A stretch of DNA of 38,853 bases from a virus. Made by a program: the position numbers and the translations under genes. Below the pieces are notes generated by a model. That model worked only from the letters and a program-made list of their open reading frames with translations, was not told where the DNA came from and searched no databases. The stretch lies in the UHGV virus genome UHGV-0046264; one strand, written 5' to 3'. Shown here one piece after another: positions 1 through 38,853 of the stretch (the first letter of the stretch is position 1; every line of letters begins with the position of its first letter).

Positions 1-51
1 TATTTCAGTTCTCTGGTACTAAATGGGGCAAATTGGGGGCAAACTTTGCAA

Positions 52-1287
52 CTACGATAACCGCGCATTCAACATGGCTATCTGTTCGTCGTTCATGTCA
101 TCAATCCACATACCGTAAATTTCATACACCATCTGCGCAGTTTCATGCCCCATTTGGCTGGCTATAAATGCCGGGTTCGCTCCTGCCGTCAACAGCCAGC
201 AGGCAAAAGTATGCCGCGTATGGTACGGATTACGGCGGCGAATACCAGCACGTTTTACTGCTGCATTCCACCTTGCCCCCAAACTGCTTACCGAGTAATA
301 AGGTTTTTGTTTTCCGTTACACACCCTGGGCATGAAAACAAAATGCAGTTTTTGCTTTTCGGTTCTGCCGTACTCCCGATGATAAAAGGTGATTTCGCTT
401 TTGCGATGATGCCCGGTCAGTTTGTATTGCTCCTTCAGTGCTTCAAGAGCAGGCTGCAGTAGTGTTACTGTTCGGATCCCGGCATTTGTTTTTGGGGGAC
501 CGAACATATCAAGTATCGTCAGGTTTCTTCTGACATTCACTATTCCCTTTTCGAGATCCACATCCTCCCACGCCAGAGCTGCCAGTTCCCCGTGACGAAG
601 TCCTGAGTAAACGGCAAATTTCCACAAGTTCTGGCTCTGTCCTTTTTCACTTTCCATTAATGCATTGAATTCTGTTTTAGATAACGGATCAGGCTTTATT
701 CTGTTTCGCTGTAATTTTTTTACTCCTTCAAATGGTTTGGTTGATATAAATCCCGACTGATACGCAAAACGCAACAGCGAACAGAGCAGGGCGATATAGT
801 TATCAACTGTGCGCACGGTTCTTCCTTTTTTGTTGGATCTTGGATTATCCAGGTAAAGCGTTTCTCCATGCAGCAGTTCATTCCGGTAGTTTAAGATATC
901 GCTATAACGAATATGTGATATTGGGGTACTTTCACAAATTATTATTCTGAGTGTTTTTAATTGTGATTTCGTTTTCTTCATTGTGTTTGTTGTTAACTCT
1001 GTCTCTTTAATTTTTGTCCAGATATCACAAAGCTCTCCGAACGTTTTTATGACTCTCGTTGTCACCATTTTTGCCCCAGTGCTGGACTGGGGAAAACGTC
1101 TTAAATACTCAAATTCACCGGAGTTTATTTCATGAACTATCAGCGCTCTTAAATTTCCGGCCTTTTTAATATTACTGTTTGTAATCTCCCAGCCTTTTAA
1201 TGTTTCCCGACATCGTTTTCCTCGAAACATGAACCAGATGCGAATGTATCTACCTCTAATCTCGACACCTGTTGGTAATTTAGACAT
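52..1287 (-). CDS. intR: Phage integrase, tyrosine recombinase family (Rac IntR-like), 411 aa
   Basis: Full-length ORF; C-terminal catalytic region with HTRHT...Y motifs typical of lambda-type integrases; sits at prophage end next to an excisionase-like gene; N-terminus as I recall Rac IntR. Confidence 0.85.
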   Translation of the reverse strand: MSKLPTGVEIRGRYIRIWFMFRGKRCRETLKGWEITNSNIKKAGNLRALIVHEINSGEFEYLRRFPQSSTGAKMVTTRVIKTFGELCDIWTKIKETELTTNTMKKTKSQLKTLRIIICESTPISHIRYSDILNYRNELLHGETLYLDNPRSNKKGRTVRTVDNYIALLCSLLRFAYQSGFISTKPFEGVKKLQRNRIKPDPLSKTEFNALMESEKGQSQNLWKFAVYSGLRHGELAALAWEDVDLEKGIVNVRRNLTILDMFGPPKTNAGIRTVTLLQPALEALKEQYKLTGHHRKSEITFYHREYGRTEKQKLHFVFMPRVCNGKQKPYYSVSSLGARWNAAVKRAGIRRRNPYHTRHTFACWLLTAGANPAFIASQMGHETAQMVYEIYGMWIDDMNDEQIAMLNARLS

Positions 1288-1288
1288 A

Positions 1289-1504
1289 TCATGAGTCTTT
1301 GATAAACTGATTTATCTTTGGATAGTTGTACCAGATAATCCCTCGTTTGCTGTCTGGCTTACCTAAAGGAGATACTCGTTTGAAGTGGAAGCCCTCCACC
1401 CAACAGTTCTGGCGGTATGCTTCAATTTGTCTGGCCCCCAGACCAGTGCGAAGCATCAGGCCGTATTCAACCATCCACTCTTCATTAAAGATTACTTGTG
1501 CCAT
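1289..1504 (-). CDS. ydaQ: Excisionase-like small protein (YdaQ-like), 71 aa from internal Met ([10 protein letters not shown]...)
   Basis: Small ORF immediately upstream of int on the same strand (classic xis-int layout); start chosen at the 9th codon of the six-frame ORF to match the length I recall for YdaQ. Confidence 0.7.
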
Positions 1505-1582
1505 CGCATCACCTCTGGCAGGCGCCAATGTTAGACTGAAATTGACGCCCGATGTTGATTATTAATAATCAGCTATGAAGTT

Positions 1583-1792
1583 TTAATTTGAATATAATGC
1601 AATTCTCGAGGACTGAAGTTTCTCGCAATTAAAATTTATCAGTTTTACTTTCTGCTCTCTGGAAACGCCTGCTTCTTTTTTACCTGAGAGCATTTTTTCG
1701 CATTCTGATTTCGTTAGTTTAGATTTTGAATATCTTGTCCAGTTAGTAGGAGTGCCACCTTCCTTTTCAATAGTGGCGGTAATTTTATACAT
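1583..1792 (-). CDS. ydaC: YdaC-like small protein (DUF1187), 69 aa
   Basis: ORF starting MYKITATIEKEG; its ATG overlaps the ralR stop (ATGTATAA); position matches Rac gene order. Confidence 0.6.
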   Translation of the reverse strand: MYKITATIEKEGGTPTNWTRYSKSKLTKSECEKMLSGKKEAGVSREQKVKLINFNCEKLQSSRIALYSN

Positions 1793-1979
1793 GAACACCT
1801 CCATTATTATTTCCAGTGGTTCGTTTATTCCATCTTTCGAGTGCTTCTTTTTCACTTCCACCATAACCGGTTCGGGATTCGCATCCGTTACACTTCGCTC
1901 GGTAATATCCTGAAATGGCTTTCACCGTTACTGATGGACAACCACAAAATGGACATGGTTTAACATTGTCATATCTCAT
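1785..1979 (-). CDS. ralR: Restriction alleviation protein RalR/Lar (reported type I toxin with DNase activity), 64 aa
   Basis: Sequence MRYDNVKPCPFCGC...CNGCESRTGYGG with the Cys-rich motif of Lar/RalR; directly upstream of recT as in Rac. Confidence 0.8.
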   Translation of the reverse strand: MRYDNVKPCPFCGCPSVTVKAISGYYRAKCNGCESRTGYGGSEKEALERWNKRTTGNNNGGVHV

Positions 1980-2035
1980 AATTTTGCTCATAAAAAATAT
2001 TTCAAGTTGGCGGGGCATTACACCGCCAGGCTGAA

Positions 2036-2845
2036 TTATTCCTCTGAATTATCGATTACACTGTATTCCCCGGTTAATACAGAGGAATCTGCAGGATCGA
2101 TTGTCAGTGGTTCCTTTTCATCCATTGATACTGCACGCTGGATCTCAATTGATACGGGCAGATATTTGAACAGGCGACGAATAGCCGTTTTCTTTGCCAT
2201 TTCTTCCCAGTGAGTTACCCACGGCCCGTTATTACCAGCTTTACTCAGGCTGCGCACCAGCTCAATCTGTTTGCGCGTCATAACTTCAAACTGAGTACCT
2301 CCGTCTTTCAGTCTTGCGACAGCATAGACGTGGGTAACCGGGGCATCTTCGTTTTCTCCCGGGCGGTGTATTAACTTTTCATCAAGGCCAAATTCGAAGC
2401 TAAACTCGTCACCTTCACGGACAACACGGGCTGACAGGCTGGCGATTTGACCAGAACGGCGAGCCAGATCAATCATGCCGCGATAGCCAATGATTAGCTG
2501 AACGTTCTTTTTACCGCTCTTTTCGTTTTTATTACCAAAAGGCAGTAAATATGCATGACCGAGGGCGCTACCTGGCTCAAGTCCGAGCTGTGAACACTGT
2601 ACGATCGCACTGACAAAACTCATAGTGTCACAGTTTCCTAACGCCGGAACTTTACGAATTTCTGTAGTGGCGATACGGATCATACGTTCAGCCGTCATAT
2701 GGCGTGGAAGAGCTGCTGCCAGTTGCTCTTTCATTGATGGCTGGTTAATAAAACTAATCACGTCGCTATTTTTAACTGCTGCTGGTGCACGGTTTCCCTG
2801 AGTTTTTTGCAGATCGGCTTTTGCGATTGGTGGTTGCTTAGTCAT
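2036..2845 (-). CDS. recT: RecT single-strand annealing protein, 269 aa
   Basis: Starts [16 protein letters not shown]; full-length match to my recollection of RecT; overlaps the recE 3' end by 8 nt. Confidence 0.9.
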
Positions 2846-5438
2846 TTGCATATTCCTTAGCCCAGCGGGGCAGTGATAATGTCTTAATAGCTGGCCATTC
2901 ATCGGTATTCAGGCAGTCAGACAGGGTTCGCAGATTGCGGTGATATTCCTGTTGACCTGCCAGTTTTGCTTCTTCGCCCATCATGAAAATTTCAACCGGA
3001 TAACGTCCGCATTCAATAGTTGTGCTGGCAACCAGAAAAACGAAAGTTGGCTGCACTCCAAACAGTGCTTCATAACCGTCACTGTAGAATGCATCCTGAA
3101 CGTGATAGCGGTAGTCGTAATAAGCGGTTTTGAATCGTTGAATATCCGCCGTAGTTTTCACGTCCATGATCCAGTGAAATTCAGGGATAATTTTGTCCGG
3201 ACGGCACCGACACAAAATTCCTGTTTCAGGATCTTCCCAGTAAATTGATGATTCAGCGTGTCCGGCGCTTTCAACAAGCCATTGCCCCAGCGGCAAAGCC
3301 ATAACGCTTTGATACATGAGTTCAATTTTCCGGCCTTCTTCCGCAGTGATAACCGTTTTTCCTGTGCTTGCGCATTCCATCAGAAACGCTTTCTCTTCTT
3401 CTTTTCCGGCGTTTGTACGGCGGTTAAATTCAGGTGCTACGATAAAGCGGTTACTGAATTCTTCCGGTTCAAGTACCCGGCAGTGGAAAGCAGTTCCTAA
3501 ATCGAGCGTTTTTGTCTTTGTGGTGTCCACGGGGGCATTTTTACGCCACAAATATAGTGCCGGAGTATCAGCAATGTCATCGAGCTGAGACTTACTGATA
3601 CCGGGACCCGCGTGGTAATTCTCATTCGAAATTCCGTAATAAATACCTAGCTCTATGTCTTCTACGATTACGGGATCTGCGACTTCGCCAGTTTCATCAC
3701 TGCAATCGTGATGCGGATCGCTGCCAGCATTCTCATTGTGCGGATGTTCAGCGCCTTCCATTTCCTCCGGATCATTTTCCTTAGCTTCAACCTGACTCTC
3801 TTCATCGAATGTTTCCTGGTATGTTGCGTCGCCCATCATCGCACCACAGTCAGGGCAGTTATCCCCGCCAGTCTGGCCGCAGGCATTGCAGGCTATTTCC
3901 GGTTCCTGTTGCACTACTGGCTCAGGTTGATTCATATCTGGGCTGGTTTTTTCCGTTTCTGGCTGGTTCTGGTACACACAATCGCGAGTCTGGATCCCCT
4001 TTACCCATTTCGGATCGTTCGGGTCGCTAATTCCGTCAACAAATTCACCACGTGATGCAGCAAGCAATTTATCGGCATCGACAGGATTTTTTGATGGAAT
4101 GTTTTTCCGGGCTTCATGGAGTTCTGCCCGCAGTTCCTGATATTTCGCATCAACAGAATTTACCTGTGACTGAGCATCCAGCGGCTGCGTGTCCTGATGA
4201 TGTTCAGTTGCGTCCGGTTCCATTGTTTCAGCCTCTCCCTGTTCAACTGCCGTTGTTCCAGATGGTTGCGGTTTTTCTTCATCATCCTGTTTTCCTTCTT
4301 CTGTTACTCGCTGCGGCATCGGGGCAGAGGAGCGACCGCAGGCAATATCCACGATTTCCGGATCAGGGTTGGCATGATCGGTTTCAGTCAGTACTTTGTT
4401 CAGATATTCAGTGACGTGCGCGGGGATGACCTCGATCCCAATTGGTGCTTCTTTTACGGACGCAACCACGATGGCGCGGGAATAATCCAGCCCGCCAGGC
4501 ATGGTGATGAATTTGTCGCGGAAAACAGAAAAGGGCGGTTTATTTTCAGCGATAATTTCCTCAATGCGTTTAGCGTGTGCCGGATGAAGGTTATAGATGT
4601 CCAGATCCATTGAACGGGCCAGTACGCCAGTGGCTACGTCGCGCGCCAGTGACGTCAGATCGTGTACGAAACCTTCGCCGCGATCGGTGAGGTTTCCGCC
4701 GCCAGCATTAGCACCGGAAGCCGTGCGAGTGATGTGTGAAACACGATTACCCTTCATCCACTCTTTTGTCAGCAGTCCTCGATCGGTGTAGTCAGCGTTC
4801 AGGTATGCTTCGAAAAAAGCAGTTATCAGTCCCAGGTTTGAATTACCAGGATTAGGGAAAACTTTGTCAGTGTCACGAACCAGTTTGTGGAGTTCGCGAA
4901 TTTCCAGCGGGTCGAGCAGGCTGGTTTTGTGGGAAACAGCCAGGGCAGTAACAGCCGGTAGTTCTTCAGCCCGAGCAATGTGTAATGCCTGGAGTCCGTC
5001 GCGTGAAACGTGCGTTACCGGTTTTTCGCTGCCGTGTTGAGCAAGCCAACGAATGGGCAGTTCCTGGCCAGAAATTGGGAGTAGCATATTCTCCTCAATC
5101 TCAGTCATGTCTTCGCCGTTGACGTTGGTATTGCCTTGATAATGAGCGTTGTCTGGTGCTGCTCCCGGTTTTAGTTCCCATGTCATGGAGTCTTTGCTGA
5201 GTTGATAGCGTTCACTCCAGGTAAAATCGATCTCACCTTCAGCGGGCAGGTCATTAACGACAGGAAAATTCGTGGCAACAGCTTTAAAATAGCTGCTCAG
5301 TTTTTTACCTGACTTAACGATCAGGTAGTCCAGAGTGGCACAGGTCGATTCAAAATCGTTGCTTGCCCACAGGACGACGTCAGGTTCACCGGATGATTTT
5401 TTCGCTTTCCGTAACAGGAAGAGTGGTTTTGTGCTCAT
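2838..5438 (-). CDS. recE: RecE exonuclease VIII, 866 aa
   Basis: 866-aa ORF with acidic central region and C-terminal nuclease domain; upstream of and overlapping recT as in Rac. Confidence 0.9.
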
Positions 5439-5539
5439 TGTTTTTTAACCTCAACTCAGATTAAAATTCGTTTTGTTCAGTGAATGATCTTGCCGGATAC
5501 ACACTGTTCATAGCCTGCGCCATACGCAGGCTATTTCTT

Positions 5540-5815
5540 TCAGATTTCACCTTTTAATTTCATTGCAATTAGAGTTGCCAGAAATTCGGCTTTTTTTTCT
5601 GCGGGCAGATTCTTTCCGATATGCACCAGGCACATTTTTTTGACACCTTCATCAAGTGTTTTTACGTTGCCTGATGGACCATCGATATCAACCACAGTGA
5701 ATGGGGTTTCTTTATTTTCTGTTTTAATTACGTAGCCAATGCGCTTTCCTTCCAGATTCACCTCGTGAACAATGTCATCGGTAGTTACAACAGTGGCTTC
5801 ATAATTGGTAATCAT
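5540..5815 (-). CDS. racC: RacC-like protein, 91 aa
   Basis: Internal Met start MITNYEATVVTTDD; position upstream of recE matches Rac. Confidence 0.7.
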   Translation of the reverse strand: MITNYEATVVTTDDIVHEVNLEGKRIGYVIKTENKETPFTVVDIDGPSGNVKTLDEGVKKMCLVHIGKNLPAEKKAEFLATLIAMKLKGEI

Positions 5816-5889
5816 GTTTTTCTCCTTAATTAAGGTTGAGCGAATACCTGCCATTTCTGGCATAAATTCAGTTTCGAATAGTCAATTAA

Positions 5890-6060
5890 TTAAAGTTCAT
5901 GTGCCATCTGGTCTTTTTCGGCACAAGCTTCACTGCAATATTTTCTCGGTTCGTCTTTTTTTAAAATCCCGTGCATGAAGTGAAGCATTCTTTCAATAGC
6001 TTTGCTTTCTTCAACGTCTTTTTTGCAAAGGTGGTAAGCACATTTTATTTTCTTAGTCAT
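5890..6060 (-). CDS. ydaE: YdaE-like small Cys-rich protein, 56 aa (58 aa if started at the upstream ATG at 6066)
   Basis: Hand-translated from the minus strand: (MV)[56 protein letters not shown]; below the 60-aa cut-off of the ORF track; its ATG overlaps the kilR stop (TGATG), suggesting translational coupling. Confidence 0.6.
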   Translation of the reverse strand: MTKKIKCAYHLCKKDVEESKAIERMLHFMHGILKKDEPRKYCSEACAEKDQMAHEL

Positions 6061-6281
6061 CACCATGACTCCGCCTTTACAGGTAAACCATCACAACCGA
6101 GGAAGACTTTAATCATGCGGTCAGTAATGCATGTTTTTGTGGTCAGGTTACGAATATATAGTTTTCGCTTTTTAATATTGTTTGCCGAGGCAATATATGT
6201 CCGGCCTTCATGAAGAACATAATCGCCAGGAGTCACACACTGACGTGGTATTTCATCAGTTCCGAAGTGATGTGCAATCAT
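6060..6281 (-). CDS. kilR: KilR, FtsZ-targeting cell division inhibitor of Rac, 73 aa
   Basis: [46 protein letters not shown]...; start at the internal Met of the six-frame ORF. Confidence 0.8.
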
Positions 6282-6722
6282 AATTATCTCCATTTTTACA
6301 AATGAATTTTGTTGATGCGGTGCCTGGTGCCTCCAGGTGACTGCAACCAGTTAACAATTACAGTCGGCTTTCCCACCCAAACCAATAAGGACTAACATGA
6401 CTTTTAACTGTGCCACGTGCGCTTAGCCGCATTCACCGCATCACAAAATTCACTTTAAAAAGGGCGGACATCAGCCGAACTTCAAGAAAAAAACTGATGC
6501 CGCCAGGACTACACACAGCAATGTCGTTATTTACAACCGGAGGCGCACTCCCACCATTTAAATTTAACAGACAAGACCGACTCTTTATGGATATCGGAAA
6601 TGCGCCTTCGTGTTGTGCCCGGTTTTATTTCACCACCTCCGGGCTTCGGTGGTCTCGGCTATACCCCTACAGCGAGAGCTTGTGTTAACATTTCAATACC
6701 CTTACAGTTGAGAGTTATTGAT

Positions 6723-7211
6723 ATGTTGGATGTATTTACTCCATTGTTGAAACTTTTTGCTAACGAGCCACTCGAAAGACTTATGTATACGATTATCATT
6801 TTTGGTCTCACTCTCTGGCTGATACCGAAAGAGTTTGCTGTCGCATTCAATGCTTATACTGAAATACCCTGGCTCTTTCAGATTATCGTTTTTGCCTTTT
6901 CTTTCGTGGTCGCTATTTCCTTCTCAAGATTGCGAGCACATATTCAAAAGCATTATTCATTGCTACCAGAGCAACGAGTATTGCTTCGTTTATCTGAGAA
7001 AGAAATCGCTGTATTTAAAGATTTCCTTAAAACAGGAAATCTTATTATCACTTCTCCTTGCCGTAACCCGGTTATGAAAAAATTAGAACGGAAGGGCATC
7101 ATTCAACATCAGAGTGATAGCGCAAACTGTTCTTATTATCTCGTCACCGAAAAATACTCCCACTTTATGAAGTTATTCTGGAACAGCAGGAGCAGGCGTT
7201 TTAATCGTTAG
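6723..7211 (+). CDS. sieB: Superinfection exclusion protein B (SieB), membrane protein, 162 aa
   Basis: MLDVFTPLLKLFANEPLERLMYTIIIFGLTLWLIPKEF with hydrophobic helices; start at Met42 of the six-frame ORF. Confidence 0.8.
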   Translation: MLDVFTPLLKLFANEPLERLMYTIIIFGLTLWLIPKEFAVAFNAYTEIPWLFQIIVFAFSFVVAISFSRLRAHIQKHYSLLPEQRVLLRLSEKEIAVFKDFLKTGNLIITSPCRNPVMKKLERKGIIQHQSDSANCSYYLVTEKYSHFMKLFWNSRSRRFNR

Positions 7212-7363
7212 CTTACTGTGTGCTTCTCCAACCATCGTCGTGCGCCAGCTTCGGTTTTAAACGTTTTGCTTTTGGTATACGTCATGGCAGTGAACGTTCC
7301 ATCCTGGTTGGGGAACACGCCGCACACCAGGGATTCGTTATTGCCGAGGTCGATTTTTTGCAT
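7208..7363 (-). CDS. ydaF: YdaF-like small protein, 51 aa
   Basis: Hand-translated: MQKIDLGNNESLVCGVFPNQDGTFTAMTYTKSKTFKTEAGARRWLEKHTVS; convergent with sieB and overlapping its stop by 4 nt. Confidence 0.6.
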   Translation of the reverse strand: MQKIDLGNNESLVCGVFPNQDGTFTAMTYTKSKTFKTEAGARRWLEKHTVS

Positions 7364-7373
7364 TTTTCGCACC

Positions 7374-7508
7374 TCACATCTTGTTGTTGCGGATAGAGGC
7401 TTCTGCCTGCCAGAGATCCCAGTCGTTGCTGCGTAGAGCCTGTACAGCCTGGCTGTAAGTGATATCGCAACAATCCATCAAATACTGAACTACTTCGTAA
7501 TGCACCAT
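7374..7508 (-). CDS. ydaG: YdaG-like small protein, 44 aa
   Basis: MVHYEVVQYLMDCCDITYSQAVQALRSNDWDLWQAEASIRNNKM from an internal Met. Confidence 0.6.
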   Translation of the reverse strand: MVHYEVVQYLMDCCDITYSQAVQALRSNDWDLWQAEASIRNNKM

Positions 7509-7682
7509 CTTATCTCTCCCCTTAACGCCGGGTGGCGGAACTGAAACCTGCTGCACTGCAAAATCTGAACCCTGCCGTCATGTTCATACGCCTCGGGCTG
7601 GCTACTTAACCCCTGACCACTGCCTGGTAACTCGAAGTATTGCCCTGCGTTCTGTGGGGCGGGGTGGGTTGGTAGGTATATG

Positions 7683-7723
7683 ATGTACTTTGTGTTCATT
7701 GATGTAAAGTACTTTAAGTACAT
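7683..7723. promoter_or_regulatory. Operator-like cluster (OL-like): ATGTACT at 7683-7689, perfect palindrome AAAGTACTTT at 7706-7715, AGTACAT at 7717-7723
   Basis: Repeated and inverted copies of one heptamer upstream of the leftward early genes; the same heptamer recurs in the racR/cro intergenic region. Confidence 0.45.
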
Positions 7724-7798
7724 TTTGTGTGTAAAAAAATGAGATGGGATAAAGTGAAGCACAAACCCGGAGGGGGGAGCTACCGGATTTATGCTGGT

Positions 7799-8218
7799 TT
7801 AAGAGGCTTTTTGTTTTTTCTTTCGTGCTAACTCTTCGTAAATTGCATTGTACTTCTGTTTTTTCTCCTCAAGAGTTTTTAAAAGTTCATCTGTCTCACT
7901 GTCAGGGAGCTCGTCCAGAAGGTCAATGATGATTTTTTGTCTTGGATTTAACTCCTGATAGAAACGTACCTGTCCACTTTCTTCTGTATCCTCTCCCAAA
8001 AGATAGGTTGGTGTTGTTCCAATGAGTGTTGCTAATTCCCTTAATTTCTCTCGGCGAGGAATTGTTTCGCCATTAAACCATTTGCTAACCGCTTTTGGTG
8101 TTAATTTCATTCGACGGGCAATTTCTGCCTGCCTTCCATGTTGTTCATAACCAGCGTTTTCACAGGCTAGCGCAAGCCTACTGGCGAACTCTTTACGCGC
8201 TTTATCTTCATGAACCAT
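7799..8218 (-). CDS. racR: Prophage repressor, HTH XRE/cI-like (RacR-like), 139 aa
   Basis: N-terminal HTH (RQAEIARRMKLTPKAVSKWFNGETIP); divergent from a Cro-like gene; position in the immunity region. Confidence 0.75.
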   Translation of the reverse strand: MVHEDKARKEFASRLALACENAGYEQHGRQAEIARRMKLTPKAVSKWFNGETIPRREKLRELATLIGTTPTYLLGEDTEESGQVRFYQELNPRQKIIIDLLDELPDSETDELLKTLEEKKQKYNAIYEELARKKKQKAS

Positions 8219-8242
8219 AAGTTCAATGATATTCGCTCTTGA

Positions 8243-8273
8243 ATGTACTGTCAGTTCTGTTATAGCATGTACT
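8243..8273. promoter_or_regulatory. Operator-like repeats (OR-like): ATGTACT at 8243-8249 and 8267-8273 in the divergent racR/cro promoter region
   Basis: Two direct copies of the heptamer also found at 7683-7723, plus a TCACA-T-TGTGA palindrome just upstream of the cro-like start. Confidence 0.45.
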
Positions 8274-8297
8274 CAAAGTTCACATTGTGAGGGTGAT

Positions 8298-8552
8298 ATG
8301 AACCAGAAAACACTTGAAGATGTAATCAAAACTGTTCGCGTTTCTGTTGTGGCCGACGTTTGTGGTGTCAGCCAAAGAGCAATCTACAAATGGATGGATA
8401 ACGGAAAATTGCCTCGCACAGAATATACCGGCGAAACAAATTACGCTGAAAAAATCGCTCATGCATCAAACGGATTATTTTCTGCCGATGTAATTTTAAC
8501 TATTGGCAGAAATAAAACTACTACGAAAAAGCTGATGGGAGTTGATTCATGA
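8298..8552 (+). CDS. ydaS: Cro-like HTH DNA-binding protein (YdaS position), 84 aa
   Basis: HTH-like segment (VSVVADVCGVSQRAIYKWMDNGKLP); GAGGGTG ribosome binding site before the internal ATG; divergent from racR; ATGA overlap with ydaT. Symbol assigned from position, not sequence recall. Confidence 0.55.
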   Translation: MNQKTLEDVIKTVRVSVVADVCGVSQRAIYKWMDNGKLPRTEYTGETNYAEKIAHASNGLFSADVILTIGRNKTTTKKLMGVDS

Positions 8553-8971
8553 AAATCAAGCATGAGCACATCGAGTCAGTGTTGTTAGCCCTGGCAGCCG
8601 AAAAAGGGCAGGCATGGGTAGCCAATGCCATTACTGAAGAATATCTGCGCCAGGGGGGCGGCGAATTGCCCCTGGTACCAGGCAAGGACTGGAATAATCA
8701 GCAGAACATCTATCACCGTTGGTTAAAAGGTGAAACGGAAGCGCAAAGGGAAAAAATTCAGAAACTGATCCCTGCAATTCTGGCAATCCTTCCGCGCGAG
8801 CTGCGTCACCGACTCTGCATCTTCGATACCCTGGAACGCCGTGCATTACTGGCGGCGCAGGAAGCGTTAAGTACGGCAATTGATGCGCATGATGATGCAG
8901 TCCAGGCCGTTTACCGGAAAGCGCATTTCAGCGGCGGCGGGTCTTCCGACGATTCTGTCATTGTTCATTAA
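8549..8971 (+). CDS. ydaT: YdaT-like protein (reported Rac toxin partner of YdaS; CII-like position), 140 aa
   Basis: MKIKHEHIESVLLALAAEKGQAWVANAITEEYLRQGGGELPL...; matches my recollection of Rac YdaT; coupled to the upstream Cro-like gene. Confidence 0.75.
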   Translation: MKIKHEHIESVLLALAAEKGQAWVANAITEEYLRQGGGELPLVPGKDWNNQQNIYHRWLKGETEAQREKIQKLIPAILAILPRELRHRLCIFDTLERRALLAAQEALSTAIDAHDDAVQAVYRKAHFSGGGSSDDSVIVH

Positions 8972-8983
8972 GCAAAAGTTTCC

Positions 8984-9841
8984 ATGCTGTTTGTGCTTAT
9001 TCTAAGCAACCGGGCAGCATCATACGGGGCAATTATGGCCGCATTACCATACATGCAACTGTACATAGCTGATTACCTGGCTGACACCATGCATTTGTCA
9101 GCAGAGGAGCATGGTGCGTATTTGTTGCTGATGTTCAATTACTGGCAAACAGGAAAGCCAATACCTAAAAACAGGCTGGCAAAAATTGCCCGTCTGACTA
9201 ACGAGCGATGGGCTGATGTTGAACCATCCTTGCAGGAGTTTTTTTGCGATAACGGCGAGGAATGGGTGCATCTTCGGATTGAGGAAGATCTGGCATCAGT
9301 CAGGGAAAAATTAACCAAAAAATCAGCCGCAGGAAAAGCATCTGTTCAGGCCAGAAGAAGCAGAAAGGAAGCAGATGTTCAAACAAAACAAGAGAGAAAT
9401 TTAACAGGTGTTCAAACAGATGTTGAAGTGGTGTTTGAACATGATGTCAACACAAAGGCAACTAATAAAGATACAGATAAAGATCTAAAAACAGATCCCC
9501 CCCTAAATCCCCCCCGGGGGAATCGAGGTGTCAAAAAGTTTGACCCTCTGGATATTGCTTTGCCGAACTGGATTTCTGTCTCGCTTTGGCGTGAGTGGGT
9601 TGAATTTCGCCAGGCATTGCGAAAACCGATTCGAACGGAGCAGGGCGCTAACGGGGCGATACGGGAGCTGGAAAAATTCCGCCAGCAGGGTTTTTCACCT
9701 GAGCAGGTGATTCGACACAGCATCGCCAATGAATACCAGGGCTTGTTCGCGCCGAAAGGTGTTCGACCTGAGACGTTACTCCGACAGGTTAACACCGTCT
9801 CGTTACCGGATAGTGCGATCCCGCCAGGCTTCAGGGGGTAA
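8984..9841 (+). CDS. ydaU: Replication protein YdaU (DUF1376, lambda O-like position), 285 aa
   Basis: Full-length ORF upstream of a DnaC-like gene; contains two C7 homopolymer tracts in the coding sequence. Confidence 0.7.
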   Translation: MLFVLILSNRAASYGAIMAALPYMQLYIADYLADTMHLSAEEHGAYLLLMFNYWQTGKPIPKNRLAKIARLTNERWADVEPSLQEFFCDNGEEWVHLRIEEDLASVREKLTKKSAAGKASVQARRSRKEADVQTKQERNLTGVQTDVEVVFEHDVNTKATNKDTDKDLKTDPPLNPPRGNRGVKKFDPLDIALPNWISVSLWREWVEFRQALRKPIRTEQGANGAIRELEKFRQQGFSPEQVIRHSIANEYQGLFAPKGVRPETLLRQVNTVSLPDSAIPPGFRG

Positions 9842-9847
9842 CTGACC

Positions 9848-10594
9848 ATGAAAAATATTGCGACAGGCGATGTTCTTGAACGTATCCGCAGACTGGCCCC
9901 GTCACATGTAACCGCGCCATTCAAGACGGTAGCGGAGTGGCGCGAGTGGCAACTTTCCGAAGGCCAGAAACGTTGTGAGGAGATCAACCGTCAGAATCGT
10001 CAGTTGCGGGTGGAAAAAATTCTGAATCGCTCTGGCATCCAGCCATTGCACCGCAAATGCTCGTTTTCGAATTACCAGGTGCAGAACGAAGGGCAGCGAT
10101 ACGCGTTGAGTCAGGCGAAATCCATCGCTGATGAACTGATGACCGGGTGTACAAATTTTGCGTTCAGCGGAAAACCTGGTACCGGGAAGAACCACTTAGC
10201 GGCAGCTATCGGGAATCGCCTGCTGAAAGACGGTCAGACAGTGATTGTGGTTACCGTGGCTGATGTTATGAGTGCCCTGCACGCCAGCTATGACGATGGG
10301 CAGTCAGGCGAAAAATTTTTGCGGGAACTGTGCGAAGTGGATCTGCTGGTTCTTGATGAAATTGGCATTCAGCGCGAGACGAAAAACGAGCAGGTGGTAC
10401 TGCACCAGATTGTTGATCGCCGGACAGCGTCGATGCGCAGCGTGGGGATGCTGACAAACCTGAACTATGAGGCCATGAAAACATTGCTCGGCGAGCGGAT
10501 TATGGATCGCATGACCATGAACGGCGGGCGATGGGTGAATTTTAACTGGGAGAGCTGGCGTCCGAATGTCGTCCAGCCAGGAATTGCGAAGTAA
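9848..10594 (+). CDS. ydaV: DnaC/IstB-like helicase loader ATPase (YdaV), 248 aa
   Basis: Walker [16 protein letters not shown] and Walker [10 protein letters not shown] motifs; length and position as Rac YdaV. Confidence 0.85.
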
Positions 10595-10616
10595 TTTTTA
10601 CCGGGAGAAAAATTTA

Positions 10617-11378
10617 ATGGAGACTGTTTTTGACGCACTGAAAGCAATGGGAAAAGCCACATCCATAGAACTTGCTGCGCGACTTGATATCAGTCGTGAA
10701 GAAGTGCTGAACGAACTATGGGAACTGAAAAAGGCTGGTTTTGTTGATAAAAGCGCGTACACCTGGCGTGTGGCTGATAACAACGTTCAGCAGGAACAGC
10801 CAGCGCAGGCAGAACTGCCGGAAGAAATCACCACAGCAACAGTAGCGAAAATCTCAGAGTGCGATTTAACCGCGACGATTGAACAACGAGGACCACAAAC
10901 GGCTGATGAGCTGGCTACATTGTTTGGTACCACATCACGCAAAGTGGCTTCAACGCTGGCAATGGCAATCAGCAAAGGTCGTCTGATTCGCGTAAATCAG
11001 GGCGGTAAATTTCGTTACTGCATACCGGGCGATAATTTACCAGCAGAGCCGAAAGCAGCATCGGTAGCGGAAACTGATGGTAAGGCCTTTCCTCAGACCG
11101 CAGGTGTTGCGTTACCAGTACAGGAGGCTGCAACACAGGAAGATATTAAAACAGAAACTGTGGCGGACATTGTGCAGTCGCTGCCATCGTTTACTGAAAC
11201 GCGAGCGGATGACCTGGTTTTACCATCACTGCATATGGCAAACCGCGAACTGCGTCGGGCGAAAAATCATGTCCAGAAGTGGGAGCGTGTCTGCGCCGCG
11301 CTGCGTGAGTTGAACAAGCACAGGGATATTGTACGACAGATTACTGATTCTTCCCGCCATGTTGCATCGGAAAAGTGA
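10617..11378 (+). CDS. ydaW: YdaW-like protein (DUF1627 family, apparently intact), 253 aa
   Basis: ORF with GGGAGA ribosome binding site before METVFDALK; N-terminal winged-helix-like region; position after ydaV. K-12 carries a truncated version. Confidence 0.5.
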
Positions 11379-11393
11379 TTGCCGGAGGCACCT

Positions 11394-11816
11394 ATGGCAA
11401 AAGTATTTACACCAGAAGAGCGAGAAAAAATTAAAGGACAGGTTGTTGAACTTGTACCTCTGAGCGGTCGCGAGACGTTACGGCAACTGGAAGCCAAGAC
11501 AGGTGAGACAAGATATCTGATGAGTGTTCTCGCCAGTGAGCTGGTTGCCAGTGGCGATGTATACAACTCTGGTTACGGGTTATTCCCGTCTGAACAGGCG
11601 CGTAAAGACTGGCAAAACGCCCGCAAAAAACTATCGAGGGCAAAGGTGAAGAAACCTGCTGTAGTTGATCCGGACCTTATCTGGTCATTACCAGACGGAG
11701 AAATACGCCGCTATGACAGGCGTCTGAATATAATCTGTCGCGAGTGCCGGAAGAGCGAAGTCATGCAGCGTGTACTGGCGTTCTATCAGGGTAATTTTCA
11801 GGATGTGCTGTTGTGA
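11394..11816 (+). CDS. Hypothetical phage protein, 140 aa
   Basis: ORF with GGAGG ribosome binding site before MAKVFTPEER; no family recognised. Confidence 0.5.
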   Translation: MAKVFTPEEREKIKGQVVELVPLSGRETLRQLEAKTGETRYLMSVLASELVASGDVYNSGYGLFPSEQARKDWQNARKKLSRAKVKKPAVVDPDLIWSLPDGEIRRYDRRLNIICRECRKSEVMQRVLAFYQGNFQDVLL

Positions 11817-11978
11817 GCCAAATTAACAATCAGGGAACTGCGTGAACTGAAAGAGAAATCATAATCCAAATCTGAATAATTAAATTTAGCACTGTAAATA
11901 AAATTTAATCCTTAACCGGAGGGGGGGGGCTGCACCCTCAAAATATTAGGAGGCGGCCCGAAAGGGCGGTAATGAAAA

Positions 11979-12482
11979 ATGACTGAATTAACCAAAAAGC
12001 AATTAATCGAAGAAGCTAAATTAAAAATAGCGATTGAGAAATGCCACCCCAATTCAGGGATGGCACGGGTAGAGGGCGAATTATTCAAAATTGCTCTGGC
12101 ATCGCTGGAAGCAGAGCCAGTTGGTGATTTTTATGAATACAAACCGGATGACTGGTATCAGCGTTCGGCTGGAGATAAAGCGCCAAAATGGACGCCACCC
12201 TATGCCGTTTTTCCAGCGCCCGTAGTGCCGGAAGAAATGGATTTGCTTACATGCCATCTCGATGGTGTAACTGAAACATATGCTGAGGGATGGAACGCTT
12301 GCCGCGCTGCCCTGCTTCAGGGCAAAGGGGAGCCCGGGAAACAAGTTCGCGAATTGACAATGCTGGTTAAACAATTGGTTAGTCAACTGAAGAAACCGAA
12401 ACCGGGCTGCAAATTGCCGGATAAAGTGATGGACTACCTGGAGCGAAGCGGACTTATAAGCGTGGAGGATGTTTTACGATGA
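11979..12482 (+). CDS. Hypothetical protein, 167 aa
   Basis: ORF preceded by a G9 homopolymer and a GNRA hairpin between the AGGAGG and the ATG; no family recognised. Confidence 0.5.
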   Translation: MTELTKKQLIEEAKLKIAIEKCHPNSGMARVEGELFKIALASLEAEPVGDFYEYKPDDWYQRSAGDKAPKWTPPYAVFPAPVVPEEMDLLTCHLDGVTETYAEGWNACRAALLQGKGEPGKQVRELTMLVKQLVSQLKKPKPGCKLPDKVMDYLERSGLISVEDVLR

Positions 12483-12562
12483 CCTGGCCTGAAGCATTCA
12501 CAACGGTAGGAATTGCGATGGCGGTGGCGCTGGTGGTGTATTCGATTTGCCGCTGGGGTTGA
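12479..12562 (+). CDS. Small hydrophobic peptide, 27 aa (MTWPEAFTTVGIAMAVALVVYSICRWG), translationally coupled to the upstream ORF
   Basis: ATGA stop/start overlap with the 167-aa ORF; one predicted transmembrane helix; stop lies 5 bp from the IS5 insertion target site. Confidence 0.4.
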   Translation: MTWPEAFTTVGIAMAVALVVYSICRWG

Positions 12563-12567
12563 TAATA

Positions 12568-12571
12568 CTAA
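12568..12571. repeat. IS5 target site duplication CTAA (left copy)
   Basis: CTAA immediately flanks both IS5 terminal inverted repeats. Confidence 0.8.
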
Positions 12572-13766
<1,195 letters not shown>

Positions 13767-13770
13767 CTAA
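13767..13770. repeat. IS5 target site duplication CTAA (right copy)
   Basis: Direct repeat of 12568-12571. Confidence 0.8.
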
Positions 13771-13774
13771 ATAA

Positions 13775-13793
13775 CCAGCCCTTATGGGGCTGG
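13775..13793. terminator. Stem-loop CCAGCCC-TTATG-GGGCTGG between convergent genes (putative bidirectional terminator)
   Basis: 7-bp GC-rich stem just downstream of the KilA-N gene stop and, before the IS5 insertion, downstream of the 27-aa ORF. Confidence 0.5.
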
Positions 13794-13801
13794 CTAATCA
13801 T

Positions 13802-14575
13802 TTAGAACTGTTCATTGCCATCGAGGTTAGGTAGCATAATTTTTTCAATCAAGGCGAGAGCCTTTTTGTCCCGGTCAGCGAAGTATTTCGGGGCATATTG
13901 CGGCAACCAAATATTGTTAAAATGTTCTTTGAAATCTGCTAAATATTCATTTGGGTACAGCCTTGCAGGGTATACGCGACCATCGGGATATTCATGGTCA
14001 TAGGTAGGGAATGTTTTGGGTTCTACGTTTCTATTATCTCTTAACCATTGTGAAAATACTCTTCCTTGTGAAATGTCAGGAACCATTTTTTCTGGGAGTG
14101 TGTACCCTGCTTGTTCAAGAGGTGCAACCAAGTTGAATGTCAGTTCATTAAGAATAGAAAAGTGCGTGTGAGGAATTCTACTACGATTAACCATGTACCG
14201 TTTTAAATGTACAGGCATTTCTGCTGTAGTTCTTTCCCCTGACATCCATTCACGAACCCATCTTGAAACCTGGACTGCAAATTTGGGCGATAGCCACTGC
14301 GCTAGATTAATAGCGATGTCAGGATGCACCCATGTCCCTTGGTTTTCAGGTCTTCCACCTTTAAATGATTGAATTAACTCCGATATGGGAATTCCCATAT
14401 CGCGTGATAATTCGTCAAAAAACTCTTGAGTAGTTTTGAGTCTAGTGTAATCAGAGAGCAGTTTGCCCGCAGTTCTACACATTGATGTGGCGTTTATGTA
14501 ACCATCTTTGGCACGTAAATGTATTATTTCGCCGTCAATTTCACGAGAAATCAAAGATAATTGAAAGGATGTCAT
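13802..14575 (-). CDS. KilA-N domain protein with uncharacterised C-terminal domain, 257 aa
   Basis: N-terminal ~110 aa fit the KilA-N pattern (YINATSMCRTAGK...GTWVHPDIAINLAQWLSPKFAVQVSRWV); C-terminal ~150 aa not recognised. Confidence 0.75.
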   Translation of the reverse strand: MTSFQLSLISREIDGEIIHLRAKDGYINATSMCRTAGKLLSDYTRLKTTQEFFDELSRDMGIPISELIQSFKGGRPENQGTWVHPDIAINLAQWLSPKFAVQVSRWVREWMSGERTTAEMPVHLKRYMVNRSRIPHTHFSILNELTFNLVAPLEQAGYTLPEKMVPDISQGRVFSQWLRDNRNVEPKTFPTYDHEYPDGRVYPARLYPNEYLADFKEHFNNIWLPQYAPKYFADRDKKALALIEKIMLPNLDGNEQF

Positions 14576-15097
14576 TGAAAATTCCTCAAGTTGGAGAGTT
14601 CTGGAACATTAAGGCGAGGTGGCAGTAATGCACCATCTGTAATCTTTTGATACTGACGTAATCGGACCTGATGTGCAACGCCTTGCAAGTATGTAACTCA
14701 TTGAAAACGATCATTTTTATCTATTGACATCAAATGGCAAACTGTCATTGTGCGGCTATGGCAAGTGGCAAATGCTTATAAATCATATGGATATAAATAG
14801 TACAGAAAGAGTTGTTTTCTCTAGGATATGAGTATACGCCCAATGCTGATTGGTTGAATTTTGTTCTTGTTTTAAAGGGTAAGAGTTTAAAGTGTTGGCA
14901 GTGATGTATTGGATAGTTAGAATTGCTGTGGGTGCTTGAGGCTATCTGCCTCGGGCATGAACACCAAAGGCAGATAGAGAAAAGCCCCAGTTAACATTAC
15001 GCGTCCTGCAAGACGCTTAACATTAATCTGAGGCCATATCTATGCGACACATAGAGATTAGCCTCTTACGGACCGAAAGGTCAAGGAGAAGCAGGCT

Positions 15098-15223
15098 ATG
15101 AAGCAGCAAAAGGCGATGTTAATCGCCCTGATCGTCATCTGTTTAACCGTCATAGTGACGGCACTGGTAACGAGGAAAGACCTCTGCGAGGTACGAATCC
15201 GAACTGGCAGACGGAGGCTCTGA
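15098..15223 (+). CDS. Hok/Gef-family type I toxin homologue, 41 aa as encoded (C-terminus shorter and divergent)
   Basis: MKQQKAMLIALIVICLTVIVTALVTRKDLCEVRIRTG matches the Hok/Gef/RelF transmembrane core, then RRRL-stop; AAGGAG ribosome binding site 9 nt upstream; structured leader with a 10-bp stem at 14933-14968. Confidence 0.7.
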   Translation: MKQQKAMLIALIVICLTVIVTALVTRKDLCEVRIRTGRRRL

Positions 15224-15305
15224 TTCGTAGACTACTAATCTGAGTAAAAGACCCAGCGGGGAAAGAACCACGCCGGGACTAGTTAATAAGATATTTATAG
15301 CGTGG

Positions 15306-15647
15306 CTATTCTTTTTTTGCGGTATAGACTTTTTCGCCTGAGAAGTCTGGAGCTACCCAAAAGTTAATATTAAACTGAGCATCATCGCTTAGTTCAACAC
15401 GGTGCCAGTATTGTGGTGGGCTTGTTGCAAAAGCGCCAGCATTAATGACTACTTTTATCTCCGGTTCAGTAGCATTCTCATCAGCAAAACCATAATATGT
15501 TACAGTACCTTCCATCACGCATAACTGTCCAAAAACACCTGCTGCTGTATTATGATGTGTTAATAACGCTGAAGGTACGTTCTCTTTTGTGAAGAACGGA
15601 GTTGAGCGTTTGATTACCCAGTCTTTAGGAATTCTCTTGTGTGTCAT
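15306..15647 (-). CDS. YeaR-like DUF1971 protein (TehB N-terminal domain-like), 113 aa
   Basis: Pattern RSTPFF...YYGFADE..EP...FATSPPQYWHRVE...FNINFWVAP resembles YeaR/DUF1971 as I recall it; GGAGGTGGTT ribosome binding site before the internal ATG. Confidence 0.55.
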   Translation of the reverse strand: MTHKRIPKDWVIKRSTPFFTKENVPSALLTHHNTAAGVFGQLCVMEGTVTYYGFADENATEPEIKVVINAGAFATSPPQYWHRVELSDDAQFNINFWVAPDFSGEKVYTAKKE

Positions 15648-16514
15648 AACCACCTCCCATAAAACATGCATTATAAATGCACCTTTTTGAGGGTTATGTC
15701 AAGCTGTTATGAAACACATAATTGATATGTTGATTAGAGGAGAAGATAGAATCAATATGGTTGTTTTTCGTATAACTATTTGTTTTACTTTTAGTTTGTG
15801 CATTCTGTGTGTTAGGAATAACTTATTAAAGTTTAACTAAAAAATCTCGATATAGTCCGCATAGATTACTGTTACTGAATCTTATTGTGTGCATTAGTTG
15901 TGTTCTGAAATTTCAATTTAATTACTTATGATATATTTTTAACGATAAATGTTTTCCGGGTGAAAGACAGTGGGGGATGAGATAAGCAATATATCATTAA
16001 TCTTGATTATTTCCAAGATGCCTTTACTGTGCATATAAATAAATCATATACGCATCAAATAATGTAAAGGCATCCTTTTAGATATATCTTATCAAATGTT
16101 AATGATTTGAGTGGGAAACATGATTCCAGAAACTAATCATGCGGCTACTTTATAAAAATAATGCCCATATAAAACAGCCAGCGAAAAGGATTACGGATAA
16201 AAAAGGAGCGAGATGTGCATAGTTGTTATTTTCCATGTTTAACCACCTTAAATAATTGATGATGACGGGATGTGCATCTGTAATGCTTTTGTTGAAATGT
16301 TATGATAAAAAAGAACTTTTTCATAACATTAAAATGTAATTTATCTAATCGTTTTTAATAATAAGTGTTGTATTTCTATCCTTGTATCAGCTATTTGATA
16401 TGTAGTGTTTGTTCATGTTATGTGGAGCTTTACACCATAGCCAGTTTATTTATACTTTATTCGTCAGCCTGAACAACTGGCATCTGCTGCACTGCGCCAT
16501 CGAGAGATTGAGAA

Positions 16515-17114
16515 ATGGCGCATATACAACTGGTCAAACAAACCTCTTCTGGACTACTTCTCCCGGCGACGCCGGAGAGTTGCGATTTTTTGCATCAAAT
16601 CAAAATAGGCGAGTGGATACACGCAGACTTTAAGCGTGTGCGTAACTACGCATTCCACAAGCGTTTTTTCAAACTCCTGCAACTGGGATTCGATTACTGG
16701 ACTCCGGTCGGTGGGGCGATCACGCCTCGCGAACGAAAGCTGGTTTCAGGATTCGTTGATTACCTATGTGAATCAGTAGGCCGGGAACATACGCCAGCTC
16801 TGAGCGAAGCCGCAGAGCAATATCTGAATACAGTTGCGACACGCAGAACCCGGGATACGGCATTGCTAAAGTCGTTTGAGGCTTTCCGCGAGTGGGTAAC
16901 CATTCAGGCCGGATTTTACACCGAGCATCTTTATCCTGATGGTAGCCATGGGCGTCGGGCGAAATCCATCGCTTTTGCGAATATGGACGAAACCGAGTTT
17001 CAGCAGGTTTATAAATCTGTTCTGAATGTGCTGTGGAACTGGATTCTGTTCCGTAAATTTTCCTCTCCGGAACAAGTCGAAAATGTGACCGCGCAGCTGC
17101 TGGAGTTTGCGTAA
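16515..17114 (+). CDS. DUF1367-family lambdoid protein (YbcN-like), 199 aa
   Basis: Position and size typical of the nin-region gene preceding DUF1364 and Q in lambdoid prophages; assigned by recollection of the family. Confidence 0.55.
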   Translation: MAHIQLVKQTSSGLLLPATPESCDFLHQIKIGEWIHADFKRVRNYAFHKRFFKLLQLGFDYWTPVGGAITPRERKLVSGFVDYLCESVGREHTPALSEAAEQYLNTVATRRTRDTALLKSFEAFREWVTIQAGFYTEHLYPDGSHGRRAKSIAFANMDETEFQQVYKSVLNVLWNWILFRKFSSPEQVENVTAQLLEFA

Positions 17115-17404
17115 TGGTGGATTTACGTAAAGCGGCGCGGGGGCAGATGTGCACCGTCAGAATTCCTGGCTACTGCAATCACGATCCGGAAACGTCTGTG
17201 CTGGCGCATTACCGACTGGCGGGAACGTGCGGAACAGCGACAAAACCACACGATATGCAGGCGGCGATTGCCTGTAGCTCATGCCACGATCTAATCGACG
17301 GGCGGGTAAAAACCAGCGATTACACCAAAGAAGAATTACGCCTGATGCATGCAGAAGGTGTTTTTCGCACACAAGAAATCTGGAGAAAGGAGGGATATTT
17401 GTGA
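17114..17404 (+). CDS. DUF1364-family Cys-rich protein (YbcO-like putative nuclease), 96 aa
   Basis: MVDLRKAARGQMCTVRIPGYCNHDPETSVLAH...ACSSCHD resembles DLP12 YbcO; TAATG overlap with the upstream gene. Confidence 0.65.
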   Translation: MVDLRKAARGQMCTVRIPGYCNHDPETSVLAHYRLAGTCGTATKPHDMQAAIACSSCHDLIDGRVKTSDYTKEELRLMHAEGVFRTQEIWRKEGYL

Positions 17405-17943
17405 TTTACCCAACGAATACAGGAAAAAGCGGAGAACACCTTCGTCTCGCCACGCTGGAAAGTGTCTGGATTCAGGGCAAACTGCGTATGTGGGGGCGCT
17501 GGTCGTATATTGGCGGTGGCAGGTCAGGAAATATGTTCAATCAGTTGTTGGCATCCAAAAAATTGACGAAAACAGCCATCAATGAAGCCCTGCGCAGAAT
17601 GAAAAAAGCGGGAATAGAGAAAGCTGAGCTGGAAGCGTTTTTGCGAGAGATGATCAACGGCAAGCAAAAGAGCTGGCTGGCGCATTGTACTGATGCAGAG
17701 GCGTTATGTATTGATCGAGTCATAAGTGAGGTGCTGGCAGAGCATCCTGGATTGATTAGTGTCCTCCGGCAACGGTATGAAGGACGGGGGATGACTAAGC
17801 GCAAAATGGCTGAATTGCTAAATGATGCACATCCTGAGTGGTGTTTTAGCACATGCGAAAAGCGAATTGCTAATTGGTTGGCTGTTGCTGAGTATGCCCT
17901 ATATATTCCCATGCGAGAATCATTTGCTCAAAAAATAGCTTGA
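17401..17943 (+). CDS. Putative late-gene antiterminator Q-like protein, 180 aa, GTG start
   Basis: AAGGAGG 7 nt before the GTG; GTGA overlap with the DUF1364 stop; lies directly upstream of a short leader ending in an intrinsic terminator and then the lysis cassette. Assigned by position, not by sequence recognition. Confidence 0.5.
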   Translation: MIYPTNTGKSGEHLRLATLESVWIQGKLRMWGRWSYIGGGRSGNMFNQLLASKKLTKTAINEALRRMKKAGIEKAELEAFLREMINGKQKSWLAHCTDAEALCIDRVISEVLAEHPGLISVLRQRYEGRGMTKRKMAELLNDAHPEWCFSTCEKRIANWLAVAEYALYIPMRESFAQKIA

Positions 17944-18026
17944 TTTTTTACGCATAAACTGCTTCAATTCCGGTATGCTTCGCAAAGCTGTATCGCGAGG
18001 CGAACCAAGCGCATGAACTTTACCAG
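17944..18026 (+). promoter_or_regulatory. Predicted late promoter and qut-like region (PR' analogue)
   Basis: Located between the Q-like gene and a tR'-like terminator; no confident -35/-10 hexamers assigned. Confidence 0.3.
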
Positions 18027-18050
18027 AACCCGCCATTGAGCGGGTTTTGT
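18027..18050 (+). terminator. Intrinsic terminator (tR'-like): AACCCGC-CATTGA-GCGGGTT followed by TTTTGTTGTTT
   Basis: 7-bp GC-rich stem plus T-tract about 85 bp downstream of the Q-like stop. Confidence 0.7.
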
Positions 18051-18164
18051 TGTTTCTGGTACTGGTGAACCTGATGTTTCATTTCTGGAGCGCGATTCCT
18101 GGCGGAATACCTAGAATCGAGACATTCTGGTAAAATTGTTTTCAGTACAGGATGTGGAGGTGAG

Positions 18165-18734
18165 ATGAGAGAACTACCTAAAGATTATTTTTTAGGAGTA
18201 GATGATGAGCTCGTCGATTATCTTGAAAAACAAGGGGAAGAGACGATACGAGAGATTCATCTTTCTAACAAAACCAATGTTGAGAATGGATACAAACTTC
18301 TGAACATTCAGATTGTTGGAATTGGTTCATCTTTTTTATTGCTGACACAGAAAACTAATTTCGATTTTCTCACCGCCGGAATTACCACATTTACATTACT
18401 ATGGACATGGTGCGCCATTTACTTGGTATGTACTGGTTTATCTGTGAAGGTTAGGGGCCTGATCAATGCCCCTCCTGATCATATATATCATGAAAAATAT
18501 AAGGATATGGAGCCCTCGAGCTTTAAAATATTCGCTGATGCAGGATATTTAGGACCTGATAAGTTATTGCCGCTTATACGAAGGTATCGCCTTGTTGACT
18601 TGAGTGATACAGCAAGAGAGTTACTGTTGGAAAATGAGAAAATCCGCACGAGTCTCGATAAAGCAAGGATGTATACCATCCTTGCTCCGGTAGCGGCGAT
18701 GTTTATCTCGGCTGTTTTTTTATATGTTCAATGA
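18165..18734 (+). CDS. Hypothetical multi-pass membrane protein in an AT-rich moron between Q/tR' and the lysis genes, 189 aa
   Basis: GGAGGTGAG ribosome binding site; soluble N-terminus (~55 aa), two central hydrophobic helices and a C-terminal hydrophobic helix; AT-rich composition unlike flanking phage genes. Confidence 0.6.
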   Translation: MRELPKDYFLGVDDELVDYLEKQGEETIREIHLSNKTNVENGYKLLNIQIVGIGSSFLLLTQKTNFDFLTAGITTFTLLWTWCAIYLVCTGLSVKVRGLINAPPDHIYHEKYKDMEPSSFKIFADAGYLGPDKLLPLIRRYRLVDLSDTARELLLENEKIRTSLDKARMYTILAPVAAMFISAVFLYVQ

Positions 18735-18864
18735 CTGAGTCGGCAGAATCTCCAACAAAAACACGACGTGTAGCAAAGTCTGTAGTACTTTGTGTTGGAG
18801 TTGGTTTTGGTGCCACGGGTTGCTGAGGTTTATTTTCACCTTGTGGTTTGTTTTTTTCAGACAT
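18703..18864 (-). CDS. Hypothetical small Lys/Pro/Gln-rich protein, 53 aa, convergent with and overlapping the 3' end of the 189-aa ORF
   Basis: AAAGAGGA ribosome binding site before the ATG; MSEKNKPQGENKPQQPVAPKPTPTQSTTDFATRRVFVGDSADSVIEHIKKQPR; 32-nt 3' overlap with the opposing gene. Confidence 0.45.
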   Translation of the reverse strand: MSEKNKPQGENKPQQPVAPKPTPTQSTTDFATRRVFVGDSADSVIEHIKKQPR

Positions 18865-19081
18865 AAAAATCCTCTTTGTTTGAATTGTTACTTTTGGCGA
18901 TTTAACGATATCAAACACGAGTATATACCGCCAGAAGCTTAATCTGGCACTCCATCTGGCCCCGGCATGTCCCGGGGCTTTTTCGTTGTTAGGCTCTGGA
19001 AACATCCTCGACTTCTTGTTAGCAAGCCTGAGAGCCTGAATCTTACACTTAGCACCATCCGAACTCTCGGAGGTGAGGCTT

Positions 19082-19423
19082 ATGAAAATGCACAATGCCC
19101 CTCATTCCTGGCCTGACTTACTGGAACTCTTACAAAGTTGGTGGCGTGGAGATACGCCGCTGGGTGCAGTGGTTATGTCAATTATTATGGCTGGTTTGCG
19201 CATTGCCTATTTTGGCGGTGGCGGCGGCTGGAAACGAAAAACGCTTGAGATTCTGCTTTGTGGTGCTCTGACGCTGACCTTTGCATCCGCGCTTGAGTAT
19301 GTCGGATGGCCTAAATCACTTTCTGTTGCCATTGGTGGTGGGGTGGGGCTGATTGGTGTTGATGCTATTCGTGGTGCGGCAATGAGGGTCATCGGTAACA
19401 AGTTCGGTGCCCATAAGGAGTAA
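19082..19423 (+). CDS. Holin, lambda S-like class I (three predicted transmembrane helices), 113 aa, with MKM dual-start motif
   Basis: GGAGGTGAGG ribosome binding site; starts MKMHNAP (Met-Lys-Met as in lambda S107/S105); three hydrophobic segments; directly precedes the endolysin. Confidence 0.75.
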   Translation: MKMHNAPHSWPDLLELLQSWWRGDTPLGAVVMSIIMAGLRIAYFGGGGGWKRKTLEILLCGALTLTFASALEYVGWPKSLSVAIGGGVGLIGVDAIRGAAMRVIGNKFGAHKE

Positions 19424-19426
19424 TTA

Positions 19427-19903
19427 ATGCAGACACTTAATTCCCAGCGTAAAGCTTTCCTTGATATGGTGGCATGGTCAGAAGGAACAGATAACGGACG
19501 GCAGAAAACCAGAAATCACGGTTATGATGTTATTGTCGGTGGCGAACTGTTCACTGATTACTCCGATCACCCCCGCAAACTTGTCACGCTAAATCCGAAA
19601 CTCAAATCAACAGCCGCTGGACGTTACCAGCTTCTTTCACGCTGGTGGGATGCCTACCGCAAGCAACTTGGCCTGAAAGATTTTTCTCCAGAAAGTCAGG
19701 ATGCTGTAGCGCTGCAGCAGATTAAAGAGCGTGGCGCTTTGCCGATGATTGATCGCGGTGATATCCGTCAGGCTATCGACCGTTGCAGCAATATATGGGC
19801 TTCACTGCCGGGCGCTGGTTATGGTCAGTTCGAGCATAAGGCTGACAGTCTGATTGCAAAATTCAAAGAAGCTGGCGGAACGGTCAGAGAGATTGAGGTA
19901 TGA
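19427..19903 (+). CDS. Endolysin, lambda R-like lytic transglycosylase, 158 aa
   Basis: Near-identical over most of its length to lambda R as I recall it ([47 protein letters not shown]...). Confidence 0.9.
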
Positions 19904-20364
19904 GCAGAGTAACCGCGATTATCTCCGCTCTGGTTATCTGCATCGTCGTCTGCCTGTCATGGGGTGTTAATCATTACCGTGATAACGCCATCGCCTACAA
20001 AGAACAGCGCGACAAAAATGCCAGAGAACTGAAGCTGGCGAACGCGGCAATTACTGACATGCAGATGCGTCAGCGTGATGTTGCTGCGCTCGATGCAAAA
20101 TACACGAAGGAGTTAGCTGATGCGAAAGCTGAAAATGATGCTCTGCGTGATGATGTTGCCGCTGGTCGTCGTCGGTTGCACATCAAAGCAGTCTGTCAGT
20201 CAGTGCGTGAAGCCACCACCGCCTCCGGCGTGGATAATGCAGCCTCCCCCCGACTGGCAGACACCGCTGAACGGGATTATTTCACCCTCCGGGAACGACT
20301 GGTAATGATGCAGGCCCAACTTGAAGGTGCTCAGCAATACATAACCGAGCAGTGTTTAAAGTAA
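19900..20364 (+). CDS. rzpR: Rz inner-membrane spanin, 154 aa
   Basis: N-terminal transmembrane helix and coiled-coil body; ATGA overlap with the endolysin; Rz1 embedded in the +1 frame. Intact here, unlike the K-12 Rac remnant. Confidence 0.85.
20120..20305 (+). CDS. rzoR: Rz1 outer-membrane lipoprotein spanin, 61 aa, embedded in Rz
   Basis: [24 protein letters not shown]... lipobox LVVVGC and Pro-rich body; wholly inside Rz in another frame. Confidence 0.85.
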
Positions 20365-20501
20365 AATCTTAACTACAATATGATTCATTTTGATGATTGT
20401 TTCATAAGGAACAGTGAAGTAAGATCTAAGAGGAGTTAAATTTTATACAGTATAATCATAATATTGCAGCAAGGTGGTTATAATTGAAAGAATATTTAGA
20501 T

Positions 20502-21959
20502 ATGAATACATCTCATGTAAGAGTTGTTACTCATATGTGTGGGTTCCTGGTTTGGCTCTATAGTCTTTCAATGTTGCCACCAATGGTTGTAGCATTGTTT
20601 TATAAAGAAAAAAGCCTGTTCGTTTTCTTTATAACTTTCGTTATATTTTTTTGCATTGGTGGCGGAGCGTGGTATACAACTAAGAAATCTGGCATTCAAT
20701 TACGTACCCGTGATGGGTTTATTATAATTGTAATGTTTTGGATTTTGTTTTCTGTTATTAGTGCATTCCCTTTATGGATTGACTCAGAACTTAATTTAAC
20801 GTTCATTGATGCTCTGTTTGAAGGGGTTTCTGGAATAACAACAACAGGAGCAACTGTAATTGATGATGTTAGTTCATTACCTCGGGCATATTTGTACTAT
20901 CGGTCACAGTTAAATTTTATAGGTGGTTTAGGAGTTATTGTTCTGGCGGTTGCTGTATTGCCATTATTGGGTATTGGTGGTGCAAAGCTTTATCAGTCAG
21001 AAATGCCGGGGCCATTTAAGGATGACAAACTCACTCCCCGCCTGGCCGATACGTCACGGACACTGTGGATAACTTATTCTTTATTAGGTATTGCTTGTAT
21101 TGTCTGTTATAGACTTGCAGGAATGCCTTTGTTTGATGCTATTTGTCACGGGATTTCCACAGTTTCGCTTGGTGGTTTCTCAACTCATAGCGAGAGTATC
21201 GGATATTTTAATAACTATTTGGTTGAGCTGGTGGCTGGTTCTTTTTCCCTGCTATCGGCTTTCAACTTCACTCTTTGGTATATTGTTATTAGCAGGAAAA
21301 CGATAAAACCTTTAATCAGAGATATTGAACTTCGTTTCTTTCTGTTAATAGCCTTAGGGGTGATCATTGTTACCTCTTTCCAGGTCTGGCATATAGGTAT
21401 GTATGACTTGCATGGAAGTTTTATTCATTCGTTTTTTCTTGCCAGCTCCATGCTCACTGATAATGGTTTAGCTACGCAGGATTATGCAAGTTGGCCCACG
21501 CACACGATAGTGTTTTTGCTGTTGTCAAGTTTCTTTGGGGGATGTATAGGTTCAACTTGTGGTGGAATTAAGTCACTTCGATTTCTTATACTTTTCAAAC
21601 AAAGCAAACACGAGATAAATCAGCTTTCTCATCCCAGAGCGTTGTTGAGTGTAAATGTAGGAGGGAAGATAGTTACAGATCGTGTAATGAGGTCTGTATG
21701 GAGTTTCTTTTTTCTTTATACTCTCTTCACGGTGTTTTTTATACTGGTGTTAAATGGTATGGGATATGATTTTCTTACATCATTTGCAACAGTGGCTGCA
21801 TGTATTAATAATATGGGATTAGGTTTTGGGGCTACTGCATCGTCATTCGGAGTGCTTAATGACATTGCAAAATGTTTAATGTGCATAGCTATGATTCTTG
21901 GTCGCCTTGAAATTTATCCTGTTATTATATTGTTTTCAGGTTTTTTTTGGCGCTCCTAA
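20502..21959 (+). CDS. trkG: TrkG potassium uptake protein (TrkH family), 485 aa
   Basis: Polytopic membrane protein starting MNTSHVRVVTHMCGFLVWLYSL; AT-rich codon usage; known Rac moron located after the lysis genes. Confidence 0.9.
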   Translation: MNTSHVRVVTHMCGFLVWLYSLSMLPPMVVALFYKEKSLFVFFITFVIFFCIGGGAWYTTKKSGIQLRTRDGFIIIVMFWILFSVISAFPLWIDSELNLTFIDALFEGVSGITTTGATVIDDVSSLPRAYLYYRSQLNFIGGLGVIVLAVAVLPLLGIGGAKLYQSEMPGPFKDDKLTPRLADTSRTLWITYSLLGIACIVCYRLAGMPLFDAICHGISTVSLGGFSTHSESIGYFNNYLVELVAGSFSLLSAFNFTLWYIVISRKTIKPLIRDIELRFFLLIALGVIIVTSFQVWHIGMYDLHGSFIHSFFLASSMLTDNGLATQDYASWPTHTIVFLLLSSFFGGCIGSTCGGIKSLRFLILFKQSKHEINQLSHPRALLSVNVGGKIVTDRVMRSVWSFFFLYTLFTVFFILVLNGMGYDFLTSFATVAACINNMGLGFGATASSFGVLNDIAKCLMCIAMILGRLEIYPVIILFSGFFWRS

Positions 21960-22045
21960 TATATGGCTGATTTATAATTGTGAGTTTAATATTATGTTGA
22001 CTCACTCATTGATCCAATACCTAACTTTACCAGCAACACCTCCGT

Positions 22046-22077
22046 CCCCAGTAGCACTGGCTGCTGGGGTGCGTTTT
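22046..22077 (+). terminator. Intrinsic terminator downstream of trkG: 10-bp stem CCCCAGTAGC/GCTGCTGGGG (one G-U pair), ACTG loop, then TGCGTTTTATT
   Basis: Strong hairpin plus U-rich tract about 85 bp after the trkG stop. Confidence 0.65.
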
Positions 22078-22096
22078 ATTCATAAAGCAAGGCTGT

Positions 22097-22888
22097 ATGA
22101 GCGAGAAATTAAAGATAGTCTATCGCCCATTACAAGAATTGTCACCGTATGCGCACAACGCCAGGACGCACAGTACTGAGCAGGTGGCACAACTGGTAGA
22201 AAGTATTAAGCAATTCGGCTGGACTAATCCGGTGCTGATTGACGAAAAGGGCGAAATTATTGCGGGTCACGGTCGTGTTATGGCGGCTGAAATGCTCAAA
22301 ATGGATTCTGTTCCGGTCATTGTTCTGTCTGGCCTGACGGATGAGCAGAAAAAGGCGTACCGCCTGGCAGATAATCGCCTGCCGATGAATGCTGGCTGGG
22401 ATGAAGATCTGTTGCGGATGGAGCTGTCGGACCTAATCAATGCTGATTTTGATGTCTCCCTGACAGGCTTCATCCCGACAGAAATTGATGAACTGTTGAC
22501 GGATGTTTTGCCCGGTACAGGAAATGAGGAGGAGCCGTATACGACGAAAATTGATACGCCTGTTTATGAGCCGTCGGGCGGTAAACCGGATATCAGTGAA
22601 CTGTACGACGATACGAAAACTCAGGAGCTGATCAGCCGGATACGTTCGGCGTCCCTTGAGCCTGATATTGAGAAATTCCTCCTGTGTGCGGCAGAACGTC
22701 ACACGGTGTTTAATTTCAGCAGAATTGCGGACTATTACGCTCACGCCCCCTCTGAAATTCAGTGTTTTTTCGAGGAGTCGGCGCTGGTGATCATTGATTA
22801 TCAGCAGGCTATTGAAAATGGATTTGTCCGGATGACGCAGCGCATGGTGGAGATCATGCATGGTGGTGAGGAGGAGGAATATGCGTGA
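22097..22888 (+). CDS. ParB-like nuclease domain protein (YnaK-like N-terminus) with uncharacterised C-terminal domain, 263 aa
   Basis: N-terminal motifs LSPYAHNARTHS, IIAGHGR, YRLADNR characteristic of ParB N-terminal/sulfiredoxin-fold nuclease domains; C-terminal ~170 aa acidic and unrecognised. Confidence 0.7.
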   Translation: MSEKLKIVYRPLQELSPYAHNARTHSTEQVAQLVESIKQFGWTNPVLIDEKGEIIAGHGRVMAAEMLKMDSVPVIVLSGLTDEQKKAYRLADNRLPMNAGWDEDLLRMELSDLINADFDVSLTGFIPTEIDELLTDVLPGTGNEEEPYTTKIDTPVYEPSGGKPDISELYDDTKTQELISRIRSASLEPDIEKFLLCAAERHTVFNFSRIADYYAHAPSEIQCFFEESALVIIDYQQAIENGFVRMTQRMVEIMHGGEEEEYA

Positions 22889-23813
22889 TGATTTTTGCGC
22901 CTTTATTCTGACTCACGGGCGACCGGACAAAGTTCTGACTTACCGGACGTTGCGTCGTGCTGGCTATACCGGGAAAATTTTTATCGTTGTTGATGATGAA
23001 GATAAGACACGGCATCAGTACATGGCTGAATTTGGTGAACAGGTGCTGGTGTTTTCCAAAGCCGATATCGCCAGTCGTTTTGACGAAGCCGATAATTTCT
23101 GTGACCGCCGCTCAATTTTTTACGCCCGTAATGCCTGTTTCGACCTGGCAAAACTGGTCGGGTGTAAATACTTCATTCAGCTCGATGATGATTATCACGA
23201 GTTCCAGTTTCGGGTGGATCGCAACTATGACCAGGCCTATTTTCCGATAAGGAAACTGGATGCGATCCTTTCTGAAATGCTGGCGTACTACGAATCAATA
23301 CCTGCTCTTTCCATCGCTATGTCGCAGGGCGGGGATTTTCTTGGTGACAATGGCGGCCATGCTTCGTGGGTGAAACGCAAGGCAATGAACAGCTTTATCT
23401 GTTCGGTTGATCGACCGTTCTCATTCATGGGGCGCATTAACGAGGATGTGAATACGTACACGAATCTCGGTCGCTGTGGTGAATTGTTTATGACGATCGG
23501 TGCTGTCCAGTTAGGGCAGAAACAGACGCAGAAAAACAGCGGCGGAATGACCGAGCTGTATCTGGATTCCGGAACCTACGTTAAAAGTTTTTACTCCGTC
23601 ATGTATGCGCCGTCGTGCGTAAAAATCTCACTGATGGGTGCCAGCCATAAACGCATTCACCATCAGGTCACCTGGAACAACGCTGCAGTAAAAATCCTTC
23701 ACGAAAAATACAGGAAGAAGACACCCTGCATATCAATGGGGGTGACAAATGATTCCGTATTCGAAAGTCGAGTCTCTGGCAGCGTGCCGGATGACTGCAC
23801 AACAAATCGCTGA
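22881..23813 (+). CDS. Hypothetical protein with DxD-type motif (possible GT-A-like nucleotide-sugar transferase fold), 310 aa
   Basis: GAGGAGGAGGAA ribosome binding site before the ATG; ATGCGTGA overlap with the upstream ParB-like gene; motifs KIFIVVDDED and FIQLDDDYHEF. Fold assignment is inference only. Confidence 0.45.
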   Translation: MRDDFCAFILTHGRPDKVLTYRTLRRAGYTGKIFIVVDDEDKTRHQYMAEFGEQVLVFSKADIASRFDEADNFCDRRSIFYARNACFDLAKLVGCKYFIQLDDDYHEFQFRVDRNYDQAYFPIRKLDAILSEMLAYYESIPALSIAMSQGGDFLGDNGGHASWVKRKAMNSFICSVDRPFSFMGRINEDVNTYTNLGRCGELFMTIGAVQLGQKQTQKNSGGMTELYLDSGTYVKSFYSVMYAPSCVKISLMGASHKRIHHQVTWNNAAVKILHEKYRKKTPCISMGVTNDSVFESRVSGSVPDDCTTNR

Positions 23814-24000
23814 CGTTCTGGATGTTGATCTGAACCGACTGAAAGAAAATCGGGAAGCAATGACAGATTTTTATGCGGCCATCCGTAAGGGCAGAGCGAA
23901 AGGTGAAGCCGAGTTACGAGCGGCATTGTTTAAGCTTGCCAGAAAAGGGGATGCCTTTGCTCTGCGCGAACTACTCAGGGTGGATAAAAATCAGGACTAA
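23749..24000 (+). CDS. Small putative HTH DNA-binding protein upstream of terS, 83 aa (start uncertain)
   Basis: GGGGGTGA before the ATG; HTH-like segment MTAQQIADVLDVDLNRLK; overlaps the 3' end of the upstream gene. Confidence 0.45.
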   Translation: MIPYSKVESLAACRMTAQQIADVLDVDLNRLKENREAMTDFYAAIRKGRAKGEAELRAALFKLARKGDAFALRELLRVDKNQD

Positions 24001-24003
24001 CTG

Positions 24004-25098
24004 ATGAGCAGACCGGACTGGGGGGCGTTGCAGCAGGAGTATATTGCTGAATACACCCGCTCCGGTATATCTCCGGTGGCATGGTGTGAAGCAAGGGGAC
24101 TGAATTACGCAACAGCCCGTCGTTACATCAAAAAAACTCCGAAAAATGCGCAGACAGAAATGTGCAAAACTGCGCAAAAAAGTGCGCAGAAAAAATCTGC
24201 GCAGACTGCACAAAAGCGGAACGAAAAATCTCAGGAAAAAAAGCCAGTATTCGATGCGGGCCTGAATGAGGGCGACGCGGAGGAATTTTCGTTCTGTCCC
24301 GATGAATTCGGCATTTCTGACCAGCAGGCTAAGTTTGCGATGCTTGTTGCTCAGGGTAAAAAGCCGACAGAGGCGTACCGACTAGCCGGTTATGAGGGGC
24401 AAGGTGCGACAGCTAATAGCAACGCCAGTCGTATGCTTAGAAATGCCAGGGTTTTTCGCGCTATCAGCTACTTCCGCAATCAGTACCAGAAACGCTATAC
24501 CGCAGACCTGGATTTACTAGTGAGTCAGTTGATGGCCATTGTCCTGGCCGACCCCAATCAGCTTGCACAATTTCGCCGTGTTAACTGCCGTTATTGCTGG
24601 GGCGAGAATCATCTCTACCAGTGGCGCGATATAGCAGAATTCGACAAGGCAGCGGCGCAGGCTTCCAGAGATGGCAAACCCGAACCGGAATATGGAGGCC
24701 TCGGCTTTGTTGATAACGCCATACCCAATCCGGACTGCCCGAAGTGCTGCGGTGAGGGAACGGGACAGCTTTATATGGCTGATACCACTCTGCTTGATGG
24801 GGATGCGCGGCAATTATATGCAGGGGCAAAATTCGGAAAATTCGGCGTTGAGATCCTGCTGGAGGATAAGGCTGCCGCCCGGCGTGAATTGTTGCGTTTG
24901 CTTTCTGCTGGCGGGGCTTTATGTGCAGATAAGCGGCTACAGGAACTGGAAATTGAACGGCGCAGAATGGAAAACCAGAAGCTGCGCAAAGAGATCGAAA
25001 CGGTGGAAGATAATGAACATCCCCAGCCTGTGGCGATCAATATTAATGTGGTTGATGCCAGAGTAAGGAGTGATGAAGATGATCTCTCCGACGCTTAA
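24004..25098 (+). CDS. Terminase small subunit, 364 aa
   Basis: N-terminal HTH; Terminase_2-like segment (FAMLVAQGKKPTEAYRLAGYEG); immediately upstream of and overlapping the large subunit gene. Confidence 0.75.
   Translation: MSRPDWGALQQEYIAEYTRSGISPVAWCEARGLNYATARRYIKKTPKNAQTEMCKTAQKSAQKKSAQTAQKRNEKSQEKKPVFDAGLNEGDAEEFSFCPDEFGISDQQAKFAMLVAQGKKPTEAYRLAGYEGQGATANSNASRMLRNARVFRAISYFRNQYQKRYTADLDLLVSQLMAIVLADPNQLAQFRRVNCRYCWGENHLYQWRDIAEFDKAAAQASRDGKPEPEYGGLGFVDNAIPNPDCPKCCGEGTGQLYMADTTLLDGDARQLYAGAKFGKFGVEILLEDKAAARRELLRLLSAGGALCADKRLQELEIERRRMENQKLRKEIETVEDNEHPQPVAININVVDARVRSDEDDLSDA
24147..24211. repeat. Periodic TGCGCA palindrome array inside terS (candidate pac site)
   Basis: TGCGCA at 24147, 24171, 24183, 24198 with near-copies TGTGCA (24161) and TGCACA (24206), spaced about 12-24 bp; encodes the low-complexity AQK-rich protein segment. 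Confidence 0.4.
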
Positions 25099-26380
25099 TG
25101 TGCCTCAGGCGCGATTTCTTTCAATGCCCCATAAATTTAAAGCCTATATTGCTGGTTTTGGCTCGGGCAAAACATGGGTTGGGTGTGGCGGCATATGCAA
25201 GGGGATTTGGGAGCATCCAGGTATAAATCAGGGATATTTTGCGCCAACGTATCCCCAAATTCGCGATATTTTTTACCCTACAGTGGAAGAAGTTGCTGCT
25301 GACTGGGGATTGAACGTAAAAATTAATGAGGGAAATAAAGAGGTTCACTTTTATTACGGACGCCAGTATCGGGGAACCACTATCTGCAGATCGATGGAGA
25401 AGCCACAAACGATCGTCGGTTTCAAAATTGGTAATGCGTTGGTGGATGAACTGGACATTTTGCCGAAGGAAAAAGCCAGAACGGCGTGGCGCAAGATAAT
25501 TGCACGTATGCGTTATAAGATTGATGGACTTCGCAACGGTATTGACGTTACAACCACGCCGGAAGGATTCAAATTTGTCTACGAGCAGTTTGTTAAAGCC
25601 GTGCGTGAAAAAACAGAGCTGGCCTCACTGTATGGTCTGGTGCAGGCATCTACTTTCGATAATGAAAAGAACCTGCCAGCAGATTACATTCCTTCGCTTC
25701 TTGAATCATACCCTCCAGAGCTGATTAAAGCCTATCTTCGAGGACAGTTTACTAACCTGACAAGTGGTACTGTTTACCATCAGTTTGACCGGAAACTGAA
25801 TAATTGCGAAGAAGTGGAGCAGCCAGGGGAGCCGATTTATATTGGGATGGATTTTAACGTTGGAAAGATGGCGGGAATCGTCCATGTGCTGCGTTTGGGG
25901 CTTCCATGTGCGGTAACTGAAATCATCAATGCCTACGATACGCCGGATATGATCCGCATCATTAAAGAACGCTTCTGGCTGTATGATGGGAATGATTACC
26001 GGAAAGTGAGGGAAATTTATATTTATCCAGATGCTTCCGGGGATTCCAGAAAATCAAGTAACGCAAGTACGACGGATATAGCCCAGCTTAAGCAGGCTGG
26101 TTTTAACGTTGTGGTGAACAGCTCGAACCCGCCAGTAAAAGATCGCGTTAACTCAATGAATGCAATGTTCTGCAATGCCAATGGTGAGCGTCGCTATAAA
26201 GTTAATGTGAAGCGTTGCCCGTTATATGCCGAATCTCTGGAGCAACAGGTCTGGGATGAGAAGGGGGAGCCTGATAAAAAATCTGGCAATGATCACCCGA
26301 ATGATGCCGGAGGTTATTTCATCGTTAAGCAATTCCCTATTGTCAAACCGACCGGAAGAGTCACATCACTTCGGATTTAA
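25070..26380 (+). CDS. Terminase large subunit, 436 aa
   Basis: Walker A-like AGFGSGKTW near the N-terminus; Asp/Glu-rich C-terminal nuclease-like region; lies between terS and portal. Confidence 0.85.
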   Translation: MMKMISPTLNVPQARFLSMPHKFKAYIAGFGSGKTWVGCGGICKGIWEHPGINQGYFAPTYPQIRDIFYPTVEEVAADWGLNVKINEGNKEVHFYYGRQYRGTTICRSMEKPQTIVGFKIGNALVDELDILPKEKARTAWRKIIARMRYKIDGLRNGIDVTTTPEGFKFVYEQFVKAVREKTELASLYGLVQASTFDNEKNLPADYIPSLLESYPPELIKAYLRGQFTNLTSGTVYHQFDRKLNNCEEVEQPGEPIYIGMDFNVGKMAGIVHVLRLGLPCAVTEIINAYDTPDMIRIIKERFWLYDGNDYRKVREIYIYPDASGDSRKSSNASTTDIAQLKQAGFNVVVNSSNPPVKDRVNSMNAMFCNANGERRYKVNVKRCPLYAESLEQQVWDEKGEPDKKSGNDHPNDAGGYFIVKQFPIVKPTGRVTSLRI

Positions 26381-26382
26381 TT

Positions 26383-27789
26383 ATGGCTGATATATCAACA
26401 CCCAACCTCGACTATAACGATATGCTGGAGGCGTGGGATATTAACGACGCACTGATGGGCGGTACGCTTGAAATGCGCAGGCAGGGGGAAAATTATCTCC
26501 CAAAATGGCCTAACGAAGATGAAGACGCTTATAAAAAACGCCTGTCTGTGGCTACGCTACTTCCTGTGTATGAAGAAAGCATCAAGCAAAATATTGGGCG
26601 CATATTTGCAGAGCCGACAGTATTGAGTGAGGAAACGCCGGCAAAAATCAGGGAATATGCAGAAAATATCGACATGGAGGGGAGCCGACTGGATGTGTGG
26701 GCGCAGCAATTTTTCAGCCTCGCATTTCAGTATGGTGTGGCACATGCGCTGGTGGACTATCCACGAACGGATATGAAAGAGATTCGGACAAAAGCCGATG
26801 AAAACGCGGCCGGTGGTCGTCCGTACGTTACGATGCTGAATCCACGCCAGGTTATTGGATGGAAATCGAAAGTTGAAAAAGGGAAAGTTGTTCTCACTGA
26901 TTTGCGTATAAAAGAGGTCATCATTATTGATGGTGATGATTTCGGGCAGAAGAAGGTGGAGCAGATCCGCCATATTATGCCCCGTCGAGTTGAAATTTAT
27001 CGACGTAGCGAAGGCACTAATGGCGAATCTGTCTGGACGCTTCATGAGTCATGGAATACCAGCCGTGATGATATTCCTCTGGTAACACTGTACACGAAGA
27101 AAACAGGATTTATGCGTGGTACACCGCCATTGCTTAATCTTGGCTTGCTGAATATCAAGCACTGGCAAAGCCAGAGCGAGCAGGACAATATTCTTCATGT
27201 TGCCCGCGTTCCATTGCTGGTGGCCTACGGGCTGGACAGGAATGAAGAACTGACGGTTGGTGCATCCACCGCTACGATTTTTGAGGACAGAACAAAAAAT
27301 GGCCTCGAATATGTTGAACATAGTGGCGCAGCGATAGAATCTGGCGAAACATCACTTGAGAAGCTGGAAAATCAGATGCGTCATGCCGGCGCTAAACTTC
27401 TGCGTGCTGAAAATACATCCACCAAATCTGTTGATCAGACTAATGAAGAGCGAATGCAGGAAAACTCGCCGCTTTATACAATGGCGAACTCCCTCGAAGA
27501 TGCCCTCGATAATATTCTCCAGATAATGGCGGAATGGATCGGAGAGAGTTGCGGTGGCAATGTGGATGTGCGCACTGAACTGGATGTATCTGCCCAGGTG
27601 TTTGACTCATCCTCCGCGCTGGCTGTTCAGTCATTGCGTCAGGGCGGTGATATACGTCAGATTGATGCGGTTCGGGTGTTGCAGGCGTTGAAATTTATCG
27701 ATCAGGATTCCCGTCCAGAGGAAGTGATCGATGAATTAAAAAATCAGAGTGTAATGCTGATGGAAATCAATGATGCAAACCGTGAATGA
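26383..27789 (+). CDS. Portal protein, 468 aa
   Basis: Size and position between terL and the head morphogenesis gene; acidic C-terminus. Confidence 0.75.
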   Translation: MADISTPNLDYNDMLEAWDINDALMGGTLEMRRQGENYLPKWPNEDEDAYKKRLSVATLLPVYEESIKQNIGRIFAEPTVLSEETPAKIREYAENIDMEGSRLDVWAQQFFSLAFQYGVAHALVDYPRTDMKEIRTKADENAAGGRPYVTMLNPRQVIGWKSKVEKGKVVLTDLRIKEVIIIDGDDFGQKKVEQIRHIMPRRVEIYRRSEGTNGESVWTLHESWNTSRDDIPLVTLYTKKTGFMRGTPPLLNLGLLNIKHWQSQSEQDNILHVARVPLLVAYGLDRNEELTVGASTATIFEDRTKNGLEYVEHSGAAIESGETSLEKLENQMRHAGAKLLRAENTSTKSVDQTNEERMQENSPLYTMANSLEDALDNILQIMAEWIGESCGGNVDVRTELDVSAQVFDSSSALAVQSLRQGGDIRQIDAVRVLQALKFIDQDSRPEEVIDELKNQSVMLMEINDANRE

Positions 27790-28885
27790 ACGGCTGCGTG
27801 ATGAATCAATTGCTCATGCAGTCTGGATATCCCGCTATAGCACTGGCGTGGCTGCCAGAATGGTGAAAATACTGAATGACAGCGATGCGGAACTTACTGC
27901 TCGCCTGCTGATAGCACTGGACAGCCTCGATCCAGGTAGTTTTACCGTTAAGCGCCTGGAGTCACTTCTGGCGAGCGTCAGAGAGGTTAACCGCACTGCT
28001 ATTAACAGCATGTTTACCAGTCTCTCCGGAGAGCTGAACGAGCTGGCAATTTATGAGGCTGGTTATCAGTTAAGTCTGTTTGATTCTATGCTACCTGATT
28101 TTGTTGCTGATGTTCACCCTCTGGTTGGTATCTCTCCTGATGCACTTTATGCCGCTGCAATGGCGCGACCATTCCAGGGACGACTGCTCAGTGAGTGGGC
28201 CTCAGATCTTGAAGCGGATCGGCTCAGACGCATAACAAATACAGTGCGTCAGGGTTTTTTGCTGGGGGATACCAATGAGCAGATCGCAAGAAAAATTCGG
28301 GGACATGTCAGTAAGGGATTTCAGGATGGTGCATTGCAGATGAGCCGGGCTAATGCGGCCAGCATTGCAAAAACAGCGGTTGGACATCTTGCTGCTACTG
28401 CCCGTGAGAGTTTTGCCAGCGCGAATAATGATTTGATTAAGGGTAAGCAATGGTTATCAACGCTTGATAATCGTACTACGCCACAATGTCGAATCAGGGA
28501 TCGCCTCAAATATACGCTGAATAATAAACCTGTAGGTCACAGCGTGCCTTATTTGCAGGGGCCGGGAAAAATTCATTTCTGCTGCCGCTCAACGGAAACG
28601 TTCATTCTGAAATCAGCGAAGGAACTGGGTATTGATGTTCGCGATATTTCCCCGGCTGAGCGGGCCAGCATGGATGGCGTGGTGGCCGGAGATACAACCT
28701 ACAGGGAATGGTTTTTGCGTCAGCCTTACACCAGACAAAAACAGATTGTGGGGGAAACCCGAGCAAAGCTGATTCGGGATGGTGGTATGTCGCCAGATGA
28801 ATTTTACACCGATAAAGGCGAATGGCTGACGCTGAAGCAGCTCCGTGAGCGTGATGCACAGGTATTCAGAAAAGCAGGGATTTAA
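27770..28885 (+). CDS. Head morphogenesis protein (SPP1 gp7 / Mu F-like minor head protein), 371 aa
   Basis: Position immediately after portal, overlapping its 3' end; size and motifs typical of the family as I recall it. Confidence 0.65.
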   Translation: MMQTVNERLRDESIAHAVWISRYSTGVAARMVKILNDSDAELTARLLIALDSLDPGSFTVKRLESLLASVREVNRTAINSMFTSLSGELNELAIYEAGYQLSLFDSMLPDFVADVHPLVGISPDALYAAAMARPFQGRLLSEWASDLEADRLRRITNTVRQGFLLGDTNEQIARKIRGHVSKGFQDGALQMSRANAASIAKTAVGHLAATARESFASANNDLIKGKQWLSTLDNRTTPQCRIRDRLKYTLNNKPVGHSVPYLQGPGKIHFCCRSTETFILKSAKELGIDVRDISPAERASMDGVVAGDTTYREWFLRQPYTRQKQIVGETRAKLIRDGGMSPDEFYTDKGEWLTLKQLRERDAQVFRKAGI

Positions 28886-28904
28886 ATAAATCATTTATTA
28901 CAAC

Positions 28905-28929
28905 AGGCTACCTTCGGGTGGCCTTTTTT
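28905..28929 (+). terminator. Intrinsic terminator-like hairpin with UUCG tetraloop: AGGCTACC-TTCG-GGTGGCCT followed by TTTTTT
   Basis: 8-bp stem (one G-U pair), TTCG loop, T6 tract, between the head morphogenesis and scaffold genes. Confidence 0.6.
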
Positions 28930-28989
28930 ATTGCTGCGATCCGGATGGTGAGCAGCGTAACTGTCGGAAGACTTAAACCAGGTACTAAT

Positions 28990-29754
28990 ATGAAACTGAA
29001 AACGGTCGAGATTAACGGAAAACAATACGCAGAAATTGATACTGCTGGCCTGCCAGTTTATGTGCACGACGATGGTAAAGAAATTGGCTTCGATGCACCG
29101 CTGGCGACAAAAAAAATTACAGAGCTTAATGGCGAGGCAAAAAATCATCGCCTGGCTAAAGAAGCTGCAGAGGAAAAACTGGCTAAGTTTGCCGCTATCG
29201 AAGACCCGAAGAAGGCGATCGAGGCACTGGAAATGCTGTCAAAAATCGACCAGAAAAAGCTGCTCGATGCGGGACAGGTTGACCAGGTTAAGGCAGAAAT
29301 TACGAAAAATTTTCAGCAGCAATTAGATGAAGAAAAGCAACGCTCTCAGATGCTGGAGAAGCAGCTTTACGATTCTATGATTGGCGGTAGTTTTGCGGGT
29401 TCAAAATATATTGCCGATAAAATTGCGATCCCGGCAGATTTATTACAAGCCCGCTTCGGGCAGGCATTCAAAGTGGAAGAAGGGAGGATCGTTGCTTATG
29501 ACGCTTCCGGCAACAAAATTTATTCCCGCGCGAAGCCTGGCGAACTGGCGCAGTTTGATGAGGCGCTGGAGTTCCTTGTCGAAAATTACCCTCAGAAAGA
29601 CTACATCCTGAAAGCCAGTGGCAACAATGGCGGCGGCTCCCGTCCGACACAGCATGATATTGGTCAGAAAACGATGAAACGCTCTGCTTTTGATGCACTG
29701 GATGTTGCAGGTAAGCAAAACGCATTGAAAGACGGTATCACAATCGTTGATTAA
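28990..29754 (+). CDS. Putative scaffolding protein, 254 aa
   Basis: Coiled-coil-prone, charged protein directly upstream of the major capsid gene; start moved to the internal Met because the six-frame ORF begins inside the terminator hairpin. Confidence 0.55.
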   Translation: MKLKTVEINGKQYAEIDTAGLPVYVHDDGKEIGFDAPLATKKITELNGEAKNHRLAKEAAEEKLAKFAAIEDPKKAIEALEMLSKIDQKKLLDAGQVDQVKAEITKNFQQQLDEEKQRSQMLEKQLYDSMIGGSFAGSKYIADKIAIPADLLQARFGQAFKVEEGRIVAYDASGNKIYSRAKPGELAQFDEALEFLVENYPQKDYILKASGNNGGGSRPTQHDIGQKTMKRSAFDALDVAGKQNALKDGITIVD

Positions 29755-29852
29755 CACATTTGTCAGCTTCCGGATGGGAGCTGGTGTCAGGGCTGGATAG
29801 CTCATTACTCCATCTATTCACAATTACGCAAATTTTTAAGGAATATTTAATT

Positions 29853-30992
29853 ATGGCTGGAAATACCCTGACCGGGTTGATCCCGACTATTTATACCGCC
29901 CTGGATGTTGTATCCCGTGAGCAGGTAGGTTTTATCCCTGCGGTAGCAAAAAACGCAAAAGCTGACGCCGCAGCAAAAGATCAGACGGTAACCGCGCCAG
30001 TTGCGCCTGAGGCGAAAACCGAAGATATCGTACCGGGGCCGTCAGCTCCGAATACCGGTGATCAAAATATTGGCACTGTTGATGTAAAAATTACTAAATC
30101 CAAAATGGCACCGGTTAAATGGAATGGTGAAGAACAACTGGCTCTTGGCCCTTCAGGGACTTACAACACCATTCTGGCTGATCAGTTCAAGCAGGCTTTT
30201 CGCGCCCTTGCAAACGAGGTTGAGGCTGATCTTGGTGCGTTGTATTTCGGTGCTTCCCGCGCCGTGGGAACCGCAGGGACAACGCCGTTTGGTGTTAAAG
30301 ATGATCTTTCTGATGCTGCTCTGGCTCGTCAGGTTCTGGAGGATAACGGCGCACCGACAACCGATCTGCAGATGGTGCTTGGCTCCACTGCCATTGCTAA
30401 TTTGCGCGGAAAACAGTCTGTATTGTTTAAAGTGAATGAATCCGGCACTGAACAGCTACTGCGTGAGGGCGTGTTGGGGCGTCTGGAGGGATTCAATATT
30501 CACAGTTCGGCAGGTGTGAAACGAGCGCCAAAGGTTGCTGCAACTGGTTATCTCGTGAATGGAGAGAAAAAAGAAGGCGATGTTCTTATTTCCATTGATA
30601 CTGGTTCGGGGAGTATTTCTGCAGGTCAGATTGTTACGTTCGCTGGTGATCCGAATCAGTATGTTGTGGCAGCAGCGACCAGCAATCTGATTACTCTTGC
30701 AGCGCCCGGACTGCGTCAGGATCTGGCCGATGATACTGCCATCACAGTTGTTGGGGCCTTTACTGCAAATATGGCGTTTGATCGCAACGCGTTTCTGCTG
30801 GCATCCCGTACTCCGGCAATGCCGGAAGGTGGCGATAATGCTGATGATGTAATGAATGTTACGGACCCGATTTCAGGGATTACGTTCCAGATTGCACTGT
30901 ATCGTCAGTATCGCCAGGTGCGCTATGAAGTTGGACTGGCATGGGGTGTTTCATCAGTGAAGCCGGCACATGGTTGTCTGATTCTTGGTTAA
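29853..30992 (+). CDS. Major capsid protein, 379 aa
   Basis: Follows the scaffold gene and precedes a strong terminator; Gly/Ala/Thr-rich composition typical of coat proteins; start at internal Met MAGNTLTG. Confidence 0.7.
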   Translation: MAGNTLTGLIPTIYTALDVVSREQVGFIPAVAKNAKADAAAKDQTVTAPVAPEAKTEDIVPGPSAPNTGDQNIGTVDVKITKSKMAPVKWNGEEQLALGPSGTYNTILADQFKQAFRALANEVEADLGALYFGASRAVGTAGTTPFGVKDDLSDAALARQVLEDNGAPTTDLQMVLGSTAIANLRGKQSVLFKVNESGTEQLLREGVLGRLEGFNIHSSAGVKRAPKVAATGYLVNGEKKEGDVLISIDTGSGSISAGQIVTFAGDPNQYVVAAATSNLITLAAPGLRQDLADDTAITVVGAFTANMAFDRNAFLLASRTPAMPEGGDNADDVMNVTDPISGITFQIALYRQYRQVRYEVGLAWGVSSVKPAHGCLILG

Positions 30993-31002
30993 ACATTCAA
31001 AC

Positions 31003-31022
31003 GGGGCTTCGGCCCCATTTTT
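31003..31022 (+). terminator. Intrinsic terminator after the capsid gene: GGGGC-TTCG-GCCCC followed by ATTTTT
   Basis: 5-bp GC stem with UUCG tetraloop and T-tract 11 bp after the capsid stop. Confidence 0.65.
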
Positions 31023-31034
31023 AATGGGGGGCAT

Positions 31035-31211
31035 ATGGCCGGATTAACTAAAGAGCAAAGAGCACAGCGTGAAGCCGCACAAAAAACGCAAATTGAGTTA
31101 GTGGTTATGGTGACCGATTATCAGATGTTTCCCGGCGCACCAACTATCGCTAATGTTCATCCTGATGAAGTTGACAACTGGAAGGCTATGGGCTGGAAAA
31201 CTCAGGAGTAA
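31035..31211 (+). CDS. Small hypothetical head-region protein, 58 aa (MAGLTKEQRAQREAAQKTQIELVVMVTDYQMFPG...)
   Basis: Hand-translated; AATGGGGGG ribosome binding site; below the ORF-track threshold; fills the gap between the capsid terminator and the next gene. Confidence 0.45.
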   Translation: MAGLTKEQRAQREAAQKTQIELVVMVTDYQMFPGAPTIANVHPDEVDNWKAMGWKTQE

Positions 31212-31214
31212 CAC

Positions 31215-31610
31215 ATGATCACTTACGTGACCTGTGATGACGTTGATAATGCGTTTGGGAACGCCTGGACGAGTGAGAACGCTAAAAATAAAGCTGTTTT
31301 AATGGCTAATGCCTGGCTTAATGGCTTCAACCTGAAAATTAACCCATCCCGTATTCCGGAAGAGGTAAAACTTGCGGGAGCATATGCAGCCAGAATTGCC
31401 TCATTCGGTAAGTTGTTTCAGCAGAAAAATGATTCTGGCGTTGTTATCAGTAAAGCCGTGTCGGCTGACGGGGTCAGTGTATCGAAATCATTTTCTGAGT
31501 TGCCAGCAAACAGCACTGCATTGCTTGAACCCGATTTACAGCTTGCGATAGCACTGCTGAAACAGTACGGACTTAGTCGCTCACAAGTCAGGGTTGTGAG
31601 GGGGGGATAA
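31215..31610 (+). CDS. Putative head-tail connector / head completion protein, 131 aa
   Basis: Position in the head-tail joining block; no family confidently recognised. Confidence 0.45.
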   Translation: MITYVTCDDVDNAFGNAWTSENAKNKAVLMANAWLNGFNLKINPSRIPEEVKLAGAYAARIASFGKLFQQKNDSGVVISKAVSADGVSVSKSFSELPANSTALLEPDLQLAIALLKQYGLSRSQVRVVRGG

Positions 31611-31993
31611 TGGGGCTTCGTGAAGAGATTCAGTCAGAGGTTGCCGCTGCTTTTGATGAGGATTTAGCGGACGCCGTGAGTGATTTTTCTGGTTCTTACG
31701 TTACGCACCGGCACTGGGATCCTGTGACGGAAACTGGCGGCGAATCCACCGCAATCTATACCGGGCGAGGCGTGTTGACACGTTATAAGCTGGGCAGAAT
31801 TGATGGGATTAATATTTTGCATGGTGACCTTAAATTAACCGCTCTGGTATGCGAGGTTACGGATAAACCAGCTGTCGACCATATTATTGAGATTTATGAT
31901 CCTGTATCAAGGCAGTTACAACGATACGAGGTAATTACAGCAAGTGTAGATCCTTCCGCATCAGTTTACTCTATCCAGTTAAGGAGAGCGTAA
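31610..31993 (+). CDS. Putative head-tail adaptor / head closure protein, 127 aa
   Basis: ATGG overlap coupling to the upstream gene; position only. Confidence 0.45.
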   Translation: MGLREEIQSEVAAAFDEDLADAVSDFSGSYVTHRHWDPVTETGGESTAIYTGRGVLTRYKLGRIDGINILHGDLKLTALVCEVTDKPAVDHIIEIYDPVSRQLQRYEVITASVDPSASVYSIQLRRA

Positions 31994-32374
31994 ATGGCAA
32001 AGGCATGGGATATAGAACCGTCAATATTTGCCGGGATGATTGAGGAAGATGTAGGGCTGAAGATTCGCTACATCGCTATTCAGATTCTTACTGCTATTGA
32101 TATTGCTGCTCCGGTTGATACCGGACGTTTCAGAAATAACAACCTGGTGTCGTTACAGCATCCCGATTTTGGTATATCTGATAACGTGGATCCGAACGGT
32201 ACGATTGCTGTTCAGCGTGGGATCGGGGTTATTTCGAAAGCTGCAAATTACGGGGTTATTTATATCCAGAATAACCTTCCTTATGCAGAGGCTCTTGAAA
32301 ACGGTCATTCACAACAAGCGCCAACTGGCGTGTATGCCAACGCTTTTCATGGTGTTTTACAGGCTTACAAATGA
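31994..32374 (+). CDS. HK97 gp10-like tail component protein, 126 aa
   Basis: Contains the DTGRFRNN motif I associate with the HK97 gp10 family; position before the tail tube gene. Confidence 0.5.
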   Translation: MAKAWDIEPSIFAGMIEEDVGLKIRYIAIQILTAIDIAAPVDTGRFRNNNLVSLQHPDFGISDNVDPNGTIAVQRGIGVISKAANYGVIYIQNNLPYAEALENGHSQQAPTGVYANAFHGVLQAYK

Positions 32375-32763
32375 AGTTTACTGAAATCAGAAATACGGTT
32401 ATTTCCAGAATGACGGCACAGACGATTATTGATGGAAAAGACGTATTGTATCCGAACGGGCCAACGTTCGATCCTTCCGGTAAGTTAATCTGGGCGCGGT
32501 TAAGTAATATTCCCGGGCAAGCTGGAGTTAATGAAATTGGCGCGGGGCCGGTTGTTTATCGCACGGGGATAATCATTATTCAGTTATTTGTCCCCGCAGG
32601 TTCTGGTTCAAAACTCATTACTGAGACAGCCGATAAATTGCGGGAACTGTTTGAGTTTCAGGATGACGATCGTCTCAGTTACCAGGCTGTTTCCTCAATA
32701 GCCGTCGGCGAAAAGAATGGCTGGTTCCAGCTTAATCTTCAAATTCCATATCGCGCGCTCTAG
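32371..32763 (+). CDS. Putative tail terminator / tail completion protein, 130 aa
   Basis: ATGA overlap with the upstream gene; position directly before the major tail protein. Confidence 0.45.
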   Translation: MKFTEIRNTVISRMTAQTIIDGKDVLYPNGPTFDPSGKLIWARLSNIPGQAGVNEIGAGPVVYRTGIIIIQLFVPAGSGSKLITETADKLRELFEFQDDDRLSYQAVSSIAVGEKNGWFQLNLQIPYRAL

Positions 32764-32789
32764 CGCAATTAATGACATAGGAGGCTCCT

Positions 32790-33752
32790 GTGAGTTCAGG
32801 TGCAAAGGTTATCTCGGCATTTATCCGGGAGACAGTTGCAGGCACTACGCCAGCAAGTGGTGACTGGAGTTTATTAAAACGCACAAGCTGGGGAGTAAAA
32901 CCCACCCAGAATAAAGGCGAAAATAATGAGATTGGTGGCTCCCGGATGGCTCAGGGGGCGACGCCTGGCACTGTGGATGTCGGCGGTGATGTTGGTACCA
33001 AATTTCGCTGGGGTCAACATGATGATTTTCTTGCATCCTGTTTCGGCGCGGAATGGTCAGGCGATTCTCTGACAATGGGGAATGAGCGAATAACATTTTC
33101 TCTGGCGACCTATGCGTCCGATGTCGGAATTGCCTCTGTCGTCAGAGGAGCGCAGGTTGGCTCATGGAAAATGCAGATCCCTAACGACGGCGATATTACA
33201 GCGACCGTAACCTTTGCCGGGCTGGGCTGGGAATCAAAGGCCGATGATACGAATTTTATCAAAGGCGAACCTGTGGATAGTGCAGGAAAGTTACGCTATT
33301 CGTTTAAGGCGGTTTCAGCAGTAAGCCTGAATGGTGTTGCCGGAGGTAACGGTTTTTGTATCGACAGTTTTGATATTCAGTTCGATAACAAACTCCAGAC
33401 ACAGCGTTGTATCGGGACTGGCTCGCCTTATGCAGGAGCAAATATTCCGACTACTTTTACACCGTCCGGTACGGTGACGCTTTCATGGTCTAAAGCCGCG
33501 TGGGAAATCTGGAGTAAAACACTGACTGGAGAAACAGTTCCGTTCAGCTTCACGCTTTCGAATGGAGAGGGGGCATACACTTTCAGTTTCCCGAAGGTTC
33601 AGGTGTCAGGTGAATGGCCTGATGGGGGTAATACTGACATTATCCAGGTTCAATTGAGCATTACCGCAGCAGATGAAGCACCTACGATAACCAGAAAAAA
33701 ATGCTCCCCGACTGCCGTGATCGCAAAAGCCAGTGCTGATGCGATTAGTTGA
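32790..33752 (+). CDS. Major tail (tube) protein, 320 aa
   Basis: Position upstream of the chaperone pair and tape measure; Gly/Ser/Thr-rich; AGGAGG ribosome binding site. Confidence 0.65.
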   Translation: MSSGAKVISAFIRETVAGTTPASGDWSLLKRTSWGVKPTQNKGENNEIGGSRMAQGATPGTVDVGGDVGTKFRWGQHDDFLASCFGAEWSGDSLTMGNERITFSLATYASDVGIASVVRGAQVGSWKMQIPNDGDITATVTFAGLGWESKADDTNFIKGEPVDSAGKLRYSFKAVSAVSLNGVAGGNGFCIDSFDIQFDNKLQTQRCIGTGSPYAGANIPTTFTPSGTVTLSWSKAAWEIWSKTLTGETVPFSFTLSNGEGAYTFSFPKVQVSGEWPDGGNTDIIQVQLSITAADEAPTITRKKCSPTAVIAKASADAIS

Positions 33753-33800
33753 TTTTCCGTTATTCCCCCTGTGGTACTGCACTACAGGGGGACGCATTGA

Positions 33801-34262
33801 ATGAGGTTATGGATGTTTATTCTTAATCAGAAAATTATCATCGGTGGAGAACGCTGGTTTACGCCAATGAAGGACTTAAAACCTATAGACGGGTTAAAAC
33901 TGTTGGTGGCAAGCAGCGATAACGATCAGTATCGCTCCCGTAATGCATTAATCCGTCGTCACATTGAGAAAATGGATGCCAGTTTGCACGTCGGAACGAA
34001 GGAGTTTGATATTTCAAAGGTTTCCGAGGTAGATTCTGTTGATGATTTACTCATTGATAATGCTGCTCGTTATCTGCTGAAAGACTGGAAAGGGGTTGGT
34101 GAACTGGTTAATGGTGCTGAGGTTGCACTGGAATATACGCCAGAACGAGGGATCGCGCTGCTTAAGCAGAATCCAGAGTTGTACTGGCAGATCCTTGCAG
34201 AAGCAGCCAGCATCGCCCAGGGTAAAGAGCAGCAGAAGCAGGATACGATAAAAAAGCCATAG
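33801..34262 (+). CDS. Tail assembly chaperone (lambda G-like), 153 aa (start uncertain)
   Basis: Acidic protein directly upstream of the tape measure gene; ends 2 codons after an A_AAA_AAG slippery heptamer. Confidence 0.65.
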   Translation: MRLWMFILNQKIIIGGERWFTPMKDLKPIDGLKLLVASSDNDQYRSRNALIRRHIEKMDASLHVGTKEFDISKVSEVDSVDDLLIDNAARYLLKDWKGVGELVNGAEVALEYTPERGIALLKQNPELYWQILAEAASIAQGKEQQKQDTIKKP

Positions 34263-34570
34263 CCGCCCAGCGGTGGTTATCGGAGTTCGGGGGAGAAAGG
34301 GGGGAAAAGGCAAGATGGAAGCGAGAAAAACTCAGGTTGCCACCGATACCGGAACCAGAAATAGACCCGGTGCTAAAGGAATTGTTGTACGCCTATTCGG
34401 TAATATCCCGTGCCCGACGTTATGCTGGAATGACCGGGGTGCCTTTGCCTTTATCTCTGACAGAGATAAATGAATATTTAGCCACTCATCCGGTATTGAT
34501 TGAGCGCGATGAGTTTGAAGCAGTGATCTTTGCACTGGATGACCAGTATTTTCAGGAGCAGTGTGTGTAG
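33801..34570 (+). CDS. Tail assembly chaperone G-T-like fusion produced by -1 frameshift at 34250-34256
   Basis: The ORF at 34337-34570 is in the -1 frame relative to the chaperone and has no convincing start of its own; this arrangement is conserved upstream of tape measure genes. Confidence 0.55.
34250..34256 (+). other. Programmed -1 ribosomal frameshift slippery heptamer A_AAA_AAG
   Basis: Heptamer in the zero frame of the chaperone gene; the -1 frame stays open from here to 34570. Confidence 0.65.
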
Positions 34571-34690
34571 TTGTTAATTACGTACACTCTGTTACAGAGA
34601 TGTGATGGTGTCTTTAATTAAATCGATGATGCTCCTGGAGAAAAGCATTGCGTGGCCTCGTAATCGCTATATCTACTATTATGTCGCCTG

Positions 34691-34715
34691 AAACCCACTT
34701 CGGTGGGCTTTTTGT
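34691..34715 (+). terminator. Terminator-like hairpin with UUCG tetraloop: CCCAC-TTCG-GTGGG followed by CTTTTTGTTG
   Basis: GC stem plus T-tract 20 bp upstream of the tape measure start. Confidence 0.5.
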
Positions 34716-34733
34716 TGTCTGGAGTTTTAATAA

Positions 34734-37700
34734 ATGGCAGAGCAAACCTCGCGTCTCGCAATAATTATTGATAGCACTGGAGCAAAAAATAATGCTGACA
34801 ATCTGACCTCCTCATTAGTCAAAATGACGCAGGCCGGGGAAACTGCTGCAAATAGCGCAGGGAAAGTGACTAAGGCAACAGAAGATGAGAAGAACGCGCT
34901 CGCAAAATTAAAAGCAGCTATTGATCCAGTTGGTGCCGCAATTGATACTGTCGGTCGACGCTATTCTGAATTAAAGAAATTTTTCGATAAAGGGCTTATT
35001 GATAAAGAAGAATATGAATTTCTTGTCCGTAAACTTAATGAAACCACAGAGGAATTGAGCGGGGTTGCGCAAGCGCAGAGAGAAGCCGAGAAGGCCGGAA
35101 AACTTGCTGCCGCCCAGCAGGAAGCGCAGACTCAGGCCTTTCAAAGAATGCTGGACAAGATCGACCCTCTGGCTGCGGCGCTAAGAAATCTTGAACAACA
35201 GCAGGATGAACTTAATGCTGCGTTTGCATCCGGGAAAATAAATGGTTCTCAGTTTGAGAATTATAGCCGAAAAATACAGGAAACACGGCGAGAGCTTACC
35301 GGAGAGGCTCAGGCAGAGCGAGAAGCAGCAAAAGCGCATGATGAACAGGTTGCTGCTTTGCAACGTCTGATTGCTCAACTTGACCCTGTCGGAACTGCTT
35401 TTAATCGTCTGGTAGAACAACAGAAACAGCTCAATGAAGCAAAAGCTAAGGGGATGCTCTCTCCTGAAATGTATGAGGAACTTTCTGGAAAACTTCGTGC
35501 TATGCGGAGTGAGCTTGAGGTTACTCAATCTCAATTAAGCAAAACCGGAATGTCGGCAAAACAAACGGCTTTTGCTATGCGCATGTTGCCTGCACAAATG
35601 ACGGATATTGTTGTTGGGTTGTCCACTGGTCAGTCGCCTTTTATGGTGTTAATGCAGCAGGGCGGCCAGCTAAAAGATATGTTCGGTGGGATTGGCCCGG
35701 CGATCAAAGGTGTTGGTTCTTATGTGCTGGGATTAATTAATCCTTTTACCCTGGCCGCAGCAGCCGTTGGCGTCTTAGGGCTGGCTTACTATAAAGGCTC
35801 TCAGGAGCAGGACGAATTTAATAAGTCTCTTATTCTTACCGGAAATCAGTTGGGGACAACCAGCGGGCAATTGGCCGATATAGTTCAACGTGCCGGGAAT
35901 GCGGCTGATTCGACAACTGGCGCTGCGGCGGCAGTATTAAACCAGCTTGTGCGTTCGGGAAAGGTAGCGAGCAGTTCGCTGGAGCAAGTGACGACAGCGA
36001 TAGTAAAAACGAGCGAAGTAACAGGAATATCAACCGAACAACTGGTTAATGACTTCAATGAAATTGCAAAGGATCCTGTCAGTGCCATATCAAAACTTAA
36101 TGATCAGTACCATTTTCTGACAATTGCGACTTATAACCAGATTAAGGCGCTACAGGATGAAGGGAACCAGCAGGAGGCCGCCCGCATTGCGACAGAAGCA
36201 TACTCATCCTCAATGATCCAGCGCACCAACCAGATTAAAGAAAATCTTGGTTATCTTGAGACTGCATGGAAAGCTGTCGCAGACTCCGCAAAATGGGCAT
36301 GGGATTCCATGCTGGATATTGGCCGTGAGGCCTCCCTTGATCAAAAAATCTCAGATGTTCTCCGTCAAATTGATGAAATAGAAAAAAATACCCGACCCGG
36401 AGTTTTCGGGTTAGGTGGCATTGGAGATGGCGGAGCTCAAAATAAAAGGCTGGCACGATTAAAGCAGCAATTGGGCGTACTTCAAGCAGAAAAAATTGCT
36501 CAGGACGTACTAAATTCATCAATAAATGATTACAACAAGCGACAACAGGAAGGAATTGAACTCAGACAGAGAGCAGATGCCTTTTCAAAACAATATCAGA
36601 CCCGGGAGCAGCAGAGAGCTAGTGAACTTGCAAAACTGGAAAAACTAAAGAGTCAGTATTCAAAGGAAGAATATAATAATCTTATCGCTCAAATAAATGA
36701 GCGTTATAAAGATCCAAAGCAACCAAAGGCGAAAGGTTATTCGGATGATGCTGCCCAACGAATGATTGATCATCTGAATCAACAGAATGCGTTACTAAGT
36801 TCACAAACTGAATTAACCGTTAAATTAAGTTCCTCTGAACAGGAACTGGTTAAGTGGCGTCAGCAGATTGCCGACCTGGAGTCACGACCGTCATCGAAAT
36901 TAACCAAGGATCAGAAATCGCTTCTCTTACACCGGGAAGAAATAACCGCGTTGATGGAGAAAAATGTTGCGATTGAAAAAAATAACAGGCTAATCAAGGA
37001 ATCCGCCGAAATAGCTGCATGGCGTGATTCATTGCAGGCTTCGATTGATAATCGTCAACAGGGGTATGATATTCAGATTGCTGGTTATGGGGTTGGCGAT
37101 AAAAATCAGCAACGCCAGCAGGAATTACTGCGGATTGAACGTGAATATAACAATCAGCGTCTGCAACTTGAACGTGACTATGCAGATAAATCCCGTGGGA
37201 TGTCAAATCATGTTTTTCAGGAGAAAATGCAGGCTCTGAATGATGCTCTGGAACGAGAAAAAGAAATTGTCAGACAGAAAAACGAGCAGCTCGATATTCA
37301 GGCAGGAGACTGGGTTAGTGGTGCCTCCCAGGGATTCAATAACTGGCTGGATGACACTAAGGATATCAGTGAGCAGATAAAATCAACCACGACTCAGATG
37401 TTTGATGGAATGACCGATGCGCTGGGTGATTTTGTCACGACAGGCAAAGCAAATTTTCGTTCTTTCGCTACTTCCGTGATTTCGGATCTTAGTCGAATAG
37501 CATTAAAGGCTTCAATTACTGGGATTTTCGACAGCATTAGTAACAGTTCTTCTGGGGGGATTTTAGGAACTATCGGGAGTGCTATTAGTAAATTTATTCC
37601 GAATGCAAAGGGCGGTGTTTATGAGTCTCCGTCATTGAACACGTATTCGAACGGTATTTATGATTCCCCGCAATTTTTTGCTTTTGCAAGAGGGGCTGGT

Positions 37701-37967
37701 GTTTTTGGTGAGGCTGGTCCGGAAGCCATTATGCCATTAACACGAACTTCCGATGGTTCTCTTGGTGTCAGAGCTGTTAATAGTAAAAGTGGTAATGGAG
37801 GCGGAGATATTACCTATGCCCCTGTATACCAAATCACTATTCAAAATGACGGCCAGAATGGAGAGATTGGCCCTCAGGCAATAAAAGCACTTATGGGGAT
37901 GGTTGATCAGCGGGTGCAGGGCAATCTGTTAAATATGCGACGTGATGGGGGAATGTTAAGTGGCTAA
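34734..37967 (+). CDS. Tail tape measure protein, 1077 aa
   Basis: Very long coiled-coil-rich ORF with three ~70-aa tandem repeats near the N-terminus, central hydrophobic segments, and a lambda H-like C-terminal region; follows the chaperone pair. Confidence 0.9.
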
Positions 37968-38298
37968 TACGGAAGAATTTCACTGGTTACCAGAGGATGG
38001 AATGAAAACAGAAAATAAACCATCGATAAAAACTGTAAGATTTGGCGATGGTTATGAGCAACGAAGTCCAAATGGACTTAATCATTCTCTGCGCGTTTTC
38101 ACCTGTGATTTCAAAGTTGAGGCGAATGAACGTGATTCATTTGAAAAATTTTTAGCCCGGCATGAAGGCTATAAATCTTTTTTTTGGCGCCCGCCGGGTA
38201 TTAACAGAAAAATCAGAGTGGTGTGTCGAACGTGGTCAGCGACAGAACATATCACCTATACCGATTTTTCGTGTCAGTTTGACGAAGTGGTGATCTGA
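37960..38298 (+). CDS. Minor tail protein, lambda M homologue, 112 aa
   Basis: [16 protein letters not shown]...[19 protein letters not shown] matches the lambda M pattern; overlaps the tape measure 3' end. Confidence 0.85.
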
Positions 38299-38853
38299 TG
38301 CAGGACATACAACAGGAAACGCTGAATGAATGCATTCGTGCGGAGCAGTCGGCCAGCGTGGTGCTCTGGGAAATCGACCTGACCGAGGTAGGCAGGGATC
38401 GCTACTTTTTCTGTAATGAGCAGAACGAAAAAGGTGANNNNNNNNNNTTTTCTGTAATGAGCAGAACGAAAAAGGTGAGTCTGTCACCTGGCAGAGTCGG
38501 CAGTATCAGGCCTATCCCATTCAGGGGAGTGGATTTGAGATGAACGGCAAGGGCAGTGCTGCCCGTCCGACACTGGCGGTCTCTAACCTGCACGGCATGA
38601 TCACCGGGATGGCGGAAGATCTGCAGAGTCTGGTCGGCGGAACGGTGGTCCGGCGTAAGGTTTACGCCCGCTTTCTGGATGCGGTGAACTTCGTCAACGG
38701 AAACAGCGATGCCGATCCGGAGCAGGAGGTGATCAGCCGCTGGCGCATCGAGCAGTGCAGCGAACTGAGCGCGGTCAGTGCCTCTTTTGTACTGTCCACG
38801 CCGACTGAAACGGATGGCGCTGTTTTTCCGGGACGTATCATGCTGGCCAACAC
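38298..38853 (+). CDS. Minor tail protein, lambda L homologue (partial; runs off the window; interrupted in silico by an N-gap with duplicated flanks)
   Basis: [32 protein letters not shown]...; after the gap the downstream frame reads ...GMITGMAEDLQSLVGGTVVRRKVYARFLDAVNFVNGNSDADPEQEVISRWRIEQCSELSAVSASFVLSTPTETDGAVFPGRIMLAN, as I recall lambda L. Confidence 0.8.
38438..38447. other. Assembly gap (N10) flanked by a 31-nt direct duplication
   Basis: TTTTCTGTAATGAGCAGAACGAAAAAGGTGA occurs on both sides of the N run (38407-38437 and 38448-38478). Confidence 0.9.

Follow-up and report, generated by a model that had tools for sequence, protein, structure and literature searches.

The 38,853 nucleotides of the window analysed here form an intact lambdoid prophage of Escherichia coli, of the Rac-like kind, and over bases 23700-25200 the window matches Escherichia phage vB_EcoS-666R9, among other induced or predicted prophages, at 100% identity. 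The identical phage records are described in a genome survey of clinical-isolate phages. The annotated record carries recET, racC, kil, sieB, repressor/cro, replication genes, Q, lysis genes and trkG, followed by a ParB-like gene, a hypothetical gene, terS, terL, portal, MuF-like, coat and tail genes. Upstream of terS in the window lie genes for a ParB-N protein (22097-22888) and a TET-associated glycosyltransferase homologue (TAGT; 22860-23813) and, directly before it, an ORF of 83 codons (23749-24000). The terS gene itself (24004-25098, plus strand, 364 codons) matches Pfam Terminase_2 with 35.1 bits (cut-off 26.1) and phrog_51, ‘terminase small subunit’, at 2.4e-76. Its end is overlapped by terL (25070-26380, plus strand; Pfam Terminase_6N, 3.7e-33, and Terminase_6C), the product of which is 40-51% identical to the TerLs of Salmonella and Escherichia siphoviruses; a DUF4055-type portal and a MuF-like protein are encoded as well. 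The module is found in 891 of 5,426 complete E. coli genomes.

TerS is a three-part mosaic of a proposed reader with its site, a core and a TerL adaptor. The N-terminal domain (N-domain; codons 1-44, 24004-24135, plus strand) has three helices (residues 6-20, 24-31 and 35-38) and is the part that we propose reads the array described below; AlphaFold assigns residues 1-44 a pLDDT of 90-96, and the pLDDT was 48 with a shallow alignment and 85 with an alignment of 96 sequences. The linker that follows (codons 45-95, 24136-24288, plus strand), the DNA of which carries the array, is rich in Lys, Ala and Gln and predicted to be disordered. Its ten-residue block means of pLDDT are 46-76 for residues 41-90 and 81 for residues 91-100; it lies between confident domains, and its length and frame vary among relatives. 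The core (24289-25098, plus strand) comprises an SF6/SPP1-type helix-turn-helix (HTH), an oligomerisation region with CxxC...CxxC and a C-terminal tail. Both the Terminase_2 profile match and the SF6 G1P DNA-binding fold are present, as in an SPP1/SF6-type small terminase, and the core HTH begins near residue 99 and not at the extreme N-terminus. The cysteines C195, C198, C245 and C248 show no variation among 96 diverse relatives, which suggests a zinc ribbon inserted into the oligomerisation region. The tail occurs in two versions in the family, and the version of Actinobacillus phage vB_Apl-pPE4 (pPE4) accompanies a TerL unrelated to that of the window, a pairing consistent with the binding of TerL by the TerS C-terminus (PMC4669245).

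The N-domain of the window belongs to one of several classes, all of which we take, from models and profiles, to be variants of one small HTH domain; for the class of the window this assignment comes from the structural model and from profile comparison (hhalign probability 83%, E 9e-6, against the profile of the other classes) and not from a direct family match. One other class exceeds the Pfam HTH_50 cut-off and others give sub-threshold matches to HTH_psq, HTH_28 and HTH_23, and sequence profiles of class A N-domains found no significant match in Pfam and none in the PDB. The families phrog_370, phrog_30708 and phrog_1711 match the N-terminal part alone; phrog_370 and phrog_1711, annotated as small terminase, cover residues 1-86 only, so the N-module occurs on other TerS chassis too.

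Within codons 48-70 of terS lie four exact copies of the hexamer TGCGCA and two copies with one mismatch, as originally predicted; the coordinates are reproduced, with the end at 24212 and thus one base beyond the 24211 first given. Slot 1 (24147-24152) is exact, is read as AAT GCG CAG (Asn-Ala-Gln) and is preserved throughout the 22 distinct E. coli-type variants. Slot 2 (24161-24166) is TGTGCA, read as ATG TGC A (Met-Cys), where most relatives have the exact hexamer as ATG CGC A (Met-Arg), and its frame differs from that of the other slots (frames were also examined for lineages L076 and L144). Slots 3 (24171-24176), 4 (24183-24188, with the extended form TGCGCAGA) and 5 (24198-24203) are exact, the last forming the centre of a 10-bp palindrome, TCTGCGCAGA (24196-24205; inverted pairs I6 and I7), and slot 6 (24207-24212) is TGCACA, again exact in many relatives. 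The hexamers sit in an A-rich region (24130-24245) in which A4-A7 runs alternate with the GC-rich hexamers, giving an extended consensus AAAnC-TGCGCA-AAA, and an independent repeat finder recovered the same repeat family. Five of the six copies share one frame, xxT GCG CAr (X-Ala-Gln), and the copy at 24161 uses another, hence the AQK-rich peptide KNAQTEMCKTAQKSAQKKSAQTAQK in the window TerS. The repeats do create this segment, as first noted; the peptide is a by-product, given that relatives read the same hexamers in other frames.

There is no global excess of the hexamer in the window (18 exact copies against 15 expected), and random placements of the 18 copies put four of them within 57 bp with P of about 4.5e-5. 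No second TGCGCA cluster of equal strength, such as a synapsis partner, was found within the window; four one-mismatch hits at 17925-18008 are within chance expectation. Start-to-start spacings of the six slots are 14, 10, 12, 15 and 9 bp, and across nine related lineages 12 bp is the commonest value, within a range of 7-30 bp. The array, first described as periodic, is therefore loosely regular across its six slots, and at spacings of 9-15 bp ‘periodic’ is too strong a word. Autocorrelation of the A-tracts has its maximum at 12-13 bp and not at the helical 10.5, a period that rules out helical phasing of the A-tracts.

Judged from sequence comparison, the array is conserved as DNA and not as protein. 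We held the peptide of each lineage fixed and redrew synonymous codons from the usage of the gene itself in 20,000 trials per lineage. For the window this gave a mean of 0.42 copies, and four copies were reached in 1e-4 of trials; across 21 lineages the mean was 0.2-0.8 copies against 3-8 observed, with P <= 5e-4 in each. Outside the class of the window the motif was picked as the most frequent 6-mer, which makes the individual P values there optimistic, and the weight is carried by the consistency across lineages and not by single P values. In the lineages of this test, motif density in the arrays is 20-100 times that of the remainder of each locus.

Relatives of the window point the same way, and the comparison with terS of related phages that the original prediction had called for shows the hexamer retained across E. 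coli, Serratia and Klebsiella lineages. Among 84 close loci, which collapse to 22 distinct versions of the region, the consensus has six slots and variants carry four to six exact TGCGCA, individual slots being polymorphic among the E. coli variants. Five exact copies, spread over two frames, occur in terS of Serratia fonticola (53% protein identity). In Klebsiella phage ST16-OXA48phi5.1, the core of which is only 40% identical, six exact copies fall within 64 bp and occupy all three frames (Ala-Gln, Leu-Arg and Cys-Ala); in a further lineage, L177, the hexamers are translated as Val-Arg, Ala-Gln and Cys-Ala. Since relatives use the hexamers in several frames, conservation of the segment is at the DNA level, and inverted motif copies that encode unlike peptides in their two halves (PTKPTKPTK versus GRSGGRS) lead to the same conclusion. 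Four database proteins (P0036, P0007, P0011 and P0177) have the whole array in another frame, after which the original frame resumes; they may reflect genuine frameshifts with later compensation or sequencing errors at homopolymers, and whichever their origin, the peptide sequence of the array segment seems to matter little.

We used the conserved core (…VNCRYCWGENHLYQWRD…CPKCCGEG…) to retrieve loci of the wider family from three sources, namely IMG/VR, sequenced phages and cluster representatives; a scan of one genome per species yielded four loci only, and the diversity came from two IMG/VR scans and the cluster representatives. Of the 26 N-domain lineages examined, 24 have 3-8 copies of a type-specific motif of 6-8 bp in the linker DNA after the domain, with A-rich spacers and often with copies on both strands. 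An exchange is seen in pPE4, where the terS DNA matches the window at 93.6% identity from ‘PDEFGISDQQ’ on (core protein 93%), whereas its first ~95 codons are unrelated and encode a different N-domain followed by six copies of TGGAAA/TTTCCA on both strands. TGCGCA is the motif of the window type and is also found in the Serratia and Klebsiella relatives and in L124-L129 and L144. Yersinia phage vB_YenM_29.18 carries TGCGAA(T) four times with one TTCGCA, lineage L138 has TCGCGAA, and the Erwinia type has three to four GGGGCA and then one to three TGCCCC. Another type has four to five copies of GGTACGCA, joined in five of six lineages by one inverted TGCGTACC. Further N-domain types go with GGTTCGC (two copies, then three of GCGAAC), ACCGACC (four, then four of GGTCGGT), CCGTCC (two, then four to five of GGACGG) and TGGTAA (four, with two of TTACCA).

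Closely related N-domains have the same motif, and where helix 3 differs slightly the motif differs by a single base: ATARRYIKK is paired with TGCGCA and STAKRYIKI with TGCGAA, and likewise KTTLIDLARKRGW is paired with CCGACC and KSTLVDLAKKHCW with CCGTCC. The array is independent of the core HTH variant, two core variants both occurring with TGCGCA. The motif thus changes with the N-terminal HTH module of TerS and not with the core or the upstream ORF. The 83-aa product of that ORF was considered as a reader and rejected, given that its presence or absence cuts across the motif classes; nor does it detectably resemble the TerS that accompanies a related TerL in another phage. In Rac-SA53 a deletion removes the N-domain and ends inside the array, and two of the five remaining slots are intact, whereas five or six slots persist in undeleted relatives of similar divergence; this slot loss is anecdotal support for a pac role of the array. 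The mapping of N-domain to motif is not one-to-one, as subtypes L174 and L177 also carry TGCGCA arrays, and in two of the 26 lineages (L178 and L181) the N-domain is present and no array was found. Most of the wider TerS family, which forms 1,772 clusters at 50% identity and has a typical length of ~250 aa, lacks the N-module, F116 and Bcep22 being examples, and the array is hence not a general requirement of the family.

We lean, without strong conviction, towards the view that a candidate pac site lies here, with the hexamer array as its sequence-specific recognition element. The sole known job of TerS is choosing the DNA to package, and the array lies inside an ORF that matches both Terminase_2 and phrog_51. 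In favour of a pac site are the excess of hexamers beyond what the peptide needs, their independence of frame, the module swap and the co-change of the motif with the N-domain, and to these are added the SF6 G1P fold, the headful relatives of the core and the usual position of pac at terS. The relatives in question are F116/phiC725A, to the TerS of which the core is 36% identical; the DNA of these headful phages is terminally redundant and circularly permuted, and the maximum of their read coverage begins at about 23,500, a point within terS (23221-23808). From this homology, and from that of TerL noted above, we infer headful packaging for the window phage. In P22, Sf6, SPP1 and further phages pac is located within terS or next to it (PMC9611059), and in the unrelated E. 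coli prophage Gally (LF82) a coverage peak has been mapped in terS (PMC9928086); Gally was rejected as a homologous guide, its TerS being an unrelated 140-aa protein, and serves as precedent only. Our literature search found no published virion-end or packaging data for the window phage. The pac reading is weakened by the fact that reader and site adjoin, so that part of their co-variation could be physical linkage, and by the TGCGCA shared with L174/L177, the arrayless L178/L181 and the polymorphic slots. Of the original prediction of a candidate pac site, a real DNA-level element in terS that is tied by comparison to the DNA-recognition part of TerS has stood, and its role in pac is a probable one.

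One rival reading makes the array a neutral by-product of replication slippage in a low-complexity linker, with a lineage-specific unit passed on along with the adjoining N-domain. Variation in copy number and deletions from one copy to another do occur (L069-L071), L129 and L105 have clear tandem units of 9-12 nt, the slots are polymorphic and homopolymer runs are present. However, slippage predicts whole units on the same strand and in the same frame, and what is observed is an exact motif with differing spacers, spread over both strands and two or three frames, at a count beyond the needs of the peptide. The same hexamer, moreover, recurs in E. coli, Serratia, Klebsiella and metagenomic lineages with unalignable linkers, and an array accompanies 24 of the 26 N-domain lineages. 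We consider slippage unlikely.

A pac signal could instead be read by shape, with bendable, nucleosome-like DNA chosen by the core HTH ring and the N-domain serving some other function. This follows the SF6/SPP1 model, in which weak non-specific HTHs select bent DNA with 5-7 A/T runs and GC steps (PMC4737164), and the array does have A4-A7 runs between GC-rich hexamers and the core the SF6 DNA-binding fold. Yet the motif is wholly changed in pPE4 despite a near-constant core, an exact hexamer and not merely its GC content is kept across genera, and the A-tracts are spaced out of helical phase, all of which leaves recognition by shape with a small probability. We attach a similarly small one to regulation, in which the N-terminal HTH would bind the array for autoregulation of terS/terL or for late-gene timing. 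HTH autoregulators normally bind repeats in or near their own gene, and the SPP1 pac region overlaps promoters of the terminase operon (PMC4737164); here, however, the domain is fused to a protein known for selecting packaging DNA, the array lies 140-210 bp into the coding region and not in a promoter, and no arrangement typical of a regulator was seen.

The palindromic and inverted copies might also act as hairpins in mRNA or single-stranded DNA, for example in ribosome pausing or as a nuclease mark. Folding does exceed that of shuffled sequences in the window (z = -4.2) and in L171 (-3.6), L087 (-3.1) and L175 (-3.0), but any inverted or palindromic repeat set would fold in this way, z is weak or nil elsewhere (L004 -1.8, L005 -1.7, L176 -1.4, L137 0.0), and the predicted pairings vary within a class, the sequence being conserved and not the pairing through compensatory change; we regard hairpins as very improbable. 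Hardly credible is the idea that the GCGC hexamers are targets of DNA modification or restriction, which would suit the ParB-N/TAGT glycosyltransferase pair encoded at 22097-23813 and the fact that the pac hexamers of phage P1 are Dam sites, but which faces 145 GCGC sites in the window (the tetramer is not peculiar to the array), unrelated motifs without GCGC in the other classes, and a scan of five proteins encoded upstream of terS, which revealed neither a methyltransferase nor a TET domain.

Taken as a pac element, the array would have a working principle that, by analogy, resembles that of the P1 pacA hexamers, the SPP1 boxes and the lambda cosB R elements. On this reading, what these three and the window array have in common is multiple short sites for a TerS HTH beside or inside the TerS gene. 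In P1, short near-palindromic hexamers lie inside pacA, the recognition-subunit gene of a headful phage, and weak sites are read jointly. These hexamers, TGATCA/G, contain Dam sites and form two groups that flank the cut, and methylation and IHF/HU are needed. The window array, in contrast, contains no GATC (24130-24245) and forms a single cluster, and is thus not of the P1 type; the window TerS is of the unrelated Terminase_2 type, with a dedicated tethered HTH.

The pac repeats of SPP1 are documented (PMC4737164). SPP1 and SF6 have their sole HTH on the ring, whereas the window TerS, from the same family, adds a second HTH on a disordered tether. The window repeats lie in the tether-coding DNA and change with the N-domain, whereas in SF6/SPP1 the isolated HTH domain gains little binding from the repeat boxes (PMC4737164), which we count against the pac reading. 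Lambda cosB is alike in having several elements for the TerS HTH near the start of the TerS gene and a specificity that varies between related phages (PMC4669245). It differs in that cos has fixed cohesive ends, the elements are 16 bp long and outside the coding region, and IHF is needed; with a TerL of Terminase_6N/6C and a TerS of Terminase_2, the window is not of the cosB type. P22 and Sf6 share with the window a pac inside terS, but that of P22 is one asymmetric 22-bp site without repeats (PMC9611059). The original prediction that many headful phages carry pac as a repeat array inside terS consequently holds for the location, which is common, and not for the repeats in P22, which also has another TerS fold and no extra tethered domain. 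Leavitt et al. 2013 reportedly found that recognition domain and site travel together among P22-like phages. No account of the arrangement of the window array was found in the searchable literature on Rac prophage packaging and TerS repeats, the coverage of which is incomplete.

In the mechanism that we propose, TerS would combine an N-terminal HTH on a disordered, Lys-rich tether of ~50 residues with an SF6/SPP1-type core ring and a tail matched to TerL, and its target would be the four to six TGCGCA sites, about 12 bp apart, in the tether-coding DNA with its A-rich spacers. Several tethered N-domains of one TerS oligomer would each bind one hexamer weakly, and the whole array would then be bound with high avidity and specificity. 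Binding of the array would nucleate the TerS-TerL complex on phage concatemers, TerL would make the first cut near the array, and headful packaging would proceed toward terL and the head genes. As the reader domain adjoins its site, both would be inherited and exchanged as one specificity cassette.

How the TerS of headful phages chooses its own DNA is a long-standing problem, and according to a 2022 review the binding of pac-type TerS in vitro is weak and sequence-independent and current models fail on base-specific recognition (PMC9611059). The family described here offers a testable system, with a small, separately folded candidate reader beside a multi-copy target, and a dozen natural variants in which the two change together in an otherwise constant protein. 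Its commonness in E. coli bears on which prophages mobilise which DNA by transduction, and the family could supply orthogonal packaging signals for engineered particles. More tentatively, and at a likelihood that we place clearly below that of the pac reading itself, N-domain and array may form a portable, self-contained ‘packaging barcode’, with at least ten motifs on one TerS chassis and possible loading in cis. If so, co-resident lambdoid prophages would each package their own DNA only, and nascent TerS may load in cis, given that the ribosome makes the reader shortly before arriving at the site-bearing DNA. The lineages would then provide natural orthogonal pairs of reader and site, which could settle how pac-type TerS reads sequence.

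The small terminase subunit, TerS, carries four cysteines spaced as CxxC...CxxC (C195, C198, C245 and C248; residues 195-248, window 24586-24750), and none of them varies across 96 diverse relatives with identities down to about 25%. This invariance suggests, at the level of prediction, a zinc ribbon within a Terminase_2-type small terminase; elsewhere, discussion of zinc-binding elements in TerS concerns herpesviruses (PMC9611059). The C-terminal approximately 60 residues (24900-25098) occur in two unrelated versions on proteins that are otherwise alike. The version found in Actinobacillus phage vB_Apl-pPE4 goes with a large terminase, TerL, that shows no detectable similarity to the TerL of the window (terL, 25070-26380), a pattern that, as read from these comparisons, fits a swappable TerL adaptor.

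An 83-codon ORF (23749-24000) ends 4 bp before terS and aligns to the middle part (positions 145-218 of 319, 8e-23) of phrog_309, another family of small terminases, with no match in Pfam. Its homologues (45-81% identity) precede terS in several of the classes into which relatives fall by their linker-DNA motif and are missing from others, and because its presence varies in this way it is ruled out as a motif-specific reader. Two overlapping genes (22097-23813) lie immediately upstream of the packaging genes; one encodes a protein with a ParB-N domain (phrog_620, 1e-90), the other a protein homologous to TET-associated/HMC glucosyltransferases (PF20691, 3.8e-35; phrog_842, 7e-104). The pair may constitute a DNA-modification module of the Rac-like prophage; a domain scan of five proteins encoded ahead of terS detected no TET/JBP or cytosine methyltransferase domain. 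In its position, the ParB gene is like ynaK of K-12. An annotated trkG-like potassium-uptake gene (20484-21959, phrog_1916) sits inside the prophage with lysis genes on one side and packaging genes on the other, just as trkG does in the Rac prophage of K-12, and is ordinary in prophages of this type.

A group of four one-mismatch TGCGCA-like hexamers within 90 bp (17925-18008) is rejected as a second hexamer cluster, since the whole window holds 193 such matches and the group lies within chance. In the GC-rich relative L179, the 200 bp that precede terS (613-812) hold three copies of the motif GAGAAACC(A/T)T, and the linker DNA (813-1100) holds three more, one direct and two inverted. Given the upstream copies, the array may therefore reach outside the coding region in some lineages.

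Within the window, the hexamers (24130-24245) are bordered by homopolymer runs of A6-A7. Several database proteins (P0036, P0007, P0011 and P0177) have the array translated in a different frame, with the original frame resumed afterwards; these excursions could reflect genuine frameshifts that are later compensated, sites prone to slippage, or errors in sequencing. Immediately upstream, the defective relative Rac-SA53 (KU052037; locus L086, 2412-2560) carries genes for heat-labile enterotoxin IIa. A deletion has turned its terS into a fusion, and the end point of that deletion lies inside the hexamer array; the array may also be a preferred site of illegitimate recombination and module exchange.

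Follow-up and report, generated by a model that had tools for sequence, protein, structure and literature searches.

Hairpin terminators at the module boundaries of the late operon are already known in lambda-like phages: in GenBank, HK97, HK639, and P22 have annotated terminators or stem-loops where those described here lie. In lambdoid HK97 (NC_002167), one putative terminator (3309-3335) precedes the head protease/capsid cassette, a second (5192-5213) follows the major head gene, and a third (8398-8422) stands after the moron gp15, immediately before the tape-measure gene; further putative terminators lie around the major tail gene. Zaworski et al. (PMC8022706) described intra-operon terminators in phage L and proposed either partial termination or a block on non-antiterminated transcription, while stating that the roles were unknown.

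Here, we consider a 38,853-nucleotide stretch (UHGV virus genome UHGV-0046264; “the window”) representing a Rac-like Escherichia coli prophage, in whose late operon three hairpins (H1, H2, and H3) precede T-tracts. An initial annotation had proposed that they may silence late genes in the lysogen and, as stable 3' ends, set the stoichiometry of scaffold and capsid against downstream products; both ideas are already in PMC8022706 and are not new.

HK639 (NC_016158) has the same head module (75% capsid identity). Its H1 ortholog, AGGTCGC-TTCG-GCGGCCT plus six T, is annotated as “terminator” (4901-4922), an H2 ortholog is present although unannotated, and several terminators are annotated downstream of its Q-like gene; unlike in the window, the tape-measure gene of HK639 is not preceded by a hairpin. 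P22 (NC_002371) carries an annotated stem_loop (6102-6119) directly after coat gene 5, GGGGC-TGCG-GCCCC then TTTCTTT, which is nearly the same hairpin as H2 in the same place after a P22-coat-family capsid gene, with a UGCG rather than a UUCG loop. The P22 portal and scaffold genes are only 13 nt apart and therefore leave no room for an H1-type terminator. HK97 differs in its unrelated capsid family and in its hairpin sequences, the loops being AAATAA, GAAA, and TATCA.

Anatomy and conservation of the three hairpins

The features of the window are collected in Table 1. The capsid gene probably starts at ATG 29853 rather than at the annotated 29784, because PHROG 283 matches the 29784 ORF only from residue 26 onward and relatives begin with MAGNTLTGLIP, with a Shine-Dalgarno (SD) sequence AAGGAA 9 nt upstream.

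Table 1. Coordinates of hairpins, leaders, and genes in the window
Feature	Position	Strand	Evidence
H1, intrinsic-terminator-type hairpin and U-tract	28905..28929	+	Terminator scan, shuffles, relatives, HK639 annotation
Structured scaffold leader	28933..28972	+	Covariation, covariance model
Head scaffolding gene	28990..29754	+	Pfam DUF6651; PHROG 784 and 206 (head scaffolding protein)
Capsid leader, two GGAU-loop hairpins	29761..29803	+	Covariation
Major capsid gene, P22-coat-like	29853..30992	+	PHROG 283
H2, hairpin and U-tract	31003..31022	+	Terminator scan, conservation, P22 stem_loop at the same place
Hairpin directly after tail-tube gene, 11-12 bp, without U-tract	33765..33791	+	dG -22.1 kcal/mol
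H3, hairpin, weak allele	34694..34717	+	Terminator scan; relatives' terminators at the same position
Q-like antiterminator gene	17401..17943	+	Pfam DUF1133, Phage_antitermQ, PHROG 753; annotated Q in ON470614
Promoter-like site and tR'-like terminator, presumed late operon start	17878..18049	+	Consensus matches only

The UUCG hairpins and T-tracts reported by the initial annotation are borne out in the sequence, and its labels of scaffold, capsid, and tape measure for the adjoining genes are correct. On the plus strand, H1 reads AGGCTACC-TTCG-GGTGGCCT (28905-28924) then TTTTTATT; H2 reads GGGGC-TTCG-GCCCC (31003-31016) then ATTTTTAA; and H3 reads CCCAC-TTCG-GTGGG (34694-34707) then CTTTTTGTTG. 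The H1 stem has 8 bp (5 GC), with a hairpin dG of -13.2 kcal/mol (z -4.0 versus shuffles), and its T-run, TTTTTTATT, continues directly from the stem. H2 has a 5-bp stem (5 GC; dG -9.6 kcal/mol) and the U-tract AUUUUU, in which one A precedes the U-run. The H3 stem (CCCAC-UUCG-GUGGG; 5 bp, 4 GC; dG -7.2 kcal/mol) is followed by a C and then UUUUUGUUG; its U-run is interrupted and is the weakest of the three. Folded together with its flanks, H3 shows no advantage over shuffled sequence (z -0.84), and the allele in the window is weak.

All three have the 4-nt UUCG loop closed by C-G (ACC-UUCG-GGU, GGC-UUCG-GCC, and CAC-UUCG-GUG, respectively) of the extra-stable C(UUCG)G tetraloop, the stem of an intrinsic terminator (GC-rich, about 5-14 bp, short loop), and a U-tract (at least 5 T in 8 bases). 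An independent terminator scan found each of them, and neither strand of the 38.8-kb window has any other GC-rich hairpin with a TTCG loop. Over 1000 dinucleotide-preserving shuffles, the mean number was 0.006 for terminator-like and 0.146 for hairpin-only structures, against 3 observed, and no shuffle reached 3.

Each hairpin lies in a gap between plus-strand genes and has the orientation of those genes. H1 sits between the end of a MuF-like head-morphogenesis gene (28885) and the scaffold ATG; H2 starts 11 nt 3' of the capsid stop, with the next small gene beginning at 31035; and H3 lies 27 nt 5' of the tape-measure ATG (34734). The plus strand of the late region holds six intergenic terminator-like sites: 18024, 18958, 22046, and H1 to H3.

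Among 84 species-level relatives, the positions of H1 and H2 are kept, with compensatory changes in the stems. Terminator-like hairpins reach 0.66 per 100 nt just upstream of the scaffold gene and 0.43 just after the capsid stop, over a background of 0.03-0.05. H1 is the most conserved of the three: a terminator-like hairpin occupies its position in 55 of the 84 loci, the stems covary freely through compensatory pairs, and the U-tract is almost invariant. The H2 hairpin is near-invariant in Enterobacterales relatives and an Acinetobacter phage while its flanks diverge. Loops vary among relatives (UCCG, UCAG, UUAG, and UGCG), so that UUCG is preferred but not required. At the position of H3, relatives have either stronger alleles or unrelated terminators, at least five of the latter, and some of these elements follow an Ail/Lom moron; the position is a moron slot.

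These comparisons confirm the three hairpins with T-runs as genuine, conserved features of the gaps between structural genes in this prophage, and they support the view that H1, H2, and H3 are under selection, with the anatomy of Rho-independent terminators.

Proposed antitermination and the competing readings

The Q-like gene matches DUF1133 (1e-107), Phage_antitermQ (27.4 bits, cut-off 26), and PHROG 753 (4e-79), and the genes follow one another as Q, holin, endolysin, Rz, terminase, head, tail, so that a Q-family gene stands upstream of the lysis and structural genes as in a lambdoid late operon. A promoter-like site, TTGGCT-18-TATATT (17878-17907), overlaps the 3' end of the Q-like gene, and a tR'-like terminator follows at 18024-18049. 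Near this predicted promoter we identified neither a QBE nor a sigma-dependent pause. The arrangement resembles the lambda-type Q/tR' system: besides the Q-family protein, it has a promoter-like site where the Q gene ends, and a short leader that closes with an intrinsic terminator comes before a long late operon. It differs in that Q is of the DUF1133 type here and matches Phage_antitermQ at threshold only.

By narrowing the RNA exit channel, Q prevents terminator hairpins from forming (10.1101/651190, PMC6606751), and the Q-loaded polymerase is described as termination-deficient (10.1101/651190, 10.1101/2022.03.25.485794). From the Q-like gene, the promoter-like site, and the tR'-like terminator we may reasonably infer that Q-modified polymerase reads through H1 to H3, as would normally be expected in a late operon of lambdoid type. 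The initial annotation had gone further in holding that the hairpins make sense only under Q-type antitermination. That exclusivity fits less well, because prophages from many phyla, including those of Pseudomonas, Burkholderiales, Rhizobiales, and other lineages, share the same head module with an H1-type terminator; the function of H1 is thus probably not tied to Q specifically, and the link between the two may be incidental.

We consider it probable, with some reserve, that H1 to H3 are genuine Rho-independent-terminator-type elements at the module boundaries of a lambdoid late operon, combining insulation with read-through by Q. The operon would be transcribed from the predicted promoter next to the Q-like gene. 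Polymerase unmodified by Q, including that arriving from spurious promoters or from moron promoters active in the lysogen, would stop at the hairpins, and the scaffold-capsid cassette and the tail genes would thereby be insulated; during lytic growth, Q-modified polymerase would read through all three. Once transcribed, the hairpins would fold in the mRNA, H2 as a stable structure 3' of the capsid message and H1 as the 5' boundary of the structured leader before the scaffold gene. H3 would be the terminator of the moron slot before the tape-measure gene, weak in the allele of the window.

Some observations sit awkwardly with this combined model. The H2 stem has only 5 bp and an A before its U-run, and H3 has an interrupted U-run and no folding advantage over shuffles. 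The H1-type terminator is also kept in the Pseudomonas, Burkholderiales, and Rhizobiales prophages, which may or may not use Q-type control. Some distant relatives even have a terminator-like hairpin between scaffold and capsid, which is hard to reconcile with any model that stops a useful fraction of late transcription.

A reading to which we give somewhat less than an even chance is that the hairpins, mainly H3, are moron-associated terminators or mosaic-joint relics left by promoter-gene-terminator inserts. H3 may indeed be moron-associated rather than a control of the tape-measure gene, because in close relatives the same slot holds an Ail/Lom moron with its own terminator; HK97 has gp15 and its terminator at the equivalent position. 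The 120 nt upstream of H3 are of lower GC (40%) and hold only an unsupported 29-aa ORF (34604-34693) without a Pfam match. No promoter-like site was found on the plus strand at 34571-34690, so the window shows no accessory gene with its own promoter 5' of H3. The H1 gap also takes morons, in HK639 and in three further relatives (L004, L073, and L087), but there the inserted moron adds a second terminator and H1 is retained. Moreover, H1 and H2 are kept with or without a moron, in hosts ranging from E. coli to Acinetobacter and Pseudomonas.

It is also possible, although we lean against it, that the hairpins act at the RNA level. Cleavage of the late transcript, perhaps by RNase E within the U-rich single strand after H1, would yield a long-lived scaffold-capsid mRNA bounded 5' by the GGAU-hairpin leader and 3' by H2, which would block 3' exonucleases. 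H1 and H2 bracket the scaffold-capsid pair exactly, the structured leader follows the U-tract at a distance of about 4 nt in almost every locus, and the short stems are made highly stable by their C(UUCG)G loops. A strong hairpin without a U-tract also follows the gene for the tail tube, another abundant protein, which shows that selection also favors hairpins on their own behind highly expressed genes; HK639 and HK97 carry annotated terminators at that position. Against this, the U-tract of H1 is nearly invariant, as expected of a terminator and unneeded for an exonuclease barrier. The processing site is assumed, and the proposal is compatible with insulation and read-through rather than exclusive of them.

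Less likely, in our judgment, are attenuators, at which Q-modified polymerase would terminate partly, so that genes 5' of each hairpin are transcribed more than those 3' of it. This is the stoichiometry idea of PMC8022706 and of the initial annotation, and it suits H2, which divides the capsid gene (hundreds of copies per virion) from the connector genes (about 12 copies), and H3, on whose 5' side lie the genes for the tail tube and chaperone and on whose 3' side lie those for the tape measure and tip, which are low-copy. It fails for H1, the most conserved, which precedes the two most abundant head proteins: termination there would lower scaffold and capsid relative to terminase and portal. 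Nor does it sit well with the relatives in which a terminator immediately precedes the capsid gene, the described termination deficiency of Q-loaded polymerase, or the weakness of H3 in the window.

Functionless chance hairpins are scarcely credible: H3 with its flanks, taken alone, would allow it, but the shuffle counts, the positional peaks over the 84 loci, and the compensatory stem changes refute a chance origin of H1 and H2.

Structured leaders and their comparison with known RNAs

What appears to be new is that H1 borders directly on a scaffold-leader array of hairpins with GGAU/GGAA loops, with a similar pair 5' of the capsid gene. In the scaffold leader, an outer helix GCTGC/GCAGC (28933-37 with 28952-56) surrounds CC-GGAU-GG (28941-48), and a second hairpin, GTC-GGAA-GAC (28963-72), precedes the SD AGGU (28980-83) and the ATG. 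Covariation supports this fold strongly: across relatives, 98.9% of cells are paired, with compensatory change in 9 of 10 pairs and none of 500 shuffles scoring as high. The corresponding covariance model gives one match per locus in 61 of 88 sources (50.2 bits in the window). The leader begins about 4 nt past the H1 U-tract in nearly all loci.

The capsid leader consists of TGTCAGCTTCC-GGAU-GGGAGCTGGTG (29761-86) and GGGCT-GGAU-AGCTC (29790-803); 88.9% of cells are paired, 15 of 16 pairs show compensatory change, and again 0/500 shuffles are as high. The GGAU pair occurs in 31 of the 84 loci. A search of the whole window against Rfam at the gathering threshold found no family, and no GGAU-hairpin leader was seen in HK97. 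The array adjoining H1 is apparently a conserved, undescribed RNA structure.

Targets of CsrA/RsmA carry GGA in a hairpin loop, at two or more sites 10-63 nt apart, in an A(N)GGA context. Scaffold leaders have such an array: 46 of 64 contain at least two GGA-loop hairpins, and the two or three sites are spaced about 22-27 nt apart in the loops of short hairpins. In the long leader form, such as the three-hairpin leader of HK639, the last GGA hairpin abuts the SD. The context is different: in almost every copy the base before GGA is the C that closes the stem, with a 4-nt GGAU loop closed by C-G where CsrA/RsmA sites have an A(N)GGA penta- or hexaloop. In the capsid leader, the copy also lies about 50 nt from its SD. 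The GGAU motif occurs in alpha- and betaproteobacterial prophages as well, whose hosts may or may not have CsrA.

GP20-a, GP20-b, and other RNAs upstream of phage GP20 genes (PMC10690425) are the other close comparison. GP20-a and GP20-b (RF02991 and RF03003) were absent at E<=10 from 28860-29010 of the window and from 4860-5030 of HK639. Like the leader described here, the GP20 RNAs are structured, conserved, and 5' of a scaffold-like head gene, but their architecture is unlike its tandem GGAU/GGAA tetraloop hairpins. The six newer GP20-upstream candidates come mostly from phages of Firmicutes, for example, Veillonella, Lachnoclostridium, and Lysinibacillus (PMC10690425), whereas our leader motif occurs mostly in Proteobacteria and, unlike the GP20 motifs, also stands 5' of the capsid gene.

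The late operon and its TTCG-loop terminators

Over its late region the window matches Escherichia phage vB_EcoS-666R9 and that phage's relatives at 99.9% identity, and it carries the Rac-type markers RalA sRNA, trkG, and a YdaY-like tail chaperone. The order of genes on the + strand, taken from Pfam, PHROG, and GenBank annotation, is set out in the table. Two RNAs exceed the Rfam gathering score, namely RalA (the antitoxin sRNA of RalR/RalA) and a sok antitoxin RNA; the prophage therefore has two toxin-antitoxin RNA loci. A run of 10 Ns near the right end of the window marks an assembly gap or masked bases.

Genes, RNA elements, and terminator-type sites of the window
Feature	Position (nt)	Strand	Remarks
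RalA antitoxin sRNA	1608-1786		225 bits
sok antitoxin RNA	14930-15100		104 bits
Q-like antiterminator	17401-17943	+	
Promoter-like site	17878-17907		TTGGCT-18-TATATT
Q-adjacent terminator	18024-18049		
Uncharacterised 189-aa gene	18165-18734	+	PHROG 11870; directly after Q-like gene in order
Intergenic terminator	18958-18979		3' of 189-aa gene, 5' of holin gene
Holin, endolysin, Rz		+	3' of 189-aa gene
trkG (potassium uptake), with terminator region	20484-22069	+	Between lysis genes and ParB-like gene
Intergenic terminator after trkG	22046-22069		-22.5 kcal/mol
ParB-like gene, small and large terminase subunits, portal		+	In this order 3' of trkG
MuF-like head-morphogenesis gene	27770-28885	+	
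H1	28905-28924		AGGCTACC-TTCG-GGTGGCCT; 3' tail TTTTTATT; hairpin dG -13.2 kcal/mol
Scaffold leader, outer helix	28933-37 with 28952-56		GCTGC/GCAGC; encloses GGAU-loop hairpin 28941-48
Scaffold leader, second hairpin	28963-72		GTC-GGAA-GAC
Scaffold gene	28990-29754	+	
Capsid leader hairpins	29761-29786, 29790-29803		GGAU loops
P22-coat-type capsid gene	end 30992	+	
H2	31003-31016		GGGGC-TTCG-GCCCC; 3' tail ATTTTTAA; hairpin dG -9.6 kcal/mol
58-aa gene, then Ad1 adaptor and further genes		+	3' of capsid gene
Tail tube gene	32790-33752	+	
Hairpin after tail tube gene	33765-33791		11-12 bp; -22.1 kcal/mol
Tail chaperone genes		+	Between tail tube and tape measure genes
Slot upstream of H3	34571-34693		120 nt DNA, 40% GC
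H3	34694-34707		CCCAC-TTCG-GTGGG; 3' tail CTTTTTGTTG; hairpin dG -7.2 kcal/mol
Tape measure gene	34734-37967	+	
10-N run	38438-38447		

Three hairpins, H1 (before the scaffold gene), H2 (after the capsid gene), and H3 (before the tape measure gene), each have a TTCG loop closed by a C-G pair. All three are picked up by a mechanical terminator scan and lie, with their T-tracts, exactly where the initial annotation had placed them. Neither strand of the window has any other GC-rich hairpin with a TTCG loop, and the number of three is far beyond chance: 1000 dinucleotide-preserving shuffles gave a mean of 0.006 terminator-like TTCG hairpins per shuffle, and none contained three TTCG hairpins, even when no T-tract was required. 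H3 on its own, folded together with its flanking bases, is no more stable than shuffled sequence (z -0.84).

The promoter-like site overlapping the 3' end of the Q-like gene and the strong terminator about 120 nt beyond it match the pR'/tR' layout of lambda. Of the two further intergenic terminators, the one after trkG is the strongest in the window, and trkG with this terminator is a typical moron (accessory-gene insert) inside the late region. The Q-adjacent terminator, those at 18958 and 22046, and H1 to H3 therefore bring the terminator-type sites of the late transcription unit to six. Published work describes polymerase loaded with Q as deficient in termination, the RNA exit channel being narrowed by Q (10.1101/651190, 10.1101/2022.03.25.485794, PMC6606751). 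We infer that read-through by Q-modified polymerase and arrest of unmodified polymerase would be the behaviours to expect at these sites. Literature searches on Term-seq of lambdoid late operons and on HK639 antitermination turned up nothing decisive.

Conservation of the terminator sites

Conservation was assessed in two sets of relatives, to which seven annotated phages were added. The first comprises 80 IMG/VR loci retrieved via the capsid protein, mostly close relatives; the second comprises 80 species-level genomic loci retrieved via a 6-sequence capsid alignment (48-100% capsid identity), from Enterobacterales, Pseudomonas, Acinetobacter, Xanthomonadales, Burkholderiales, Rhizobiales, and MAGs of other phyla. 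An annotation-free profile of terminator-like hairpins per 100-nt bin, measured from the capsid stop, has a background of 0.03-0.05 per locus. It spikes to 0.66 per locus at the H1 position, just upstream of the scaffold gene (with +0.16 in the next bin), and to 0.43 at the H2 position, in the first 100 nt 3' of the capsid stop.

A hairpin occupies the H1 position in 55/84 loci. Its stems vary freely: AGGCTACC/GGTGGCCT in the window, AGGCTGCC/GGCGGCCT in the Klebsiella type (an A-T to G-C compensatory change), GGTCGC/GCGGCC in HK639, AGCGCC/GGTGCT in an Acinetobacter phage, and AGCCCTGGC/GCCGGGGCT in Pseudomonas. The U-tract, unlike the stems, is nearly invariant. When 13 leaders were folded with RNAalifold, five pairs had compensatory changes, three of them in the H1 helix.

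At H2, relatives with capsid identities as low as 70% keep GGGGC-TTCG-GCCCC nearly intact, as does an Acinetobacter phage at 53%; the intergenic bases around it diverge completely among the relatives that keep it. The more distant phages Pasteurella Pm86, Paraglaciecola JLT2, and Vibrio SSP002 have an unrelated hairpin and T-run in the same place. TTCG loops account for 25/36 hairpins at H2, 17/68 at H1, and 6/309 in the background. Relatives also use UCCG, UCAG, UUAG, and UGCG; the UUCG tetraloop is therefore preferred, not essential.

Small accessory genes have repeatedly been inserted between the MuF-like gene and H1. In HK639 this gap holds a hydrophobic ORF of 38 aa (4785-4901), and three other loci (L004, at 4783-5022, L073, and L087) have an accessory gene with its own terminator inserted and an H1-type hairpin kept downstream. 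The corresponding MuF-scaffold gap of Paraglaciecola JLT2 has no terminator; it contains a perfect palindrome, TCTATCAGTGATAGA, at 4330-4350, which looks like an operator.

Directly upstream of the tape measure ribosome-binding site, most relatives have a terminator-like hairpin, though its sequence is of at least five unrelated kinds; the H3 position is without a hairpin in HK639 and in one further lineage. Several close relatives have a gene for an Ail/Lom outer-membrane protein (Pfam Ail_Lom, 3e-27) inserted 5' of this hairpin, as in L066, where the gene (9974-10510) lies with its own terminator in the slot between the tail chaperone and tape measure genes. The best reading of H3 is that it is a moron-slot terminator. 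The H3 allele of the window has a C immediately 3' of the stem and, with its flanks, reaches -9.6 kcal/mol, weaker than the -14.7 and -15.0 of the common alleles. We rejected as a gene the 29-aa ORF ending at H3 (34604-34693), which has no Pfam match and whose ATG is lost in some close relatives.

Structured leaders of the scaffold and capsid genes

A structured leader starts four bases beyond the U-tract of H1, and its conservation reaches much further across relatives than that of any sequence around it. Its outer helix is followed by a GCAAC-like linker and a second hairpin, whose loop is GGAU or GGAA among relatives; in most of them a third hairpin, GGCC-GGAA-GGCY, abuts a GGAG Shine-Dalgarno sequence. 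We left the outer helix out of the counts and describe it by examples, as the MAFFT alignment loses its register.

Within 140 nt upstream of the scaffold start, GGAU/GGAA hairpins are enriched 22.5-fold: 58/64 scaffold leaders have at least one and 46/64 at least two, with 32 distinct stems. In a 37-sequence alignment, 98.9% of cells are paired and compensatory changes (49 cells) affect 9/10 pairs; 0/500 shuffles attained these values, and slid-register controls had only 17-52% of cells paired. A covariance model built from this alignment found exactly one strong match per locus (E<=2e-8) in 61/88 sources, always at the scaffold leader and in many cases in loci outside the seed; the window scores 50.2 bits. 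A promoter in the H1-scaffold gap was rejected because the conserved bases covary as RNA helices, and no sigma-70-like site is listed there.

Second-tier matches of the same model revealed two GGAU-loop hairpins in the scaffold-capsid spacer of 31/84 loci, the window included. In a 25-sequence alignment of this capsid leader, 88.9% of cells are paired, 15/16 pairs have a compensatory change, and 0/500 shuffles are as high. As annotated, the capsid ORF runs at its 5' end through these hairpins: ON470614 gives it a start at 29784, the longest ORF opening at TTG 29760. The PHROG match and the relatives suggest that the true start is probably ATG 29853, which has the Shine-Dalgarno sequence AAGGAA 9 nt upstream.

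Neither leader matches an Rfam family, RalA and sok being the only matches in the whole window at the gathering threshold. Permissive matches to H1 with its leader, to the HK639 leader, and to H2 (sRNA 3' ends, CRISPR-DR12, and an L2-Alphaproteobacteria leader that scored 19 bits where the gathering score is 37.8) were dismissed, all being sub-threshold and driven by a generic terminator hairpin. A 3'-derived small RNA ending at H1 was likewise set aside, with nothing for it beyond its resemblance to a terminator. H1, the GGAU-hairpin leader, and the scaffold gene, in this order, form a conserved composite element, and the leader recurs in a second copy ahead of the capsid gene; this element appears to be undescribed.

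Possible roles and known counterparts

The initial annotation proposed that the terminators are read through under Q-type antitermination, and that they may silence late genes in the lysogen and set the stoichiometry of scaffold and capsid versus downstream products. This interpretation is supported in part, and it repeats published hypotheses on intra-operon terminators (phage L, PMC8022706). Control of stoichiometry suits H2, which separates the capsid from the connector genes, and H3, which separates the tail tube and chaperone from the tape measure and tip genes. H1 is at odds with it, because this best conserved site precedes the genes for the two head proteins made in the largest amounts; in some distant relatives a terminator-type hairpin even separates the scaffold gene from the capsid gene. 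That the most conserved site precedes the scaffold gene argues against simple attenuation and, together with those scaffold-capsid hairpins, favours insulation from non-antiterminated transcription, functions of the hairpins once folded in the mRNA, or both. Such hairpins might protect 3' ends or bound a processed scaffold-capsid message. The strong hairpin directly after the tail tube stop, which has no U-tract, shows that plain hairpins are also kept after genes for abundant proteins; HK639 and HK97 annotate terminators at its position. These terminators offer a clean comparative data set on the purpose of intra-operon terminators in phage late operons, a question open in the literature.

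We tentatively suggest, giving it rather less than an even chance, that H1 is not a free-standing terminator and instead marks the 5' boundary of an undescribed, deeply conserved cis-regulatory RNA, whose GGAU/GGAA array, in the scaffold and major capsid leaders of this P22-coat-type head module, is the operator of a multimeric RNA-binding regulator. Such a regulator would tune the synthesis or stability of scaffold and capsid, and H1 and H2 would delimit the regulated scaffold-capsid mRNA unit.

The array could be bound by a host protein of the CsrA/Rsm type. The sites of these proteins present GGA in hairpin loops, an arrangement that the array resembles, with a spacing of about 25 nt, but the context of its loops is different, and prophages of alpha- and betaproteobacteria have the motif as well; literature searches on CsrA with phage capsid turned up nothing decisive. 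Alternatively, the array could be an operator through which the phage scaffold protein controls its own mRNA. Autoregulation of the P22 scaffold was reported by Wyckoff and Casjens in 1985 (cited in PMC2115188), and its post-transcriptional control is said to have been described genetically decades ago; to our knowledge, no RNA operator has been defined for it. A covariation-backed motif before both genes would offer a way into the post-transcriptional control of head-protein stoichiometry, and binding by CsrA/Rsm would place the synthesis of late phage proteins under a global regulator of the host.

Tandem GGAU/GGAA hairpins span the relatives at 48-100% capsid identity, in Enterobacterales, Pseudomonas, Burkholderiales, Rhizobiales, and other lineages. 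Their nearest precedents, likewise upstream of scaffold-like genes, are GP20-a, GP20-b, and six further candidate RNAs that precede phage GP20 genes and have no assigned function (PMC10690425). The terminators have known counterparts. In the HK97 record, putative terminators precede the protease/capsid cassette, follow the major head gene, flank the major tail gene, and lie between the moron gp15 and the tape measure gene, immediately 5' of the latter. HK639, which has the same head module as the window (75% capsid identity), has its H1 ortholog annotated as a terminator, and its record lists four terminators 3' of the Q-like gene. The P22 record annotates a stem-loop 3' of coat gene 5 and remarks that its location resembles that of stem-loops in HK97 and lambda; at GGGGC-TGCG-GCCCC followed by TTTCTTT, it is almost identical to H2. 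The finding of H1 to H3 is therefore a correct rediscovery: the terminators themselves belong to a documented kind, and the leader adjoining H1 is the new part.
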